From Candidatus Latescibacterota bacterium (GTDB taxonomy: Bacteria > Latescibacterota > UBA2968 > SICM01), in assembly GCA_965217865.1 (NCBI GenBank), contig CBDCJO010000002.1, positions 3,776,001 to 3,840,000 of the forward strand: a stretch of DNA of 64,000 nucleotides, written 5' to 3'. Shown here piece after piece: positions 1 through 64,000 of this stretch (within the stretch, counting starts at the first letter, position 1; every line of letters starts with the position of its first letter). A model generated the notes under the pieces. That model did not search any database. It was not told where the DNA came from and worked only from the letters and a program-made list of their open reading frames with translations. The position numbers were made by a program, and so were the translations under genes.

Positions 1-208
1 TATGGCTCCCCAACTGATCCTCTCCTCGGAACCACTCTCTGTTCGTCAGTCGTAACTTGCTGTAATGACCGATAATGCCCGCACCGTCGAGGCGGAAACC
101 ATGTCAGGACCGAGTTCCCCCTTTGGGCTGATCAGGGGGTATGGGGGGTATGTCACAGTTCAAGGCGGTGGCCAATGCGCAAGCGACAACGGGAGCACGG
201 GTAGCACG

Positions 209-751
209 TTATCCTTCACACACCGGGGATGAGATTATTATTGCAACAACCATTACCCACCACTCAAGCAGTTCCCAGAATGCCGCGATGGCCATGACGA
301 TGCTAATGATGATGAAGTATAACCAACCGCCCCGCTGCAATGGCGTCTGGCGCAAGAGCACCTCGCGAATGATAAATGCCGGAAATATGCCCAGGGCGAC
401 ATGTCCAACGCGATCGTAGTGGTTTCGACTGAGATCGAAGGCATCTCTTACCCAATTGCCCAGGGGCGTTTCAGCATACGTGTAGTACCCGCCGTAGATC
501 AGAATGAGCATATGAAGGAATGCACACCAGTAGGCCATGTGAGACATGGGGAATTGGCGGTAAAGCGCGACCAGTGCGGCGATACCAGCAAGTCCCGGTC
601 CAACCTCCAAAAGCCAGTTGAGCCGCCCTGCCGGTGGGTCATATGCAGTACCCAGGCAGGCCAGGAACACTATGCCGAGAAGCACCATAGGTATCCGAAA
701 ATATCCTGCGGTTCCACATGTCGCCTTGTGAATCTCACTATTTTCACTCAT
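209..751 (-). pseudogene. DUF2238 (YjdF-like) membrane protein, C-terminally truncated
   Basis: Motifs WLLE, GGYYTYAETPLG, RNHYDRVGH and WELLEWW are typical of DUF2238. The usual C-terminal FLGTQGD..DAQ segment is absent and replaced by IIISSPVCEG*. Confidence 0.75.
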
Positions 752-1151
752 ATCTCCATCCTGAGAGGACGATTTAGATGCCCATCGCGACTCTTCTGAA
801 GATTCAAGATCATGGTAGGGTAGCCTCTTCCAGGGTACTACGGTCCCAAGGTTCTGGCCAAGTAATCCTGGATAAAAATCCTGATTATGTGCTGGCTATG
901 CTAATGCCTGGATAGACAGGAAGGATTCTACTCGGCTTGAAGAAATTGCTGAAAGTTTAAAGCCTCGAGAAGGCTTGGAATCATAATGATATATAATTAG
1001 CGCGGAAGCCCTATTTGTGTCGGAGGTCTGCGATGGAAGATATACTCCGAACCTGAGTTTCGACCCTTATCGTCGTCTCCGAAAGCCCCTCCGATGGCCA
1101 CATCCCCGCTGACCGACACGGCCTTCCGGAATTCCCTTCGCGTGGGTTTGC

Positions 1152-1323
1152 TCATCTGGTTTTCCTCCACTGGAAACGATAAGATCCGGAACCCGTCTCA
1201 AAAGTTACGTAATCATCGGTTTCAGCCGCCGCAAAAATCCCTTCGACTCCCTCGAGTAGTTTACCCTTTTCCCATATCAGAATATTGTTCTCGGTAATCG
1301 TAACATGTTTGAATCCTATTTTG
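1152..1323 (-). pseudogene. C-terminal fragment of the GH78 alpha-L-rhamnosidase-like gene, detached by insertion
   Basis: Removing 1324-3471 rejoins ...AKICIPKIG with FKHVTITENNILIWEKG...VTFETGSGSYRF, a typical GH78 C-terminal ending (GSGxYxF). Confidence 0.9.
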
Positions 1324-1418
1324 GGCAATAATATACTTGACAAATCACCATGATACAGAGATCGTGGCTGGTCTAGAATTGCAAGAATTGGCTCAGTCCA
1401 TGTTAAAGGGTTCATAAA

Positions 1419-1677
1419 GTGCGAACAGCGATTCTTTCTCAAAGATTTGAAAAGGAGCTGTCTGAAATTGAACCAGATGTTGTTCGAGCCGACGAATTTG
1501 TGTTCGCATCTGATTGTGGTATTGTGTCGAAACCCAAGATCTGGTAGCAGGACAAGTCAATCATCCGTTTGGTTTTTTCCTATCTGCGAAAATTTGCCCG
1601 ACAGTCCGCCATTTGTTATCTACTATACTTTCGACGATACGAACGTGTATTTTCTTTCAATCCAAATATCTGGGTAG
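1419..1677 (+). pseudogene. RelE/ParE-like small protein, frameshifted
   Basis: GTG at 1419 gives MRTAILSQRFEKELSEIEPDVVRADEFV, which continues after a frame change as VLCRNPRSG...PPFVIYYTFDDTNVYFLSI. Size and the C-terminal beta pattern resemble RelE-fold proteins (inference). Confidence 0.45.
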
Positions 1678-1681
1678 TCAT

Positions 1682-1855
1682 TTGACACATAACAAACGGT
1701 CTGTTCCCACTCAATCAGACACGTCTTGGCAGCGGCTGGATCGTGCGTTTCGGACCACTCTGGGCGTTTCGAAAGATGCACTACTGAAGGAAGAGGCTAG
1801 GTTGAAGCGATTGCACCAGAAGGCGCGGGCCAAGAAACCGGTAGTGTCTCAGTAA
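1682..1855 (+). CDS. Small basic helical ORF resembling those found downstream of IS1595-family transposases
   Basis: WQRLDRAFRTTLGVSKDALLKEEARLKRLHQKARAKK. Start codon uncertain. Confidence 0.4.
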   Translation: MTHNKRSVPTQSDTSWQRLDRAFRTTLGVSKDALLKEEARLKRLHQKARAKKPVVSQ

Positions 1856-1864
1856 GTTGGGGCA

Positions 1865-2689
1865 ATGAGTATGAAACCAAAGATATTTTATGGTGATTGT
1901 CTGAATGTGATCGCGTCCGGCAAAGTCAAGCCGGTAAATCTGATTTTTACATCGCCGCCCTATGCAGACCAAAGGAAGAGCAACTATGGTGGCATCCATC
2001 CTGACAGATACGTTGATTGGTTTCTGCCAAGGGCGGAAGCATTACAGACATGTTTACAACCCGATGGCTCGTTTGTTCTTAATATCAAGGAAAAGGTTAT
2101 AAATGGCGAGCGTCACACCTATGTCATCGAACTGATATTAGCTTTGCAAAAGCAAGGATGGAGATGGGTAGATGAATATTGTTGGCATAAGAAGAACTGC
2201 TATCCTGGAAAGTGGTCGAACCGGTTTCGTGATTCATGGGAGAGGCTGTTGCATTTTACCCTCAACAAAAAATTCAAGATGCGACAGGAAGCGGTCATGG
2301 TGCCTACCGGCGACTGGAGAAAAACCCGGTTACGAAACTTATCCGATACGGACCATATCCGTGATGAATCCAAGGCTGGGAATGGCTTTGGGAAACGAAT
2401 TTCAAATTGGGTCGGTCGCGATAAGGCGTATCCGACGAACGTGCTGAATCTTGCCACGGAGTGCGGTTATAAGGGACATCCAGCGGCCTTTCCGTCATCT
2501 TTGCCTGACTGGTTCATTCGATTATTTACGGATAATGGCGATACGGTGCTTGATCCTTTTGCCGGGTCGGGCACCACGTTGGTCGCAGCTCATGGGCTGG
2601 GCCGGAACAGCATAGGGATTGATACGATAAGGGAATACTGTGATATGATGCGTGAACGATTCAAATCTTCAAGCGAGGTTATGCTTTGA
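1865..2689 (+). CDS. Site-specific DNA methyltransferase (N4-C/N6-A, beta class)
   Basis: Catalytic TSPPY near the N-terminus, HPAAFP, and SAM-binding LDPFAGSGTT near the C-terminus. Confidence 0.93.
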   Translation: MSMKPKIFYGDCLNVIASGKVKPVNLIFTSPPYADQRKSNYGGIHPDRYVDWFLPRAEALQTCLQPDGSFVLNIKEKVINGERHTYVIELILALQKQGWRWVDEYCWHKKNCYPGKWSNRFRDSWERLLHFTLNKKFKMRQEAVMVPTGDWRKTRLRNLSDTDHIRDESKAGNGFGKRISNWVGRDKAYPTNVLNLATECGYKGHPAAFPSSLPDWFIRLFTDNGDTVLDPFAGSGTTLVAAHGLGRNSIGIDTIREYCDMMRERFKSSSEVML

Positions 2690-3442
2690 AACCGGCATGG
2701 TGGTCTGAGGTAGAGCAGGATGCGGATAAGACGATAATCGGCTTTACGGACAAATTAAGGAAAAAACTTATCGAGTCTCCGGAAAAGATTATCAAACGAA
2801 AAAATCCGTTTCTGTTCCGCATCCGCATCGTTAATGATGTTGATGAATTGGCAGATATGATCCTGAATGCCTACTTGTCTTCCAGTGAAGAGACGATGTT
2901 CGGTAATATCCTGGAAGAGATCGCGGTTTCTATTTGCAAGCATGCAAAAGGAGGTCGGAAGTCGGGAATTCATAATATCGACCTGGAATACGATCAAAAT
3001 GAAATCCGAACGATTATCCAAATCAAATCGGGAATGAACTGGGGCAACTCAAGCCAACAAAAAACTTTACGGTCATCGTTTGAGACAGCTACAAAGGGTT
3101 ATTCGGCAAGGCCGGAAGCAACACGTTCGGTGTATTGAAGGCATCTGCTATGGGAAGAGCGCGATTGAAGATAAAGGCGGACACATACGGCTTGTAGGAT
3201 ATTGCTTTTGGAAAGATATTTCCGATTGGGATTATACGGCAAAGGGAGTTATGGAGATGCTGGGCAAACATGCCGATAATGGTTTACATGTGTTTCGCGA
3301 AGTAGCCCATGGGCTATTGGTAAAGTATCTTCGTTCTTCTGGTGTCGTCACCGATGGAAATATTTGTTGGAACAGATTGCTCGATCTGGTCATGAGTAGT
3401 GGCAACGTTCCTCCCTCCCTCCCCTTGAATTCCACAAAGTGA
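2686..3442 (+). CDS. Type II restriction endonuclease, PmeII/EcoO109I-like, with one frameshift near 3093
   Basis: KRKNPFLFR, SSSEETMFGNILE, GGRKSG..IDLE, QIKSGMNWGNSSQ. ORFs 2686-3138 and 3080-3442 join if one A is removed from ACAAAGGG. Overlaps the MTase stop. Confidence 0.8.
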
Positions 3443-3463
3443 TTTGTCAAGTATATTGTTGCC

Positions 3464-6400
3464 CTATTTTGGGTATGCAGATCTTTGCCGTACTGTTGAC
3501 AGGAGTACTTGCTTCCAGGGTAAACTCATCTTCCTGGTAATGCCATTGGGAAAAGATGGTTCCTCGTACGGTCTTATGCCAGGCTTTCGCGTATTTCAGT
3601 CCTTGGGGGACGAAAGGCTGAATGATAATTTGTTTAAATCCCGGCGTAACGGGATCAGGGCTAAAGTATGCCGGCCCTTGAATTCCCGCCAGGTCGTTGT
3701 AAAAGAAATGATCGATGGTGGTAAACATAGCCATGCTCAACCGATCGTCGTTGGTCGAATGGGCACCCCAGGATTCCCAGATCGTCGTCGCCCCCTGATC
3801 GACCATGTACCCCCAGCCGGGATAATCCAACCGACTGACCAGGTTATACATTACCTCGCCGTATCCGTATTTGTTTAAGGCCTCCATCAGCGCGGTTGTC
3901 CCGATGATGCCGGTGTGATGATGTCCGTTATACTTGGTGACGATGTTATCAACGATGTTGTTCGCTACCTCTTTTTCTTTTGTGTCAGGCGTCATGCCAA
4001 AAGTCAACGGTAAGAGGTTACAGGTTTGCGCTCCTGTGGCATATTGATTCGTTGACGGATGGAACCACATTTCGTGAAACGCCTGGTTGATATTCTGGGC
4101 CAACTCCAAATATTTAGCTGCTTCCTCGTCATACCCCAGAAGTTTCGCAACCTGGGATACGAGCCGGGCGTTGTTATAATAGAATGCCGTTTTGATGAAA
4201 GGGAAAGGCGTTTCCGGTGACATCCATTCTTCTTTACCCGGTGCCGGCCCCGGCAGCATGTGGTCGCCATAATAGCCGTATTTCAAAATAAATCCGTCGG
4301 CTTTTTCGATCAGATTCTCCAGCCATTGTTTCATGCTGGGATAATGCTCCTCGAGGATACGCTTATCCTCGTAATATTGATACACGTACCATACCGCTAT
4401 GGGGTAGTTGCCGGCCCAGGCGGGATCGCCCGTATGCCGGTTTTTAGGGGGATAATTGGGAATAATATCCGGGATTATACCGTCGGCATGCTGGGCATAT
4501 TTCGCATCGTCGAGATACTTTTGCCAGAACAAAGGCATATAAATCCGGGGATACAGGGTTCCCGGCGTGCTGCCCGGCTCGAGCCACCCCCAATGTTCCG
4601 TGTTAATACAATCCATTTGAATGCCGTACAGCTCATTCTTAATGGTTTGACGAACATTCGCATGGATCCGATTCAACAGGTCATTCGAGCAGTCGAATCC
4701 TCCCGTCATATCGACGGCGTTATAAGCCATTCTGCCGATGACATCCTGTTGCGTTAGGTTGCCAGGATAATTGTCGATTTGCACGTAACGAACGGGATGG
4801 AACGTAAATCGCGGTTCATACGCTTCACCTTTCGGATCCCCTTTCAGGATATAAATATCCCTTGACCTCCCGCCGGGAATCTCTTTCAGGAACCCATCTT
4901 CCCGAAGCAGCGGCGCATATTTGATGGTAATTTCCCTGCCCGCTTCGCCTTGAAATTGAAATTTAGCCCAACCCGCGTAAAGCGTGCCAAAATCATAAAG
5001 GTGCGTTCCCGGCGCGGGTTGGTGAACTGATACCGGTGTCAGATTGTCATTCACCTTGATCGGCGGCAATAACTGCGACATCATGATCCCACCTGGACTT
5101 TTCTGGATTGATGCCTGAGTCCAGGGGGAATCATCATAGCCGGCGCGTGCCCATCCCGGTTTTTCCTTACGGGCATCATAGACTTCGCCGCTAATTATGC
5201 TGTTATGGGCAATAGGGCTTTCCGATGTTTTCCAGCTTTCGTCGCTTTTCACAATTAAGGTTGCGCCGTCCGTAAATCGGATATGCATCTGCAACAGAAG
5301 CCGGGGAGAGGGACAATAGGCCGGGCAGAACCAGCCGTTGCCCAGCATGACGCCTACGGCATTGGCGCCTTGTTGTAGCCTGTCCGTGACATCATGGCTA
5401 ACGTAGAATATCCGTTTGCCGTAATCCGTCGTCGCCGGATCGAGCGCCCGGTCGCTCACTTTCTGACCATTGATATATAACTCGCACCAACCCAAGCCGG
5501 AAATGTAAATTCGGGCTTGTGCGATCGGCTTGTCGATAGAAAACTCTTTTCGCAGCAAAGGAGAAAACCGTGCTGAAGCGTGTCCCGTTCGAGCATGATT
5601 TTCATGACCGGAACTATCGCGAAGATCCCCCTCGAATTCCCACCAGCCCGCCAGAGCTTTATCCGGCACGGAACCGAGTTTATACATATTTGTGATTTCA
5701 TCGTTGGAAAGAGCTCTGCGATAAATCCGGACATCGTCGATGGCGCCGTCAAACAATTCCTCTCTGCCTCCGTAAGAACCAATATAAACGTCGCCTGTAC
5801 CGGTGGTTGACAACGAACCGGCTACCGCCCAGCTTCCTGCCCGCACCCCGTCAAAGTAAATCCGGATGTGAGAGCCATCGAAAGTCGTCGCAGCCAGATG
5901 CCAATTCCTGTCCGCGAGAATCGATGAATCCACGGCTGCGCTCTTTTCATAATACGTACCGTTAATGACGAATCCGCAATGCAGACCCTGTAATGGCTGT
6001 TTTTCGCCGACGGCCAGCAGCCATCGCCCCTCACTACCGTCACTTTTACGGATGATACACTGCCACTCCGGAGTATAATTCCCCTGCTTGATCCAGGCGC
6101 TGATAGTCATGGCCTCGGTCGGCTTGAACTGGTCATGATGGGGAATGTGGATAGAGGAATTTATGCCGCTGAGATCCAAAGCGTAAGTTTTCCGCTTGCT
6201 GTTTGTCAGGAACTCTCTTTCGACATATTTCACGCTGGAACCTGCACCAATCCATGTAGCCTGCCAATCGCTTTTCTGCAGCAGTCCCATTTCGAAGGTT
6301 GCCGGTTCACTCCACGCAGATGACTTGCCGTCTTTATCCCACACACGAACCTTCCAGTAACATCTTTCCCCGCTCGTTAATGTTCGCCCCGCGCAGCAAA

Positions 6401-6641
6401 TGTTCACGGATTTATCAGAAAATACTTTTCCGCTGTCCCATTTGTCGCCAATGTTAGACTGGAGTTTTTGCTCGTTGCTGGCCGCCAGAACCTGGTAGGC
6501 CGACTGCATTTCGCCTCGCCGAGAAGATTCCAACCGCCAGCTAAATCGTGGCGCAGGAGTGTCTATACCCAAGGGATTCTGAGCATATTCACAACTCAAT
6601 TCCTTGATGGTAATTGCCAGTGCTTTCATCAATGCGACCAA
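3464..6641 (-). pseudogene. GH78 alpha-L-rhamnosidase-like protein with inserted LamG/ConA domain, interrupted near its C-terminus
   Basis: EYAQNPLGIDTPAPRFSW, LLRKEF, GEVYDAR, PRFTFH, GATTIWESW. LamG motifs WHLAATTFDG and FDGAIDDVRIY. Confidence 0.88.
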
Positions 6642-6783
6642 TATCGGCGCGGCGTATGATGCCGCATTTATGTTCGAGATGCTGGAGAATGGGATTGGTC
6701 AGGCGATCTTTCTGAAGGTCTGCGACCCGTACACCAAACAGGAGGACGGCAAACGGGTGGCACAATGGGGCTGGCCGGCAACC

Positions 6784-8421
6784 TCATCGCGGCAACTGTG
6801 CCCTCAGCCAGTAGGGTAAGATTTCATCCTCATACGTGATCTCAAGCTCGACCTTGCGCACTTCACACGGCTCGGGCTTCAGATAGGCTGGAGGTTGAAT
6901 TTCGGATTGTAAGATGCGGAAGGTCAGCGTGTTGCGTCCCTTCTTCAGCAACCCGGGATCAATGACAGCTTGCCGGTGGCAATGGAGATTGTCGGATGGG
7001 TGATCCAGGACGACCAGAGGAAGCGTGAGTCCTGCTTCCCAATCCACGGTGACCTCGTGCCCGTTGACCTTCAGGACGAGGTCTCTGCGTGTCCAATCGG
7101 TCTCAGTGACGTTCAGCAACAGTCGTACGCCTACCGGCATACCCTGAGCCAGCACGGCGGGAATATCATCAACGATGTCTATATCCATGGTCACTTCTTC
7201 CGTCGGGCCCTGCTCGGGAGTCCCTAGTTCCAGAGGCAATGCCAACTGGAAGACGTAAGTTTTGTTGGCATATCGTATCCGTTCTGGATCGCCCAGTTCC
7301 CGGAAGACCTCCCAGTGTGGTTCGTAGTTCCGAGGCAAGTAGTCGTAGAACGAGATGCCGTCGGCGCCTTGCTCGTAGAGTCTGTGCGCTATAGCGCGAT
7401 GTTCCCAATGATTTGTACTGTTGGCGTGGAAGCCATCTATCCAGCCGATCTTGGCAGTGTGGCGCCGTGAGGGCTTCCCGGGCCCGGCGACCAGACGACA
7501 ATTCGTACCTTCGACCACGCGGCGCCAAGCAGAAATATCCATCTCGAAGAGGTTAGAGCTGCGGCATTGTCCTATCAAGATGTCCAGCAGGCCATCTGCA
7601 GCCCAGCTAGCCACGTCGAATCCACCTTCGTAGTATCTGGTGATACCGTCCGGTGCCTTCTCAAGGATCCTTCTCAAATCCACTTCGCCTACAACATCAA
7701 GCGGACAGATTGTGTCGTGATGATAAAACTGCGCGGAAAGGCCCAAGCGCTTGCCTTTTGCCTTGCCGACGCGGTCGAGCATGGCGCGTACATTTCGCAC
7801 GTGCTGATTCATCACTTCCCTTCCTGCAGCCTCTTCGCCCGGGTTGAAATAAGGATCGCTGCGGGAGAAGTCCAGATCCAGCCCGTCCACGTCGTAATTC
7901 TCAGCCACTTCATGTAATAAGGCCAGATTAATCTTGGCGACCTCTGGCTTATTCCAGTCATACTGTGCAGAAACTTGGCTGCGGTCATCCCACTCTTTGA
8001 GCTGAAGTTCCGGGTGCTCCTTGTAGAAGGCGGTCTGGTAGGCATCGGTGTTGAGCCCCTTATAGGTGTGGTGGGCGTCGTTCATACGGCTACTGCCCCA
8101 AGCCTGTATGCCACATTTGTGGCATTCGTCCACGAAAACGGACATTATGTCCACTCCGGCTTCTAGCCGCCGCTGTTGGGCATGACCCAGCTCCAACACT
8201 TTGGATGCCTGGGCAGCCTTTATCGTCCCCCCTATATGCCGCTGGTAGATGCCGACATGCGAGCCTTCAAGAGCCTGCACGAGCGAGCGAACCTGTCGTG
8301 CAGCCACCTCGGGAGGCGCGTCCGCCGACTGGCCCCCGTCCCAGGTTAGGATCAGGCGCTGACGCTCGCGTAAGGGAATTACTATGGACTGGCCTTTTTC
8401 TGCTTGGGTTGACATGTACAT
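6784..8421 (-). CDS. Putative glycoside hydrolase (GHL10/DUF187-like TIM barrel)
   Basis: SSRMNDAHH, ENYDVDGLDLDFSR, GADGISFYD motifs. RBS AGGAGA upstream. Confidence 0.65.
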   Translation of the reverse strand: MYMSTQAEKGQSIVIPLRERQRLILTWDGGQSADAPPEVAARQVRSLVQALEGSHVGIYQRHIGGTIKAAQASKVLELGHAQQRRLEAGVDIMSVFVDECHKCGIQAWGSSRMNDAHHTYKGLNTDAYQTAFYKEHPELQLKEWDDRSQVSAQYDWNKPEVAKINLALLHEVAENYDVDGLDLDFSRSDPYFNPGEEAAGREVMNQHVRNVRAMLDRVGKAKGKRLGLSAQFYHHDTICPLDVVGEVDLRRILEKAPDGITRYYEGGFDVASWAADGLLDILIGQCRSSNLFEMDISAWRRVVEGTNCRLVAGPGKPSRRHTAKIGWIDGFHANSTNHWEHRAIAHRLYEQGADGISFYDYLPRNYEPHWEVFRELGDPERIRYANKTYVFQLALPLELGTPEQGPTEEVTMDIDIVDDIPAVLAQGMPVGVRLLLNVTETDWTRRDLVLKVNGHEVTVDWEAGLTLPLVVLDHPSDNLHCHRQAVIDPGLLKKGRNTLTFRILQSEIQPPAYLKPEPCEVRKVELEITYEDEILPYWLRAQLPR

Positions 8422-8520
8422 CTCCTCCTAGCCATCTCGCTGGCTGTTTGTGTTGGTTTGGCCGAGAATCTCCATAAAGGTGTCACTCCGCTGTTGCCTT
8501 CGTGAAGACTACCAGCGTGA

Positions 8521-8656
8521 CGCTAACGTTCAGGGGTTTCAGAAGTGGCCGTTCAAGACTTAAAGATAAGGGTTTACAGGAAAGGGCAAAAGAAAAACCC
8601 ACGGCCATTTTCGGGTGGGTGGAGGGTGAGGGGTGAACTGCAACCCAGTGTTATGT
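8521..8656 (-). repeat. attC site (136 bp)
   Basis: ACATAAC...GTTAGCG on the minus strand with complementary arms. Highly similar to the attC at 24691-24827. Confidence 0.8.
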
Positions 8657-8659
8657 GCC

Positions 8660-8872
8660 TGTGCGGCCCCTTGGGGTGGTTGGGTGGGCTTGACCCACGG
8701 TCTGACACGGACTCCAATGATTGCGATCCTGTCCGCCTGGATCACCAGTTCTGAAAACCGACTCCGCTATGCTTCGATGAAGTCTGCGCCAGAAGTCGTT
8801 AAGTGGAGGGACCCCGGCAGAATCAGATCCATAACTCGCGTCGGCTCCAAACAGTATGAGATCGGTGGTCAT
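8660..8872 (-). pseudogene. Internally deleted SIR2-like cassette gene remnant
   Basis: N-terminal LILFGADASYGSD..PPL (cf. GAGAS..P) lies next to ADRIAIIG in another frame, directly upstream of an attC. Confidence 0.4.
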
Positions 8873-11380
8873 TTACCGAAGAACGAAGGATGTCTGTTTG
8901 CTTACTCCGATCCCACTGTTCAGGTCCGTAACGGTCACCTGAAGGGTGTGGTCCCCCTTTTTCCCCTTCCTCAAGTCCAGCGCCGTGTGGATTATCTCCT
9001 GCACCTCCTCTCCCCCTAACTCGTAGGAGACGGTGATCTCGTCCTCTTTCTTGCGCCTTCCGATCAACCGTCCGAGTCCCGACAGGATGGGATTGCCGAT
9101 GCCACCCTTCAGCTTTCGCGTTGTATAATCGACCTGGTAGTGCGTCCGTCCCTGTGCGTCCCGCGTTAGATTGTAAACCTCAAAGTAGAGGAAGACATCT
9201 TTATTCCGTTTGAAGGTAAGGGAAGGCATGGGAATCACCTCCAACCCCTGTTTCACGAATTTACCTTCCTCTGTTGTGGGCTCAATCCTACGGGCGATCT
9301 CGATCCCACTCATCCGGAGGGTATCTCCCTCGTAACCCTCCACGCGGAGGCTGTCGCGGATCACCTGCATTCGTTTGGACTTCAGGTCTCTTACCTTCAC
9401 CGCCATAAAATAGTCGCCCGGCGGCAAGTTGAACGCCATCACATCCAGGATCTCCTCATCGAGCCCCGGCAGGACTTGGAGCGGTGAACGGTCGATGGAG
9501 CGGTGAACCTCTCGCCACGTCTTGTCATACACGACCAGCCACCGCTCACCGGGCCAACCCTGCTCCGTCGGAGTGATCTCTTCGACGGGCACCTCCAGGT
9601 AGATTTCCACGCGTGAGCTGTCGCTGCTTCCCCGGAAGTCCACTGTGGCCACGTGAGACGTGAGCGGCCCTGTCAGATCCTCAGGCAAGTACAACGACCG
9701 CGCCTTTGACTTTAAAGCGAGAAAGACCTGCTCGGGAGCCTCTTCGCGCACCTTGGTTCGGAGCCTCGTCATTGCTGACGATGGTTTTTGGGGGGAATAG
9801 ATCGTGGGAATCGGGGCAAAGTCATAGTTATATCCGTTGAATTCGTCGGTGAAGACGAACTCGATCCCTCCCTCGATATGAGGGTAGATCCAGCTCTCCC
9901 ACCACACAGGGGTGTTTCCACCCGCTGGTAGGATGGTGTATCCCGGCCCGTAGGCCTGCAACGGATAGACCGGACCCTGGTGGAGTCCCATGTCCGTAGT
10001 CAGATTGTTTGAAGGGATAAACTTACCAAGATTATATTTCGAAGAAAGACTGTCGACCTTTAACCTACCAGAATTACCTTTCAGAAACAAAAGGAGGTCA
10101 TTGATATCCGTTCTCATTCCGCCGTAAAGTCGGGTCGCTTGCCGCTGCCGCAAAACGGCCTGTACCTTCCGGTCCATCGCCTTTTGGAAGTCGCCCTCCC
10201 ACGACCGCTGCCGAAAGTAGGGCTCCCCGTAGCGAATATAGATCTCCCCACGCCGGTCCCACGGCGTCTGTCCCTTAGAGAACTGCGTCCTGGCCACCCA
10301 CACCCGCCGATAATGCTCCAGACGACGCCGGTTAACCCGAGATATCAGGTCTATGTCCCGTCGAGCCCAGAACTGCCGCAGAAAATCCGGGGCATCCTCC
10401 GGCTTGATGGCTCTAAATGCCTCTATCTCCTCAGGCGACCCCACCAGTGAAATGTCATCGTAGAATGCTCGCTCCTGAGGGCTGACCCGGTCCAGATATG
10501 CGCGAAACACAGCATCCGCAGGCCCCAACCGCTCCTTCTTCAGGTGTGCTTGCCCGATCAGGGGCAAGAGACGGATTTCGTGAGGCCTCTTCTTGAGGTA
10601 GGACATTAACACCCCGATCCCAGTGTCCTCCCCACCGGAGAGAAACTTGAGCTCCTCCCTTCGGACGAGGAGGTCCGGATCATCCGGATTTGCCTTCAGG
10701 CCGCGCTCACACCATTCGAGGGCTTCTTCGAGACCGTAAGGCTTCGGTTCAGCCCACTCGGAGAGGAGGAGGTAGCCCGCTATGTAACTCGGATCCGCCT
10801 TCACAAGGCGCTTCAGCTCGGATCCGGCGTTCCCCTCTCTCAGGCTGTGCAGCACCAGGGCGAGTCGATAGCGGGCATCGGACATCTTCGGGTCGCGGGC
10901 CAGGGCCTCCCGGAACCGGTCCGGGGCCTCCCGCTTCCGGGACCGGTCGCCCGCGGCCGCGACTAATCCCAGGCCAAACCAAGATGCCGCCGAATCGTCG
11001 AGGCGGCGTGCCCGATCAAACGCCTCCTCCGCTGCATCGAGCCGTCTTCCGCTCAGATAGATCGCTCCCAGCGTCCGGTGGGTGGCAGCGGCACCCTTTG
11101 CGTCACCCGATTCCGACAGCAAGGTGGCCACTTCCACCAGCGAATCCATGTTCACCGGTTGAACATCAGGTGACCCTTCACTCGAGGGTTCGACTCCTTG
11201 ACCAAAGGCCTGATGGCTCACCTTCACAGGCGGTGCGACGTTCATCAAGGAGTCGAGCTCAGCCTGTAAGGAGTCCAGAGCCACAGCTAATGAGTCCGGG
11301 GACTCAGCGCCTGCATTGGGGGCGATAAAGGCTAACCCTGTGAGGGCGAGGTTCAACGAGATGAAAAGATGAGTGATCAT
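8873..11380 (-). CDS. GWxTD-domain TPR protein, paralog 1 (secreted)
   Basis: Signal-peptide-like N-terminus, TPR helices, FWARRD, EHYRRV, PWDRRGEIYIRYGEP, WESWIY, and C-terminal LYFEVYNL beta domain. Confidence 0.85.
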   Translation of the reverse strand: MITHLFISLNLALTGLAFIAPNAGAESPDSLAVALDSLQAELDSLMNVAPPVKVSHQAFGQGVEPSSEGSPDVQPVNMDSLVEVATLLSESGDAKGAAATHRTLGAIYLSGRRLDAAEEAFDRARRLDDSAASWFGLGLVAAAGDRSRKREAPDRFREALARDPKMSDARYRLALVLHSLREGNAGSELKRLVKADPSYIAGYLLLSEWAEPKPYGLEEALEWCERGLKANPDDPDLLVRREELKFLSGGEDTGIGVLMSYLKKRPHEIRLLPLIGQAHLKKERLGPADAVFRAYLDRVSPQERAFYDDISLVGSPEEIEAFRAIKPEDAPDFLRQFWARRDIDLISRVNRRRLEHYRRVWVARTQFSKGQTPWDRRGEIYIRYGEPYFRQRSWEGDFQKAMDRKVQAVLRQRQATRLYGGMRTDINDLLLFLKGNSGRLKVDSLSSKYNLGKFIPSNNLTTDMGLHQGPVYPLQAYGPGYTILPAGGNTPVWWESWIYPHIEGGIEFVFTDEFNGYNYDFAPIPTIYSPQKPSSAMTRLRTKVREEAPEQVFLALKSKARSLYLPEDLTGPLTSHVATVDFRGSSDSSRVEIYLEVPVEEITPTEQGWPGERWLVVYDKTWREVHRSIDRSPLQVLPGLDEEILDVMAFNLPPGDYFMAVKVRDLKSKRMQVIRDSLRVEGYEGDTLRMSGIEIARRIEPTTEEGKFVKQGLEVIPMPSLTFKRNKDVFLYFEVYNLTRDAQGRTHYQVDYTTRKLKGGIGNPILSGLGRLIGRRKKEDEITVSYELGGEEVQEIIHTALDLRKGKKGDHTLQVTVTDLNSGIGVSKQTSFVLR

Positions 11381-11489
11381 CGTACGATTCCGGAAATGGT
11401 AAGGATACTTGTGGTGGTCAGTGAAAATTTCGAATCCGGTTGAAGGAGATGGTGAACCAAGTTGAGAACTCGAAGAAGAGGAGTTTGCC

Positions 11490-14009
11490 CTACCGAAGCA
11501 CGAAGGATGTTTGTCTGCTTACTCCGATCCCACTGTTCAGGTCCGTAACGGTCACTTGAAAGGTGTGGTCCCCCTTTTTCCCCTTCCTCAAATCCAGCGC
11601 TGTGTGGATTATCTCCTGGGTCGCCTCTCCCCCCAACTCGTAGGAGACGGTGACTTCGTCCTCTTTCTTACGGCGTCCGATCAGCCGTCCGAGGCCCGAC
11701 ATGACGAGATGACCGATACCACCCTCCGGCTTTCGCGTTGTATAATCGACCTGGTAGTGCGTCCGCCCCTGCGCGTCCCGCGTTAGGTTGTAAACCTCAA
11801 AGTAGAGGAAGACATCTTTATTCCGTTTGAAGGTAAGGGAAGGCATGGGGATCACCTCCAGCCCCTGTTTCACGAACTTACCTTCCTCTGTTGTGGGCTC
11901 AATCCTGCGGGCGATCTCGATCCCGCTCACCCTGATGCTGTCTCCACCGTAACCTTCCACGCGGAGGCTGTCTCGGATCACCTGCGTTCGTTTGGACTTC
12001 AGGTCTCTGACCTTCATTGCCATAAAATAGTCGCCAGGTGGCAGGTTGAACGCCGTTACATCCAGGAGCTCCTCATCGAACCCCGGCAGGGTTTGGAGCG
12101 GTGAACGGTCGATGGAGCGGTGAACCTCTCGCCACGTCCTGTCATACACGACCACCCACCGCTCCCCCGGCCATCCCTGCTCCGTCGGGGTGATCTCTTC
12201 GACGGGCACCTCCAGGTAGATCTCCACGCGTGAGCTGTCGCGGTCCCCCCTGAAGTCCACTGCCGCCACGTGGGACGTGAGCGGCTCTGTTAGATCCTCA
12301 GGCAAGTACAACGACCGCGCCTTTGACTTTAAAGCGCGAAAGACCTGCTCAGAAGCCTCTTCGCGCACCCTGGTTCGGAACCTCCCAAATACAGCCTCAT
12401 GAGCCTTTAATACGTCCAATGGAGTATGGACTGTGGGAATCGGGGCAAAGTCATAGTCATATCCGTTGAATTCGTCGGTGAAGACGAACTCGATCCCCCC
12501 CTTGATATAAGGGTAGATCCAGCTCTCCCACATCACAGGGGTGTTTCCCCCCGCCGGTAGGATGGTGTAGCCCGGCCCGAGGGCCGGCAACGGATAGACA
12601 GGACCACGGTACAGGTGCATGTCCTTGCCGAAATGTTTAAAACCCGGGATGAACCTATTAGCATTAGGTCTCGCAAAAGTAGTGTCGAGATTGATAGTAA
12701 GGGAATTACCACTCAGAAACTCAAGGAGGTCAGGGATATTCGTTCTCATTGCGCCGTAAATGCGGGTCGCTTGCCGCTGCCGCACGGCCTGTACCTTCCG
12801 GTCCATCGCCTTTTGGAAGTTGCCCTCCCACGACCGCTGCCGGAAGTACGGCTCCCCATAGCGAATGTAGATCTCCCCACGCCGGTCCCACGGTGTCCGT
12901 CCCTTAGAGAACTGTGTCCTGGCCACCCACACCCGCCGATAGTGCTCAAGACGCCGCCGGTTAACCCCCAATATCAGGTCTATGTCCCGCCGCGCCCAGA
13001 ACTGCCGCAGAAACTCCGGGGCATCCTCCGGCTTGATGGCACCAAAGGCCTCTATCTCCTCCTGCGACCCCACCAGCGAAATGTCATCGTAGAATGCTCG
13101 CTCATGAGGGCTGACCCGATCCAGATAGGCGCGAAACACAGCATCCGCGGGCCCCAACCGCCCCTTCTTCAGGTGGGCTTGCCCGATCAGGGGCAAGAGA
13201 CGGATCTCGTGAGGCCTCTTCTTGAGGTAAGACATTAACACGCCGATCCCGGTGTCCTCCCCACCGGAGAGAAACTTGAACTCCTCCCTTCGGACGAGGA
13301 GGTCCGGATCATCCGGATTTGCTTTCAGGCCGCGCTCACACCATTCGAGGGCCTCCTCTAGACCGCGAGGCTTCTGCTCAGCCCACTCGGAGAGGAGGAG
13401 GTAGCCCGCTGCATACTTCGGATCCGCCTTCACAAGACGCTTCAGCTCGGATCCGGCATTCCCCTCTCCCAGGCTATGCAGCACGAGGGCGAGTCGGTAG
13501 CGGGCATCGGACATCTTCGGGTCGCGGACCAGGGCCTCCCTGAACCGGTCCGGGGCCTCCCGCTTCCGGGATCGGTCTCCGGCAGCCGCGACGATCCCCA
13601 GGCCAAACCATGACGCCGCCGAATCGTCGAGGCGGCGCGCCCGATCAAACGCCTCCTCCGCCGCATCGAGCCGTCTTCCGCTCAGATAGATCGCTCCCAG
13701 GGTCCGTTGTGCGGCAGCGGCACCCTTTGCGTCACCCGATTCCAACAGCATGGCGGCCATCTCCACCAGCGAATCCAGGTTCACCGATTGAACATCAGGT
13801 GACCCTTCACTCGAGGATTCGACTCCCTGACCAAAGGACTGATTGCTCACCTTCAAAGGCGGCGTGGCATTCATCAACGAGTCGAGCTCCGCCTGTAAGG
13901 AGTCCAGAGCCACAGCTAATGAGTCCGGGGACTCAGCGCCTGCATTGGGTCCGAAGAAGGCTGACCCTGTAACGGCGAGGCTCAACGAGATGAAAAGTTG
14001 AGTGATCAT
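11490..14009 (-). CDS. GWxTD-domain TPR protein, paralog 2 (likely start MITQLF at 14009; ORF open to 14078)
   Basis: Same motifs and near-identical to paralog 1 over most of its length. Confidence 0.85.
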   Translation of the reverse strand: MITQLFISLSLAVTGSAFFGPNAGAESPDSLAVALDSLQAELDSLMNATPPLKVSNQSFGQGVESSSEGSPDVQSVNLDSLVEMAAMLLESGDAKGAAAAQRTLGAIYLSGRRLDAAEEAFDRARRLDDSAASWFGLGIVAAAGDRSRKREAPDRFREALVRDPKMSDARYRLALVLHSLGEGNAGSELKRLVKADPKYAAGYLLLSEWAEQKPRGLEEALEWCERGLKANPDDPDLLVRREEFKFLSGGEDTGIGVLMSYLKKRPHEIRLLPLIGQAHLKKGRLGPADAVFRAYLDRVSPHERAFYDDISLVGSQEEIEAFGAIKPEDAPEFLRQFWARRDIDLILGVNRRRLEHYRRVWVARTQFSKGRTPWDRRGEIYIRYGEPYFRQRSWEGNFQKAMDRKVQAVRQRQATRIYGAMRTNIPDLLEFLSGNSLTINLDTTFARPNANRFIPGFKHFGKDMHLYRGPVYPLPALGPGYTILPAGGNTPVMWESWIYPYIKGGIEFVFTDEFNGYDYDFAPIPTVHTPLDVLKAHEAVFGRFRTRVREEASEQVFRALKSKARSLYLPEDLTEPLTSHVAAVDFRGDRDSSRVEIYLEVPVEEITPTEQGWPGERWVVVYDRTWREVHRSIDRSPLQTLPGFDEELLDVTAFNLPPGDYFMAMKVRDLKSKRTQVIRDSLRVEGYGGDSIRVSGIEIARRIEPTTEEGKFVKQGLEVIPMPSLTFKRNKDVFLYFEVYNLTRDAQGRTHYQVDYTTRKPEGGIGHLVMSGLGRLIGRRKKEDEVTVSYELGGEATQEIIHTALDLRKGKKGDHTFQVTVTDLNSGIGVSRQTSFVLR

Positions 14010-14370
14010 CGTGCGGTTCCGGAAATGGTAAGGAGACTGCATATCAGACTCTCTCGCATACAAATCAAAAAGCCGCACCTAACCAGATGCGGCTTGTCAC
14101 CTTTATTCATATGCTTCATCCCCTGCGGACATCGGTTTTTTCCGAAAATAGGGAATCAGGGGCCCGGCTGGACTTGCAGGAAATGTACTGGGAGATATAT
14201 TGGATGTCAAGGAAAACAGGGAAGATGTAAAAGGAAAAGGACAATACCATACGGAATTCAGCACTGTGGACGGAAACCAGCACTGCAGAGCAAACAAAAC
14301 GCAGACATTATCCAACTATTTTCGGAAAGCGCAAAAATCTGAGCTCGTGCTCGGAAAACACTGATTCAAT

Positions 14371-15411
14371 CTATTCAAAACCATATACCGTAACAGAATT
14401 ATCTCGATAATACAACAGTTCAGGCACCGAACTGCCTATTAGATTACCTAGCAGATATGGACCAACACCATCATTGCCAGGGATTGTGATGGGACGATCG
14501 AAAACAAAGGTGCCTTGTCGCCATTCAAAGCACCAGGGACTATTGTGTCCTTGGTAGTAAAAGCCACCTGCAAGCAGTTCTATGTTCCCATCTCTGTCAA
14601 CATCCCCTGCTCCCATCAAATAGTGATAAGGACCTTCTGCAAACTTCACAAAGCGCCAAGATGGATCTCTTTGAAGAAGCCAGAAATAACCACTATCTCC
14701 AGAAGGAGTATAAACAGCTACCTCATCAACTCCGTCCTGATTGAAGTCTGTCACGACAATTGAGGGGTCCCTACTTCCACAACATGTAGCAATGACATTG
14801 CCAACCTCAGCAACTTTCAGAATAGAATTGTCCTTGAGGCGAAACACTACGAACTGATATCTTCTGGAGGTGCCAGCCGGACTGATCTCGACGGAAGAAA
14901 GGAAGCCAACTAACAACAGATGCCCGGAAGGATCATTTAGGACATTCACACTACGGATTGGGAGATTGTAGCTCCCTGGAGCGAAATGTGTAATCTCCCA
15001 GGTCCTGTTAAAGAGTCCGATCCACACCAGGTCCTTCCCCTGTCCTATCCAAATGCCCGATGAATAAACGTCGAAATCATAGACTTGGCTTAATCTGGAT
15101 GCATATATACTGGGTCGATGGAATGTGTTTCCATCCCAAGTATATACAGCGGGAGTGCCTTCATAACCTTCTGATTGGCGTCTACCCGGGATGTAGATTA
15201 TTTCATCTTGGGGACTATTGTCGATGTTTGCTAATTTTATCATCAAAGGAAATTTATCTCGGTTTGATTTAAAACCACCTTCTTCTGGAAGAATTAGCTC
15301 GAGGTCTCCTTTCCAGATTTGGTTCACCCCCCGTAAGGGCTCTTCAGCATTCCCGGTGGCAGTGAAAAACAACCAGGTGAGAAAGACCCCGAGAGGATAA
15401 AATATTTTCAT
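14371..15411 (-). CDS. Secreted FG-GAP/VCBS-repeat protein
   Basis: Signal peptide and repeated DFNQDGVDEV, GDVDRDGNIEL, NIDNSPQDEII motifs. Confidence 0.7.
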   Translation of the reverse strand: MKIFYPLGVFLTWLFFTATGNAEEPLRGVNQIWKGDLELILPEEGGFKSNRDKFPLMIKLANIDNSPQDEIIYIPGRRQSEGYEGTPAVYTWDGNTFHRPSIYASRLSQVYDFDVYSSGIWIGQGKDLVWIGLFNRTWEITHFAPGSYNLPIRSVNVLNDPSGHLLLVGFLSSVEISPAGTSRRYQFVVFRLKDNSILKVAEVGNVIATCCGSRDPSIVVTDFNQDGVDEVAVYTPSGDSGYFWLLQRDPSWRFVKFAEGPYHYLMGAGDVDRDGNIELLAGGFYYQGHNSPWCFEWRQGTFVFDRPITIPGNDGVGPYLLGNLIGSSVPELLYYRDNSVTVYGFE

Positions 15412-15530
15412 CTTTTCACTCCGTCACCGAAAAAGATGTGATTAATCATTGTGTCTGGTAATTTATCCTATCTTCGGAAGGCACAATATGGAGCCAAAGG
15501 CACCACCAAAAGAGGTCTGATCATTTTCTC

Positions 15531-16125
15531 TTATCGACGGGCGTCTTTCCTGACAAAGGGTTGGTTGACAATGGTTGAAGTGAGACAATGATACCTCGTG
15601 GGTTTTCTGAATGCGTTTCCCCATGTTTCGAGCTTCCTATACTCTCGCATGGCTTCCAAGTCAAAGTTGGCCAGGTACACACCCTCGCCTTCTCCTGACT
15701 TAAACCACCAGATTGTTCCTCAGATTTTTGTTCCTGAGATAAACCATCCCATCGAAAGCAACTGATTGCCCTGGCTTTCCTGGTTCCCCCACGTAGTTAG
15801 CCAATGCTACTCCAACCATGTTCTCCATGGCCCTGGACTGAAGGATTCCGGTTCTGATTTCATTCATATCGCAAGAGGTCGGTACAATTATTAACTCCGC
15901 GCCTTTTAGCATCAGGATTCGAGCGCTTTCAGGGAATTCCATGTCGTAGCAAATCATAGTCCCGATCTCTACGTCGCCTTGTCGCGTATCTAAGGTGGCG
16001 ACATAGAAATCATCGCCTGGTGAGCAGGCAGCTTCTAGCGAGAAATCACAAGTATGCACTTTCGCGTAGGTCATGACGCGATTTCCGTGGCGATCAAACA
16101 AGGTCACTGAATTACGTGGAAGATC
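15531..16125 (-). pseudogene. Carbon-nitrogen hydrolase (nitrilase family), N-terminally truncated and frameshifted
   Basis: YAKVHTC and ICYDMEFPESARILMLKGAE. The C-terminus continues in another frame (GEGVYLANFDLEAMREYR). The N-terminal catalytic Glu region is missing. Confidence 0.75.
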
Positions 16126-16198
16126 CGTGGATGGCAGATCCTATGGCTCAATCCTTTAGAGGCGAGGGACGCGCAGCTTTTCTTCTGGCCGGTACTTA

Positions 16199-16335
16199 AT
16201 CTAACGTTCTCCGGATGGCCGAAGTGGCCGTGCATCAGAAAAGGAATCAGTACTTTTACAATCAGCCAACGAATCAGTCACGGCCATTTTGGCTGGGGTG
16301 TGCTTAGGTTGGGTCTCGGCCATCCCGTGTTAGGC
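16199..16335 (-). repeat. attC site (137 bp)
   Basis: GCCTAAC...GTTAGAT with arms GGATGGCCGA/TCGGCCATCC. Shares the inner AAGTGGCCGT...ACGGCCATTT stem with the attCs at 8521 and 24691. Confidence 0.8.
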
Positions 16336-16470
16336 GTTGCGGCAGTTTTTTGATCGGTAAAGGAATAAAGAGGCGGCCATCACCTTCTTTGACTTTTCAA
16401 GGCTTTTTTCGGTCTTTTACATACAGAGAACAATTACGTTAAACAATGGGTGCCTATGGATACGGTATGG

Positions 16471-16932
16471 CTATGGTGCGGACCAGGCAACTTTACCCTC
16501 TTGGTCAAGGATGGTTAAGGTTGGCAACCTGTCGGCTCTAAGTGTTATTCGCCTCTGGTAATTCTTATCTCTAAGCTCCAGAATCGGATCTTCATCACCT
16601 CCTAGCCCAAACCAGGCCCGATTTTGACCGATCGTGTCCCCAAAAACAATGCTCGGTGGGTCAACTTGAATCGAGATTCCACCAACCTTATTACTTTTGT
16701 CGAATAAAATCAGGTGTGGCTTTCCATTCGACGATAGACCAAGCCGTGCACGCCGCACGCCGTTCTTATCTATAAGATGAAACCCTTCTGCCTCGATGAC
16801 CTTAGCTATTTCTGATGATTGCTTCTGGGCAAACACTGGACCGCTTACTAACACCCAGCTCGTCACCGACCCGCCTACTAGCCCAGCGACTACAGCCAGC
16901 ATCGTTAACAACCAGTAATCTTTGTGGCTCAT
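16471..16932 (-). CDS. Hypothetical exported protein (cassette gene)
   Basis: N-terminal TM/signal, repeated beta motifs (LIDKNGVRRARLG), AAGGAG RBS, attC downstream. Confidence 0.7.
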   Translation of the reverse strand: MSHKDYWLLTMLAVVAGLVGGSVTSWVLVSGPVFAQKQSSEIAKVIEAEGFHLIDKNGVRRARLGLSSNGKPHLILFDKSNKVGGISIQVDPPSIVFGDTIGQNRAWFGLGGDEDPILELRDKNYQRRITLRADRLPTLTILDQEGKVAWSAP

Positions 16933-17048
16933 GTCTGTCTCTCCTTATACACTCGATAGGGATATACAGCAGCCATGCAGTGTTATAGGATGTGCCAGCC
17001 AGCGGTGGTGGGAAGCGATCTTATGCGACCATAATAACGATACCATTC

Positions 17049-18254
17049 TTAGAGAGGGTACTCATCTTCATGAAACGAGAATTCGATTGGTTGTGTAAAA
17101 TAGCTTAACTCCTCTTTCATCCTCTCCATTTTCTTCTGGTCTTCCACAGTCCATTCAGGCCTGTGGATGTACATCACGTCAAACGAGAAGCCTCGTCCAA
17201 GTTCATACTCTTCAGTGGCCAACCCGACGACAGTACTCCGATCTCTATTCAGACCGCGTGCTACAATACACCTGTTCCCGAGTTCTGCCACTCTGTACTG
17301 GCGGTCGGTGCCGTGAGGTGTTGCGAGGAATACATAGATGACTCCTGAAGGACTCTCCAACATTCTGGAACGGACCTTCTTTCTCTTAGACATCTCAACG
17401 AAATCGTTGAACGCCCTCCCTAGAAGGCGTCGAGAGAAGCGAGTTTCGAGTGCCATAGTACGGAGAGCCATCTCGGAGTCGTTAAGGGATGATCCAAATT
17501 CAAGATCTCCAGATAGAACGTCTTCACCTACTGTTTCGATTATGCGATCCCAGATATAGCTGTCATAGTCCGCAAGTTTCTTCGCCCTGTATTCATCCTT
17601 GCTTGAGAACTGGCTCCAAACGCCATCTACAACCGCAATTGTATCAACGTCCTCAGGGAACGTCCTGCCTCTATGAAGGTAAAAAGCAAGTAAGTCTTCT
17701 TCTGCACCGTAGAACTCCGTACGAATGCCAGATTCGTATAGAGCCTCCTTCGCCGAAAGGTACGAAACAAAATCAGTGATCGTGTCCAGTTCACTCATAA
17801 TGACTGAAAGCGAGATCTCATCGAACACGTGAACGAATCCTTTTCCAAAATCCCCAAACTGGACGGGCGCTTTTCCTTTGCTACCAAATGCAACGGCAAT
17901 TCGATGTACTCGACGCTTCTCCAGCTTAGGGTAGAGCAAACCTGGTGTGCCGTCTCTCCGAGTTACCTCTCTGGACATATCGATCCATCTTTGAGCTCCG
18001 TAGATCTGCTTTACCGATGCCTCAATTGCTCGTCTTCTCCAGCGGAGGAGGTCGGTTGATGGTCGGCCAGTATCAGGTACATCAACCGCCTTTACACTGA
18101 AGATTATGATGTCAGGATCACACACAACAAGAATGTCGCATAGCTCCTTGCTTGCATCCTTGCCTCTTGGATTCGCATAGCTCCACAACGATAAGAAGGA
18201 CCGGCGACACAGTTCTTCGACATAAGCTTCTGTCTGATTTACAGGTTTGCTCAT
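17049..18254 (-). CDS. NERD-like nuclease-related domain protein (cassette gene)
   Basis: SFLSLWSYANP..KELCDILVVCDPDIIIFSVK motif. Bounded by GTTATAG (18306) and CTATAAC (16982-16988). Confidence 0.6.
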   Translation of the reverse strand: MSKPVNQTEAYVEELCRRSFLSLWSYANPRGKDASKELCDILVVCDPDIIIFSVKAVDVPDTGRPSTDLLRWRRRAIEASVKQIYGAQRWIDMSREVTRRDGTPGLLYPKLEKRRVHRIAVAFGSKGKAPVQFGDFGKGFVHVFDEISLSVIMSELDTITDFVSYLSAKEALYESGIRTEFYGAEEDLLAFYLHRGRTFPEDVDTIAVVDGVWSQFSSKDEYRAKKLADYDSYIWDRIIETVGEDVLSGDLEFGSSLNDSEMALRTMALETRFSRRLLGRAFNDFVEMSKRKKVRSRMLESPSGVIYVFLATPHGTDRQYRVAELGNRCIVARGLNRDRSTVVGLATEEYELGRGFSFDVMYIHRPEWTVEDQKKMERMKEELSYFTQPIEFSFHEDEYPL

Positions 18255-18299
18255 CTTTCGATTGTTCTATCCGAGACTGTGGCGGATGGCTGGCATTTC

Positions 18300-18377
18300 C
18301 TATAACGTTTAAGAGTGGCCGAACCTGCGCAGCAGGTTTCTCCGGAGCGAAGCGGAGGCGGCCACTCGGTATTGGGT
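18300..18377 (-). repeat. attC site (R'' core AAC mutated to AAT)
   Basis: ACCCAAT...GTTATAG with arms GAGTGGCCG/CGGCCACTC. Confidence 0.7.
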
Positions 18378-18436
18378 GCTGTGCCAGCTTGGCGTAATAA
18401 CTCCTATTACAATATTATTTAAATGGGATAGGTGCT

Positions 18437-18799
18437 TTAGGGGATGGGTAATTCGGTTGTCATATAATTCCGCGAGTCAACCAAGGCATCGCCCCGCAAA
18501 TGCACAATCCCCTGGTATTCTTCGCTCTCAACAATATCGATGAGGGCGTCGCGGGAGGGGTACATGACAATGAGCACTTCGTCCCACTCGTCCGAGCCTA
18601 TCAGCGTACCCAGACCGCGCGAGCGGAAGACGATCCGGCCTCCACGCTTCTCGACCAGCGGTCTGGCGACTTCGATATAGTGCTCGTACATGGCCTCACC
18701 GTCCTCGGTAAACCGAAGCAGGTTGAGCATCCAAATCGGACCCGTATGGTCATGCTCGCGGAATGCCTGGAACTGATCTTTAGTAGGACGAATGGCCAT
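18437..18799 (-). CDS. DUF1330 family protein (cassette gene)
   Basis: GPIWMLNLLRF, GGRIVF, WDEVLIVMYPSR, EEYQ...R..AL. RBS AGGAGG. Confidence 0.85.
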   Translation of the reverse strand: MAIRPTKDQFQAFREHDHTGPIWMLNLLRFTEDGEAMYEHYIEVARPLVEKRGGRIVFRSRGLGTLIGSDEWDEVLIVMYPSRDALIDIVESEEYQGIVHLRGDALVDSRNYMTTELPIP

Positions 18800-18919
18800 T
18801 TACAATTCCTCCTGTTTAAAAGTACCCACCCATAGAAGAAAACAATAGGATCAGCGCTATACCGCAATCATAGCCTCTGCACAATCAAGCTGTGTTTTCC
18901 CGATCTGCCAAGGCATGGC

Positions 18920-18989
18920 GCCCAACGTTTCCAGCACTCCCGAACCCCGAAGGGGTTTTGCGGAGGCCCGACGGAGCAGCTGGTTCTGC
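18920..18989 (-). repeat. attC site (70 bp)
   Basis: GCAGAAC...GTTGGGC immediately after the stop codon at 18994, with arms CCAGCTGCTCC/GGAGTGCTGG. Confidence 0.75.
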
Positions 18990-18993
18990 GACT

Positions 18994-19392
18994 TCACTTC
19001 CTCTTTGTGATGAATCCTGTTGTGCCCTCCGGCATGTCCTTGCGCAATTCGGCAATCTCTTCCTCGGCAAGCTGCTGGGGATCGTCCACAGGAAGTTGGG
19101 CCACACGCCTAATCCTCAAGTCGCGCTGTGTCTGCCAGTGCGTTTGCTCAGTGTTGCGAAGGTAAGAAACGTCGTCCGGGCAGAGGGTGTCCGACACCAC
19201 GTACAGGAACCCGATCAGTTGCCCGTTGTGCTTGACGGCCTGGCAAACGCCACCCGTAGACATGAGCGACGGCCTATGGGAAAAGCCTTTGGCCATCTCC
19301 TTGAACTGAGTGACCCAACTTCCTTTCCGAAGCACCGTCAGCTTCTCTGGTGATCCATGATACCAAGGTGCACTGTAATCGCAGTTCTCCAC
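18994..19392 (-). CDS. Hypothetical cassette protein with an ADP-ribosyltransferase-like YHGS motif
   Basis: N-terminal WYHGSP..L..LRKG and GFLYVV resemble Arr/ART-type small proteins. Assignment tentative. Confidence 0.45.
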   Translation of the reverse strand: MENCDYSAPWYHGSPEKLTVLRKGSWVTQFKEMAKGFSHRPSLMSTGGVCQAVKHNGQLIGFLYVVSDTLCPDDVSYLRNTEQTHWQTQRDLRIRRVAQLPVDDPQQLAEEEIAELRKDMPEGTTGFITKRK

Positions 19393-19418
19393 ACCGCGCC
19401 TTTTACCTTTCCGTAGAG

Positions 19419-20051
19419 CTAGGGAAAAAGTGGAGTTATACCAAGATGAAGAGCCAAACTCTCCCTTGTCTTAATCAGACGCACGCTTTCGAAACCCGCA
19501 TCGGAAAGTGCTCTTCCTTGTTCTTCAGCAGTAAGGTAAAGATCCTTCTTCTGATCGGGCATCAGTTCGGGTGTGTGATCACAAAGCAAGACTATCCCGC
19601 CCGGTCTTACAATTGATCTAAGTAAGGCCACCACAGAGGGGATTCGAGTCTTATGTCTGACTTCATGAATGGCCTGCATGGACACCACGGCATCATGCAG
19701 TCCGATGCCATCTGTCCAATCTGGTTTCGAGATGTCTCGGATTAGGAATTGAAGCTGATTTTCATGTTCTAGAAGTCGCTCTCTCGATATGAAGTGCATC
19801 GCTTCCGAGATGTCTATGAGTGTGTAGGATTCTGGCCTGCAAGTTCGGATTATTTCATCGGCGAGAAAACCTGGTCCGGACCCAACTTCGACAATCCGAG
19901 CTCCCTCTCCGACCTCGACGAGGATTCTGGAAGCGAACTCAAGCCAGAACTCAGAGCGCCAAGGCCGTTTCCGGTTTGCATCTTCAGCCCAACGGCGTGC
20001 CTGCTCAAGATCTTGAAAGTCGATTGAACTTGGAATTGAGTATGTAGTCAC
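19419..20051 (-). CDS. Class I SAM-dependent methyltransferase (cassette gene)
   Basis: VEVGSGPG, IDIS, DAVVSMQAIHE, RPGG motifs. Confidence 0.85.
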   Translation of the reverse strand: MTTYSIPSSIDFQDLEQARRWAEDANRKRPWRSEFWLEFASRILVEVGEGARIVEVGSGPGFLADEIIRTCRPESYTLIDISEAMHFISRERLLEHENQLQFLIRDISKPDWTDGIGLHDAVVSMQAIHEVRHKTRIPSVVALLRSIVRPGGIVLLCDHTPELMPDQKKDLYLTAEEQGRALSDAGFESVRLIKTRESLALHLGITPLFP

Positions 20052-20098
20052 ACGCTATATCCAACTCGATCGAAGGTTTTTCCCCTGGGGGCATATTG

Positions 20099-20176
20099 CA
20101 TAACGGTCTTGAGCCCGCGAAACCGCCCGGTTTCCCAGGCGAGCCGTGGGCACGGTGTCGCTTACGGCCGTTAAAC
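20099..20176 (-). repeat. attC site
   Basis: GTTTAAC...GACCGTTATGC, with weaker internal complementarity than the other sites. Confidence 0.6.
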
Positions 20177-20308
20177 ACGAAGCATTCTTCCGCTTGTGTA
20201 GCGCGCAGTCTAAGTATTGACAAATTCTGATTTACCAATTTGATCAAAATCGATATCCGACAATTCCCGGACATCTTCATACAGAATTACCATTCGGGAT
20301 ATCCCCCT

Positions 20309-22061
20309 TAAAGGCTTGGCGCAACAAAAAGCTCCTATCGGCAATATCTCAGAAGCTCGCGAGCCGCAGGCTTGTAATATTTGTTGACGATCTTGATAGA
20401 ACCCGCCCCGATTTAGTCCCTGACTTGCTTCTCAACTTGCGAGAAGCCCTAGATTTGCCCAACCTCTACTATGTTATTGCTCTTTCTCCAGAGGTCGTAG
20501 AAGAAGGTCTTAAGAGGGTTCATCCTGGTTGGGATGAACCCATCAAATTCCTCGAAAAAATCATCGAGTACCCAGCCTATTTACCTTCCCCAAGCCAGGA
20601 TGATATTCAAAGGTTTGTCAGACATCACGCAGAGTCCGTTTCCGATCACCTCGATTTACAAGCGATTGACGATATCATTGGGTTTCTTCCCCGTAACCCC
20701 AGGAAAGACAAGCTCTTTCTTAGATTCCTCGCCAGCTTAAGCGGACAATTTAAGCGCTTTAGCAATGATGAAATTTCTTTTAGAAAACTGTACTTGTGCC
20801 AATTGCTCCGTTTAGAATTTCCTAATGAGACTCGAGGAATAAGTGGTAATACTGAAGCTCTTGAAAACCTTCAAAACTTTTGTTTAAGACGTACATTCTC
20901 CAGTGATCGTAAGGAGAAAGAGGAAGGTCTTCCAATAAATCCTGAGTTCTTGCCAGAAGAAACTGAAAGCCAGCATCGATTCATAGAAATCTGCACGGCT
21001 ATCGGTGAATTCTCGTTCTGGCATTCAGAATATACACTGCCTGAAATGTTCAATATAGTTGAACGTCCACCTTTGTTGACTTGGAGAGAGTTTCTAAACT
21101 TCTTTGATCAGGTTAAACAGGCCGAATCAGACAAAAGGGCTGGGATAATAGAGGATCGACTAAAGAATGTCGAATCTAGGAAGTATATGTTGACAAATGC
21201 CTTATTCTCAAAGACTATTAAATTACGAGATAATATCCATAACAAAGCTCTTGATTCAGATACAGAAAATGAAATTATCGAAGCGTTAGAGGGTGTTAAG
21301 GAAGTAGATGAATTCCTTCGAATCCTAGTTGAGGATCTAGCAGTTCTGAAAAAGGGGATGATTTCAGCGGATACCTGGACCGAGTTATACAACCACCTAT
21401 ATGACGCATCAAGATTTTCAGAACCTAAGGAAACATACCAATGGCTTCGGAACTGCGAATTCAGTGTGCTCAGGAACTCAATAGAGGGAATATCTTCAGA
21501 GCTCAAGGAGGAGATTCTCAACACGAGGTTCAAGGTAGATAAGCCCACACCAGCCTTGCGTTGCTCCGAAGAATTCCAGCAAATGACAAGAGAGATAATC
21601 GCGGATTTCAGCCAAGTTATCTCTGAGGCTATAATTGAAAGATTCAGCCAACCGGACGGGCTTGAGTCTTTTGGGGTCAAAAAGGTTCGGCAATTAGGAA
21701 AGATTTCGCATTCTCTCCAGATTCTCATTTCCATAGGTCTGAGAATAGAAACCGTCTCTATGAAGTTGCCGGACAAGCACATACGAATGATGTGATTCAG
21801 AAAAACTTCCTTACTTATCTTCGAATGCTGATCCTTGGTGCGACTGAAGGAGGAACATCCTTTCCAATTGGTGCCTGCCAGCGATTGATCAGAGACAAGG
21901 AATTTGTCCGTGCTATTTGGACCTCTGCACTCTCACAACCTCTGAATCTTCGTATAATGGGTTCTCTGCGCCAAAATAGACACGGATACTCAACCGAGGA
22001 CCTACCTGTTCCGGATTGGTGGCATGAATTGGAGAGGGACGTTTTTTCTCAAACTGATTAA
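20309..22061 (+). pseudogene. KAP-family P-loop NTPase, C-terminal part (displaced and inverted; one homopolymer frameshift near 21670)
   Basis: Reads KAWRNKKLL...LVIFVDDLDRTRPD (KAP Walker B), FLEKIIEYP and NPRK. Lacks Walker A, which lies at 24191-24614 on the other strand. Confidence 0.85.
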
Positions 22062-22135
22062 CCCAATGTGAGCCCTTATTCAGAGCTGCCTTACCCGTGG
22101 CAAAGCCGCACCCAACACCCGGGGCAGGCACTTCA

Positions 22136-22220
22136 TATAACACGGCGTGTGCGAGCTTCGGGGCATACGCTCCTTCTCCAAACCTGCGTATGCAGGTTCG
22201 CACACGCCTGACCGTTACAC
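22136..22220 (+). repeat. attC site in + orientation (belongs to the inverted KAP cassette)
   Basis: ATATAAC...GACCGTTACAC with arms GGCGTGTGCGA/TCGCACACGCC. Confidence 0.8.
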
Positions 22221-22293
22221 GCAACACCGGTTAATTTCTGAAAGCCTATGGGTAATATATTAGCAGAATCTTTACCTCTCTTTCCTGCATGCC

Positions 22294-22335
22294 GCATAAC
22301 GTTTTCGTGCTCCTGCACCGAGTAAGCGGTTGGGC
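22294..22335 (-). repeat. Short or degenerate attC-like site (42 bp)
   Basis: GCCCAAC...AAACGTTATGC. Shorter than canonical attC sites, probably internally deleted. Confidence 0.45.
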
Positions 22336-22428
22336 GCAGGCCCGAATGCGCCGTAGCCAAGGGCACGGTGTTATGGGATGTGCCCGATCTGGTTTGGTAA
22401 TCGTGCCACCTCACCCACCAGACAGGCT

Positions 22429-22658
22429 CTAATCGGACTCAAGAAATGGACAGTGATATGGAATGGTGAGAAAGTCAGCCAATTCCATCTCATTTAGATC
22501 GACAGGATCACCCTTGTCCAAACGTTTCGTGATCTGAGATCCACTGATATTGAACGCGTCCACAAACTTCGGCGTCGTACCGTCGAACAGGACGTTTTCC
22601 GGATTCCAATCTATGCCGGAGAAGTAGGGAAGATTTTCAGCCTGCTGCAGACCTTCCC
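22429..22658 (-). pseudogene. 3' fragment of a cassette gene truncated by IS
   Basis: Open frame REGLQQAENLPYFSGIDWNPENVLFDG...FLESD* starting at the IS boundary. Confidence 0.5.
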
Positions 22659-22660
22659 TA

Positions 22661-24188
22661 GCAGCCTGTTGAAAAAGTGCGTTTATGCCAAGATGACTGT
22701 TGTCTTTCCTTGTGGTTTGGTCCTATGATATATCAGGTTCAAACTGAGAAGGGAGGACGAGCAAATGGCAATGGGAAAACGAGGCCGACAGAGACAGGAA
22801 AACCTGTTCATCGCATCGAACACTTTGGTGAAATCTCCGGGTCATCCGTTCTACGAGAAGCTGAATCAGGTATTGGGGGCGAACGGCTTCGACGAGTTCG
22901 TCGAGGGGCTTTGCCAGCGGTATTACGCTCCTCATATGGGTCGCAAGGGCATTCCGCCCGGGGTTTATTTTCGGATGCTTTTGATTGGGTATTTCGAGGG
23001 ACTTGATTCGGAACGTGGGATCGAATGGCGTGTATCTGACTCGCTGACGTTGCGCCGGTTTTTGGGGTATGCCCTTGACGAACAGACCCCGGATCATTCC
23101 AGCCTGTCTCGCATCCGGCATCGGCTTCCCTTGGAAGTTCACGAAGCGGTTTTCAAGTGGATCCTGAGGGTCTTGTGCAAAGCGGGTCTGGTGAAGGGGA
23201 AGACGTTGGGCGTGGATGCTACGACACTGGAGGCCAACGCCGCGATGCGCAGCATTGTACGCCGTGACACGGGTGAAGGCTACCAGGCATTCCTTGAGAA
23301 TCTGGCCAAGGCCTCGGGCATTGAAACGCCTACCCGCGAGGACTTGTCCAAGATCGATAAGAAGCGACCGAAGAAGGGATCGAACCAGGACTGGGAGCAC
23401 CCGCACGACCCGGATGCCAAGATCGCTAAGATGAAGGACGGTCGCACGCACATGGCGCACAAGGTGGAGCACGCGGTGGATCTGGACACCAATGCCATTG
23501 TGGCAGTGGCGTTGTCGGGAGCAGATGAAGGAGATACCGAGTCGTTGCCCTGGACGCTGCTCGAGGCGCAGCTCAATCTCAAGCAGGTCGCGAAGGACGA
23601 AAAAGCTGCCAAACGTTTGCACAGACAGCGTATACGGGAGGTGGTTGCGGACAAAGGATATCATAGCAACGATGTATTGACCAGTCTGAAGCAAGGCGGC
23701 ATCCGGAGTTACATTTCAGAACCGGATCGGGGACGCCGCAAGTGGAACGGCCGACGAGATGAGCAGGCCGCGGTATATGCGAATCGACGCCGGATCAAGG
23801 GAGATCGCGGCAAGGCCTTGCGCCGAAGTCGTGCAGAACGGGTGGAAAGAACCATCGCTCACACATATGATACCGGTGGCATGCGCAGGTTGCACTTGAG
23901 AGACCGCGGCAATATCCTCAAGCGTTTGCTGATCCACATCGGGGGCTGCAACCTGGCTCTGCTCATGCGCAAAGTGATGGGCGTAGGTACTCCGAAGGCC
24001 CTCCAGGACCTGGCCAAGGCCTTGCAGCGTCTACTGCTCGTCCTACAATCACGTTTGCTGCCCTCGGTCACCTTTTTAACCTCTTATCAGCGTCTCCTGC
24101 TCAATCTCCTTACCTTGATTTATCTGACCCGCACTCCAGGCGTCTTTTCCGTCTATGTGCGTTGAAAGGTAGTTCTTCAACGGGCTGC
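22661..24188 (+). mobile_element. IS5/IS1182-like insertion sequence, copy 1 (1,528 bp)
   Basis: TIRs GCAGCCTGTTGAAAAAGT / GCAGCCCGTTGAAGAACT, flanked by TA (CTAG context). Near-identical to copies 2 and 3. Confidence 0.93.
22765..24165 (+). CDS. DDE transposase (DUF772 + DDE_Tnp_1-like)
   Basis: TPDHSSLSRIR, VDATTLEANA, DPDAK, VADKGY, RVER motifs. Confidence 0.93.
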   Translation: MAMGKRGRQRQENLFIASNTLVKSPGHPFYEKLNQVLGANGFDEFVEGLCQRYYAPHMGRKGIPPGVYFRMLLIGYFEGLDSERGIEWRVSDSLTLRRFLGYALDEQTPDHSSLSRIRHRLPLEVHEAVFKWILRVLCKAGLVKGKTLGVDATTLEANAAMRSIVRRDTGEGYQAFLENLAKASGIETPTREDLSKIDKKRPKKGSNQDWEHPHDPDAKIAKMKDGRTHMAHKVEHAVDLDTNAIVAVALSGADEGDTESLPWTLLEAQLNLKQVAKDEKAAKRLHRQRIREVVADKGYHSNDVLTSLKQGGIRSYISEPDRGRRKWNGRRDEQAAVYANRRRIKGDRGKALRRSRAERVERTIAHTYDTGGMRRLHLRDRGNILKRLLIHIGGCNLALLMRKVMGVGTPKALQDLAKALQRLLLVLQSRLLPSVTFLTSYQRLLLNLLTLIYLTRTPGVFSVYVR

Positions 24189-24190
24189 TA

Positions 24191-24614
24191 GGCGCCCTGT
24201 AGCACCTGCCGTTACCTTATCCATTAGTTTCTCTGTTGCCCTCAATTTCCAATCAAGATCCGAAATACTTTTCCATGTATCAGAGACAAGCGTGGTTGCT
24301 GTGTCCCCAAGTCTCGCTAAGAATCTCTTGGAAATATTCAATTCTTCCGCTATAGACTCCAAGAGTTTTTCTAATATCTCTTGTTCAGTTTTTGCGGTCC
24401 AAGGCACAAAAAGCAAGGAGTAGTGTCCTGCTTTTCGCAGATCCTTTTCCATCATTTTGAGAACGGATGTCTTACCTTCCCCCCAATTTCCGTATAGACC
24501 CAACCTGAAGGATGAATTAATTGGGGAATTGATTGTTAAACTTGCTAGACCACTGGCAAATTGAGAGCGGTTAAGATGATCATCAGAAGTAGGTTCATCG
24601 GTAATCAGGTTCAA
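24191..24614 (-). pseudogene. KAP-family P-loop NTPase, N-terminal part truncated by IS
   Basis: DEPTSDDHLNRSQFA and Walker A GLYGNWGEGKTS. The frame runs into the IS end at ...TGRL. Confidence 0.88.
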
Positions 24615-24690
24615 ACATCACCTCTATGCTACTTGTGAAAAAGTGACAACGTCAGGACGGCGCCACCGTGGGGTTTTGGGTTGGTATTTC

Positions 24691-24827
24691 ATATAACGGT
24701 CTGGGTTGCAGAAGTGGCCGTGTCAGACCAAAAGATAAGGGTTTGAAGGATACGGGAAAAGAAAAACCCACGGCCATTTTTAGGGTGGGTGGAAGTTGAG
24801 GGGGGGAACTGCAACCCGGTGTTATAG
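24691..24827 (-). repeat. attC site (137 bp)
   Basis: CTATAAC...GACCGTTATAT with arms GGGTTGCAG/CTGCAACCC. Confidence 0.85.
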
Positions 24828-24862
24828 GAAGTGCCAGGCTGGGGTGGTTGGGCGAGGGCTTG

Positions 24863-25725
24863 CTAGGACGGCAAGCCCGCATCCTTGAAAAAGGCAGCAA
24901 CATCCGATTGCATTTGGGTCGTGAAGCTGTGGCCAGTTTTTTCGTAGAGGTTGAATGTCGCGTTTGCTCCTGACCCCATAAAAGCTTTCCGCACATTCCA
25001 AAATCGTTCAACGAGTTGCTCATTTGATCCAAAGAGACGGTACACGGCATCTCGATCCTGCTCGTCATATCCATCGTCGAAGGCAACAGGGTCATTAGTA
25101 TCATCTGCTCCAAGAGTGAAAAGATGAGGGACGCAATTGTAACTGTCTCTGCAGAAGGGTCTGCCGCTCAAACGGCCTAGATCAGTGTGCCAATTGGGTA
25201 TCGGAGGGGTTCGCCTTTCCACTCCTCTACCGGAACCATGTGTCCTCCGCAGCTTCCAGCCACGACTGCCGTCACTCGTTCGGGATGCAGAATAGCAAAG
25301 CGATTCGCGAATTGCCCAGCAGCAGAGAAGCCGAAGACCATGAATCTATCAGCTTCTGACATTTCAAGTCGTCTCGCATACGCAACCATCGACAGCAACT
25401 GTAGATCCAGCCGTACCAATTGGCTGTCGAAATTGGAGGCTGTGAGCATAGTGGCCCGATTGAGCGAGTGCGTGTAGTGTTGACAATATTTCTGAGCGCT
25501 CCATCTTGGAAAGATCGGCACGAGAACGGTCACGTCGGGCATCAACTCAGAAATAGCACCTATTTGACACCGAGCCTTTTCGACGTGTGGTGCCAAGTCT
25601 TCCGTCCCAATGCCCGTGTTATTCGGGGCGACCAAGAGCTTGCTTGGATCACCTGAGCGAACGAGGAAGGGCCAGAAGAACCCACTCTCTTGATTTGGCT
25701 CAATAAATTGAATGGTGCAAGCCAT
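24863..25725 (-). CDS. Alpha/beta hydrolase (cassette gene), frameshift near 25190
   Basis: Nucleophile-elbow GFSAAGQFANRF, RYPIG, late GADD and GH motifs across two overlapping ORFs. Confidence 0.7.
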
Positions 25726-25744
25726 CTGCTTTTTAGCGGCGCTA

Positions 25745-27272
25745 GCAGCCCGTTGAAGAACTACCTTTCAACGCACATAAACGGAAAAGACGCCTGGAGT
25801 GCGGGTCGGATAAATCAAGGTAAGGAGATTGAGCAGGAGACGCTGATAAGAGGTTAAAAAGGTGACCGAGGGCAGCAAACGTGATTGTAGGACGAGCAGT
25901 AGACGCTGCAAGGCCTTGGCCAGGTCCTGGAGGGCCTTCGGAGTACCTACGCCCATCACTTTGCGCATGAGCAGAGCCAGGTTGCAGCCCCCGATGTGGA
26001 TCAGCAAACGCTTGAGGATATTGCCGCGGTCTCTCAAGTGCAACCTGCGCATGCCACCGGTATCATATGTGTGAGCGATGGTTCTTTCCACCCGTTCTGC
26101 ACGACTTCGGCGCAAGGCCTTGCCGCGATCTCCCTTGATCCGGCGTCGATTCGCATATACCGCGGCCTGCTCATCTCGTCGGCCGTTCCACTTGCGGCGT
26201 CCCCGATCCGGTTCTGAAATGTAACTCCGGATGCCGCCTTGCTTCAGACTGGTCAATACATCGTTGCTATGATATCCTTTGTCCGCAACCACCTCCCGTA
26301 TACGCTGTCTGTGCAAACGTTTGGCAGCTTTTTCGTCCTTCGCGACCTGCTTGAGATTGAGCTGCGCCTCGAGCAGCGTCCAGGGCAACGACTCGGTATC
26401 TCCTTCATCTGCTCCCGACAACGCCACTGCCACAATGGCATTGGTGTCCAGATCCACCGCGTGCTCCACCTTGTGCGCCATGTGCGTGCGACCGTCCTTC
26501 ATCTTAGCGATCTTGGCATCCGGGTCGTGCGGGTGCTCCCAGTCCTGGTTCGATCCCTTCTTCGGTCGCTTCTTATCGATCTTGGACAAGTCCTCGCGGG
26601 TAGGCGTTTCAATGCCCGAGGCCTTGGCCAGATTCTCAAGGAATGCCTGGTAGCCTTCACCCGTGTCACGGCGTACAATGCTGCGCATCGCGGCGTTGGC
26701 CTCCAGTGTCGTAGCATCCACGCCCAACGTCTTCCCCTTCACCAGACCCGCTTTGCACAAGACCCTCAGGATCCACTTGAAAACCGCTTCGTGAACTTCC
26801 AAGGGAAGCCGATGCCGGATGCGAGACAGGCTGGAATGATCCGGGGTCTGTTCGTCAAGGGCATACCCCAAAAACCGGCGCAACGTCAGCGAGTCAGATA
26901 CACGCCATTCGATCCCACGTTCCGAATCAAGTCCCTCGAAATACCCAATCAAAAGCATCCGAAAATAAACCCCGGGCGGAATGCCCTTGCGACCCATATG
27001 AGGAGCGTAATACCGCTGGCAAAGCCCCTCGACGAACTCGTCGAAGCCGTTCGCCCCCAATACCTGATTCAGCTTCTCGTAGAACGGATGACCCGGAGAT
27101 TTCACCAAAGTGTTCGATGCGATGAACAGGTTTTCCTGTCTCTGTCGGCCTCGTTTTCCCATTGCCATTTGCTCGTCCTCCCTTCTCAGTTTGAACCTGA
27201 TATATCATAGGACCAAACCACAAGGAAAGACAACAGTCATCTTGGCATAAACGCACTTTTTCAACAGGCTGC
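25745..27272 (-). mobile_element. IS5/IS1182-like insertion sequence, copy 2 (1,528 bp)
   Basis: Same TIRs, inverted orientation, TA/CTAG at both ends. Confidence 0.93.
25768..27168 (-). CDS. DDE transposase
   Basis: Identical to 22765-24165 except L>P near the C-terminus. Confidence 0.93.
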   Translation of the reverse strand: MAMGKRGRQRQENLFIASNTLVKSPGHPFYEKLNQVLGANGFDEFVEGLCQRYYAPHMGRKGIPPGVYFRMLLIGYFEGLDSERGIEWRVSDSLTLRRFLGYALDEQTPDHSSLSRIRHRLPLEVHEAVFKWILRVLCKAGLVKGKTLGVDATTLEANAAMRSIVRRDTGEGYQAFLENLAKASGIETPTREDLSKIDKKRPKKGSNQDWEHPHDPDAKIAKMKDGRTHMAHKVEHAVDLDTNAIVAVALSGADEGDTESLPWTLLEAQLNLKQVAKDEKAAKRLHRQRIREVVADKGYHSNDVLTSLKQGGIRSYISEPDRGRRKWNGRRDEQAAVYANRRRIKGDRGKALRRSRAERVERTIAHTYDTGGMRRLHLRDRGNILKRLLIHIGGCNLALLMRKVMGVGTPKALQDLAKALQRLLLVLQSRLLPSVTFLTSYQRLLLNLLTLIYPTRTPGVFSVYVR

Positions 27273-27564
27273 TAGGGCGCCGCTACCTCTTTTGGGTTAA
27301 GGCTGGCATTTCCCTATAACTTACGGTATCCACGAACCCATACGAATTCAATCATTCGGCATATCTCCCGCCCTTCGCAGATACCTCCCCACGAAGAAAT
27401 AGCCGATATTTGTTCGTAGATGCCTTGCTATAGGAGAAGTCGTTTTTAGGATGAACTCACCTTTGACAATTACATCATACTATCCAGAGGACTCTGAATC
27501 TTTCAGATAGTCGTGATACTCGCCTTCTTGATAGGTTCTTTATCTCGCTACCGAATCCATACTC

Positions 27565-28911
27565 CTAAAACCTCAGCGCAAATACGGTTTTAAAATTAGT
27601 CTTCGATTGAACGCTGATCGTACCCTTGTGTAGCCTCATAACCTGTCGTGAAAAACTTAAGCCGATGCCGGAGCCTTCCGGCTTGGTCGTAAAGAAAGGG
27701 ATAAAGATCTTTTCCTGTACTTCCTCCAGGATCCCCGGTCCGTTGTCGCTTACCTGAATAAAACATCTTCCTCGATCGTCCATTCTGGAAGTCAATTCAA
27801 CTCGAGGATCAGTTTGGTACTGCACAGCCTCTATGGCGTTTAGGAGAAGATTAATCACAACCTGTTCGATCAACTCGGAATCGGCTGTCAGTTCAAGACT
27901 TTTCGGATCTATATTCATCTGAAAACCGATGCCTTTGTTGTCCATCTCCCCCTGCATGAGCTGGCCGATCCGTTCAAAGAGTTCTACAACGGGTATGATT
28001 TGGAATTCCGGCTTCGGAATTCGCGTAAGTTTGCGATAGGTGTCCACAAAATGGAGCAAGCCCTGGCTTCGTTTCTGAATCGTTTTGACCGCATCACGCA
28101 CGTCGCTAATCGATTCATCAGTCGTTGTTCTTGAGCTTTGACCATCCGATAGCAGGTCTTTTGCCGTCGAAGCGAGGGAGGCAATGGGTGTCACAGAATT
28201 CATGATTTCGTGTGTGAGGACACGAATCAGATTTTGCCAGGCCTCCATCTCCTTTTCCTCTAATTCGCTCTGGATGTTTTGTATCGATATCAGGACTAAA
28301 ATCTGTTCGCGAAGCTTGAACTCGGTCGCATAGATCACCAGCTGCATTATTTCATCGTTATTTTGGACTCTGATGCTTCTCCTTTCACCCGGCTTCATGT
28401 GAAACAAGGTTTCCACCAGAGGCATGCTGAAACGCTCTAAGGATTTTATGTTGGACAAAGGATATGTAACCTTCAACAGGCGGCGGGCAGCCGTGTTCAT
28501 GAGCTCAATTTCCCCATTCCGCTGAAACGAAATTAGCCCGATTCCAACGTGTTGAACCACGGTCTGCAAGTAGCGATAGTGTTCTTCTTTTTCCGCCCGT
28601 GCACGACGAAAGTCGTCGAGCACCCTGTTAAACGAAGATTTCAAAGCATCGAAGGAAGAGCCCAATCCAGCGCCGGTAAATGTTTGCGAAAAGTCGGAAT
28701 GTTGAATGGATTCTAAGAATCGGGCAAGGTCTCGATTGGTCCTGTCAACATAATGAATAAGCGCATAGATCTGGTAGCAGGTGATGACGCCAACCACCAG
28801 AACCGTCGCATAATATGTCGTGTGGATCAGGAGGTAGATAAAGAGATATATCGTCGCTCCGAGTAGCAACACACGAGTTATGCAGTGTAAGCGAAATCGT
28901 TTATAAACCAT
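27565..28911 (-). CDS. Sensor histidine kinase (NtrY/NtrB-like)
   Basis: Two TM helices, PAS-like region, LTHEIMNS H-box, NLLLNAIEA, DNGPG, PFFTTK, GIGL. Confidence 0.92.
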   Translation of the reverse strand: MVYKRFRLHCITRVLLLGATIYLFIYLLIHTTYYATVLVVGVITCYQIYALIHYVDRTNRDLARFLESIQHSDFSQTFTGAGLGSSFDALKSSFNRVLDDFRRARAEKEEHYRYLQTVVQHVGIGLISFQRNGEIELMNTAARRLLKVTYPLSNIKSLERFSMPLVETLFHMKPGERRSIRVQNNDEIMQLVIYATEFKLREQILVLISIQNIQSELEEKEMEAWQNLIRVLTHEIMNSVTPIASLASTAKDLLSDGQSSRTTTDESISDVRDAVKTIQKRSQGLLHFVDTYRKLTRIPKPEFQIIPVVELFERIGQLMQGEMDNKGIGFQMNIDPKSLELTADSELIEQVVINLLLNAIEAVQYQTDPRVELTSRMDDRGRCFIQVSDNGPGILEEVQEKIFIPFFTTKPEGSGIGLSFSRQVMRLHKGTISVQSKTNFKTVFALRF

Positions 28912-30277
28912 ATTTTTCCAACCGTCGGTACAACGAAGTTCTTGATAAACCCAATTCTCTGGCCACTCGGGTCATGTTTCCATCGTGTTTTCGGATTGCC
29001 TTACGAATCACGGCTTTTTCTACACTCCCCAGGTTATAATCATCCAGCGTCAATGCATCCTTCTCTGTTTCTGGAGCGGAAAGGAAAAAGTCAGAAGCCT
29101 GAAGAACGTGAGTATCCGCCATGATCACGGCCCGTTCAACGGCGTGCTGGAGCTCCCTGACATTTCCAGGCCACCGATATTCCTCAAGCTTTTTTAAAGC
29201 GGCAGGATGCACGCGCTTGATATCTTTCTGGTATTTCCTGCTATAGATGTCTACAAAATGGTCGGTCAGAAGTGCAACATCACCTTCACGCTCTCGCAAA
29301 GGCGGCACGTTTATCTCAACCGTGTTGATTCGGTAAATCAGGTCCTGGCGGAATTCATTTTTTGCGACCTTGTCGTAAATTGATGAATTGGTCGAGGCTA
29401 TGAGACGCACTTCAACGCGCTTTGCAACATTGGACCCAAGTCGCGTAACCTGACGGCTCTCCAATACGGTCAACAGCTTTGCCTGGAGTGCGGTGGATAG
29501 GTTTCCGATTTCATCCAAAAATAGGGTGCCTCCGGAAGCCACTTCAATCCTCCCTGCGCGATCCTCCTTAGCGTCCGTGAAGGCGCCTTTCACGTGACCG
29601 AAAAGTTCGCTCTCGAAAAGGGTTTCGCTCAGCGCGCCCATATCTACGCTGATAAACACATCATTGGCTCGTTGGGACTGTCTATGAAGTGCCCTCGCAA
29701 CCAACTCCTTCCCCGTTCCGTTCTCACCCAGAATCAAGATGTTGGCCTCGGTTTCTGCAACTTTTTGGATCGTGCTAAAGACCTCCATCATCCCCGGTGA
29801 ATCCCCAATCAGGTCGTGAAACTGCCGATCAAGGTCGGCGCTTAACTGTTTTTGGCGAGAGCGGAGATTGTCCACCTCTTTACGCGATTGCCTCAGGTTC
29901 AGCGCTGCAGATATCGTGGCCACAAGTTTTTCATTCTGCCAGGGCTTCAACACAAAGTCCGTCGCCCCTTCTTTGATAGCCCGGACCGCCATTTCCACGT
30001 CTCCGTAGGCCGTGATCAGTATGACGACTGATTCAGGATCGATTTCCAGGATTCGGTTTAACCAATGAAATCCTTCCTGGCCGCTGGTGGCGTCCTTGGT
30101 GAAGTTCATGTCCAGCAGAATGACGTCGTATCTCTCGTTTTTAATCATAGATAGGACATTTTCCGGGTTTCCCTCCGTATGGACCAGGTCGACATACTGC
30201 CTGAGCAAAAGCCTGGCGGCCAAGAGGATGTCCTGATTGTCGTCAACGACGAGTATACTTCCCGGAATTTTATCCAT
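28901..30277 (-). CDS. Sigma-54-dependent response regulator (NtrC family)
   Basis: Receiver domain (VVDD, LLDMNF, KPW), GENGTGKE, GAFTDA, WPGNVREL, Fis-type HTH. Confidence 0.95.
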   Translation of the reverse strand: MDKIPGSILVVDDNQDILLAARLLLRQYVDLVHTEGNPENVLSMIKNERYDVILLDMNFTKDATSGQEGFHWLNRILEIDPESVVILITAYGDVEMAVRAIKEGATDFVLKPWQNEKLVATISAALNLRQSRKEVDNLRSRQKQLSADLDRQFHDLIGDSPGMMEVFSTIQKVAETEANILILGENGTGKELVARALHRQSQRANDVFISVDMGALSETLFESELFGHVKGAFTDAKEDRAGRIEVASGGTLFLDEIGNLSTALQAKLLTVLESRQVTRLGSNVAKRVEVRLIASTNSSIYDKVAKNEFRQDLIYRINTVEINVPPLREREGDVALLTDHFVDIYSRKYQKDIKRVHPAALKKLEEYRWPGNVRELQHAVERAVIMADTHVLQASDFFLSAPETEKDALTLDDYNLGSVEKAVIRKAIRKHDGNMTRVARELGLSRTSLYRRLEKYGL

Positions 30278-30370
30278 GCCAATAAGATTCCTGAGATTAA
30301 ATTAGTCCTATGAACACACCGCAATCATAACTTGGATATAGTGCTTAGTCAAGGGGAAACCGCAAAAGCC

Positions 30371-30477
30371 TGTCCGCTGGCGGACACCTACTGTTACGAA
30401 AGCGAACACTTTTTTTAGACTGACAGGCCTATTTTTTTCGTAAGTCATTAAAAAACAATATGGGTATATTTCTTGCG
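30371..30477 (+). promoter_or_regulatory. Putative enhancer sites plus sigma-54 promoter for the divergent ABC cluster
   Basis: Palindrome TGTCCG-CTGG-CGGACA (30371-30386), second site TGTTACG-AAAG-CGAACA (30392-30408), an AT-rich tract, then GG-N10-GC (GGTATATTTCTTGC, 30463-30476). Confidence 0.55.
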
Positions 30478-30694
30478 GTAGAAATTCATTGGACGCGTAT
30501 GCACAATTAACATTTGACCAATCTCTTAAAAACCGAAAGTTCTCGTTAAGGAGAGGCATCGTGTTAAGAAACTACCTGACTGATGCATCTTGAAATCTGG
30601 CTCACTCCGATGTTCGAGGAAGATATTCGTGACCTGTTGTCTCGATCAGTTGTAGGCGGGATAATCTAAACACCAAAGGAAGGGGGATGGTCCT

Positions 30695-31837
30695 ATGTAT
30701 ATGTGTGGTGAAATTCTACGGGCGTTTTGGTATTATCACTGTTTGATCGGCCCTCCCTACGAGTGGCGCACCACGGGTGGAGAATCGGTTCGTGGCCGGA
30801 CTCCAGCGGCCTGGTCCGCGATGATCTGTTTGGTTTTCTTCCTTTCTCTGCCGATCGTGGCAAGAGGGGAGGACGGGGCTCCTACGGAGCCACTCAAGCG
30901 TTCTGAAAATAAAGCTCCTGGTGAAAGTGTCAGTTCTTGGGAGGACGTCAAGGGTGATGGAACCTATGCAATGGGATATCGAGATGGTCGTTACGAATTT
31001 AATTTTAAAACCAAGGGCGAAATTTCCTTTACGGTAAACGGCCAGGATGTCAAACGCATAGCCCGCGATGCTTTTCTTGTGGTGGAAGAAGAGGACGGTA
31101 ATATTAACGAGCTTAGGCAGTTGGAAATTAGAGCTGGGTCCGATGGATTACCCGAATACAAATGGTCAATTAACCGAGAGCGGCTCCCTTTCGACGCCGA
31201 AGCCCGCGCTTGGTTCCGAAGAATGCTCCCTCGAGTGATTCGGGATGCTCCGGTTAATGTGAGAAATCGAATTGGCCAATCTTTGAGCCAAAAGGGGGTC
31301 GGAAGTGTGCTTAGAGAGATCGGTCGTATACGGACTGATTACGTTAAGAGTATACATTTCCGGACTTTGCTCGACCAAAAAGGCCTTGACATAAAAGACC
31401 GCCGGAGGGTCATTCTGGCGGCGGGCGAGACGATCGGTTCGTCCCAGGAACTAGCCGTGTTCCTTGATGGGTCATCGCATACCTTGCTTGAAGATAGCCG
31501 GTTGCTCCCGGCCTTCATATCAGCGATTAAGGAGATTGATTCCGACATGAACCGCCGATGGCTTCTTTCGAAATGGGTCAAACATGGAGGTCTGAACATC
31601 GAAGCAAGGGAAACGCTGCTTGAGGCAGCCAGTGCTTTCCGTTCAGATTCAGAACTACGTCATTTTTTAGTTCAGTTTATCGAAACGTATCCCAAAGGTG
31701 AGTCGCTCTCATCAAATTTTGTAAACGCTATATTGCACCTGCGTTCGAAGTTCGAGAAGGGTCGTGTACTCTCGGCGATGAAACGGCACTTCCCCGATAC
31801 CGAGTTCCGAAAGATCCGGGAGTTGGTGACGCAGTAA
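30695..31837 (+). CDS. Hypothetical exported protein with helical SD..R..L repeats (true start probably downstream)
   Basis: Hydrophobic segment followed by a beta region and repeated I.SD...R.LL helices. Confidence 0.6.
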   Translation: MYMCGEILRAFWYYHCLIGPPYEWRTTGGESVRGRTPAAWSAMICLVFFLSLPIVARGEDGAPTEPLKRSENKAPGESVSSWEDVKGDGTYAMGYRDGRYEFNFKTKGEISFTVNGQDVKRIARDAFLVVEEEDGNINELRQLEIRAGSDGLPEYKWSINRERLPFDAEARAWFRRMLPRVIRDAPVNVRNRIGQSLSQKGVGSVLREIGRIRTDYVKSIHFRTLLDQKGLDIKDRRRVILAAGETIGSSQELAVFLDGSSHTLLEDSRLLPAFISAIKEIDSDMNRRWLLSKWVKHGGLNIEARETLLEAASAFRSDSELRHFLVQFIETYPKGESLSSNFVNAILHLRSKFEKGRVLSAMKRHFPDTEFRKIRELVTQ

Positions 31838-31910
31838 ACGATTTTTAGCTCGCAGAGGTCAGCAGCGCAAGTATCGAACCGGTGGAACTGTTATAGAATT
31901 AAGCTAACTA

Positions 31911-32032
31911 GGAGCCTGTCGGGGAACCCCAATTTCACTGACTCGCCATACTATATCTTGTGCCATTTAATTTCGGCAAGTACGACATGTTGTATGGACA
32001 AGTGCCCAAACGGAGGTATTCCGACAGGCTCC
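31911..32032. mobile_element. MITE with IS5-like ends (about 122 bp)
   Basis: Perfect inverted ends CTAGGAGCCTGTCGG ... CCGACAGGCTCCTAG, non-coding interior. Confidence 0.8.
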
Positions 32033-32059
32033 TAGGACGAAGTCATGCCTGAGAAACTA

Positions 32060-32125
32060 ACGGTTAGCACCCAGACGCTCAAGTCCGTAACTGCGAATCC
32101 GGTTGATGCACTGAGGTATGAGTAA
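32060..32125 (+). pseudogene. C-terminal remnant of a deleted ABC permease
   Basis: Encodes TVSTQTLKSVTANPVDALRYE*, the conserved permease terminus. Confidence 0.75.
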
Positions 32126-32178
32126 CAGAGTCCCCAGGTTTTATTCGAGATCACATCAGGTAACACGAAAAGGTTACT

Positions 32179-34578
32179 ATGATAAAAAACTACCTGACCG
32201 TTGCGATCCGGAATCTTATCAGGCACAAGGTGCATTCCCTTATCAACATCTCTGGACTTGCGGTTGGGATTGCGAGTTGTCTGATCATTGCTTCCTATGT
32301 TTACAGTGAGCTCAGCTACGATCGGTACCATGAAAATGCCGATCGCATATACCGAGTTGCCCGTGACTGGTGTGGCCCCAGCGGTACGGTTCAGACCATG
32401 ATTACTTCGCCGCACGAGGGTCTTGCATTACGCAGTGATTTTCCTGAAGCGGTCAAGAGCGTTGTTAGATTCAGACCCCCGCATAACAAAGTCGCTGTTT
32501 CATACAACGAACGTCAATTCCACGAAAAGCGATTTTTTTACTCAGACCCAGCCGTCTTCCAAATTTTTTCCTTCCCGCTCATAAAAGGGAACCCGGAAAA
32601 AGCCCTGATTGAACCCAATACGATTATCCTCACTGAAAAAATGGCGAAAAAATACTTCGGCCACATTGATCCAATGGGTGAAATTATCTCCGTGGACAAT
32701 GATAGAACGTTTACCGTCACGGGTATAATTCAAGACATCCCACAAAATTCTCATTTCCATCCAGATTTTCTAGCGTCTTTTTCCACTCTTGATGCGACAA
32801 ATTCCCTTGGTGATTGGGGGAGCGGCAGCTTTGTCACATACATATTATTGGCCGAAGGTTATGACCCGGTAGTATTGGAAAAACAATTCACTGCAATGGC
32901 ACAAAGGCATCTGAGTGAAACGGAAAGAAAGTTCTTCAAGGTAAACCTCCATCTTCAACCCTTGACTGATATTCATCTTCATTCACACTTATTGGGGGAG
33001 ATCGAACCGCAAGGTGATATGCGGCTCATTTATATTTTGTCAGGGGTTTCCCTTTTTGTGCTGATTATTGCGTGTATCAACTTTATCAATCTGTCCACAG
33101 CCAGGTCCATTTACCGCGAGAAGGAAATTGGTCTGAGAAAAGTGGTGGGAGCACGTCGAACCCAGTTGATAAAACAATTTCTTGGCGAATCCGTGCTATT
33201 GACCGTAGTCTCACTCCTTGTCGGTATTATGCTGGCCGAGCTATTGCTACCCTGGATTTTTAAGTTTGGAGACGATGAAATTGGCTTAAACTATTTTACT
33301 AACCCGGAACTCACTTTATTAGGCATTGTAGGGATGATCCTGTTTATTGGGATTATTTCCGGAAGCTATCCGGCTGTCTTTCTTTCTTCTTTCCAGCCAT
33401 CAAAAGCCCTAAGAGGAATCCACAAAAAAGGATCGAAACATGCTTCAGTTAGAGGCGCACTCGTCGTTTTTCAATTCGCCATTTCAATCATTCTCGTTGT
33501 CGGTACTGGGATCATATATCTGCAAGTGGATCACATGAAAACAAAAGAGTTAGGCTTTAAGGGGGACCAGGTCGTGGCTCTCCCTGTAAACCTGAATTTG
33601 TCACAGAAGTATGAGGCGATTAGAAATGAGCTTCTACGAAATCCCAATGTGATAAATGTTGGGGGATCAGTAGGTCTTCCAGGAGCATTCATTTCAAGAA
33701 ATGGCGTTAACCTTCCGGAAACAATGAAGAAGGACTGGACGGTGTCTATGATTCAGACAGACCATTCGTTTGTTAAAACTCTGGGCATGGAAATTATAGA
33801 CGGTCGTGATTTCTCAAAAACGTTTCCAGCGGATGAAAAGGAATCTTTCATAATTAACGAAACGGCCGCAAAAATGTTTGGATGGGACAAGCCCGTCGGA
33901 AAGCGAGTCAACTGGTATAGCGTTGACAGATCGAGATACCCGGATGGAAAAAATGGAACGGTGGTCGGATTGGTCAAAGACTTTCATTTCAGATCATTAC
34001 ACGAACCGATTGAACCATTGATCCTGACTTTAAATCCATTCTACAGCCATATTCTCGTCAAGATAGAGCCGGTGAATATTCCAGAGATGGTGAAATTTAT
34101 AGAACGAACGATTGAGAAGTTTGAGCCTAATCACCCGTTTGAATTCTTCTTCCTGGATGACAGCTTTGACAACCTGTATAGGGCAGAAGAAAGAGCTGGA
34201 GAGATTCTCTTGTCTTTTGCCGTATTGGCGATAATCGTGGCATCTCTGGGTCTATTCGGGATGGCCTCTTTGACTGCTGTCCAACGAACCAAGGAAGTCG
34301 GAATCCGAAAAGTCCTCGGAGCCTCTGTATCAAACATCGTTGTCCTGATGTCGAAGGACATGGTAAAGTGGGTCCTTGGTGCCTGTCTCATCGCATGGCC
34401 GATTGCTTATTACGCTATGAATCGATGGCTCGAAAACTATCCCTATCGCATCGATATCGGTATGGGGATCTTTTTCCTTGCCGGCCTTATTGCCATAATA
34501 ACAGCCTTTCTAACGATAAGCTCCCAGACGATCAGGGTCGCAACTGCGAATCCAGTTGAAGCGCTGCGGTATGAGTAA
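32179..34578 (+). CDS. MacB/FtsX-like ABC transporter permease
   Basis: KNYLTVAIRNL, IACINFINLSTAR, R.KEIG.RKV.GA twice, NPVEALRYE. Confidence 0.93.
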   Translation: MIKNYLTVAIRNLIRHKVHSLINISGLAVGIASCLIIASYVYSELSYDRYHENADRIYRVARDWCGPSGTVQTMITSPHEGLALRSDFPEAVKSVVRFRPPHNKVAVSYNERQFHEKRFFYSDPAVFQIFSFPLIKGNPEKALIEPNTIILTEKMAKKYFGHIDPMGEIISVDNDRTFTVTGIIQDIPQNSHFHPDFLASFSTLDATNSLGDWGSGSFVTYILLAEGYDPVVLEKQFTAMAQRHLSETERKFFKVNLHLQPLTDIHLHSHLLGEIEPQGDMRLIYILSGVSLFVLIIACINFINLSTARSIYREKEIGLRKVVGARRTQLIKQFLGESVLLTVVSLLVGIMLAELLLPWIFKFGDDEIGLNYFTNPELTLLGIVGMILFIGIISGSYPAVFLSSFQPSKALRGIHKKGSKHASVRGALVVFQFAISIILVVGTGIIYLQVDHMKTKELGFKGDQVVALPVNLNLSQKYEAIRNELLRNPNVINVGGSVGLPGAFISRNGVNLPETMKKDWTVSMIQTDHSFVKTLGMEIIDGRDFSKTFPADEKESFIINETAAKMFGWDKPVGKRVNWYSVDRSRYPDGKNGTVVGLVKDFHFRSLHEPIEPLILTLNPFYSHILVKIEPVNIPEMVKFIERTIEKFEPNHPFEFFFLDDSFDNLYRAEERAGEILLSFAVLAIIVASLGLFGMASLTAVQRTKEVGIRKVLGASVSNIVVLMSKDMVKWVLGACLIAWPIAYYAMNRWLENYPYRIDIGMGIFFLAGLIAIITAFLTISSQTIRVATANPVEALRYE

Positions 34579-34625
34579 ATAAGGTCCCAGGGTTTCTTCG
34601 AATTTACATCAGGTAACACGAGAAG

Positions 34626-37037
34626 GTGACTATGATAAAGTACTACCTGACCGTTGCGATCCGTAATCTATTCAGGCACAAGATCTATTCGGCTATTAAC
34701 ACGTGCGGCCTTGGGATTGGGATTGCATTCTGTATCTTGACCTATCTGTATGTGCGTCATGAATTGAGTTATGATACATTCCATCGTGACAGCGACCGCA
34801 TTTACAGGATGGTTACCGTCAGAAAAAATACAAGCGGAGAAAAGGAGAGTACGGCCTTGCAACCCGCTCCCTTAGGGCCGACAATGGTAGATGAGTTTGC
34901 CGAGGTAAAGCGAAGCGCAAGGTTCGTTTCGTGGCCAGCTACCTTCAAAAGTGAGGGGCAGCCATTCAAAGAATGGGTTCTTTTTTCAGATCCATCAATT
35001 TTTGAAATGTTCTCCTTTTCCTTACTAAAAGGAAATCCCAACACAGCACTTAGATCGCCTGACTCGGTTGTGATGACGGAAGATATTGCAAGGAAATATT
35101 TCGGCGATGAAAATCCAATGGGACAGCGAATCGCTATAAAGGTTGGTAGTAATACTCGAGATTTCATTGTAACGGGAATCGCCCGAAAGTCTCCTGATAA
35201 TTCAACGATCAAATTCAGTATACTGCTTCCCTATGAGATTTCCTTATCCACTATAGGAGGATCCGGCAACTGGGGGGGTGGGAGCACGGTTACTTATGTA
35301 GAGTTATCTGACAACATTCACCTCACGAAAGTTGAATCAAAACTGCAGGACTTTGTCGGAAAACACTTCGGTCCAACAATTGACTGGGGCCAAAAGGCGG
35401 GATATCTAAGCACGGATTCAGATGCATGGAGGATGCTGTTACAGCCACTCAGTGATGTCCATCTTGGTATGCGGGTGGTCACATTTGAAACGATTGGCAA
35501 CCCTGTATATCTCTATGTGTTATCCGGGACCGCCGCCTTGGTATTGGTGATCGCTTGCATCAACTTCATGAATCTTTCCATCGGACTTTCCTCGAAGCGA
35601 ACGAGAGAGATCGGGACACGTAAGGTGGTGGGAGCGACACGATCGCAGATTGCGAAACAGTTCTTAATCCAGTCCTTCATTCTAACGTTAATGGCCCTGT
35701 TTCTGGGAATTGGTTTGGCGGACCTTTTTCTTCCGACATTCAATGATCTGACGGGGAAGGATTTGACCACAACCGTGTTGATACAAGGACCCTCCATGGT
35801 GTTTCTCCTCGGCCTGGTGGTCCTCGTGGGTATGGTCTCAGGAAGCTATCCGGCCATGGCCCTGTCCAGGTTTCATCCCGTTGAAGTGTTGAAAGGAAGG
35901 CTGAGAATAGGGTCTTCGAGTAAATTCAGCCGGGGTCTTGTCGTCGTCCAATTTACGTTCTCCATATTTTTGTTGATCGCCGCAGGAATCATGGCCAAGC
36001 AGGTAGACTTTCTCCAGTCAAAAGATCTTGGCTTTAACGGCGAGCAAGTTGTTGTGATCCCCGCATTCTCTGTGAAAGGCAGACAAATTATTGAGTTGTA
36101 TCGTAGAGAACTCTTTCAATACGATAATTTTATAAATATGGCTGGATCGTCCTGGAATTGTACGGGTAGTGGTGCTCACGGAAAGAAATTTATCCAACAT
36201 GGAGATACGAAGATCGAAGCATTCAATTTCGGTATAGACTACACATACCTTGAGACGTTAGGCATTCGGTTGGCCGAGGGAAGGAATTTTTCTCGAAATC
36301 ATCTCTCCGATGCAAAAGAGTCGGTAATCGTCAATGAAACTCTGGTCAAACATTTTGGTTGGGATTCTGCTGTCGGCAAAAAAATAAAGTTCGGGGAAGA
36401 AAACATCGACAATCCCACAGTGATTGGTGTTGTTAAGGATTTTCATTATAAGCGCCTGCATAACAAGGTTGAACCTCTAGTTTTGTACATGGGCGAGGGT
36501 ATATACTACCTATCGGTGAGAATAAGCCCTAAGGACATACCTGGGGCGCTGAACCTTCTCGAAAGGAAATGGCTGGAAGTGGCTCCGGACAGCCCGTTTG
36601 AGTATTCGTTTCTTGGGGAGGAAATGGCTCGGCTGTACGAAAGTGAAGAACGAAGCCGCAAGATATTTGGATATGCATCCTGGTTTGCTGTCTTCATCGC
36701 CTCACTGGGCGCATTTGGGCTTATGGCCCTGGCGGCAGCCAGACGAACAAAGGAGGTAGGTATTCGTAAGGTCCTCGGCGCCTCCATTTCAAGTCTTGTC
36801 TTTTTAATTACAGGCAATTTTCTAAAACTGGTGCTTGTGGCCAATCTAATAGCGTGGCCCATAGCTTACTTTTCCGTAAGGCACTGGCTTAAGAATTTCG
36901 CATACAGGATCGATATTCCCATCGAGGTTTTCGCACTTGGGGGATCTCTGGTTTTCTTCATCGCGGTGGTTACAGTTAGCACTCATGCACTCAGGACTGC
37001 AATGACGAATCCGGTAAATGCTCTCAGGTATGAATGA
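34626..37037 (+). CDS. MacB/FtsX-like ABC transporter permease
   Basis: Same family motifs, 803 aa. Confidence 0.93.
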   Translation: MTMIKYYLTVAIRNLFRHKIYSAINTCGLGIGIAFCILTYLYVRHELSYDTFHRDSDRIYRMVTVRKNTSGEKESTALQPAPLGPTMVDEFAEVKRSARFVSWPATFKSEGQPFKEWVLFSDPSIFEMFSFSLLKGNPNTALRSPDSVVMTEDIARKYFGDENPMGQRIAIKVGSNTRDFIVTGIARKSPDNSTIKFSILLPYEISLSTIGGSGNWGGGSTVTYVELSDNIHLTKVESKLQDFVGKHFGPTIDWGQKAGYLSTDSDAWRMLLQPLSDVHLGMRVVTFETIGNPVYLYVLSGTAALVLVIACINFMNLSIGLSSKRTREIGTRKVVGATRSQIAKQFLIQSFILTLMALFLGIGLADLFLPTFNDLTGKDLTTTVLIQGPSMVFLLGLVVLVGMVSGSYPAMALSRFHPVEVLKGRLRIGSSSKFSRGLVVVQFTFSIFLLIAAGIMAKQVDFLQSKDLGFNGEQVVVIPAFSVKGRQIIELYRRELFQYDNFINMAGSSWNCTGSGAHGKKFIQHGDTKIEAFNFGIDYTYLETLGIRLAEGRNFSRNHLSDAKESVIVNETLVKHFGWDSAVGKKIKFGEENIDNPTVIGVVKDFHYKRLHNKVEPLVLYMGEGIYYLSVRISPKDIPGALNLLERKWLEVAPDSPFEYSFLGEEMARLYESEERSRKIFGYASWFAVFIASLGAFGLMALAAARRTKEVGIRKVLGASISSLVFLITGNFLKLVLVANLIAWPIAYFSVRHWLKNFAYRIDIPIEVFALGGSLVFFIAVVTVSTHALRTAMTNPVNALRYE

Positions 37038-37106
37038 AATGAGTCCAACCGCGGAATCTGAGATCACATTAAGTGGGATGATATTTCCCTCCAGGAAACG
37101 AGAACA

Positions 37107-38357
37107 ATGGATCGTAAACTAAAAAAGAAGAGATGGCCCCCAAAGAGGATTGCGAAGTTTTCGATTGTGGGGATATTCGGGTTTACCGTGGCGTATAGCT
37201 TTCTTTTTGGGGACAGCCATTCGAAATTGAACGTTAATATCGAAAGAATATCCATTTCCACGGTGTGGAAGGGGTCATTTCAAGAGTTCATACCTGTACA
37301 GGGAACGGTCCTCCCGCTTAAAACCATCTATCTGGATGCCGTTGATGGCGGAAGGGTGGAAAAGGTATTCGTCGAAGCGGGGACTTTGGTTAACGAAGGA
37401 GATGCTATCTTGAAGATGACCAATACAACCCTCCAACTGGAAGTGATGAACCGGGAGGCACAGTTATTCGAACAAATGAATAATTTGAGAAACACGCGCC
37501 TGGCCATGGAGCAGAATCGCCTCAAGCTTCTAGCCGATCTCACTGAGTTGGACTACAAAATTCAGCGCCAAAAACGTGAATACGATAGAAACAAAGAACT
37601 GGCTGAAAAGGAAGTAATCTCAAAACAGGAATATGATGAAGTAAAGGACGAGTATGAATATTTCTTGAACCTCAGGGAGTTAACCCTCGAAACTCAGAAA
37701 CAGGATTCAATTCTCCGGAAGATCCAGCTTGAACAGCTTGCTGCCGCAGTGAAGCGGATGGAGGCCCACCTGGAGATAGTTAAGGAAAACGTAGATAATC
37801 TTGTCATTAAAGCCCCCATATCGGGTCAGCTAACCTCACTGAACGCGGAGATCGGCCAATCGAAGTCTCCCAGAGAGCGCCTGGGACATATCGATGTCCT
37901 GCAGGGATTCAAAGTCGGTGTGGCGATTGATGAATACTACATCACTCGAATCGACGTCGGGCAGATCGGAGAATTTAACTTCTCAGGAAAAACGTACAGG
38001 CTTTCTGTAAAAAAGATCTATCCAGAGGTGCGAGATGGAAGGTTCGACGTGGACATGGCCTTTGATGGTGCGGAACCGGAAGGAATCAGACGCGGACAAA
38101 CATTCCAGATCAGGCTCGAGTTAGGTGACCTTTCGGAAGCGATTCTATTGGCCAGAGGCGGTTTCTACCAGGAGACCGGTGGCCGCTGGGCTTATGTTCT
38201 GGATGAAACAGGGACATCTGCTTTAAAAAGACAGATTAGACTGGGCAGACAGAACCCCCACGTTTTCGAGGTGCTCGAAGGGTTGGAGCCGGGGGAGATG
38301 GTGATTACGTCGAACTATGAAGGATTCGGGGATATGGATGAACTGATTCTGAAGTAG
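37107..38357 (+). CDS. Efflux periplasmic adaptor (HlyD/MacA-like)
   Basis: N-terminal TM, biotinyl-like GGRVEKVFVEAG, coiled coil, IKAPISGQL, GLEPGEMVITS. Confidence 0.9.
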   Translation: MDRKLKKKRWPPKRIAKFSIVGIFGFTVAYSFLFGDSHSKLNVNIERISISTVWKGSFQEFIPVQGTVLPLKTIYLDAVDGGRVEKVFVEAGTLVNEGDAILKMTNTTLQLEVMNREAQLFEQMNNLRNTRLAMEQNRLKLLADLTELDYKIQRQKREYDRNKELAEKEVISKQEYDEVKDEYEYFLNLRELTLETQKQDSILRKIQLEQLAAAVKRMEAHLEIVKENVDNLVIKAPISGQLTSLNAEIGQSKSPRERLGHIDVLQGFKVGVAIDEYYITRIDVGQIGEFNFSGKTYRLSVKKIYPEVRDGRFDVDMAFDGAEPEGIRRGQTFQIRLELGDLSEAILLARGGFYQETGGRWAYVLDETGTSALKRQIRLGRQNPHVFEVLEGLEPGEMVITSNYEGFGDMDELILK

Positions 38358-38385
38358 AAAGTCTAACAGTAGAAAGGGAAATGGA

Positions 38386-39075
38386 ATGATTAAAACGGCC
38401 AATTTGAAGAAGATATACACGACTGAAGAGGTGGAGACCACGGCGTTGAACAATGTTAATTTTCAAGTCAATCAGGGGGAATACGTCGCGATCATGGGTC
38501 CCTCCGGGTGCGGGAAATCAACACTGCTGAACCTTCTGGGCATGCTCGATAATCCCACAGACGGGGAGTATTTCTTTTTTGGTGAGGAGGTGTCGAAATA
38601 CTCCGAGAGGCAGCGGGCAAACCTGCGAAAGGGAAGCATCGGCTTTGTATTCCAGAGCTTCAACCTGATCGACGAGCTGACTGTGTATGAAAATGTGGAG
38701 CTGCCCCTTCTTTATATCGGCCTTCGTGGAAAAGAACGCAAGAATCGAGTAGAAGAGATCCTTGGGCAGATGCAGATTACGCCCAGGAGGAACCATTTCC
38801 CTCAGCAACTCTCTGGGGGCCAGCAACAGCGCGTGGCCGTCGCGAGGGCGGTTGTCGGGAATCCTAAGCTGATACTTGCTGACGAGCCTACCGGCAACCT
38901 GGATTCCACCCACGGGGATGAGGTCATGAGGTTGTTGAACGGCCTGAATGAAGCAGGCACCACGATTGTCATGGTAACCCACTCGCCAACTTATGCGGAT
39001 TACTCCCATCGCATCGTCCATCTGTTCGATGGGCATATAGTAACGGAGAATATAAAGGAGCGGGCCGGTGTTTAA
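38386..39075 (+). CDS. ABC transporter ATP-binding protein (LolD/MacB-like)
   Basis: [27 protein letters not shown]. Confidence 0.95.
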   Translation: MIKTANLKKIYTTEEVETTALNNVNFQVNQGEYVAIMGPSGCGKSTLLNLLGMLDNPTDGEYFFFGEEVSKYSERQRANLRKGSIGFVFQSFNLIDELTVYENVELPLLYIGLRGKERKNRVEEILGQMQITPRRNHFPQQLSGGQQQRVAVARAVVGNPKLILADEPTGNLDSTHGDEVMRLLNGLNEAGTTIVMVTHSPTYADYSHRIVHLFDGHIVTENIKERAGV

Positions 39076-40141
39076 GAACTACCTCACAGTCGCTATAAGG
39101 AATCTTCTCAGGCACAAAGTCCGTTCTTTCATTAGCATCTCAGGCTTGGCTGCCAAAGTCCTTACAGATGAAGTCGTAGAGATACCATTTGTCTCAGGAT
39201 CCATACTCAAAATCGAAGCTGTGAATGGCCAAATTTCAGTGCGACAGAAAGATGGCGAAAGCGTAAGGGTAACGGCAAAGATCCGGGCAAGCGCGAACGA
39301 ACGTCTCGATTTACTCGATATTGAGGTTAAATACGACGAGGAAAACTCACTCATTGTTGGCGCCAGGTGGCCCGACAGGATGGACGACGAGGGTGTAGGG
39401 TTCGAAATCGAGATCCCCGCCGTTTCTGGGATCGAGGCGCGTACCCAAAACGGTGGAATCAAGGTAACCGGGCTCTCTGGAAGCGCCAAATTGAGGTCGA
39501 CGAATGGGCCCATCAAGATTCTCAACCACAACGGCCCAGTTACCGCGGAGACATCAAACGACAATGTCGTTGTAGCTCACGTTACTGGCGACCTTCTGGC
39601 CAAGACAACCAATGATCGCATCGCGATTTCAGATTATCAGGGAACTGTTTTTGCCCAAACGTCCAGTGGCCCAATTTCGCTGGCCAGATCCAAAGGTGCC
39701 GCCGAGCTCAGAACTACCGATGATCGAATTGAGATCAAGAATCATCATGGATCTGTTATTGCCCTAACTTCGAACGACAAGGTAATAATTTCCGATGTCA
39801 CTGGGGCCGTCAAAGCTAGAACCACGAATGACAATATCGAGATTTCGACCGCCCACAATTCTGTAGATGCAGAAACCTCAAACAGCCGGATTTCCATTTC
39901 CCTAAGCGATAACGCACCTGGTCCTGTAAAAGCCCGGACACGGAACGGAATCGTCTTTTTGTCTGTCGGTAGGGACTTTGTGGGGGAGTTGAGGTTGGAC
40001 GCAGGGGACGAGGTAGTATTTGAGAATGTGCCCGCAAGCATGGGCATCGATCGAACAAATGCCGGAGTAGTCTTAAACTTCGGCAACGGCGCTGAATCAA
40101 GTGTCGTAACGAACGAAAACATCTATTTCAAGATCGAATAG
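39068..40141 (+). CDS. DUF4097/adhesin-like beta-repeat protein with a permease-derived N-terminus
   Basis: Repeats of (A.T.NG.I.V). The first ~28 aa (MFKNYLTVAIRNLLRHKVRSFISISGLA) match permease N-termini. Confidence 0.8.
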   Translation: MFKNYLTVAIRNLLRHKVRSFISISGLAAKVLTDEVVEIPFVSGSILKIEAVNGQISVRQKDGESVRVTAKIRASANERLDLLDIEVKYDEENSLIVGARWPDRMDDEGVGFEIEIPAVSGIEARTQNGGIKVTGLSGSAKLRSTNGPIKILNHNGPVTAETSNDNVVVAHVTGDLLAKTTNDRIAISDYQGTVFAQTSSGPISLARSKGAAELRTTDDRIEIKNHHGSVIALTSNDKVIISDVTGAVKARTTNDNIEISTAHNSVDAETSNSRISISLSDNAPGPVKARTRNGIVFLSVGRDFVGELRLDAGDEVVFENVPASMGIDRTNAGVVLNFGNGAESSVVTNENIYFKIE

Positions 40142-40156
40142 TAAAGGAGCGGGCCG

Positions 40157-42530
40157 GTGTTTAAGAACTACCTCACAGTTGCTATACGGAATCTGATCAG
40201 GCACAGGGTATATTCAGTGATTAATATCTCTGGATTGGCCGTGGGCATGGCTTGCTGTATCCTGATTCTCCTGCTCATCCAGGATGAGTTAAGCTATGAT
40301 CGGTTTCACGATAATGCAGACCGGATACACAGAGTGATTAGGGTAAACCAAAGGGCGGGCCAGGTTCAACAAAGTGCGTTGACACCTGCGATACTTGCCC
40401 CCATGCTGAAGCAGTATTTCCCACAACTTGCCCAAGTCGTCCGATTTATGAAAGAAAAAAAAGAGTTGGTTGAATATGGAGCGAAGAGGTTTTACGAAGA
40501 TCGGTTTTTCTATGCAGACCCGGAAGTATTTGAGGTCTTTTCATTTCCGCTTCTCCGGGGTGATCCAGAAAGGGCCCTGGTGGATCCCTACACGGTTTTG
40601 ATAACCGATGCGACTGCGAGGAAATACTTTGGGGACGATGACCCAATAGGGAAGACGCTCAAGCTTAACAACAGATCCGACTATCGGGTGACAGGCATTC
40701 TTAGAAATCTCCCTCACAACTCGCACCTGAAATTCGATTTTCTAGCCTCATCGCAGGGCTTGAAGGGCCAGCAAGTGGAAGCATGGTATATGCATGGCTC
40801 GTATACGTACGCACTTCTGCCGGAACAAGCGTCTGCAAACGAGTTTCAGCGTCGCTTTCCTGATTTTGTTAAACAGCATGTCGGCCCGAGATCCGGACAG
40901 CCCAGCTTCATCCTGCAGCCTTTGCGGGATGTCTATCTGCATTCCGATCTTATCGGTGAGAGTGGTCCGAGGGGGAACATCCAGCAACTCTATATTTTTG
41001 CGGCTGTCTCCTTCTAATCCTCCTCATCGCGTGTACCAACTTCGTCAATCTCTCAACAGCCCTATCTGCCCACCGGGCCCTCGAAGTGGGGACCCGCAAG
41101 GTGCTCGGTGCATTACGAACCCAGCTAATCCTGCAGTTTCTAGGGGAGTCCGTTCTGATGAGCATGGTTGCGCTCGCGCTGGCTGCATGTTTGGTTGAGC
41201 TCCTTCTGCCGGGATTTAACACAGTTTTTGGGAAGGAATTGTCAACGAGCTATTTAGATGCCGGGTGGGTTTCAAGCGCGTATGCTCTGGTGGCTGTGTC
41301 TGTGGGGTCCTTTCCGGTGGTTACACAGCGTTCGTTCTGTCTTCGTTTAGACCCGCCGCAGTGTTGAGAGGGACGCTGAAATCAATCCATATGAGTTCCT
41401 GGTTGCGAAAGGGGCTGGTGGTGTTTCAGTTCGGAATTTCAATCGTTCTCCTCATCTGTACGGCAGTGATCTACTCCCAATTGGAATACATCCGGAACAA
41501 AAACTTGGGGTTTAACAGGGAACGGGTAGTCGTGATTTCCGATGCCAGGGGCTTGAGCAGGCACTATGAATCCTTTAGAAACGAGCTACTGGCCCATCCT
41601 GATATTCTAATGGTAACATCGGGTCAAACACCCGGAGGTCTTGGAGGGTCCCGGATTGACTTAGTTATAGATGAAGATGGTCTCGAACAAAGTTATTACC
41701 GATTCCAAGTGGATTTCGACTACCTCGAAGCACTCGGTATGAACCTTCTATGGGGCCGGGATTTCTCCAGGGATTTCTCAACCGATTCATCCGCTGTGAT
41801 TGTCAACGAGGCCTACGCCGGATTAGAGGGCTGGGATAGTCGGACATTCGAGGAAAACAACGATAAGATCATGCTAGTGCGGGACTATACAGGACAGCAA
41901 CGCAGGGTCGTCGGTGTGGTCGAGAACTTCCACCATCTTTCTCTATATCAGGGGATCGAGCCGGTGTCCCTTTCTCTTAATCCAGGACTAAACGTCCGCA
42001 CGGTTTTAGTCCGAATGGGTCCGGAAAACATATCGGAGGCTCTTGACTTCATGAAGGAGAGGTGGAAGGCGCTTGTTCCACATCGGCCAATCGTCTATTC
42101 TTTTCTGGATGAGAGCCTGGATCTGCAGTACCGCAAGGAGCAGAAGTTGGGTGAGGTTTTCACGGCTTTCTCAATGCTGACTGTTTTTGTGGCCTGCATG
42201 GGCTTGTTCGGTCTGGCGTCTTTCACAGCCGAACAGCGGACCAAGGAGATCGGGGTACGGAAAGTGCTGGGCGCCTCCGCATCCAGTGTGGTCAAGCTGC
42301 TCTCGAAAGAGTTCACAAAACTTGTCATTGTGGCCAATTTGGTCGCCTGGCCGGTGGCCTATTACGCGATGGATACGTGGCTGAAGGATTTCGCATACCG
42401 GATTGAGCTCAACGGTGGGATGTTTGTTCTCGGGGGGATTCTCGCTCTGTTGATCGCTCTTGCGACGGTGGCCTATCAAGCTGTGAAGGCAGCGTTTACA
42501 AATCCTGTGGATGCGCTGCGGTATGAGTGA
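40157..42530 (+). pseudogene. MacB/FtsX-like permease with two frameshifts (near 41010 and 41310; may be sequencing errors)
   Basis: Three overlapping ORFs together give one full permease ending NPVDALRYE. Confidence 0.85.
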
Positions 42531-42900
42531 GCATCGCAAATACTTGCAAAACCAGGTCCTGATCAGTAATCGACTTGTTTCCGGGAGGGCCCGCGGCCTC
42601 GCGGGCCGTAATCGATTAACCGGCGTCGATAACGCCTCTCCCTAACCAAACCCGTTCGCCATTTAAATTAATTCAATTCACCTTGAAAACCGTCAAGCCC
42701 TTGACCACATGTGTTTCTGGACATCCCTGACTTTTAAGATACGGGGATGTTATCGGCCGCCAGGGCCGGCGTCCTTCCCATCTAATCCCGTCATCTTTTC
42801 ATATCACCAATTCAATTGATATCCTTCGCAGGCCAGCGCATTAAATGAAAGGCTAATTCTTTTACAAATCCACTAGAGTACTTGAAATAGGAGACAGGAT

Positions 42901-43578
42901 ATGATCCGGCTGGAAGAGATCGAAAAATACTACTCGTCCGGTTTCGTAAAGACTTTTGTCCTGAGGGGGATTGACCTCGAAATCGAAGGGGGAGAGTTTG
43001 TCTCGATTATGGGTCCCTCTGGGGCGGGCAAGTCAACTCTGCTCCATATTCTGGGAATGATAGATACCCCCTCAAAAGGGGAATATCATTTTCACGACCA
43101 GCCCGTCCACAAGATGAAAGAGAGGCAAAGAACGGATTTCCACAAGCATCACATTGGATTTGTATTCCAGGCTTATCACCTGATTGACGAGATGACTGTC
43201 TACGAAAATATAGAGTTGCCCCTGCTGTACAAAGGGGTAAAGGGATCGGAGCGTAAGGGTTTGGTTTCAGAAATGCTGGATCGATTCAACATCGTTGCGA
43301 AGAAGAAACTCTTCCCCAACCAGCTTTCCGGTGGCCAGCAACAGCTTGTTGCAGTAGCGCGAGCCTTGGTTGCAAGCCCAAAGCTGATCCTGGCGGATGA
43401 ACCGACGGGCAACCTGAATTCTTCTCAAGGGGAAGAGATCATGGAACTGTTCGTCAGGTTGAACCAGGAGGGGACGACGATTATCCAGGCCACACATTCG
43501 GAGAAGAACGTCTCATATGGGCGCCGGACGATTCACCTTTTGGATGGTTGGGTCGAAAAAGATGAAGCCGCTGCCTAA
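42901..43578 (+). CDS. ABC transporter ATP-binding protein
   Basis: [24 protein letters not shown]. Confidence 0.95.
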
Positions 43579-43620
43579 AGGAGCTTTATGGATTAAGTGT
43601 TCCTGGTTCCGGGAGGTGAT

Positions 43621-45657
43621 ATGTTCCAGAACTTCCTGACTATAGCTGTCAGAAATTTACTCAGACAAAAGGTGTATTCTTTTATCAATATTTTCGGATT
43701 GGCGGTTGGTCTAGCGTCCAGTGTCCTCATTCTCCTGTTTGTGAAAGATGAGCTTAGTTATGATCGCTATCATGAAAATGCTGACCGGATTTACCGTGTT
43801 GGCCTCGAGTGGCAATTCCCAAACAATGAACCCATCCAATATATTCCGCGGACATCAGGGCTTCTCGCCTCAACCCTTTTAAATGAATTTCCGGATATTG
43901 AGGAGGCGGTTCGCTTTCTGTCTCTTGACGATTATGGCCGGATATATATCGAACGCGGGAATGTTCGGTTTTACGAAGACGGGGGATACGCTGCGGGTGG
44001 ATCGGTTTTCAAGATATTTTCCTTTCCGCTCCTCAAAGGAGATCCTGAAACGGCCCTTGCAGAACCCTTATCGATTGTGCTTACGGAGCCCCTTGCTCGC
44101 AGGTACTTCGGAAGCAGGAATCCGATCGGTGAATTTCTTACCGTACAAGACTCATTGCATCTCAAAGTCACGGGTCTGCTCTATCCTATCCCATCTAATT
44201 CTCACTTTTCTTTTGACTTCCTCATCTCCCTTGAGACCCTCCCAAGCCTGTTCCCGAAGGTAAAGCAAGATCAATGGCTTTATCTCGTGGGGTATACTTA
44301 TATATTGCTGGGCGAATCTGCATCTGAATCTACCATAAGACAAGAGATTTATGACGTAACCGGGAAATACAACAGGGAGTGGGAAAGCCAGACGGGACAT
44401 AAATTTAAGCATTTTCTCCAACCTTTAACCGATATCTACCTGCATTCTAATCTGTCCTATGAAGTGGGTCCCCTCAGCAGTGTGGTTAGTGTTTATATGT
44501 TTTTTACCATTGCCGTTCTCATCATATTGATTGCGTGCGTTAACTTCATGAATTTGGCGACAGCCAGATCTGCAAACCGTGTTAAAGAGGTGGGAACTCG
44601 AAAAGTTTTAGGCGCATTTCGCAGACAGCTCATTTATCAGTTTTTAGGGGAAGCAGTTTTTATCACTGTTGTTGCTTTGCTTTTAGCCGTTTTTCTGATC
44701 GAACTTGCATTGCCCACTTTTAATGAATTGGCTGAGAAAAAACTGAACTTAAACCTCTTCCACGATAGATCTATTTCTATAGGTCTGATCGTTATCACAC
44801 TCTTTGTGGGTTTAATTTCCGGAAGTTATCCGGCGTTTGCACTTTCACGCTTTAAACCTGTTGAGGTGTTGAAAGCTTCCTCACATCCCCGGTCGAAAGG
44901 AGCATGGATACGACAAGGATTGGTCATTTTTCAGTTTGTCATCTCGATTGTGTTGATCATCAGTACTGCCGTTGTCTACGACCAACTTGAGTATATGAGA
45001 AATCAACAACTTGGGTTCGATAAGGAGGAGTTGGTTATCGTCAAGTTCAAAGGAAATAGAATTATCAAGGCGCGATTAGAACCCATAAAAACAGAATTAC
45101 TGAAACAAGCAAATGTACTTAATGCTTCGGCTTGTTCCTACATCCCGGGGCGCTTATATGATGACATCAAACTCGAAATAGAAGGACCATCCGGCAAAGA
45201 ACCGAAAAGGTTACTTTATCAAACCAACGACCATGAATACATAGAGACATTTGGATTAAGTTTGGTTGCAGGCAGGGATTTTTCAAGGGAGATTCCCACT
45301 GACGAAACAGAAGCATTCATTCTGAACGAAACAGCCGTCAAATATTTGGGATGGGGAAAACCCGAGTCAGCGATTGGCAGACAAGCCAATATGGGCAGCG
45401 ATTTTAAAGAAGGGCATCTCATCGGGGTTGTGAAAGATTTTCATCATGCCTCTTTGCAACACGGCGTAGAGCCTTTTCTAATGCATATAAATCCACATTG
45501 GTTTTCATATCTTGCAATCAAGATCAACGCGGAAGATATACCCGGGACTCTTGCAGCGTTAGAGAATATTTGGCAGCAACTTGTTCCCGATCGGCCATTC
45601 GATTATTTCTTTTTGGATGAAGATTATGAACGGCAATACCGTTCTGAGGTACGGCTA
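43621..45657 (+). pseudogene. MacB/FtsX-like permease truncated by IS copy 3
   Basis: Family motifs run to ...QYRSEVRL at the IS. The final TM block is not found in the window. Confidence 0.88.
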
Positions 45658-47185
45658 GCAGCCTGTTGAAAAAGTGCGTTTATGCCAAGATGACTGTTGT
45701 CTTTCCTTGTGGTTTGGTCCTATGATATATCAGGTTCAAACTGAGAAGGGAGGACGAGCAAATGGCAATGGGAAAACGAGGACGACAGAGACAGGAAAAC
45801 CTGTTCATCGCATCGAACACTTTGGTGAAATCTCCGGGTCATCCGTTCTACGAGAAGCTGAATCAGGTATTGGGGGCGAACGGCTTCGACGAGTTCGTCG
45901 AGGGGCTTTGCCAGCGGTATTACGCTCCTCATATGGGTCGCAAGGGCATTCCGCCCGGGGTTTATTTTCGGATGCTTTTGATTGGGTATTTCGAGGGACT
46001 TGATTCGGAACGTGGGATCGAATGGCGTGTATCTGACTCGCTGACGTTGCGCCGGTTTTTGGGGTATGCCCTTGACGAACAGACCCCGGATCATTCCAGC
46101 CTGTCTCGCATCCGGCATCGGCTTCCCTTGGAAGTTCACGAAGCGGTTTTCAAGTGGATCCTGAGGGTCTTGTGCAAAGCGGGTCTGGTGAAGGGGAAGA
46201 CGTTGGGCGTGGATGCTACGACACTGGAGGCCAACGCCGCGATGCGCAGCATTGTACGCCGTGACACGGGTGAAGGCTACCAGGCATTCCTTGAGAATCT
46301 GGCCAAGGCCTCGGGCATTGAAACGCCTACCCGCGAGGACTTGTCCAAGATCGATAAGAAGCGACCGAAGAAGGGATCGAACCAGGACTGGGAGCACCCG
46401 CACGACCCGGATGCCAAGATCGCTAAGATGAAGGACGGTCGCACGCACATGGCGCACAAGGTGGAGCACGCGGTGGATCTGGACACCAATGCCATTGTGG
46501 CAGTGGCGTTGTCGGGAGCAGATGAAGGAGATACCGAGTCGTTGCCCTGGACGCTGCTCGAGGCGCAGCTCAATCTCAAGCAGGTCGCGAAGGACGAAAA
46601 AGCTGCCAAACGTTTGCACAGACAGCGTATACGGGAGGTGGTTGCGGACAAAGGATATCATAGCAACGATGTATTGACCAGTCTGAAGCAAGGCGGCATC
46701 CGGAGTTACATTTCAGAACCGGATCGGGGACGCCGCAAGTGGAACGGCCGACGAGATGAGCAGGCCGCGGTATATGCGAATCGACGCCGGATCAAGGGAG
46801 ATCGCGGCAAGGCCTTGCGCCGAAGTCGTGCAGAACGGGTGGAAAGAACCATCGCTCACACATATGATACCGGTGGCATGCGCAGGTTGCACTTGAGAGA
46901 CCGCGGCAATATCCTCAAGCGTTTGCTGATCCACATCGGGGGCTGCAACCTGGCTCTGCTCATGCGCAAAGTGATGGGCGTAGGTACTCCGAAGGCCCTC
47001 CAGGACCTGGCCAAGGCCTTGCAGCGTCTACTGCTCGTCCTACAATCACGTTTGCTGCCCTCGGTCACCTTTTTAACCTCTTATCAGCGTCTCCTGCTCA
47101 ATCTCCTTACCTTGATTTATCTGACCCGCACTCCAGGCGTCTTTTCCGTTTATGTGCGTTGAAAGGTAGTTCTTCAACGGGCTGC
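45658..47185 (+). mobile_element. IS5/IS1182-like insertion sequence, copy 3 (1,528 bp)
   Basis: Same TIRs, TA/CTAG flanks. Confidence 0.93.
45762..47162 (+). CDS. DDE transposase
   Basis: Protein identical to 22765-24165. Confidence 0.93.
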   Translation: MAMGKRGRQRQENLFIASNTLVKSPGHPFYEKLNQVLGANGFDEFVEGLCQRYYAPHMGRKGIPPGVYFRMLLIGYFEGLDSERGIEWRVSDSLTLRRFLGYALDEQTPDHSSLSRIRHRLPLEVHEAVFKWILRVLCKAGLVKGKTLGVDATTLEANAAMRSIVRRDTGEGYQAFLENLAKASGIETPTREDLSKIDKKRPKKGSNQDWEHPHDPDAKIAKMKDGRTHMAHKVEHAVDLDTNAIVAVALSGADEGDTESLPWTLLEAQLNLKQVAKDEKAAKRLHRQRIREVVADKGYHSNDVLTSLKQGGIRSYISEPDRGRRKWNGRRDEQAAVYANRRRIKGDRGKALRRSRAERVERTIAHTYDTGGMRRLHLRDRGNILKRLLIHIGGCNLALLMRKVMGVGTPKALQDLAKALQRLLLVLQSRLLPSVTFLTSYQRLLLNLLTLIYLTRTPGVFSVYVR

Positions 47186-47402
47186 TAGGGTTGACATCGA
47201 GGATTTCATCCCGCGTTGGGTCAACGATGAATATCGCATCGTTGGAGTGATCGAAAATCTTGTGGAACCGCTCCTCGCTTTCCCGCAGCGCATCCTCCAC
47301 CCGCTTGTGCTCAGCTTCTAATGCTTCCAATTCAGCAATCCGTCGGCGCAGCAGTGTCAATTCGTCAATCTGCTGCTCTTCGGCTTTGTGTTGGTCTTTC
47401 AT
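47186..47402 (-). pseudogene. PAS-domain signalling protein N-terminus truncated by IS
   Basis: Coiled coil + ALRESEERFHKIFDHSNDAIFIVD...DVNP, then IS sequence. Confidence 0.8.
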
Positions 47403-47455
47403 CTCTCAGCCTTAGTGCGAAAACGCGAATCGCAAGTCGGTTCTAAGAACCTCGT

Positions 47456-48054
47456 CTAAGTCCTGGTACCCTTGTAGAGGTATGCGACCACGATGCCAAA
47501 GATCAGATGGTTGATCAGGCTGACCAAGGCACCGTATGGGCTGCTACCGCCACCTTGAGGACTGCAGGATTGCAAGGGTTGCAGGGATTACACGGATTGC
47601 AAGGGTTGACAGCGCCTCCGCCCATCATGGAGCCCAGCACAGGCAAAAACGCCAAGGCCAATGCGGTAATCGCGAGGCCAAATACTGCACCCTTCATAAG
47701 TGTGTTCCATCCTTTGACGGGTGCAACGAGCGCCGCATAGACGATACCATAAAAAATGCCCACTGCTAAGTGGATGAGTCCTCCTAGTACCAACCTGCGG
47801 AAATTCGCGTAATCTATTTGCGTAGCAAAAACAGGATGTTAAGTGCGGATTTGCACGCAGAAACTTGCGCAGCTAAGTACTAGTATGTATTGTGCCGTCG
47901 TGCTTTCGCCTGCACCGAGCATCATTCCGCCCAGGCTCATCATGATGTTCGTGCCTGAAAGCCACAGCGTTATCGTTATGACAACCGTGGCCACCAATCC
48001 TGCAACAATCGCGCTTCCCCAATTGACCCCACTCCCGTCAGTTGTTTCTGCCAT
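47456..48054 (-). pseudogene. Small 4-TM membrane protein with an (NPC)5 loop, interrupted by a MITE and one frameshift
   Basis: Removing the 96-bp insertion joins ...AQYIL-GGLIHLAVG. After the NPC repeats a frame change gives ...SLINHLIFGIVVAYLYK. Confidence 0.75.
47787..47880. mobile_element. MITE with IS630-like ends (94 bp, TA duplication)
   Basis: CTAGTACCAACCTGCGGAAATT ... AACTTGCGCAGCTAAGTACTAG imperfect TIRs. Precise removal restores the host ORF. Confidence 0.8.
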
Positions 48055-48084
48055 GATGCCTTCCTCCCTGTTTGAATACGACCA

Positions 48085-48192
48085 GGTTTATTAAAATTCC
48101 CAACCAGGGTGACCTACTTCGCCTCTGGAGCCGTCTAACTTGAAATACACGCGCTTCTTCGGCAGCCCCTGGCGAGTGTTCTTCCGTGGCAT
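48085..48192 (-). pseudogene. Degraded CBM48/glycogen-binding (early set) domain remnant
   Basis: After RBS GGAGGTG: KKRVYFKLD-APEAK*VTLVGNFN, with frameshifts and a stop. Confidence 0.45.
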
Positions 48193-48399
48193 TCTATCAC
48201 CTCCCCTGGCTTGATTGACATTGACAATAAAACAAATAAGTTTTATATAAAGAGATGTGTGAAGACAACGTAATGTTCTCTCACATCAATCTCAGGCCGT
48301 TAGCCTCTGCTTGCCAAAGTCGGTGGCTGACGGCTTTTTAATGGATAACAATACTCAACGGGGGCACTACCAAAAACCGCACGTACCGATAAATCTCAC

Positions 48400-48526
48400 C
48401 TTCGGCAGTGCGGCTATCTTGTGCAGATCGATTCCCTTCGTCTCCGGACCTTCCCGACCCCGGTCGATCAGACGAGGACCCGCTGCTTTGCGTCCCGGTC
48501 TTTCGACCGGTTTGCCATTTTCGAAT
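48400..48526 (-). promoter_or_regulatory. Cyclic di-GMP-I (GEMM) riboswitch with an enlarged P3
   Basis: UUCGAAAAUGGCAAACCGGUC-GAAA-GACCGG-GACGCAAAGC...GAUAGCCGCACUGCCGAA matches the GEMM-I hallmark motifs (GGCAAACC, GAAA tetraloop P2, GACGCAAAGC, UGCCG). Confidence 0.8.
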
Positions 48527-48816
48527 CAGTAAAGAGATATTCCAGACAACCTGGATCGTGAAAAATAAAACCCCTTCCTCTGGTTGTCAAGAACTTCCAA
48601 AAATGGTTGATCCAAATGGGCAGCCGGGGTGCTCTATTAGCCTGAAAGTGGCCCTCGATATGCGGACACACCCGACCCACCCCCCACTTCACTCGGACAC
48701 ACGGGATTTGGATTGCATTAATAAAAGGTGAAGACACCGTATCCCCGAGTGTATCAAGGGGTCGGGAACGCGGAAACCTTCTTCGTCAGGCCTGGAACTG
48801 GTTGGAACGATGTCAA

Positions 48817-50172
48817 TCACGGGGAACGTTGAAAGGGGTAAATTGATCCCAACTTAAGTATCCCGGTCAAGGCATCGAGCGCCGCGCGGCTTTCTTCCAG
48901 AAGGTGTGGATCGGACAGGTCGCTGGGGGCCAGCCGGTCGCGATAAAATCGGTCGATCCACCCCCTTAACTCCCGATAGAGGGAATCCGTGAGAAGAACC
49001 CCCTGATGCATGGCCGCGAGCTCTTCCTCCCTTAACACCACCCGAAGTCTCAGACACGCCGGACCCCCTCCGTTTTTCATGCTCTGACGGATATCCACAT
49101 ATTCGATTTCGTGGATCAGGGACTTTTCGACAAGATGCATAAGCAACTGCCTGGTCCGTGGATTCTCCTGACATTCCATCGGCGAGATCATGCAGGTGCT
49201 CCCGTCGGGCATGGTTACAATCTGACTGTTAAATAGATAAGTCGCAACGGCCTCATCCAGCGGGACCTGATCGGGTGAAACCGCGATCAGGATGGGCTCA
49301 TCTTGAGAACACGCCGAGTACTTGAGCTTAACCTCATCGACGACGGATTCGGGATTTGAAAAGGCCAGGGAATGGAAGAGGAGTAGATTTTCATTCCCGA
49401 CGGCGACCAGGTCGTTATGAAAGACGCCTGTGTCGATCGCGTCCGGATTTTGCAGCGCGAAAATAGTCTTGCCGGGGTCCAATCGGTGAAGCCGGGCGAC
49501 GGCCTCAGAGGCTTCAAGGGACTGGCGGGCGGGGAAGGTAGTAGGTTCCCTTGAATCTGGGGCAAAGACTTTTTTCCCATAGACAAACAGTTCAACTCCG
49601 GATTGGGCATGATTTCCGCTCAGGCGGATGTGATTGGCAGCACCCTCGTCGCAGAATACCGATCCACCGGGCAATGGCGGGTGATGGACAAAGAGGCTCT
49701 CGTCCGGGAAAATCGCTTTCAGGAGCCGGCCCGTGGTTGGGGGTTCGATTGAACGGTGAAATTGCGTCACAAGGTTGGCAGGCGTAAAGTGCACTCTTCC
49801 GTCCGCGGTATCCGCACCTGGAGAGACGGTGGCGGCATTGGCCATCCAGACGCTCGAGGCGCTGCAGCATGCCGCCAGAATCTCGGGGCTCTTTCGGCCG
49901 GCCTGTTCTAAAATAATTGCATCGGACCCCCGGAATCCCACTCGCCTCAGGGTCGCCAGATCCGGGCGCTCCTGAGGAGGAAACACCGCCTGTTTGACCC
50001 CCAAGTCACTCAAGAGCTTCATCTTCTGAAGGCCCTGTAGGGCAGCCCCTTTGGGATCGGAGATGCTCAGCCTGTGTTTCGAAGAGGCCAGATTGCCCCC
50101 GGAAAGGCCGCCATAGTTATGAGTCGGACCGATGAGACCGTCCAGGTTTAATTCGAAAGCTGTCTGGGCCAT
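48817..50172 (-). CDS. astB: N-succinylarginine dihydrolase
   Basis: ELNLDGLIGPTHNYGGLS.GN.AS, PPQERP, DEGAANH, GVFHND, SMKNGGGPACLRLRV. Confidence 0.95.
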   Translation of the reverse strand: MAQTAFELNLDGLIGPTHNYGGLSGGNLASSKHRLSISDPKGAALQGLQKMKLLSDLGVKQAVFPPQERPDLATLRRVGFRGSDAIILEQAGRKSPEILAACCSASSVWMANAATVSPGADTADGRVHFTPANLVTQFHRSIEPPTTGRLLKAIFPDESLFVHHPPLPGGSVFCDEGAANHIRLSGNHAQSGVELFVYGKKVFAPDSREPTTFPARQSLEASEAVARLHRLDPGKTIFALQNPDAIDTGVFHNDLVAVGNENLLLFHSLAFSNPESVVDEVKLKYSACSQDEPILIAVSPDQVPLDEAVATYLFNSQIVTMPDGSTCMISPMECQENPRTRQLLMHLVEKSLIHEIEYVDIRQSMKNGGGPACLRLRVVLREEELAAMHQGVLLTDSLYRELRGWIDRFYRDRLAPSDLSDPHLLEESRAALDALTGILKLGSIYPFQRSP

Positions 50173-50230
50173 CGGAACCTCTGGTGGGGGTTCGGGGCGT
50201 CAGGCGATGGAAGAAAACTTCAGGAACCAC

Positions 50231-51265
50231 TCACATCTTAGGAGGTGATGCATAAAGCGGGGCATAGCGAACGGGGTCATTCACGGCCAGATTCAGGGCC
50301 GATGCGGTCTCCCGATTGATCCGGATAACTTCCTCGGAACCCACCTGGACCGGTCCAAGACATGCCCGAAAATCTTTTAAAGTGCTGGCGATGATGAAGG
50401 TTTCTGGAGCCATCGCATCATCTGAAATCCGATCGATCCACGCTTTCCTGCTTTTTTTGAGGATATGGATCTTCTCCAGCGGACAGGTCACGATCGGACC
50501 CGCATCAAATATATCGACCATACCCTGGAATTCGAACCCCTCTTCCTGCAGGATTTTTAGGGCTGGTTTTGTCCTTTCGTGAACCTGTCCGATCAAACCC
50601 TGGACTTTGTTCGGGAACAAAGAGATATAAATTGGATGAGAAGGCATGAGCTCTGCGATGAATCTCTTGTCCAGAACACTCAGGTAGTCCGCCTCGGAGA
50701 AATTCAGATCGAAAAAGTGCCTCCCCAAGGCCTCCCAAAACGGGGGGGATCCCCGATCATCGCTGACGCCGCGCATTTCTGCAATTACCGTCGGTGTGAA
50801 TGCAAAGGGGTGTTCCGCCATAAAAAGGAAACGGCTCTTCGATAAGAATCTTCCGAGACCCGCCTTGCGGTATTCGGGGGAAAGGAAGAGGGTGCCGATT
50901 TCGCAAGGTCCATTGTGCTCAGCGACCAGATGAAGAACCTGAATCTCCTTGCGAACTTTCAACGTCCTGGATTCGTGAACAACCTTTTTTACTTGATACG
51001 CATAAAAAGGCTCGTATCCCCCCACCTTTGAGACAATCCCGCTGCATCCGACAATTCGAGAGGTATTGAGATCTTCGAGGACAAAGAAATAGAATTCCCC
51101 CTCGGGTTCCTCCGGAATCAGCTTAAAACTTCTTGCGGATTTATCGATCCTTTTACGAAGAATTTTCGGGTCGTGCGGCAGAGTGGTCAAGCTGACATCC
51201 CCCCGGCCTGCCAGTTCCGTGACCGCATCCAGATCATCAAGCCTTACAGGTCGAAAGATTACCAT
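50231..51265 (-). CDS. astA: Arginine N-succinyltransferase
   Basis: TTLPHD, EIGTLFL, LSKSRFLF, IAEMRG, PFWEALGRHFF, VDIFDAGP. Confidence 0.93.
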   Translation of the reverse strand: MVIFRPVRLDDLDAVTELAGRGDVSLTTLPHDPKILRKRIDKSARSFKLIPEEPEGEFYFFVLEDLNTSRIVGCSGIVSKVGGYEPFYAYQVKKVVHESRTLKVRKEIQVLHLVAEHNGPCEIGTLFLSPEYRKAGLGRFLSKSRFLFMAEHPFAFTPTVIAEMRGVSDDRGSPPFWEALGRHFFDLNFSEADYLSVLDKRFIAELMPSHPIYISLFPNKVQGLIGQVHERTKPALKILQEEGFEFQGMVDIFDAGPIVTCPLEKIHILKKSRKAWIDRISDDAMAPETFIIASTLKDFRACLGPVQVGSEEVIRINRETASALNLAVNDPVRYAPLYASPPKM

Positions 51266-51472
51266 AGCTTTTCACCAGGAATATAGTCTTGAAAGGGAGC
51301 TTCATCCTGTCCTGTCGTAAGCGATCTACTTACTGTCAAAAAGCCGACGTCACCCCGGAACTCTTCATGAATATGCATTCCCATTCTTTCTCCTGTAAAA
51401 ATATGTAAAGCGTGAATCGATAAGAGGCAATGAACGACCCGCATCCGGGAGGGCCTGGGGGAACCGCAACTG

Positions 51473-51808
51473 TCACTGATCTTCTACTTCCATCAGGATC
51501 CGACGGTTGATTTGCGTCACCACATAGGGGACAAGAAAGGGAATCAGGAGGTACAGCGCCCCGTACACGGGCATTTGCCCAATGCTCTCTGCCAAATGGG
51601 ACATGTGGGAGGTGCCATTGAAGACGTGCTCATTCAACTCCAACAGGCCGTGTATACTTATCCCCACGGTACCAGAGGCCATCAAGGGCCTGGAAAACAC
51701 GTATTTGATGAAACGCCATGCGCCTGTCATCGCACAGAGACTCCTGAGTACATGGGTTAACAGGGGAAAGAGCCCGCTTCGACCCTTCTTTTGCAAATCG
51801 GATGTCAA
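51473..51808 (-). CDS. Hypothetical small membrane protein
   Basis: 111-aa ORF with two hydrophobic segments (..LIPFLVPYVV..). Confidence 0.45.
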   Translation of the reverse strand: MTSDLQKKGRSGLFPLLTHVLRSLCAMTGAWRFIKYVFSRPLMASGTVGISIHGLLELNEHVFNGTSHMSHLAESIGQMPVYGALYLLIPFLVPYVVTQINRRILMEVEDQ

Positions 51809-52194
51809 ACCGATAATTCAGATAGATCAGGAAGGCGATTTTCTATAAATAACAGATGCTTAGAGAGTAAAAATGATACACCGAAGGCAGCCTGGAGAGG
51901 GACAGGATCCCATGATGATGTCATAGTTTCACGAAATATCGTGATAGTCCTTGGCCGGTAAGGGGTCTGTGGTTACGCCCCAGGCGATGGCTTCTCGATT
52001 CCCAGCCTATTCATTATCGTTTCTAACGTGATCAACCTCAGCCATGAGCGGTCGGCGTCTACCGGTTATCATAACCTGATTCACAGTCAATAGGATTTCT
52101 CTTCTGAATTCTCTGTCTGAAATTCTTACAATATAGATACAGATCCTCAAATAACCATTTCTACCGTTGAGGAATTGCAACCCTCTGCAAGTTA

Positions 52195-52227
52195 AAGGGG
52201 GTTACAGCGTAGTTGCTGTAACCCCTT
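52195..52227 (-). terminator. Hairpin downstream of the tRNA fragment
   Basis: 11-bp stem GGGGTTACAGC / GCTGTAACCCC. Confidence 0.6.
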
Positions 52228-52235
52228 GGTTATAT

Positions 52236-52280
52236 TGGTCGGGGTGGTCGGATTTGAACCGACAATCCCCTGCTCCCAAA
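52236..52280 (-). tRNA. 3' half of tRNA-Pro(TGG), fragment (att-site-like)
   Basis: TTTGGGA-GCAGG-GGATT-GTCGG-TTCAAAT-CCGAC-CACCCCG-ACCA. The 5' half is absent. Confidence 0.8.
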
Positions 52281-52774
52281 CCGATATCGGGTTCCGGATG
52301 TTATGACGGAACCTTGATTTTTAAATGCGCCCTTCTTCTGCATCAAACACGTCGAATAGGGTGACCACGGACTTATTCGATGGGATATACATGGGGATGT
52401 AGTCCTCCAGGTAGAGCTGAGACGCAATCGGAAGTTCGCTTATACGCAGCTCTCTCATCTGGTTGTTCCATTTCACGATCTCAGATCGATCGCGTGGGAC
52501 CGCGTGTTCCGTGATCCAACGAGCCACCTCGTCGTCATCCGCCCCGGTGGCCACAAACTCCATAAACTCGATAGCGTTGATTGTAGTGAAGTCGAAGAAC
52601 CTTCGATCGAGCTTGCAGTTGAACTCGTAGTCACCGAGCGCGCCGGCGAGATTATCTTTTGTCTGAGATCGCCCGAAAAAACGGGGGCAAGGTCGAAGCA
52701 AGATCCTGGTTGCCTGTAGGGTTGAGAAGGGATACATATTTTGGGATATCCCTGACCTCACAGGAGGAGTAAAG

Positions 52775-53110
52775 ATGGAGCAACTGTCCTCAAACAGTGA
52801 CCCGGTCAAGAAGCGCAGGAGCTTGTCCCCGGAACAGAAGTATGAGATTTTCCTTGAAGCCAGCCGGGGAGATGTTCCCATTGCACAGGTGCTGCGGAAA
52901 TGGGGCATTCATTCCTCGGATCTAAAGCGTATTCGTGAGTCGGTCAAGTCCGGGGCCCTCAAGGAGTTCAAGGGTCGCCGGAGCCGCAAGCCGATGGTAT
53001 CGGCTGAGGAGGTGGAGCAGCTGCGCAAAGAGCGGGCACGCCTGGAGCAAACGATCATTGAGCAATCTGTGGAACTTTCCCTGCTAAAAAAAAGTGTGAA
53101 TGGGATCTGA
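52775..53110 (+). CDS. IS3-family OrfA (HTH + leucine zipper)
   Basis: SPEQKYEI...VLRKWGI, coiled coil, ends LLKKS over an A8G slippery run. Confidence 0.85.
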   Translation: MEQLSSNSDPVKKRRSLSPEQKYEIFLEASRGDVPIAQVLRKWGIHSSDLKRIRESVKSGALKEFKGRRSRKPMVSAEEVEQLRKERARLEQTIIEQSVELSLLKKSVNGI

Positions 53111-53133
53111 CAGGCCCGATCAAGGGCCACCGG

Positions 53134-54165
53134 GTGCAAGCTGAGGTCAAACGCGAGATCCTCTTAATGGTCTATCGGGCCAAGGAGAAAGGGGTGAAAC
53201 TCACCCGTTCTTGCGAGATCCTACAGCTTCCCCTCCAGCGGTATTGTGCCTGGAGCCGGCGAGATCGAGAAGAGAAGCTGGATGGGGTGTCGGACCCGCT
53301 TTTGGATGGGAAGCCCGGGCCCGCCCCTGATGAGGCCCCACACGGATTGCTGAGGGAGGAGAAAGAGCAAATCCCGGCCCTCTTAAGGGATGAGACCTAT
53401 GCCGATCTGCCTCCCCATCAGCTGGCGGTGGTAGCCTCAGAGAAGGGGGTAGTGCAGGCCTCGGCCTCCAGCTTCTACCGACAGGCCAGGAAAGAACGTC
53501 TGGCACGCAGGAAACAGGTGAGGACGCCGGTCAAGCAGAGCAAGCCCCAGGTCAAACCTGAAGGTCCTAATCAGGTCTGGAGCTGGGACCTGACCTACAT
53601 CCCATTTTTCGGTTTGTTCCTGTATTTTACCGCCATTCTCGACGTGTATTCCAGGAAGATCGTAGGATGGAAGCTCTCCTTCAACGCGACCGTGGAGCAG
53701 GTCAAACAGGCCTGGGATCAAGCCCTTGCCAACGAAGGACTGCTGGACCTGGACACTGGGCCCATAAGCTTGACAGCCCTCTCAGATCACGGATCTCAGA
53801 TGAAGGCCAAATCGATGGCCCAATTCTTCAAGGACCTGGGCATCTCGCAGCTGTTTGCCCGATATCAAACACCCACGGACAACGCCTGGATCGAAGCCTT
53901 TTTCCGGACATTCAAATACGACTGGCTGCGCTTCCAGGACATCTTCACATTCCATCAACTGGAAGGCCTGATTGATTCCTTCATTCACAGCTACAACGCC
54001 GAACGCTATCACGGGGCAATACAGTATGTCACGCCTCTTCAGAGGCATAAAGGCCAGCATCAAAAGATTCTTCACCACCGACAAGGTCGAAAGGAGGAGG
54101 CTCGGCAGCGCCGCATAGAAATCAATCGGCAAAGAACATCCCAGACCATCCACAAGGCTGCCTGA
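53134..54165 (+). CDS. IS3-family OrfB, rve integrase core (probably fused to OrfA by -1 frameshift)
   Basis: PNQVWSWDLTY, LDVYSRKIVGW, SDHGSQ, DNAWIEAFF. The -1 frame is open from the A8 run near 53086-53093. Confidence 0.9.
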   Translation: MQAEVKREILLMVYRAKEKGVKLTRSCEILQLPLQRYCAWSRRDREEKLDGVSDPLLDGKPGPAPDEAPHGLLREEKEQIPALLRDETYADLPPHQLAVVASEKGVVQASASSFYRQARKERLARRKQVRTPVKQSKPQVKPEGPNQVWSWDLTYIPFFGLFLYFTAILDVYSRKIVGWKLSFNATVEQVKQAWDQALANEGLLDLDTGPISLTALSDHGSQMKAKSMAQFFKDLGISQLFARYQTPTDNAWIEAFFRTFKYDWLRFQDIFTFHQLEGLIDSFIHSYNAERYHGAIQYVTPLQRHKGQHQKILHHRQGRKEEARQRRIEINRQRTSQTIHKAA

Positions 54166-54551
54166 ATCTTGCTTGGACCTTTATCTACTTTTCTCTTGTT
54201 ATCTCAGAATAGATACAAGATAGGCGCGGCACTTGTCGAGCGCCCGGCCAGCAAAGACATAGTCTGCGATCTTCTCCCTCGGGCTTCGCGGATATTCGGT
54301 GTTCAGATCCCTGGCAAGCCGGTTGAGCTTCTCGTGATCGATCTCAAATGGAAAGTCCATCTTCTCCAGCCGTTGAACAGACTTGTCTGGAACGGCCTGT
54401 TCGGAATGCACAGCAAACGTTGTCATGGTTCTGCCTTTCTTCTGTGGGATATGCTTTCCAGGAATCTGCAAAGGACGACTTCACGAAGCTTTTCAGCCCA
54501 TACCCATTTTCTACCTTTTCTGCTTTCTCCCATCGGATCTAAGCCTTCCCA

Positions 54552-55055
54552 TCAGTGATTGAACACGGTGACTTTAGGAACCAGATTGACGGGTAGAACC
54601 TTCAGTGTGTCCTCGTGTGGGGGCGATAGGATGCAATGGAGATCGACCCGCTCGTCCTCGCGCACTGGGACTTCCGACCCGTCAGGCGAAAAGATGGTCT
54701 GCTGGTGTCGGCCGACAGAGGCAAAGACCGACTCGCATCGATGGACCAATAACACGTTTGAACCTTCCGTCAGGAAGAGGCCCCTCCTTTCGTCCTGGTA
54801 GTCCTCCTCGAGGGTGTGCCGCTGGTAAACCAGGAACCAGTCACGGCCTATCTGGCCGTTCATCCACTGGTTCCACTGGTCCACGGCGCCATCACGGGCT
54901 ATAGTGGCTCCGGCCAGGGTGCTTTTTCCGATTTCTGGCACCCCCAGGTCGAAGGCGTAAGTGTAAAACTGCCATTCCTGGGTGATGCGCCATAGAAAAC
55001 GATAAAGATCGGCTTCGTCCGCAGGGTTCAGGAGCCGACTGAGTTGCTTAAACAC
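54552..55055 (-). CDS. Hypothetical protein
   Basis: 167-aa ORF with GAGG RBS; no recognised motif. Confidence 0.55.
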   Translation of the reverse strand: MFKQLSRLLNPADEADLYRFLWRITQEWQFYTYAFDLGVPEIGKSTLAGATIARDGAVDQWNQWMNGQIGRDWFLVYQRHTLEEDYQDERRGLFLTEGSNVLLVHRCESVFASVGRHQQTIFSPDGSEVPVREDERVDLHCILSPPHEDTLKVLPVNLVPKVTVFNH

Positions 55056-55832
55056 GATATTTCCTCATGCCGTAATAGGTAGATATAATGACTGATTTGC
55101 GATGAGGCACCTTGCTCTTCTGACTTCCATATGACATAAGAACAATATTTATGCCAAAACAAAAAGCCACCCAGGAAATATCCCTAAGTGACGAAATATC
55201 AGCTAGAAATCCTTTTTATCAACAGTGCGCTACTGTCGTGTCCCGGAAATTCCTTCAATAATTTCTCGGATAGCGGTCTGTAAACCCTGAACGGAGCGAA
55301 GGATCTCTATGTCCCGAACTATCAGACAGTTGGTGCGTTCTTCGCTCGCTCGCTCTCGATCAAAATGACAGCCACCGCTACGTTTTTGGAGACTTTCTTT
55401 TGTAAGGAACTTCTGGGACACGACACTACCTGATTCAAGGCATTGTCTTATTCACGTTATTTCGTGAGTTCCCCAATATATAATGAGTCCTAAGAGCTGA
55501 TAGGCGACTTTTATCTTTCAGATCGGCTGCCCCAAACCGGCATCGCAAGGTGATCACGTAGCCAGAATAGGACGGGGATTTAGGGGAATCTTATTCTTTA
55601 TCAGATAGTGGTCCCTCTCTTAGCCCTCTTTATCTTCTCTGTCGCACCAGTGGAAACGATAATGTTGTTGGGTTAGAAGATCTGAAGATAACGAATCACG
55701 GTTTTCGACTCGAAAATATTAGAAAAGTTCCTGTTGCTTACGGAACCGCTGTTGACGACGTAGTAAATCCTTTCAGCTTTTCGTGGTTTCATAAGCTACC
55801 CTACGAGGATTGATGAAAGGTTTGCCTTCCTA

Positions 55833-56935
55833 TCAATTTAATATCCAGTAAATACCCCCACTCAATGTCGCGGCAATGGGAAGGGTTAAAATCCAGGACA
55901 AAAGAATTTCCGACCCAACACGAACATTCCCTTTCTTTGTGGCAAGACCGATACCAAAGAGGGAACCAACAGATACGTGAGTTGTAGAAACAGGCATACC
56001 CAGCCGACTCGCAAAGATAACCAGCGCGCCGGTGAACCCTTGCCCATGATTGAGAGGCGTGATTTTGTGGCTCATCGTCTCAGCCACCTTTTTGGCGTTC
56101 AGCAGCCCGCCAGCGGCCATACCGATTGCTACGGCAACCACTCCCGATTGGACACCCAGTGCCTGGAGGGAAAGAAGGAGAGCTACAATTTTGGGAGTAT
56201 CATTCAGGCCCCGGGCAAAACTTACGATACCTGAGCTCAGGTAGTGAGCAAAATCCAAGGCTTTTTGAGTGTTAATTCCCAGCACTTTTCCTGTGTACAG
56301 CGGCATACAATTCTCTTTCGTATCCAAGATGGCATCGAACGTTTTCGTCCAATTGAGTGCGAGGGCAGAAGTCGGCTGGGGAATGGGAAACACATTCCCG
56401 GTTTCACCGACACAAACACACTGCTCTTTGGTAATTCCCATATGAATCCTGATGCCCCGAAACAGCAAATAACCTAAGGATCCCAGGATTACGGCAATCA
56501 ATGGGCTCGCTAAAAGGGGAAGGAAAAAAGAATTTCCTAAAATGCCAAAATTAACCTGTGTTCCAACAGCTGTAAGACCGACTCCCACAAGAGCGCCGGT
56601 CAGGCTGTGTGTCGTCGAGATGGGAAATCCTCTCAGAGTTGCAAAAATCACAGTGAGTCCGGCGCCTATTGCAACTGCCAGGAGAAAGTTTGGAGAGGCT
56701 GCCAGATCATCAGGCACAAATCCCTTCCCAGAGAAGCGAACGAAAAGGGACTTGGCCAAAACGATGGAGAATATCGACCCCGCAAAGGTCGTTATAGTTG
56801 CCCACCAAATTGCCATTCTGTAATTTGTAGTTTTACTCCCATATAGCGTTGCCACCCCTTTGAAATTATCATTCGCACCGTTCGAATAGGCCAAAAAAAG
56901 CAAGTCGCTAATACGATTATGATCCAAACCGTCAT
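55833..56935 (-). CDS. PiT-family inorganic phosphate transporter (T7 homopolymer frameshift near the start)
   Basis: NGANDNFK, PISTTHS, GLNDTPK, PVSTTHV. The ATG at 56935 with GGAGG RBS is out of frame by one base. Confidence 0.88.
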
Positions 56936-57288
56936 TCAGCTACCTCCAACTGAATCACCCCCAGGAGGGAGGTTGGTTTCCCAACCCTCCAACTTTCGAA
57001 GTTGGGATTTGCCGGGAGACTTGCCTTCTGCTCAGAAAATCATCTCTCTTCCGAAACGAAAAGGCTTGAAGAGCATCGAAAATGGGTGAATTCACTGTGC
57101 CAAGAAGGGGAAAATAGGTTTCGGCCACGGTTTCTACCGCATTGAGCAGTATGCCGACTTCCTCATTGCTGAAGAGGTTTTCAATCAGCGTATAACTGGT
57201 GGAAGTCGAAGACTTTGTTTGGATCGAGGTGCATGGGATATTCCTTCAACCGGTTTTTTTACGTCATAAATAATTGCGCATATAAAAT

Positions 57289-57985
57289 TGAGGATGGACA
57301 ATGGACGATTGACGATGGAAAAGACCGTGAGAAGGCAAAAGGCAGTAGCAAGTAAGGCCCTTCCGCCCATCCCCACCGGAATACAGAATATAGAAGAATA
57401 CCTAAATTCAACTCAGTCGGCAGGACGTGAGTGTTCCGTTCACCCCCACCGGAATACAGAATACAGAATACAAGAGTCAGAAGAAGACCTAAAAAAGCGA
57501 GGGGTCAGAGGCCAGGGACCCTTCCGCCCATCCCTACCGGAATACAGAATACAGAATACAGGAGTCAAAAAAGCCGCGAAACGTCAAACGTGTAAGTCCC
57601 TTCCACCCATCCCCACCGGAAGACAGAATACAGGAGTCAGAAGAAGACCTAAAAAAGCGAGGGGTCAGAGGCCAGAGGTCAGAGGTCAGGGAAAAGAAAA
57701 ACCGTGAAACGTGATACGGCAAAAAAAGGCAGTAGCAAGTAAGGCCCTTCCGCCCATCCCTACCGGAATACAGAATACAGAATACAGGAGTCAGAAGAAG
57801 ACCTAAAAAAGCGAGGGGTCAGAGGCCAGAGGTCAGAGACCCTTCCGCCCATCCCCACCGGAATACAGAATACAAAAGTCAGAAGAAAACCTAAATTCAG
57901 CTCAGTCTGCGAGCCCGTTGAAGCGAAAATCTACGGAACATATGCGCAATTACTTAAGACGTTAACCCGTGGATCGTGGATCGGC
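57289..57985 (+). repeat. Mosaic array of shuffled modules and heptamer tandem repeats
   Basis: Six copies of CCCTTCCGCCCATCCC(C/T)ACCG (57358, ~57432 degenerate, 57519, 57598, 57745, 57840), each followed by (GAATACA)n. Also (GAGGTCA)n, TGGACAA/TGACGAT, CGTGAAA and CGTGGAT heptamers. Confidence 0.9.
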
Positions 57986-58065
57986 CTTTCCTTGCCATTT
58001 TCAGTAATCCTGCCTCTTTCTCCTGCCACTGTCATCTGTCGCAGGCTCAATATAATCTTCAATCG

Positions 58066-59094
58066 TCAATGCCTCTCTGCGTATCCCTTCCTCAACAGCT
58101 CCCCGTTTAAAAACCGCCCGTTTCTCAGCGCATCTTCCGCCGTCCCTTTTCGGTGCAGATAAAACAGGTCCGCCAGATACCGGTCGTACTTGTCCGGCTT
58201 CGTCGTCGTGATTGCCACAGACGTATTTTCTGAAAGCGCTGACGCCACGAATGCCCTGGCCTGCTGGCCCTCCCTGGTCCGAAGTTCCGGCGTGTCGATC
58301 CCTCTCAGCCGCACCTTCTGGCGGCTCCACACCTGGAACCCGCAGTCCACGTCCAGCCATATGGTGTCCCCGTCGATTACACGCTCCACGTAGGCCCGGT
58401 AGGAATAAAAGGCCCGCCTGTGGCGAATTGTCCGAAGCCTGAAAACCGGTTCCCCGTCACCCGGACCCCGAACCGCCTCCGCGAAGGTGCCTTCTTGGGG
58501 ATTATCGAGCCGATCCAGCGGCCTTTTTAGAAGGATTCCGAACCCCAGATCCAGGCGGAGGCCCCTTCCCCCCGGAGTTTCTATCAGTCGGTAGGTCCAG
58601 GGCTGTCCCCGCTTGGCCCGGAGTCGTGCCACCGGACTCTGTTGCGGTTGCTTAAGGCTCTTTGGGGGGAGAGAACAAGCGTGGATCTGGGCGGCCAGTT
58701 CCCGGGTGCTCCAACCGTATCTATCTGCTTTCTGAGCAAGGAGATACCGTTCGTCATCAGACGGCAGTTTTATCAGTCTTCGGTAGTGCGTCCAGGTCAA
58801 TTTTGAACGCGCGTGCAGAATTGGAAACGACCGGTGAAACCGAAGAGATTCATACAAAATCCTCTCGCTGATCCCCACGTCCTTCGCCATCCTGGCAATC
58901 ACCTGATCTCCGTAACCAGCCTTGGCCTTGATGGCAAGCAAATGCGCCTGGATCAATCCCCCAACCTCCCAGTAGGTCCTGACCTTTTCCCGTTCCACTG
59001 CCTGACGAGCCCGTTCCTTCCCCGCACTTAGAACCTTTGCGACTTCATCGCGTAAGGCGGTGTAAGTATTTATGATAAGGGGGTTGGGGTTCAT
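58066..59094 (-). CDS. DUF1016 (YhcG) N-terminal domain fused to a thermonuclease (SNase) domain; likely start 59094
   Basis: YWEVG..I, YGDQVI, LTWTHYRRLI, WSTREL (DUF1016_N). VIDGDT, VRLRGIDTPE, DKYDRYLA, LNGELLRKGYA (SNase). Confidence 0.88.
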   Translation of the reverse strand: MNPNPLIINTYTALRDEVAKVLSAGKERARQAVEREKVRTYWEVGGLIQAHLLAIKAKAGYGDQVIARMAKDVGISERILYESLRFHRSFPILHARSKLTWTHYRRLIKLPSDDERYLLAQKADRYGWSTRELAAQIHACSLPPKSLKQPQQSPVARLRAKRGQPWTYRLIETPGGRGLRLDLGFGILLKRPLDRLDNPQEGTFAEAVRGPGDGEPVFRLRTIRHRRAFYSYRAYVERVIDGDTIWLDVDCGFQVWSRQKVRLRGIDTPELRTREGQQARAFVASALSENTSVAITTTKPDKYDRYLADLFYLHRKGTAEDALRNGRFLNGELLRKGYAERH

Positions 59095-59258
59095 CGACTG
59101 AATCCTCTTCATCTTAGTGGCGCGTACCGGAATTAGCCTTGGGTCCAACCCAATTGTGAACACGCGTTCACAATTGGAATCGTGCGGTACAACCGAAGCG
59201 CCTCGTTCATCTTTTTGGTTGCGGTTGAGTGGAAGCAAAGCCCGCGATAGGCTTGGAG

Positions 59259-60115
59259 TTACAACCCCTTCCTGTCCCGGGACCTTTTGTCTCTCACCGG
59301 CGTCCCGCTGTGATAGAACCCTCGCATACACCGGTTCCTCCAGTCTGCGGAGGCGTCGTACAACTTTTCCTTCGTGTCGATCGTGTTGATCAGGACGGCC
59401 GGTGCGGTCTCGCCTTGCTCACGATAACACCCTCGGCATTGAGGACGAAGCTTCCCCAGGCGTAGCGCCGGGTGCCATTGTTGGTGCTCATGGCGAAGTA
59501 GTTGCTGCCGGCCGCAGCCTGGAGGGTGGCTGGTACGGACATCGTGTAATGGTCATACTGCTTCAAGGTCATTCCCGCATTGTGGAAGGAGACGAGCATA
59601 AGCTGAACCCCCCGCTTCTTGTATTCACGGAAGAGCTCCGGGTAGCGGAAGTCGTGGCAGATGAGAAGGCCGCATTTGACGTCCCGCACCTTGAAAGTGA
59701 CAAAGGCCTCGCCCGGACTGTAGTGTTCTAAGTCGCCCCTCTTGTCGTCCTTCCCCGTACAGAACATCTTGTCATATCGATTCGCGAGCCTTCCCCGGTC
59801 GTCGATGACATAAAGCGAATTGTGAGGTTTATGGTTTCCGGAGAGTCTGTGGTTACAACCCACGACGGTCCACAGACGCAGCTCTCCCGCGAGCGACATG
59901 ATCCTGCGCATACAGTCGGTGACGCTGTCCCAGTCCGTATCCCGTGAAGACTTGAGCTCGCTGCCGAGATAGCCGGAGAGGCAGGCCTCTGAGAAGTGCA
60001 CCAGATGCGCGCCCTTCGCTTTCGCGTCCATCATCTGACGTGTGATGGCGCGCAGGTTCTTCTCGGGCGTTTTTTCGATGTGGAACTGGCAGGTCGCCAG
60101 GACGATTTTAGCCAT
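59259..60115 (-). CDS. Carbon-nitrogen hydrolase family protein (frameshift near 59400)
   Basis: FSEACLSGY, RYDK, ICHDFRYPE triad. The C-terminus continues AVLINTIDTKEKLYDAS in another frame. Confidence 0.85.
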
Positions 60116-60154
60116 ACTGAGGGACCTCCCGAATCGGTGTAGTTGTGGTGAGAA

Positions 60155-61642
60155 TCAGCCCTCAATCTCCGATTCCCTCACAAGGGTTCGGATCGCATCC
60201 ACGAGTACGCGTGTCGCGATGCAGTCATCGTGATTGTATTCCAGAATCCTCTGGCGGACGGAACGATCCCGGCTCTGTGTCCAGCGGTGAAACCATTCGA
60301 TCGAAGCGGCTCCTGACGGATCCGGATCACGCCAGTGGAATCCCAGGTATGTGGCCAGAGTTTTGATCGAGAGATCACGGGTCGGCCATTCCATCTTCGA
60401 TCGAACCACATCGATGTAGAGATCGACGGTGGTGTTCGAGGCGAACAGCTCATCCACCTCGGATCTTCGTGCGACGTCCGGATGCTTGGCGGCGAGTCTC
60501 CGCCAAGCCGTTCTTTCATAAGGCGAGTAGTAGTAGATCGCGCTGGGTTGAACCCGTCGGATGTATTCCCAGGCCCGGGCAAAGGCCTCTCTCTCCTGAT
60601 CGATAGACTCGGATTCAGCGAAGCATTCTACGTAGTTTTCGGTCTCAGGATTTCCATCACGACGCTCGAGAAATCCGTGAAGATAGCAGATGTCCTTGAA
60701 CGGGTCTGTCTCCACATCGAAGAACAGCTCGAGATCCGGTGAAGGAAGTGCGAAAGGTGCAGTCAGGTAGGGTTTGGGATCGGGCTGGACCTGGAGCCGC
60801 GCACGGGCGTGAAACCGGCGAAGCACGTTAACCCCGAGCCCGGGCACCTCCAGGGTCGAGAGGTCTGCGGCGGCGAGTTCACGAACCGTTGAAACGATGG
60901 GCGAAAGGCGATCCCGGCGGGATCGACCGAGCTCCGGAATGAGGGTAAGGTCGTCCATCTCTACGACGCGCTCTGAGCAGAACGGACGCCAGTGACAGAG
61001 CTTACACTCACTGATGCAGGCGGGCTGTGTTTCAGCCTGATGGGTTACGATTCTCCGTGCTTCGGACAGGCAGTCCTGATAAGCGTCCCATAGGGAGGTC
61101 GGTGTTTTGGGCCCCCGGCGGGCTTCGAGATCGTAGGACACCTCGTTCCCGTGAATGTCCCATACGAAGGCCAGGCGACCGGCCGATTGACCGAGGCGCT
61201 CAAGGATATCACAGTAGAGCGCGAGCTGGACGCCGTAATGTTTCTTGGGCTTCCCGTCGGTGTCCTCACTCAACCCTTCGACTCCCGCTCCGCTCTTGAT
61301 ATCACCGGGTCCGTAGCCGTCTCCGATCCGCCGCAGAAGATCGGGCTCGCCAAGGAGATCGTCCGCCCGGATCCGTCCCCCGTAAATCAAAGGCTCCCCC
61401 GCGGCTATTCGTTCAATCGTCAGGCGTTCACGGTCCTGGTTCGAAAAGGGTCTGAGGTTTACAAAGGGGATTTCCAGGTTATCAATGACCTGCTGTTCGA
61501 AGGCATTCCCCCTCTCCCAGAGAAGCTGGACAAATGGACTTATTGGGATGCGGTTTGCCGGGTCCTGGGTTAGATCCAGGGTCACGCGATGCGGGCATTG
61601 TATCAGATCGTAGAGCATGGAGGCGGTGATCGGATTGCCCAT
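60155..61642 (-). CDS. TM0106-family RecB-like nuclease with RNase H-like domain
   Basis: QCPHR, GEPDLL, DIKS, QLALY, C..C.W..FC cluster, FFDVET, LSIKTLA.YLGF.W, YNHDDCIAT. Confidence 0.88.
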   Translation of the reverse strand: MGNPITASMLYDLIQCPHRVTLDLTQDPANRIPISPFVQLLWERGNAFEQQVIDNLEIPFVNLRPFSNQDRERLTIERIAAGEPLIYGGRIRADDLLGEPDLLRRIGDGYGPGDIKSGAGVEGLSEDTDGKPKKHYGVQLALYCDILERLGQSAGRLAFVWDIHGNEVSYDLEARRGPKTPTSLWDAYQDCLSEARRIVTHQAETQPACISECKLCHWRPFCSERVVEMDDLTLIPELGRSRRDRLSPIVSTVRELAAADLSTLEVPGLGVNVLRRFHARARLQVQPDPKPYLTAPFALPSPDLELFFDVETDPFKDICYLHGFLERRDGNPETENYVECFAESESIDQEREAFARAWEYIRRVQPSAIYYYSPYERTAWRRLAAKHPDVARRSEVDELFASNTTVDLYIDVVRSKMEWPTRDLSIKTLATYLGFHWRDPDPSGAASIEWFHRWTQSRDRSVRQRILEYNHDDCIATRVLVDAIRTLVRESEIEG

Positions 61643-61681
61643 TTTGGAGAGTCCTTAAAGATCACTCTACCGGGAGATGGA

Positions 61682-63778
61682 TTACCAGAGTTTTTTGAGA
61701 AGACCTTCGGCTTTCTTCCGGGTCCTTTTTTTTGCCTGCGTTTTTAGGTCGAGGGTGACGACCGGTTTGTCCGTGGTGCCCCCAAAATGAATGCTGACAG
61801 GGATCGTGGTGCCAGATGGGCTTTTCTCTCCGAAGAAGGAACCCAGGACTTGTCCGATGTTGAGGCCCCCGACATTTAGGTGTTGGGCGGGCAGATCCAT
61901 GTCGATCGTTACGTCCAGGCTACCATCGAAACCCGCCGAGCCGTTTATGCGGCACGGGACGTCTGCCGCGGTCAGGGTGAGCTTTTGGAGGTAGACCCGT
62001 TCGTCCGAGACCCGAAAGCTTGTCTTGAGGGCCTTGATGGGAATTTCGTTGAAGTCCAGGAAGGAGAGCTGGGAGATGCCGGAGGCATTGTCTTTCAACC
62101 AGGTCCAGTTGACGATTTTACCTTCGGCCACGCCGCCAGTGCCGTCGGCCGAGATTTCCTTTTCGATTAGGGTGAGGGTGGAGTCGATTACCCCGGTCAT
62201 CTTCATGGCGAGACTCATGCTCCCCTGAAGCGGAAGGGGCAGTCCGAAAAAGTTTTTAAGCACGCCATCGGAGTTGGAACCGGCAAGCTTCAAGTCGGCC
62301 CTGACCGGAAGGGTTCCGTGCGGCTTCCGCGCGTCCACGTCGATCTTCCCGGTGAGCGCACCACCGTAGATCCGTCCGGTGATATCTTTCAGCGAGAGGC
62401 GCCGATTCTTCGCGGTGACCGTCGCCTTGAGGTCGCGAAGAACGGCCCCGCTTTTCACCTCTTTCGCTGCGATGCTCCCGCGGGCGTCGATATCCCGGAC
62501 CAGCAGGAGCAGGGGTGATGTTTCGTCCGCGTATGATGCGGCGTAAGCCGGAACGGTGAGGGACCATTCGTCGCGTTCCAGCCGGGCGGTCGATTTCGGA
62601 GGATCAGCGGGCAGCATTTCATCGAGATCGAGAAGGTTCGAGTTTAAGGTGAAGCTGAGAAAAGGGCGTCCTTCGGCGAAGATAACCTCCGTGAGACCGG
62701 AAAGGCGACCTGTCCCGGAGAGGTCTGATCGCCCGGCCTTTGCGCGTAGCTCTTCAATGCTCAGGACGTTTTCAGCCGCGCGGATACGGATGACGCCGTG
62801 TTCCAGAGGAACGAGAAGGTCCGGGGTCTTCACGGTGAGGTGGGTGACGGCGATCGATCCTGTGAGGTCGGGGAATGCGGGGGGACTGGCTTCCGGGGCA
62901 AAAGGCCCTTGCAGCGACGCGGAGGCGGAGATTATCCCATCAGCGACTACGCCATCCGGCGAGGACCATTCCAAGTTGTCTTTGGCGTTCCGGAGCTCAA
63001 GAGAAAGGTCCGGCACTCCGGAGACGTTCCGGATCATGCCGTTCATCTCGATTTCGAGCGGACCGGAGCTCACACGTACGGACTCGACGGTGATTTTGTC
63101 GGATTTCGGGTCGAGAGATATCCGGTGAGAGAGGGAGAATCCGGCGGCCGAGGTCTCGCCCCCTCCGGGATCGATGGTGACGATATCGGCAATGGAGGCA
63201 CGGCCCTTCAGCTTAAGCGCATCGCCTTCGAGGGCGATGTCGAGCCGGTAGTCGATCTTATCGAGGCGCGTGACAATCCCGGTCCGGCGATCCTCCTGCC
63301 GCATCGATCCGTTGATGACTTCGAGCCGTTCGATCGGGAGGACAGGTGCGCTGACCCCGCTTTTTTCCGATTCCTTTGGCTCCGACTTGATCAGGTCCTC
63401 ATAGTTCGCTTCGCCTTTTTCGTTTACGACGATTGAGATACCGGGCTTTTCGATTCGAATCGTGCCGAGTTCAGGCTCGCTTGTGAGCAGTGAAAACAAT
63501 GGGATCGACACACCCGCGTGGCGGGAAGCGAGAAACGGGTCCGAGCCGAAGCCTTCTCGGTCATCGATTCGCAGCCCGTCGATCGATGCGCTGAGCCCGC
63601 CCCAGAGGCTGAGGCCGATGTCGTCGAGTTGAACCCTCCGTTGGAGGGCTTCTTCGATTCGGGGAACGATCAGGGCTCGGAGGCGATCGGGGGTGAGGTA
63701 AAGGTACAGGCCGAGGACTATCAGGAAGCATAGGGCGAACAGAACGATGATGGCTGTCAGGAGGAGTTTTTGTTTCAT
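61682..63778 (-). CDS. AsmA family protein
   Basis: N-terminal TM, G..NYEDL, LDLDEMLP, YGGAL.G, C-terminal IPV...GT..KP. Confidence 0.85.
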   Translation of the reverse strand: MKQKLLLTAIIVLFALCFLIVLGLYLYLTPDRLRALIVPRIEEALQRRVQLDDIGLSLWGGLSASIDGLRIDDREGFGSDPFLASRHAGVSIPLFSLLTSEPELGTIRIEKPGISIVVNEKGEANYEDLIKSEPKESEKSGVSAPVLPIERLEVINGSMRQEDRRTGIVTRLDKIDYRLDIALEGDALKLKGRASIADIVTIDPGGGETSAAGFSLSHRISLDPKSDKITVESVRVSSGPLEIEMNGMIRNVSGVPDLSLELRNAKDNLEWSSPDGVVADGIISASASLQGPFAPEASPPAFPDLTGSIAVTHLTVKTPDLLVPLEHGVIRIRAAENVLSIEELRAKAGRSDLSGTGRLSGLTEVIFAEGRPFLSFTLNSNLLDLDEMLPADPPKSTARLERDEWSLTVPAYAASYADETSPLLLLVRDIDARGSIAAKEVKSGAVLRDLKATVTAKNRRLSLKDITGRIYGGALTGKIDVDARKPHGTLPVRADLKLAGSNSDGVLKNFFGLPLPLQGSMSLAMKMTGVIDSTLTLIEKEISADGTGGVAEGKIVNWTWLKDNASGISQLSFLDFNEIPIKALKTSFRVSDERVYLQKLTLTAADVPCRINGSAGFDGSLDVTIDMDLPAQHLNVGGLNIGQVLGSFFGEKSPSGTTIPVSIHFGGTTDKPVVTLDLKTQAKKRTRKKAEGLLKKLW

Positions 63779-63858
63779 ATTATTGATTCTTTGGAATGCA
63801 AAAAGGGAGTCCCATCCCGTCGTGAGGAGATCTCCCCCCTTGAGCCTTGGACACCTGA

Positions 63859-64000
63859 TTATCTCCAGTCGAGCAAGACACCTGTATAGGTCCCGGGGTC
63901 GTTGAGCAGTCCATCGTAAGCCTGCTTGATCGAGGATGGTTTCAGGCGATGCGAGATAAGCGGCCCGACCTTTAGCTCTCCCCGCTGGATCCAGTCGAAG
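63859..64000 (-). CDS. C-terminus of a zinc-binding dehydrogenase (partial at window edge)
   Basis: FDWIQRGELKVGPLISHRL...AYDGLLNDPGTYTGVLLDWR*. Confidence 0.65.
   Translation of the reverse strand, partial: FDWIQRGELKVGPLISHRLKPSSIKQAYDGLLNDPGTYTGVLLDWR

Follow-up and report, generated by a model that had tools for sequence, protein, structure and literature searches.

Structure of the insertion in a GH78 gene

The window, a 64,000-nt stretch from the assembly of a Candidatus Latescibacterota bacterium, contains near its start a GH78 (alpha-L-rhamnosidase-family) gene that is interrupted by an insertion. The gene lies on the reverse strand, with its 5' part (1,064 aa, without the final 53 residues) at 3447 to 6641 and its detached 3' end at 1152 to 1323. 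The inserted element occupies positions 1324 to 3463 (2,140 bp) and has a GC content of 45.5%, versus about 55% for the genome. It is bounded by 25-bp terminal inverted repeats (TIRs) with one mismatch, the left one (1324 to 1348, forward strand) starting with GG and containing TTGACA and the right one (3439 to 3463) on the reverse strand. An exact 8-bp target site duplication (TSD), CTATTTTG, flanks it at 1316 to 1323 and 3464 to 3471. The TIR pattern was matched twice in the window and never in 100 shuffles, and the cassette was present as a single copy in the assembly.

In silico excision of the element restored a GH78 frame of 1,113 aa with Pfam rhamnosidase domains. Restoration of the frame had been stated in the first-pass annotation together with the TIRs and TSD, which gave the same values when re-measured. 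In addition, an empty-site allele was sought and found in the same genome (G000:C2:2620637-2625391), where an intact GH78 gene contains a single CTATTTTG (C2:2621689 region). This allele sits in a 4.76-kb duplicate that differs from the filled copy by one single-nucleotide polymorphism (SNP) and one 2-bp indel. The empty joint, a skip of 2,148 (2,140 + 8), was also present in public contigs from three of the four runs checked for it. An exact 8-bp TSD was likewise found in 55 of 65 relatives.

Passenger genes, and no transposase gene, lie between the ends, all on the forward strand. They comprise a 3' remnant of a Panacea/DUF4065 antitoxin gene (1349 to 1417, about 21 codons and a stop), a RelE/ParE-fold gene placed where the toxin of a Panacea pair would lie (1419 to 1677), an intact basic helical ORF of 57 aa with a TTG start (1682 to 1855), an intact DNA methyltransferase gene (1865 to 2689, 274 aa), and an EcoO109I/PmeII-family type II endonuclease gene (2686 to 3442).

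Gene content and autonomous parents

The ends are of the roughly 25-bp, GG-starting IS1595 type. Autonomous members of this family, which comprises the bacterial relatives of eukaryotic Merlin, open with the same 21- to 25-mer. The IS1595 origin proposed earlier held, since all 65 elements of at least 1.5 kb with paired ends of this type encode an IS1595 transposase; the putative subgroup is ISNwi1. The autonomous relatives are laid out, from the left end to the right, as transposase, Panacea antitoxin, RelE-fold gene and small ORF. The parents L161 and L162/L164 (= L168-L170) share 69% DNA identity with nucleotides 27 to 516 of the element; L170 is a complete element of 2,216 bp, and a further relative, L056, has the same gene order. 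A near-parent contig in run X8 (depth 2) has about 95% identity over 1350 to 1832, with one base fewer at about 1517 and sequence unlike the cassette on both sides of the matching part. The L056 transposase belongs to NF033547 (E = 6e-54), and the parent invariants are C36/C39/C55/H59, D138, D209 and E242.

The match to the parents begins at element nucleotide 27, 2 nt inside the left end. From there, the segment at 1349 to 1417 is identical to the C-terminus of the parent Panacea protein (PF13274, present in full in the parents) at 15 of 21 residues (E = 3e-6). A generic HMM of the Panacea C-terminus, made from 120 homologues of the L056 protein, gave the remnant 3.8 bits, outside the top 15 genome matches; the assignment is made because the close parent matches it. 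The element has no DDE_Tnp_IS1595 gene with an N-terminal zinc finger, and a search across stops found no transposase remnant (best E = 0.02), in line with the earlier description of the element as transposase-less. A decayed transposase at 1350 to 1860 was ruled out by the same search. Thus, the parent layout, the start of the match and the 21-codon Panacea remnant together indicate that a single deletion of about 1.6 kb, starting 1 to 2 nt inside the left TIR and ending where the last 21 Panacea codons begin, took the transposase and most of the antitoxin; its junction is at about 1349. The first-pass annotation had suggested instead that the transposase slot was replaced by a toxin-fold gene. 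By comparison with the parents, the RelE-fold gene is ancestral cargo and not a replacement for the transposase: it codes for a putative toxin encoded directly downstream of its Panacea antitoxin.

The RelE-like assignment of this gene was borne out through the predicted structure of an intact homologue, P0002 (AlphaFold2 [AF2] pLDDT of 94; a single-sequence AF2 model with a pLDDT of 43 was set aside). Foldseek returned HigB/ParE/RelE matches at TM scores of 0.6 to 0.78, and all 32 listed matches were RelE/ParE-superfamily folds with probabilities of 0.96 to 1.0, the best E value being only 1e-3. Atlas neighbours of P0002 with a family label were RelE/ParE (0.89 to 0.90). At the sequence level, no Pfam match above the cut-off was obtained for this toxin-fold family (11 of 133 members matched PF05016 weakly), and a search of the PDB with the toxin profile gave chance coiled-coil matches only. 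Among 168 same-phylum genomes, the RelE-like query matched in the host only. A +1 frameshift at about 1500 to 1517 disrupts the gene.

The first description of a type II restriction-modification (M-R) pair, with the endonuclease stop inside the right TIR, was also correct. The methyltransferase (PF01555, E = 5e-43; PADLOC MTase_II) contains the catalytic and SAM-binding motifs SPPY and DPFxGSGTT and is presumably of the beta class, likely an N4-cytosine enzyme. It is 79% identical to a same-phylum homologue and shows one Pro-to-Ser change in a GKWPNRF motif that is kept in close homologues. The endonuclease (PF14511 in both pieces) is split over two frames by a +1 frameshift at about 3093 to 3098, after about residue 137. 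With the loss of the natural stop at about 3397, frame 2 runs for about 15 extra codons to a TGA (3440 to 3442) in the right TIR. The two pieces are 72% and 61% identical to a single-ORF homologue, P0123; plasmid homologues are annotated as the PmeII family. An M-R pair of the same family (methyltransferase 72% and endonuclease 47% identical) occurs in a same-phylum genome, where it is carried by an autonomous IS1595 element that is 3,142 bp long and has an 8-bp TSD. The M-R pair of the cassette was found at none of 91 loci.

Both frameshifts were reproduced in contigs of two studies, which rules out long-read errors. Contigs of runs X1, X2 and X3 showed 0 gaps and 0 other letters across 1296 to 3506, and those of X4 and X5 covered both frameshift sites without gaps. 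All five runs covering both sites thus gave the same frameshifted form, and the deleted junction was present in X1 to X4; contigs of X7 and X9 span the element in parts only, and of the small-share runs X8 and X9 were the ones covered. It follows that only the methyltransferase and the small ORF are intact. The label "defence/addiction cassette" given in the first-pass annotation, which had itself named real frameshifts as grounds for an inactive R-M pair, was therefore abandoned: the element is likely not a working defence cassette, and it likely works now at most as a lone DNA methylase.

Probable movement of the cassette in trans

The host assembly yielded no autonomous element bearing these TIRs, and the IS1595 partner expected earlier was thus not found there. 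The best host transposases are 36 to 40% identical to the parent transposase, and none of the seven host types placed in a tree fell into the parent clade (clade support of 96/99). Even the closest collinear autonomous ends have 6 differences from the cassette TIR over 21 positions. The search for a sister cassette with such ends was likewise negative, none of the 65 paired relatives lacking a transposase. Two candidates were rejected. A truncated transposase beside a closer TIR (C2:1073749 and C2:3767251), which had looked like the partner, proved to be a fragment of an 897-bp insertion sequence (IS) beside a miniature end of the 232-bp type, and a possible sister cassette (L091) lacked its left end and was split by two other ISs.

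Non-autonomous families in the host with ends one to four mismatches away have multiplied. A 344-bp transposase-less family, whose ends differ from the cassette TIR at 1 to 2 of 21 positions, has six full-length matches, five of them at 97 to 100% identity. A 232-bp transposase-less family has 13 copies (98 to 100%), and a 775-bp cargo cassette has three identical copies, with ends matching a resident autonomous element. It is evident that similar ends have moved in trans in this genome and recently multiplied. That the cassette itself was mobilised in trans, as first suggested, is likely.

Taken together, we consider that the element arose by deletion from a cargo-carrying IS1595 element, lost its transposase in this way, probably moved in trans into one of two duplicate GH78 genes and now likely works at most as a lone methylase (probability about 0.6). 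The M-R pair would have been captured downstream of the small ORF, just before the right end of the parent. Capture, deletion and frameshifts would precede the last hop, which may have been driven by a transposase that is no longer present or by a resident one that cross-reacts. The insertion into one GH78 copy produced the 8-bp duplication. Loss of the antitoxin and of restriction may have favoured the frameshifts.

A less probable history, although the strongest competitor, is that the element arrived as an autonomous one, inserted in GH78 and then lost the transposase and Panacea genes in place, so that what remains is a stranded remnant with no history of movement as a cassette. Its single copy, the autonomy of all 65 paired relatives and the lack of a parent-clade transposase among the host types tested are consistent with this. 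In addition, the contigs of X2 and X3, which come from one sample, break beside the junction at 1352, and the X5 contig has 10 unaligned bases just ahead of that position, with neither seen in X1 or X4; these could reflect an undeleted copy in the population, which would favour deletion in place. However, the deletion and possibly both frameshifts would have had to occur while the 4.76-kb flank gained two changes, which leaves little time. The uniform frameshifted form and deleted junction in the runs, together with the evident movement of similar ends in trans, also argue against this history.

It is very improbable that the assembly merges two strains, one with the filled and one with the empty allele, so that the insertion would be a strain polymorphism and not a hit in one paralogue. 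The contamination estimate of 9.3%, the element contig depth of about half the flank depth (X1, X2, X3 and X5) and the empty form as the only one in X8 would fit such a merge. However, the two copies lie 1.15 Mb apart on one contig with their own unique flanks beyond the 4.76-kb repeat. The 2:1 ratio is equally expected from the duplicate, the depths give no copy number, and either view leaves the nature of the element unchanged.

A working minimal defence/addiction cassette, with a toxin gene replacing the transposase and the frameshifts due to assembly error or programmed +1 frameshifting, is already largely refuted. In its favour, the methyltransferase is intact, its stop overlaps the endonuclease start, the endonuclease pieces remain 61 to 72% identical to intact homologues and the RelE fold is real. 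Against it, the frameshifts recur, close homologues encode the endonuclease as one ORF of 238 to 269 aa (80 matches in a search restricted to proteins of at least 238 aa), the Panacea remnant and the parents show a deletion and not a replacement, the antitoxin is gone, and promoter-like sites number 3 versus 4.5 expected by chance, with the terminator scan likewise at chance level.

The 57-aa ORF and its relation to known systems

The small ORF belongs to an unnamed family with no match in Pfam, NCBIfam or the PDB. Its HMM detected the family in 62 of the 65 paired elements, whatever their cargo, and in none of 422 kb of flanks. It is a separate gene, convergent in 41 elements and tandem in 21, and it is under purifying selection (pN of 0.22 versus pS of 0.67). 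In six-frame translations of the host genome the window copy was the only one, and the HMM matched no ORF at 20 host transposase loci. Small basic ORFs at the ends of alphaproteobacterial plasmid IS1595 elements were unmatched in three of four cases.

The small protein is predicted to bind the transposase N-terminal domain. A complex of the L056 pair, modelled with one transposase chain, scored 0.81 versus 0.00 for the best of three controls. Of 157 solved complexes, 116 attain the mark for a complex, as do 2 of 215 mismatched pairs; this is a rough guide here, as our own alignments were used. Runs agreed in at least 83% of contacts, the partner had a pLDDT of 71, and the window protein is identical at 16 of 23 interface residues. 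The transposase profile of the clade likewise had no PDB sequence match. There is a weak hint in sequence comparison that the small ORF might mimic the transposase C-terminal helix: hhalign placed it there with a probability of 2% (E = 0.023), and for 17 of 32 related transposases the best PSSM window lay within the final 45 residues, mostly at low scores.

We tentatively propose, at slightly under even odds, that this IS1595 clade is a two-protein system, in which a DDE transposase is joined by a helical, lysine-rich protein of 50 to 60 aa docked in the zinc-finger/HTH groove, perhaps mimicking the C-terminal helix and tuning or switching transposition. As an accessory protein on the N-terminal zinc-finger/HTH domain, it would most likely damp or tune transposition, and in this cassette it would be an orphan. 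If so, transposase-less cassettes that keep the small ORF could regulate autonomous elements in trans.

Transposase-less R-M cassettes are already in print, with a Xanthomonas oryzae type II pair in 65-bp inverted repeats and a Neisseria gonorrhoeae IIG unit in 26-bp inverted repeats, and movement in trans was raised by those authors (Furuta, Abe & Kobayashi 2010, PMC2853133). As described there, those units share with our cassette R-M genes within imperfect inverted repeats, an 8-bp target duplication, an empty site and no working transposase. Unlike them, our cassette has an identified parent family, a mapped deletion, a broken endonuclease, and Panacea-toxin remnants with an accessory ORF. 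It is a decayed case of a known kind and not a new defence or addiction module, but the path from cargo-carrying IS to transposase-less cassette is unusually well documented, the parent, near-parent, deletion junction and empty allele being known.

The cassette also resembles mobile insertion cassettes (MICs) and transporter ISs (tIS) of the IS1595 family, as defined in PMC3129680 and PMC11891212 and with the family features given in PMC8101967, in its GG-starting TIRs, 8-bp TSD, passenger genes and lack of a transposase, and in a parent transposase of NF033547 with an N-terminal zinc finger. It differs from them as outlined there in that the cognate transposase was not found in the host assembly and the parent clade nearly always carries the small helical ORF. 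For PanAT pairs, mRNA-interferase partners and proximity to transposases were reported (Kurata et al. 2022, PMC8832971). In the parents, the Panacea gene similarly lies beside a transposase and immediately precedes a small toxin-fold gene, with which it overlaps, whereas the cassette retains 21 Panacea codons and a frameshifted toxin-fold gene.

What is new here is the lead given by the 57-aa ORF. The account of PMC8101967 gives IS1595 elements a single transposase gene, and no description of the small helical ORF of the parent clade was found. The lasting value of the locus lies in this conserved partner with its specific predicted interface.

Accessory or regulatory proteins of other ISs include IS1 InsA, IS3 OrfA and IS50 Inh. 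In IS605-family elements, Arc is a small protein of this type (bioRxiv 10.64898/2026.09.24.754181). Like these four, the product of the small ORF is short, encoded by the element and retained alongside the transposase whatever the cargo. In contrast to them, which are DNA-binding repressors or truncated transposase products, it is encoded by a separate gene and predicted to bind the transposase directly, and it may bear on how IS1595 elements control their movement and their cargo of defence-type genes.

Structure and Insertion Site of the Cassette

The cassette occupies positions 1324-3463 (2,140 bp; GC content, 45.5% versus ~55% for the genome) and is bounded by 25-bp terminal inverted repeats (TIRs) with one mismatch between them and, on either flank, by the target site duplication (TSD) CTATTTTG. 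Its in silico excision restored a 1,113-amino-acid (aa) GH78 frame, and the TIR pattern had two matches in the window versus none in 100 shuffles, confirming the structure described in the first-pass annotation (TIRs, TSD, and GH78 frame restored on removal). The cassette was present as one copy in the 6.43-Mb host assembly.

The empty site that the annotation had proposed to look for was found in the host itself. A 4.76-kb duplicate at C2:2620637-2625391 carries a single CTATTTTG and an intact GH78 gene, and a single SNP and a 2-bp indel separate it from the filled duplicate. The empty joint (a 2,148-base skip) was also present in contigs from three of the four runs of one run set; one of these three, X8, from a third study, contained the empty form alone. 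Given this near-identical duplicate, the insertion was probably later than a young duplication, with a redundant GH78 copy as its target. The host genome is rich in insertion sequences (several families, with dozens of near-identical copies each) and also holds segmental duplicates of 3 to 7 kb.

Exact TIR searches returned 11 metagenome loci and 113 genome matches, 80 of them with DNA, giving 91 loci for examination; Acidobacteriota appeared in the titles of 71 of these 80. A paired element of at least 1.5 kb (range, 2.0 to 4.3 kb) was found at 65 of the 91 loci. All 65 encoded an IS1595 transposase adjoining one end, which upholds the IS1595 origin assigned to the cassette ends, and 55 had an exact 8-bp TSD. 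The transposase of L056, an autonomous element with the gene order of the parent elements described below, belongs to NF033547, and the subgroup of this clade is presumably ISNwi1. When 88 of the 118 candidate cargo ORFs were scanned (the 30 omitted were mostly short), Pfam hits were obtained for 22: DUF3800 (11), PIN-type (3), AIPR (2), and Panacea, RelA_SpoT, DUF433, DUF6941, Clp protease, and TonB_C (1 each). DUF3800 is the commonest identified cargo of this clade (11 loci, L024-L117), mostly transcribed inward from the far end.

Parent Elements and the RelE-Fold Gene

When the C-terminal fragment of this RelE-like ORF served as the query, one intact homologue, P0002, was recovered. The host was the sole match among 168 same-phylum genomes, and 4 of 401 genomes of another phylum, that of G168, had matches. 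In the elements of two other genomes (G333 and G184), the gene order is transposase, Panacea, RelE-like gene, small ORF, and TIR; L170 in G184 is a complete parent-type element of 2,216 bp. The DNA of these parents is 69% identical to nucleotides 27 to 516 of the cassette, with the match beginning two bases inward of the left TIR. Window positions 1349-1411 encode 21 residues, 15 of which are identical to the parent Panacea C terminus (E = 3e-6); a generic Panacea profile gave just 3.8 bits there, insufficient alone to reveal the remnant. A search of the cassette for a transposase remnant was negative, which argues against a decayed transposase at 1350-1860.

Together, the parent gene order and the Panacea remnant show a deletion, in which ~1.6 kb comprising the transposase gene and ~90% of the Panacea antitoxin gene was lost. 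The toxin-fold gene is ancestral cargo and not, as first suggested, a replacement for the transposase. L056 shares the parental gene order, and its toxin-fold gene is more distantly related. An X8 contig of depth 2 is ~95% identical over 1350-1832, with one base fewer at ~1517, and is unlike the cassette beyond this stretch on both sides; it fits an undeleted relative without the methyltransferase-restriction endonuclease (M-R) pair of the cassette, with its low depth leaving room for errors. On contig C27 of G184, two inverted parent copies (L169 and L170) separated by 52 kb have exchanged TSDs, which is the mark of an inversion between the copies; their RelE-like gene is broken and Panacea is intact.

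The structure of P0002, predicted with 133 of the 150 homologues listed, had a pLDDT of 94. All 32 Foldseek matches listed were RelE/ParE-superfamily folds (HigB, ParE, RelE, YoeB, YafQ, and kin), with probabilities of 0.96 to 1.0, TM scores up to 0.78, and a best E value among the matches listed of 1e-3. Atlas neighbors supported a RelE/ParE fold at 0.89 to 0.90, and Pfam matches to the family were weak (11 of 133 homologues at E values up to 0.01). The earlier RelE-like assignment is thus supported by the predicted fold, and a toxin role is putative. Partners reported for Panacea include mRNA-interferase-like toxins, and Panacea itself has been reported near transposases (PMC8832971).

Frameshifts, Cargo, and Probable Mobilization

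To check the frameshifts, contigs from eight runs were compared, of which X7, X8, and X9 gave partial coverage only. X1, X2, and X3 spanned 1296-3506 with no gaps and no other letters, and X4 and X5 spanned both frameshift sites without gaps; these five runs represent two studies. X2 and X3 share one sample, and X1 may be the source sample. The frameshifts are real DNA, which makes a working restriction-modification (R-M) or addiction cassette very unlikely. The MTase gene (1865-2689; PF01555) is intact. The frame of the REase (PF14511; plasmid homologues are annotated as PmeII family) breaks at around residue 137; the single-ORF homologue P0123 (242 aa) shares 72% and 61% identity with the two pieces. 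The REase stop had been placed correctly, as its TGA lies within the right TIR, ~15 codons beyond the end of the homologues. Because the homologues terminate a few residues past LLDLVM, this stop is now read as a likely capture scar.

Homologous M-R pairs were found in 11 of 168 same-phylum genomes (host counted) and in 4 of 401 genomes of the phylum of G168, with one marginal match included in each count; the 91 end-sharing loci had no carrier of the cassette's pair. Among the 15 M-R loci examined, one (L176/L189) proved to be an autonomous IS1595 element (3,142 bp, 8-bp TSD, other ends) whose MTase and REase are 72% and 47% identical to those of the cassette. Therefore, this M-R family is recurrent IS1595 cargo. 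For the closest pair, L175 (79% and 62% identity), no TIR-TSD pair was present on its 4.8-kb contig. In a same-class genome (G012:C1), a 1,264-bp autonomous IS1595 element (L038/L042) is inserted in a homologue of the cassette MTase; its ends differ from the cassette ends at 2 to 3 of 21 positions and its transposase is just 33% identical to that of L056. End sequence is conserved despite very divergent transposases.

The host has 48 PF12762 matches, the best of which are 36 to 40% identical to the parent transposase. In a transposase tree of 26 rows (two intended rows were empty and absent, and long branches limit deeper placement), none of the seven host types tested fell inside the parent clade (support, 96/99). 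Transposase-less families with ends related to those of the cassette have multiplied recently in the host: a 344-bp element that carries an ORF of 75 aa (six full-length hits; ends with 1 to 2 of 21 mismatches), a 232-bp element (13 copies; 2 to 4 mismatches), and a 775-bp cassette carrying one passenger of 208 aa and unassigned kind (three identical copies, e.g., C2:869386-870160), whose ends match those of a resident autonomous 4,602-bp element, itself 6/21 from the cassette ends. Mobilization in trans, as the annotation had it, gains from these families and loses from the lack of a parent-clade transposase among the seven host types; we give it a probability of about 0.6. Deletion in place, after an autonomous element had arrived at the site, is the less likely course. 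In its favor are the single copy of the cassette, the failure to find sister cassettes, and the break at 1352 in the contigs of X2, X3, and X5.

Several resident elements deserve description in their own right. The 344-bp element (e.g., G000:C2:3276768-3277111) is a very small cargo cassette, in which a strong ribosome-binding site precedes the coiled-coil-like ORF. The 4,602-bp element (two copies, G000:C2:4587905-4592506 and 312143-316744) encodes a 298-aa transposase, carries a methyltransferase-like ORF with an HNH-like tail (motifs by eye), interrupted by another IS, and forms a clear autonomous/nonautonomous pair with the 775-bp cassette. A 2,226-bp autonomous IS1595 element in three identical copies (G000:C2:4296392-4298617, C2:898860, and C1:384767) carries a Panacea gene (PF13274) that overlaps an ORF of ~140 aa containing hydrophobic segments; the two are a candidate for a second Panacea pair. 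A 394-bp IS1595 deletion derivative (G000:C2:5688986-5689378) retains a fragment of the transposase and a short ORF rich in lysine that resembles the small-ORF family by eye, with no match to the family HMM.

A Predicted Transposase Partner and Comparison with Known Systems

The small ORF (1682-1855; 57 aa) has a TTG start, as in the parent-type element L161. Family members were found at 72 of the 91 end-sharing loci and in 62 of the 65 paired elements (convergent with the transposase in 41, tandem in 21), versus no hits in 422 kb of flanks. Codon-position entropies were 1.28, 1.06, and 1.66, and pN was 0.22 versus a pS of 0.67 (270 nonindependent pairs with at least 60% amino acid identity, a choice favoring low pN). 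The family had no match in Pfam or NCBIfam, its profile had none among PDB sequences, and in the Atlas it fell into unnamed clusters only (largest, 1,072 members).

Because the small ORF is retained while the cargo varies, transposase binding was tested by modeling the L056 small protein with the L056 transposase (32-row alignments, three controls). The complex scored 0.81 (runs, 0.81, 0.83, and 0.81) versus a top score of 0.00 for the three controls; among reference cases, 116 of 157 solved complexes attained the mark for this score, as did 2 of 215 mismatched pairs, a calibration that is rough here, with our own alignments. Contact agreement between runs was at least 83%, and the partner pLDDT was 71. 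The modeled interface involves residues 12-39 of the small protein, including its two most conserved columns (conserved hydrophobic positions of the L056 protein are L17, F21, and V27), and transposase residues 4-11, 24-29, 69-91, and 117-130, which we take to be a zinc-finger/HTH region, partly from the invariant Cys/His. The L056 transposase profile had no match in the PDB, so a score from a memorized similar complex is less likely. The small protein is thus predicted to bind its transposase, and that of the window keeps 16 of the 23 interface residues. It weakly resembles the transposase C-terminal helix, and the docking site suggests an inhibitory or tuning role. No title or abstract start on an IS1595 transposase-binding small protein was found in a search that had ISfinder, TnPedia, and most subscription papers outside its scope. 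Alphaproteobacterial plasmid IS1595 elements carry a 46- to 62-aa basic helical hypothetical gene at the cargo end (L191:5274-5459, L193:3122-3310, and L194:4160-4300), possibly distant members or analogues of this family.

In general, the first-pass observation was sound, and its interpretation was borne out in part only. The cassette is not an autonomous IS1595 member, a complete R-M system, or a complete Panacea pair; it works like a nonautonomous IS1595 cassette, stranded or once-hopped, with a lone methylase at most. The main gain beyond the cassette itself is the conserved small protein, a predicted transposase partner. Features of IS1595 (PMC8101967, PMC12561309) and definitions of MICs and transporter IS (PMC3129680, PMC11891212) are given in previous reports. 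Furuta et al. (2010; PMC2853133) described R-M genes that lie within inverted repeats, have an 8-bp duplication on their flanks, and lack a working transposase, and closer cases may be among the 24 inverted repeat-flanked systems of their supplementary table. As far as those units are described there, the cassette has in common with them the inverted repeats around R-M genes, the 8-bp duplication, and the lack of a working transposase.

Follow-up and report, generated by a model that had tools for sequence, protein, structure and literature searches.

The 64,000 nucleotides analysed here (the window) carry a row of short genes separated by attC-like sites, which raised the question of whether this row is a CALIN with defence cargo, as a preliminary description had it, or an array of another kind. 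A CALIN is an attC-site cluster without an integron-integrase, and loss of the integrase has been proposed as one origin (Cury et al. 2016, PMC4889954). The label fits operationally, as the cassettes are arrayed in integron style and no working integrase lies beside them: the definition asks for at least two attC sites with no intact integron-integrase nearby, and in the window five sites were matched by a covariance model and no whole recombinase was found. IS insertions are a further likeness. However, unlike a CALIN, the array has retained its attI along with a stub of an integrase, this stub belongs to a family without the IntI-specific region, and the sites are non-classical. It was concluded that the cassette array at this locus is real, yet not a classical CALIN. 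We consider it quite probable that it is a decayed row of cassettes which has its own attI and ten remaining codons of a gene for a tyrosine recombinase, of a family without the I2 insertion of IntI, and that this recombinase assembled it. The enzyme is predicted to recombine cassette ends with attI, acting on their folded bottom strand in an integron-like way but under other marks.

At least seven attC-like sites and a half site had been counted previously. Five of the seven were found by covariance model R1, which was trained on 14 sites, all outside the window, and gives rough E-values. Four of these lie on the minus strand. Two are intact sites of the long type recovered by the hairpin scan, at 24691..24827 (matched at 24685-24833, E 1.3e-5) and, as the last site of the array, at 16199..16335 (16193-16341, E 6e-5). 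The other two were recognised by eye, namely the intact site at 22294..22376 (22288-22382, E 1.7e-11) and the site at 18300..18377 (18294-18383, E 5.2e-9), which has one change in its R'' box (AAC to AAT). The fifth match, at 22135..22220 (22129-22226, E 8.6e-12), was on the plus strand and represents the KAP cassette's own end in inverted orientation; among the seven ends tested it was the best match to the start after site 24691, with 13 of 17 positions. The two remaining sites of the original count, 18920 and 20099, were missed by R1 and seen by eye to be degenerate (18920..18990 and 20098..20165, minus strand). Both keep the right arm and the GTT box, the former with a decayed left arm and the latter with its R'' box lost. 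The half site at 16982..17001 (minus strand) was confirmed as the R'' side only of the NERD-like cassette, whose own start matches it at 15 of 17 positions, the remaining attC having been deleted. On the scale of contig C2, the strict hairpin scan gave 47 sites versus 6, 11 and 15 in three shuffles.

The attC reading of these sites had been made to depend on attC modelling and extrahelical bases, and it held in part. As in classical attC, the R boxes are inverted (AAC...GTT) and a variable centre is enclosed by a paired stem, whereas the extrahelical base was absent from all five intact array sites, in each of which an unbroken stem fitted better. The genes had also been described as co-oriented. 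This was incorrect, as site 22135 and some 600 C-terminal codons of the KAP gene lie on the plus strand and the remaining array on the minus strand. Two inverted IS copies of 1536 bp inside the array had been missed. One, with a DDE transposase (DUF772), occupies 25742..27277 on the minus strand, 43 nt into cassette 1, and the other lies at the KAP breakpoint (22656..24191, plus strand). The genome holds 90 near-full-length copies of this element, which we take to be of the IS1182 family.

It had been stated that no tyrosine recombinase lies in the window. No whole one does, but the 3' stub of a gene for an I2-less tyrosine recombinase, consisting of its last ten codons (27473-27502) and the stop, was found at 27470..27502 on the minus strand, followed by attI; the gene is otherwise gone. 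Nine of the ten residues are identical to residues 359-368 of P0001, an intact enzyme of the family, and the stub DNA resembles the end of the integrase gene at locus L001 of the same genome. From the layout at L001 and the stub, the order on a single strand is integrase, attI and cassettes, the recombinase gene being co-oriented with the cassettes and attI following its stop codon.

The attI-like insertion platform (27317..27469, minus strand) is one of ten copies in the genome, the other nine being 81-86% identical to it. Conservation among the copies ends directly after GTT, where differing cassette starts follow, and judging from this sequence boundary the crossover would lie between 27320 and 27319 (G|TT). 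At its 3' end the I2-less gene is joined to attI, and coding remnants of the gene were found beside 7 of the 10 copies. An A at position 11 was present in nine of the ten first-cassette starts, which had not been chosen by hairpin. A hairpin form of attI was rejected, as the predicted folds had little stability and varied among the ten copies (-1.1 to -8.7 kcal/mol). No junction motif that would account for the spread of attI was seen to be shared among the copies, and a search for Pc in 27280-27620 gave no match to a sigma-70-type promoter, although the host may use another promoter type.

The genome's only near-full-length copy of the enzyme, at L001, is frameshifted; P0001, its twin from another assembly, is 99% identical. 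An assembly error was rejected as the source of the frameshift, which was bridged gap-free by contigs of all four runs inspected (two studies, possibly including the source sample). The array in the present strain is probably frozen, since this copy is broken and the cassettes are eroding through IS insertions, inversion and point changes. None of 12 matches in the genome, which is 96% complete, exceeded the cut-off of the IntI profile TIGR02249, against which P0001 scored 220 bits (cut-off 265). Between two aligned blocks P0001 has 42 residues fewer than IntI4 (2a3v), which corresponds to the I2 region, and the I2 insertion was present in none of the 25 aligned homologues. The best PDB match of P0001, both by sequence and by Foldseek, was 2a3v, and VIA-align ranked an archaeal Xer (Z 22.8) over IntI4 (Z 18.0). 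The catalytic domain has 35 residues between a conserved F and H; the three Xer-like enzymes of the genome have 33-34 there and one IntI has 44. In a tree of 22 sequences and 278 columns, which included a single IntI and left out the L118 enzyme, the genome's Xer-like enzymes branched apart with a support of 0.999, and the placement of IntI among the I2-less proteins was poorly supported (0.41-0.59).

At the N-terminus a HARP-like domain (PF07443) was matched in 10 of the 25 homologues at E<=0.1, the best at 0.005, with scores below the Pfam cut-off (15.9 bits versus 25 for P0001). The domain aligned to the N-terminus of T4 UvsW with Z 7.8, a value within the tool's 'common' range (rmsd 1.8, 62 residues), and on its own it gave no useful PDB sequence match.

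The sites of this family follow the pattern TAAC, 1-3 nt, an unbroken stem of 9-10 bp, a variable centre, the stem, 4-6 nt and GTTA. The first ~15 nt of a cassette pair with its own last ~15 nt save at position 11, which is invariably A and on the top strand stands opposite a C. Cognate starts and ends paired at 8.4 of 12 positions versus 4.9 for non-cognate ones (0 of 20,000 permutations, n=30). The inner stem showed compensatory changes in 8 of 8 pairs, its arms varying yet keeping their pairing, with a non-complementary spacer and a centre of ~50 to 180 nt. The predicted fold was more stable for the bottom strand in 26 of 29 cases.

A comparison with sites of true IntI was available in two genomes that encode both enzymes. 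A bulged base at position 16, on the R''-L'' arm, was found in 12 of 12 IntI-side sites versus 0 of 42 I2-less-side sites (7 loci), and the position-11 A in 3 of 12 versus 42 of 42, in a set where 10 of the 12 IntI-side sites came from one homogeneous array, the 42 were chosen by our own scan, and the cases are not independent. A G after AAC on the bottom strand, which passages of PMC2727003 describe as conserved in attC, was present in 42 of 42. The conserved G at position 8 and the A/G wobble mark at position 11 lie outside the R box, and they alone differ between the two sides in the end-pairing region. Two further marks were rejected: the lopsided spacer as diagnostic, since IntI-side sites at L118 likewise have a 2/6 spacer, and extended end pairing as family-specific, since it reaches ~position 12 in that IntI array as well. 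Model R1 matched all six sites of the I2-less array L023 and none of the 12 IntI-side sites. With filters off, the six scored lower (E 0.008-0.99); an unfiltered match in L117 was at chance level and no attC. One contribution of the window is a matched control, in which site marks follow enzyme type where both enzymes coexist.

The association of the recombinase with sites was assayed at 79 GTDB loci. On the gene strand, 30 sites of the same geometry were found downstream (381 kb) versus none upstream (406 kb); the other strand had two on either side. Any downstream site was present at 13 of the 79 loci. Among nine loci of class relatives, six had no site on the gene strand, and one had three opposite-strand sites 8-10 kb off. 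Many family members may head no arrays, though short contigs together with a scan tuned to this genome would account for misses too. Multi-site arrays were recorded in Gemmatimonadota, Ignavibacteriota, Bacteroidota and two class relatives. On plasmid NZ_CP012644 of the soil bacterium Rufibacter tibetensis, an intact enzyme of the family is followed downstream by four sites with no bulge. A true IntI was also encoded in two of the five other array-bearing genomes, and no IntI over the cut-off was found in the remaining three.

We proposed that the substrate would be the bottom strand of the folded cassette end, since the position-11 mismatch and the pair beside the GTT box become T·G wobbles on that strand only. 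These wobbles and the lopsided spacer may stand in for the extrahelical bases that are read by I2 in classical integrons, and the HARP-like domain may bind the hairpin or the branch junction. By analogy, one strand would be exchanged and the product resolved through replication. No excised circles were seen in the assembled contigs of public runs. A single joint from 17008 to 18288, with 22 letters on its shorter side, was rejected as an excision, a different cassette whose ends are nearly identical being the best explanation.

Three other explanations were weighed. Of these, recombination of double-stranded sites or extruded cruciforms by the same enzyme, with two strand exchanges as in Xer/Cre, is the least unlikely, though still improbable: the catalytic domain is Xer-like in length, no I2 is present to block a second exchange, and positions 8 and 11 could be conserved as sequence contacts. 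Such a route is hard to reconcile with inner arms that vary but stay paired, with the non-complementary spacer and variable centre, or with marks whose pairing on one strand only favours a folded single strand. Slightly less credit was given to a classical CALIN, in which an ordinary IntI, lost or acting from elsewhere, assembled the cassettes and the I2-less recombinase was a bystander. The GTT/AAC core boxes and the predicted crossover are indeed integron-like, IntI is encoded in two of five array-bearing genomes, a completeness of 96% leaves room for a missing gene, and part of PMC2727003 reports that a VCR site without extrahelical bases was still recombined by IntI1, with strand choice partly lost. 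Against this stand the lack of an IntI over cut-off here and in three of the five other genomes, the fusion of attI to the I2-less gene with its remnants beside most copies, and the clean difference between neighbouring sites where both enzymes coexist.

That the hairpins are intergenic repeats (REP-like elements, terminators or miniature transposons) among foreign genes, rather than recombination sites, was judged very improbable. It is true that 47 of the 61 model matches in the genome are separated by >15 kb from any attI copy, many of them solitary. However, cognate ends of gene units pair better than non-cognate ones, the GTT is the shared end point of ten attI copies, after which the cassette starts differ, and the sites cluster downstream of the recombinase on its strand. 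Assembly by the I2-less recombinase, with recombination of a folded bottom strand as the sequences suggest, was preferred.

Among known systems, integrons (V. cholerae IntI4/VchIntIA, 2a3v) resemble the array in a tyrosine recombinase with a SAM_4 domain, one attI, and short promoterless-looking genes ending in imperfect AAC...GTT hairpins. In contrast to them, the family here lacks the I2 insertion and has the extra HARP-like N-terminal domain, and its sites lack the position-16 extrahelical base and carry the position-8 G and the position-11 A/G wobble mark. In 'inverted' integrons of the Treponema type (Wu et al. 2013, PMC3607928) and in integrons of archaea (Ghaly et al., 10.1101/2022.02.06.479319) the integrase is likewise transcribed toward an attI directly downstream. 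The present family differs from both in lacking the IntI-specific domain, which is stated to be present in archaeal integrases (10.1101/2022.02.06.479319); the Treponema integrases are set apart by their published placement among proteins matching the IntI-specific profile (Cury et al., PMC4889954). XerC/XerD and archaeal XerA share the catalytic domain length, provide the top VIA-align matches (4a8e, 5hxy) and bring the NF040815 score near its cut-off, whereas the genome's own Xer-like enzymes branch apart and the context here is a cassette array. The sections of Smyshlyaev et al. 2021 (PMC8138268) on the 'integron-like' recombinase subgroup call the insertion essential for integron function; no member without I2 is tied in them to attI or to cassette arrays, and HARP goes unmentioned. 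A literature search, judged from titles and the starts of abstracts, found no description of I2-less cassette arrays.

The I2 helix is held to enable integron integrases to act on single-stranded attC, and detection tools require it (PMC7790495, PMC4889954). The array is likely to represent not a classical integron but a second kind that has been overlooked. Whether that kind amounts to a widespread class is an evenly balanced proposal: its recombinases would never have acquired, or would have lost, the I2 helix, using a junction-binding HARP domain and T·G wobble marks instead; cassette pools would be separate even within one genome; and attI could multiply around a chromosome (ten copies here) while the enzyme gene decays. 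If true, such a class would supply the missing Xer-to-IntI intermediate and account for many CALINs of lineages described as integron-free. An I2-less family heading cassette arrays would be a second solution to the same reaction and a testable intermediate for the origin of IntI, and integron surveys would undercount whole phyla. Seen as a CALIN with defence cargo, the array is ordinary and mostly decayed.

The cargo labels of the preliminary description were upheld by Pfam for the nitrilase fragment, the DUF1330 protein, the methyltransferase and the KAP NTPase. The nitrilase-family gene (15545..16107, minus strand) is a frameshifted 3' half matching PF00795 positions 96-210, and it may belong to the flank and not to the cassettes, since the letters after site 16199 are without cassette-start marks. 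The DUF1330 protein (18437..18799, minus strand; PF07045, E 2.5e-9) and the SAM-dependent methyltransferase (19419..20051, minus strand; PF13649, E 1.3e-10) are intact. Support was weak for the alpha/beta-hydrolase-like gene of cassette 1 (24863..25725, minus strand), which has two overlapping frames with Pfam matches of E 0.009 and 0.04 and is probably frameshifted. A 153-aa protein with a hydrophobic N-terminus (16471..16932, minus strand) was assigned to no family in Pfam or PHROG.

Defence cargo had been proposed on the basis of KAP, ART-like, SIR2-like and NERD-like cassettes and is weakly supported. The KAP gene is cut by the IS into ~142 N-terminal codons (24189..24614, minus strand; PF07693, E 7.9e-13), which in 7 of 7 full-length homologues correspond to the N-terminus, and an inverted C-terminal part (20308..22061, plus strand; ~aa 141-740 of homologues), frameshifted near 21669. 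A contig from public run X2 was identical throughout 18552-22650, a region that spans the frameshift. The KAP family is of ~730 aa, and no homologues of 799-2280 aa were found. The ART-like label of the 132-aa protein (18994..19392, minus strand) is a lead from the atlas, where it scored 0.83 to Arr-ms and 0.95-0.97 to unnamed clusters; it had no match in Pfam, PHROG or PDB sequences. The 'SIR2-like' piece, presumably a 76-codon 3' fragment of a cassette gene at 22429..22659 (minus strand), had no match in PHROG or, at E<=1, in Pfam. With a PADLOC library dated 2023, 7 of 10 proteins had no match, and the three matches were limited to the broken KAP fragments (PifA, QatA, PDC-S20) and a generic methyltransferase domain. 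Of the four, the intact 401-aa NERD-like protein (17049..18254, minus strand) stays the sole reasonable anti-phage candidate, with a predicted N-terminal nuclease fold of the PD-(D/E)xK type. The NERD domain was below cut-off in 4 of 4 homologues, and Foldseek gave no match to the model at E<=0.001. The protein belongs to a large conserved family (2708 homologues at E<=1e-20), and its predicted model aligned to N.BspD6I by VIA-align with Z 9.3 and an rmsd of 4.2 over 166 residues, those beyond ~190 being barely covered.

Between 16.2 and 27.3 kb of the window, short genes, mostly on the − strand, were separated by imperfect inverted repeats (AAC...GTT). A strict hairpin scan (paired stem arms, set off by a short spacer from TAAC on the left and by a longer one from GTTA on the right) found 47 sites in the contig, compared with 6, 11 and 15 in three shuffles, and placed three of them inside the array (16199, 22135 and 24691). 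A covariance model of attC-like sites (R1), its structure drawn by hand on an alignment of 14 sites, all from outside the window (four from another array of the same genome and ten from two relatives), recovered five of the seven attC-like sites named in the preliminary description (E 9e-12 to 6e-5); 18920 and 20099 were missed and looked decayed by eye. Inspection by eye also agreed with the half site proposed at 16982. The genes, described as all co-oriented, were not so: site 22135 lay in the opposite orientation and the KAP gene partly on the + strand. A pair of paralogous TPR-repeat genes (8873-11380 and 11490-14078), which we take to be GWxTD, was followed, ~200 bp past its second member, by a solitary degenerate attC-like site of the long type at 8521-8656 (−), about 80% like site 24691.

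The cassette array is real and decayed. It is a CALIN, as had been suggested, in the operational sense, but the integron variant it represents is non-classical and apparently undescribed; this variant would work as an integron does and departs from it in two criteria, the IntI-specific insertion I2 and the extrahelical base 16. Escudero et al. state that cassette capture needs I2 and that intermediates are lacking (PMC7790495), and Smyshlyaev et al. that the insertion is incompletely conserved in an integron-like subgroup, yet essential for function (PMC8138268). No description of I2-less cassette arrays was found in the literature searched. The co-orientation of integrase and cassettes was common to the window system and to integrons reported from Treponema (PMC3607928) and archaea (10.1101/2022.02.06.479319).

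The 200 bp to the right of the array had nine more copies in the genome (81-86% identical), as well as partial matches. The ten aligned copies were similar as far as GTT and continued into different cassette starts. Since their conservation ended at GTT, the repeat probably represents attI, with a putative crossover at window 27320/27319. The copies were located at G000:C2 (the contig of the source genome) 1657019, 1789439, 1982755, 1990097, 2034718, 3496376, 3803320, 4235055, 4801588 and 4999632. Upstream of the window attI, a tyrosine recombinase gene survived as its final ten codons, 9/10 identical to aa 359-368 of P0001, an intact I2-less recombinase. The window had been said to contain no tyrosine recombinase, which was correct for a whole gene, but this 3' stub and the attI had been overlooked. 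Coding remnants of the gene preceded seven of the ten attI copies; one, at locus L001, was full length but frameshifted. The remnants at the ten loci varied greatly in length, and two had a common internal deletion of the catalytic part.

The best-preserved array of the genome (L110, G000:C2:4223252-4235055) carried at least eight intact sites downstream of attI. Over G000:C2, R1 detected 61 sites in 38 clusters, a lower bound with 150 of 2566 candidates scored; 47 of the 61 were >15 kb from every attI copy, which suggests many solo cassettes at secondary sites. At two other loci, L022 and L024, putative attI regions lay 50-130 nt past the integrase stop and contained, 5-6 nt ahead of GTTA, an inverted repeat of ~10 bp that looked like the attC-like sites' right arm.

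None of the 12 matches of the TIGR02249 profile in the source genome (96% complete) exceeded the cut-off; the top two were the two frames of L001. The frameshifted L001 allele was real in the sampled runs, because contigs of all four runs bridged the frameshift without gaps. P0001, from another assembly, was intact and 99% identical to the L001 integrase. When it was aligned with V. cholerae IntI4 (PDB 2a3v), the two matching blocks were separated by 21 residues in P0001 versus 63 in IntI4. The I2 insertion was present in none of 25 P0001 homologues, and all seven proteins tested scored below the IntI cut-off. In a small tree, a split with support 0.999 placed the I2-less family with the sole IntI included, away from three Xer-like enzymes that the source genome encodes; branching inside the former group was unresolved. 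The predicted structure of P0001 (pLDDT 85) had 2a3v as its best Foldseek match and an archaeal Xer as its best VIA-align match. Modelled residues 11-81 matched the N-terminus of T4 UvsW (Z 7.8, rmsd 1.8, 62 aligned), reported to be a HARP domain (PMC4666394), and Pfam HARP gave weak matches in 10/25 homologues. A relative of the catalytic part (49% identical) was found on many plasmids of Acinetobacter and others, annotated TnpF in one record.

In 79 GTDB loci of the family, 30 same-geometry sites were recorded on the gene's strand downstream (381 kb) versus none upstream (406 kb), and two on each side on the opposite strand; 13 loci contributed the 30 sites, and three of these loci alone contributed 19. 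Intact genes were followed by arrays of 4-9 sites at L023 (Gemmatimonadota), L029 (Ignavibacteriota), L049 and L057 (both Bacteroidota) and L101 (class relative G028); at L102, in the class relative G039, six sites came after a gene that was itself matched in part only. No sites on the gene's strand were found at six of nine class-relative loci. IntI over the cut-off was absent in three of five array-bearing genomes and present in two. It is very likely that the I2-less family built the window array. In L029 (9143-12315), one 205-nt cassette, too short for a usual gene, occurred three times in a single array.

A matched comparison was made in two genomes encoding both an I2-less recombinase and a true IntI. 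A base bulged at position 16 was the best fit in 12/12 sites beside true IntI, whereas at 42 sites adjoining an I2-less gene or its attI (seven loci) the unbroken stem was better in 40, tied in two and surpassed by the bulge in none, the 12 controls coming from two genomes and the 42 being picked by our own scan (one bulge permitted). The stem was unbroken in 5/5 intact sites of the window. Position 11 after GTT was A in 42/42 I2-less-side versus 3/12 IntI-side sites, and the position facing it, read on the other strand, was G in 33/42 versus 2/12. Among attI-adjacent cassette starts, which were independent of any hairpin scan, 9/10 had the position-11 A. R1 matched 6/6 L023 sites and 0/12 IntI-side sites. 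Spacer asymmetry was common to I2-less sites and those of L118 (G042:C1:2432500-2452400), beside true IntI. The L118 sites were long (183-187 nt) and homogeneous, with a 2/6 spacer and a C bulged on the bottom strand, and the IntI appeared co-oriented with the array.

Cognate cassette starts and ends paired at 8.4 of 12 positions versus 4.9 for non-cognate ones (0/20,000 permutations; n=30, one row being an overlapping double call), and never at position 11. Position 11 and the position adjoining the R box formed A·C mismatches on the top strand and T·G wobbles on the bottom strand. In rebuilt circular-form hairpins, the bottom strand was predicted to fold more stably in 26/29. Compensatory changes occurred in 8/8 inner-stem pairs, a result leaning toward structure because the alignment was chosen for stems. 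We proposed that the I2-less enzyme would recombine the folded bottom strand with attI, and that the T·G wobbles and the lopsided spacer would guide strand choice. Such guidance is plausible, since in classical sites stripped of extrahelical bases the spacer by itself reportedly can impose polarity (PMC2727003). The HARP-like domain might conceivably play a role in averting second strand exchange without I2. Taken together, an array made by the I2-less family through folded bottom-strand recombination with attI is the probable reading.

The first 100-145 residues of all seven full-length KAP homologues (722-747 aa) mapped to 24608-24189 (− strand), none of these N-terminal matches extending into the adjacent IS; the remainder mapped to 20308-22064 (+ strand), with a frameshift near 21669. 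A single gene was cut, inverted and displaced along with its own attC, which required at least two events. Public run X2 possibly represents the source sample itself; a short-read contig from it spanned 18552-22650 with zero differences. The hydrolase gene was split over two frames and the nitrilase was a 3' half. The nitrilase fragment (15531-16119) had a second, commoner relative in public runs, about 91-92% identical, which diverged from the window beyond 16119. Intact cassette genes encoded a methyltransferase, a 132-aa unknown, DUF1330, a 401-aa NERD-like protein and a 153-aa unknown.

The suggested defence-like cargo was mostly unsupported. PADLOC matched 3/10 array proteins, namely the two broken KAP fragments and a methyltransferase domain. 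The NERD-like protein had 2708 homologues at E<=1e-20, and NERD matches were sub-threshold in 4/4 of its homologues. Its N-terminus was predicted to adopt a restriction-nuclease-type fold (N.BspD6I, Z 9.3, rmsd 4.2, 166 aligned); Foldseek gave no match for the model at E<=0.001. Defence genes have been reported as frequent among cassettes (10.1101/2024.07.02.601686), and the words NERD, KAP and ADP-ribosyl were absent from the main text of that source. The 1536-bp IS (22656-24191 and 25742-27277) had 90 near-full-length genome copies, nearly all >99% identical, and has expanded recently. Both window copies were flanked by CTAG, at one of them within a GC-rich hairpin.

Follow-up and report, generated by a model that had tools for sequence, protein, structure and literature searches.

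A stack of heptamer-armed modules in the shell of a dead IS630 element of a Latescibacterota genome

Results

Anatomy of the array

The window, by which we mean the whole 64,000-nucleotide stretch of Candidatus Latescibacterota DNA analysed here (positions 3,776,001 to 3,840,000 of contig CBDCJO010000002.1), contains a stack of short repeated modules lying beside a gene with DUF1016_N and staphylococcal-nuclease domains (Table 1). A 26-bp inverted repeat, 88% complementary between its two copies, brackets the stack. Module A occurs six times, at 57358, 57431 (a copy degenerate at its 5' end), 57519, 57598, 57745 and 57840, giving intervals of 73, 88, 79, 147 and 95 bp, and every copy is followed by one to three GAATACA-type units (B). 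Modules C and D occur together three times, and F and E twice each. These are the counts of an earlier sequence-only reading of the locus, which had placed E after B and did not mention the inverted repeat; E instead precedes A. Together A, B and either C or F make up a single ~80-bp dispersed unit, C being a truncated F. The same reading put all modules on one strand, which holds between the inverted repeats (62% purine, same strand throughout) but not for the stack that follows the nuclease stop codon (57988-58070), whose orientation is opposite. Its description of reusable modules in changing order is borne out, module A having 46 matches in the genome against one in a reversed-genome control.

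Table 1. Features of the array and its surroundings (window coordinates)
Feature	Position	Strand	Remark
Left terminal inverted repeat core, IS630 family	57258..57283	+	Outermost bases and TA target lost
H-family arm (GACGATG type) and G-family piece	57284..57336	+	Abuts left IS end
Unit 1: E + A + B + F	57337..57419	+	A-B-F is the 5' half of the B-family (GAATACA) palindromic element
Unit 2: degenerate A + B3 + C + D	57431..57515	+	
Unit 3: A + B3 + G-family piece	57519..57597	+	
Unit 4: A + B + C + D + G	57598..57723	+	
Unit 5: E + A + B3 + C + D	57724..57838	+	Mosaic of near-perfect copies of unit 1-4 parts
Unit 6: A + B + F	57840..57917	+	Ends at the junction that in sister relics adjoins a DUF1016N 5' gene fragment
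IS630 DDE transposase, last ten codons and stop	57925..57957	+	7/10 identical to intact element
Right terminal inverted repeat core	57940..57965	-	Outermost bases and TA target lost
J-family arm (CGTGGAT)	57968..57983	+	Outside IS relic
Counter-oriented stack of H, L, K-type arms	57988..58070	-	Follows nuclease stop codon directly; K and L assigned by eye
DUF1016_N and staphylococcal-nuclease gene	58066..59094	-	One of six long paralogs in the genome
In-frame AATT-N16-AATT palindrome in nuclease gene	58799..58822	.	48 copies genome-wide
Palindrome-centred fragment of another DUF1016N paralog	59140..59206	-	Upstream of nuclease gene

Matches of 25-87 bp to other loci, at about 85-98% identity, cover 93% of the array interior, and of the 12 tiles chosen between or on the array's two IS ends, 8 come from three sister relics. 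The piece abutting the left end is common to sister relic C2:195990 (64 bp, three mismatches), and the D-G part of unit 4 matches sister relic C2:1658512 (63 bp, three mismatches). The closest matches of the array are internal near-perfect duplications: parts of unit 5 recur within the array over 62 bp and 49 bp without mismatch, over 68 bp with one and over 59 bp with two. The earlier suggestion of accretion by copying reusable modules is supported both by these duplications and by the matches at other loci. Several segments find their best match at other loci, so the array is more than simple tandem duplication and slippage, and no long-period tandem repeat was found in it.

Contigs of eight public runs were aligned to the region, and pieces from several of these runs match array junctions without differences; no contig extends across the whole array, and most low-identity joints in these contigs derive from paralogous loci. 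Since junctions are reproduced without differences in the contigs of other runs, the array is real and no assembly artefact. In run X4 one contig joins 57277 to 57817, a 539-bp deletion form with a depth of 4.4 against 11.5 for the reference form. This single contig, with 30 letters on its shorter side, hints that the array is still changing.

Two further observations concern the DNA to the left of the array. The interval that separates the left IS end from the phosphate-transporter gene (56940-57236) contains an apparently broken minus-strand reading frame. An insertion sequence of two ORFs, one with an rve integrase core, lies at 52775-54165; it seems intact, and L035 has a similar copy.

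The shell is an IS630 relic

The 26-bp end motif has 34 sites in the genome, arranged as 13 inward-facing pairs with spacings of 277-772 bp, another pair separated by 4.9 kb, and six singles. The reversed-genome control of this first motif scan gave four matches at 18 bits or more; a degenerate end pattern, with a cleaner control, gave 27 genome matches against none. In all there are 18 relic loci, every one with a different interior. Several retain the 5' part of the transposase HTH gene, and the transposase remnants are 76-81% identical. The ten-codon transposase tail, all that the window relic keeps of the gene, is a weak match on its own (E 0.49), and its position supports the assignment. 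The end motif was found in none of 30 relatives and in no viral contig.

A metagenome scan for the IS ends found at least 122 stretches, about 80 of which were retrieved. Two distinct ones, L184 and L203, have both ends ~1.1 kb apart and encode HTH and DDE_3 domains in two frames; the 22-bp end core of the window relic also bounds these intact elements. TA stands at the expected position at 72/78 metagenome ends, at 10/34 genome ends and at neither of the two window ends. The catalytic domain of the relic's IS630 lineage was not found in the genome, where other IS630 families are present. No heptamer tract occurs in any of 56 metagenome IS interiors, and the fill is therefore foreign to the IS. 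Integrase remnants flanking two relics had raised an integron attC/attI or dif-like site as a reading of the 26-bp motif, which was dropped when intact IS630 parents came to light.

Of the 18 relics, 14 are filled with modules (13 identified by script, one by eye), always on the transposase strand, and they follow the transposase even in five relics set against the local skew. A multi-tract island lies within 700 bp at 11/18 relics, compared with 0/30 other IS630 loci and 2/18 Y1 loci. The relic family is thus special among IS elements, other IS630 and Y1 elements not being filled. The array is almost certainly the interior of a dead IS630 element whose transposase gene has been replaced by a module stack.

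The locus shares with IS630 elements and MITEs its terminal inverted repeats, the TA target and the two-frame HTH and DDE_3 genes of the intact parent, and internal deletion in the relics. It differs in that the interior of the window relic consists of foreign modules that are different in each copy, and 24 of the 34 ends lack the terminal TA position. The relics do not form a MITE family, as the 18 interiors differ and no partner transposase of the lineage was found in the genome. The BrickBuilt MITE of Porphyromonas gingivalis (PMC4596501) likewise has a repeat array within inverted-repeat ends at about 19 intergenic loci. BrickBuilt repeats a single 23-nt unit, and its leader and tail are constant (PMC4596501), whereas the array here has many unrelated modules that also occur outside the IS.

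Three other relic loci or groups deserve mention. The relic at C2:5015352-5015780 (L001:553-981) has an open 143-codon transposase HTH frame, whose product could bind the 34 surviving IS ends. At eight left ends the replacement begins within about 10 bp of the inverted-repeat core. Finally, the end motifs 4.9 kb apart at C2:3106520-3111395 (L003) surround two BNR-repeat genes and module stacks, with an extra degenerate end copy ~30 bp inside the right end motif; this pair is left unclassified.

Heptamer elements across the genome

The modules belong to a genome-wide population. Runs of period 7 number 191 in the genome, against 3-8 for periods 4, 5, 8, 10 and 11. A motif-set scan gave about 626 heptamer islands, a count that includes about 70 chance tracts and 105 islands overlapping crude gene calls; 187 contain more than one family. 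With its 14 tracts, the window array is larger than any other island. About eight heptamer families occur, stacked together with unique flanks and centres. Arm pairs of the same family are convergent in 51 cases and divergent in one, and gene-less heptamer palindromes are common.

The array modules are halves of these heptamer-armed palindromes. A-B-F corresponds to the 5' half of the B palindrome plus captured flank, and the right arm is missing in 36 of 37 A-B copies. Inverted heptamer arms around a centre are not found in the array, though they are present elsewhere in the genome for the same module families. The 226 co-oriented stacks fall into 109 orders in which some transitions are preferred but none is fixed, and the distal member of a stack is in most cases complete. 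Given these 109 different orders, the idea of a fixed master template was discarded.

H and I are the two arms of a single polar element. It occurs at about 53 loci (for example C2:4519358 and C2:1738361) as a ~110-bp asymmetric palindrome with a unique centre, and is usually complete and usually last in its stack. The J element, seen at C2:4645269-4645680, C1:31019-31290 and about 20 other loci, has a degenerate left arm, a conserved AT-rich centre often containing TTGAC, and a perfect (CGAATCA)n tail with an abrupt end, so that a conserved head is followed by 3-38 perfect tail copies. This layout resembles, by analogy, that of a short retroposon with a repeat tail.

The sequence-only reading had also proposed kinship with the 7-bp repeats around four-helix-bundle (TIGR02436) genes, and this finds support. 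The genome has four such genes (TIGR02436/PF05635), one of them frameshifted, and heptamer tracts lie beside all four, with clear inverted pairs at two; none has B-family arms. The four-helix-bundle genes of the related genome G001 are also ringed by heptamer tracts. There the B family forms plain palindromes without module A, and at L276, L279 and L280 B-family arms surround a separate GC-rich perfect hairpin at the centre. No four-helix-bundle gene lies within or near the array, the nearest being ~158 kb away. No second complete genome on which to repeat the polarity test described below came out of a search with these motifs: the B doublet occurs in 1/30 relatives and the D triplet in 4/150, all of them fragmented or with two matches. 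Cassettes of the 23S rRNA intervening-sequence protein, such as the Coxiella IVS (PMC4990558), are comparable in that heptamer arms surround such genes here and in G001. The array differs from a four-helix-bundle cassette in consisting of co-oriented 5' halves only, without such a gene.

The relation to other repeat classes is similarly partial. Cyanobacterial STRR are intergenic heptamer repeats. As summarised in PMC4692102 and PMC4679880, GGGAATC of Xanthomonas and TAACTGA of Beggiatoaceae are likewise dispersed intergenic 7-bp tandem tracts, often in convergent pairs. The elements described here differ from these intergenic repeats in being stacked from about eight families and oriented with strand skew; for Xanthomonas GGGAATC, PMC4692102 reports neither a leading- nor a lagging-strand preference. 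REP/BIME sequences with their RAYT (PMC3333891) are mosaics in intergenic DNA whose short motifs are reused in varying order and number; they disperse and are then locally amplified. The present stacks, 226 in 109 orders, are also mosaics of reusable intergenic motifs. Their units are tandem-heptamer arms in place of REP hairpins, and no Y1 transposase could clearly be tied to them, 2/18 Y1 genes (RAYT and IS200 pooled) lying near multi-tract islands; no GTAG-tagged 20-40-bp hairpin unit was evident by eye. The array behaves like a BIME-style mosaic in an IS630 shell, and is not an active IS, a MITE family, a CRISPR or a complete four-helix-bundle cassette. A CRISPR array, already rejected in the sequence-only reading, is excluded by the uneven spacing (73-147 bp), by recurring spacers that match dispersed repeats and by the lack of an Rfam CRISPR match.

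Orientation relative to replication

Polarity was measured against third-codon skew corrected for gene direction, the G/T-rich strand being the inferred leading strand. The purine-rich strand of the islands lies on the G/T-rich strand in 354 of 421 classifiable intergenic cases, and a motif-free recount gave 323/425 islands against a 54% background. The polarity is present in all four arrangements of flanking genes and through local skew reversals. It holds for 86/110 islands whose two flanking genes both run against it, and for 258/311 if genes closer than 2 kb to an island are left out of the skew calculation. As polarity can be built into the symmetry of palindromes, non-palindromic centres were also tested: those of H/I (43/49), J (22/23), F (12/15) and A (22/27) run with the inferred leading strand. 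The perfect J tails lie on the G/T-rich strand in 20 of 21 cases. Among 71 two-sided islands, extra families are origin-proximal in 22 and distal in two. Between two anti-oriented genes J is still polar (7:0), but H/I (3:5), A (4:5) and F (3:3) are not, so that transcription or small inversions must play a part as well.

Several features of the sequence support the G/T-rich strand as the leading one: skew changes sign at dnaA and two parS sites, its two signs extend over near-equal totals of 3.1 and 3.3 Mb, and rplB agrees. Counter to this reading, only 53% of genes and 20/43 tRNAs are on the G/T-rich strand, and the single 16S gene is against it. The chromosome has many skew reversals and the assembly is heavily rearranged. 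At dnaA and its two parS (C2 2.24 Mb) the flip lasts only about 50 kb, which together with the 16S gene set against the skew points to large recent inversions or mis-joins.

The heptamer elements thus show a fork orientation bias, with skew as its proxy, that weakens between anti-oriented genes for three of the four asymmetric motifs. Single-strand transposition of IS200/IS605 at the fork (PMC3971601) gives a comparable orientation bias relative to GC skew; the heptamer elements differ in having no known transposase, defined ends or cleavage sites.

The neighbouring nuclease

Among the best 50 matches listed, a fold search with the nuclease returned staphylococcal nuclease variants only, and the acidic and arginine residues at the presumed active site are invariant in 50 sequences; we take these to correspond to the nuclease active site by residue numbering. 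At a stricter cut-off the AATT palindrome has 45 copies with the N16 spacer against 0-2 for other spacer lengths, and a further site lies at 59152-59175 in the window.

Within this genome the nuclease and the relics are closely associated. Five of the six long paralogs lie 40-1,200 bp from a relic right end, in the same orientation and downstream-adjacent, and 15/18 relics have DUF1016N-SNase sequence. Within 1.5 kb of an IS end lie 31/48 DUF1016N gene pieces (against 1% of the genome), and 23/48 palindromes are no more than 300 bp from an island, a distance at which 11% of intergenic positions lie. Relic right ends have one common junction, of a DUF1016N 5' fragment with the IS tail, and some 450 bp of the window gene are identical to the paralog at C2:1660302. 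This common junction and the ~450-bp identity indicate that the nuclease-relic loci are copies of each other.

Beyond this genome the picture is different. The sequence-only reading had suggested a possible link between array and nuclease, to be tested at homologous genes; co-location holds within this genome, among loci of shared descent, and the link is not general. Among 80 homologue loci in other genomes, six were excluded for having less than 500 bp downstream (one of these six with a short tract), and 6 of the remaining 74 have a 7-period tract within 1 kb downstream. No tracts were seen for control periods 5, 8, 10 and 11, which makes the heptamer tracts at these loci a slight enrichment. 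In nearer relatives 1/19 homologue loci has a heptamer tract downstream, one locus having unread downstream bases. The nuclease as a general writer of arrays was rejected since homologue neighbourhoods rarely hold heptamer tracts.

The best named homologues are from Latescibacterota assemblies. DUF1016N-SNase genes of many lineages (L051-L130, L253-L272) contain, ~250 nt from the gene start, an in-frame 22-30-bp palindrome that stays symmetrical although its sequence changes; in this genome copies without the gene are scattered as well. In relatives the gene is multi-copy (up to eight matches per genome), with sharp borders common to different contexts, and so may itself be a small mobile unit.

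Discussion

On balance, and with reserve, we favour a proposal in which stacked 5' halves, copied in piecewise from other loci at replication forks, took the place of the transposase gene, either by template switching primed by microhomology or by gene conversion. A gap or break at the fork would be repaired by a 3' end annealing to a short purine-rich motif in another copy, copying 25-90 bp and switching again, so that target DNA would be both deleted and replaced. The inverted-repeat cores would survive because replacement halts there, perhaps because they are protein-bound. Filled relics and the DUF1016N-SNase sequence of an ancestral relic would then have been copied between loci, making the nuclease a travelling companion and not a required writer. 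Repeated A-B units would seed local duplication, which could account for the window array being the longest stack. Junction microhomology was assessed by eye, and the copying step is a proposal drawn from sequence comparison. The genome encodes SbcD, with which breakage of palindromes would be available. Sister relics could also be deletion products of a larger ancestral array, which would reverse the direction of copying. Generic repair does not explain period 7, or the fixed head of J and its perfect 3-38-copy tail.

The main rival, which we consider unlikely overall, is a dedicated mobility system (a four-helix-bundle protein with host polymerase, a reverse transcriptase or an HUH enzyme) that would place polar ~100-bp elements in the single-stranded DNA of the fork. 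Every newcomer would target an older element and remove its distal half, giving a stack. Whole asymmetric elements in fixed head-to-tail orientation, the 51:1 excess of convergent same-family arm pairs, a complete element that is usually distal, the perfect and variable J tail, and heptamer tracts at all four four-helix-bundle genes here and at those of G001 would all fit such a system. Fork-oriented insertion is known for IS200/IS605 (PMC3971601). However, no enzyme could clearly be tied to the modules from the protein classification of the three reverse transcriptases or the positions of the Y1 genes, of which 2/18 are near islands. The four-helix-bundle genes number only four, one frameshifted and none with B-family arms, and module borders and orders vary. 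The three reverse transcriptases (L287-L289) comprise two Drt4-like proteins, below the curated cut-off, and one unclassified protein beside a Fic gene.

More speculatively, and with rather little confidence, an undescribed fork-coupled DNA-writing system can be imagined that lays polar ~100-bp elements along the direction of replication and overwrites the DNA between protein-bound sites, the array being a record of writing events. Self-targeting DUF1016N-SNase or four-helix-bundle proteins may supply breaks or template handling. In this reading the IS ends and DUF1016N palindromes would be the protein-bound sites, and the elements laid down would include those that combine a fixed head with a variable perfect tail.

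It is improbable that the nuclease itself causes the arrays, by binding its own palindrome and nicking or cutting nearby so that the breaks are filled with modules. The proximity of five of the six long paralogs to relic right ends, of 31/48 gene pieces to IS ends and of 23/48 palindromes to islands would be expected, as would the invariant residues presumed to form the active site in a predicted staphylococcal nuclease fold. Yet their common junctions show that these loci are not independent of each other, only 53 of the 626 islands are near a palindrome or IS end (573 being away from both), and the intact paralog C2:1796140 is 34 kb from any island; tracts at homologues are rare (6/74 and 1/19). 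The fork-oriented elements were likely copied in at the replication fork and not written by the neighbouring nuclease.

A quite improbable alternative is a single ancestral mosaic, with the array grown by tandem duplication and slippage and the sister relics its deletion products. The most nearly identical matches are indeed internal (62 bp/0, 49 bp/0 and 68 bp/1 mismatches), and the filled relics all have one polarity, several with common junctions. Against this, there is no long-period tandem, unit 5 mixes parts of four units, and neither the 226 stacks in 109 orders nor the polar unique centres are accounted for.

Rho loads on pyrimidine-rich RNA, which read-through from the nuclease gene would yield, and the D and A modules can pair locally, but a functional RNA template or transcription terminator under selection is very improbable, as the array has no Rfam match, and a weak fold (z -2.4, with 1/20 shuffles as stable), to which the IS ends contribute. 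A scan of the array gave no terminator and no more promoter-like sites than chance would, and each relic has a different interior. The processed non-coding RNA array once suggested for the locus is unsupported, given the same Rfam and fold results and the dispersal of modules singly across the genome. The array is probably without host function.

A literature search, which covered few subscription journals, listed no paper on stacked heptamer modules in IS relics, their replication polarity or DUF1016 palindromes. The feature is real, and it is a variant of a known, still unexplained repeat class. The origin and spread of intergenic heptamer repeats is an open question in the papers cited here, which this genome makes testable. 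On our reading the spreading unit is a ~80-110-bp asymmetric element, not a bare microsatellite, which is oriented with skew and replaces target DNA. The locus also illustrates how junk loci can come to lie next to a nuclease gene simply through common ancestry. The dead IS, whose original sequence is known, serves as a ruler by which deleted DNA can be told from DNA that was copied in.
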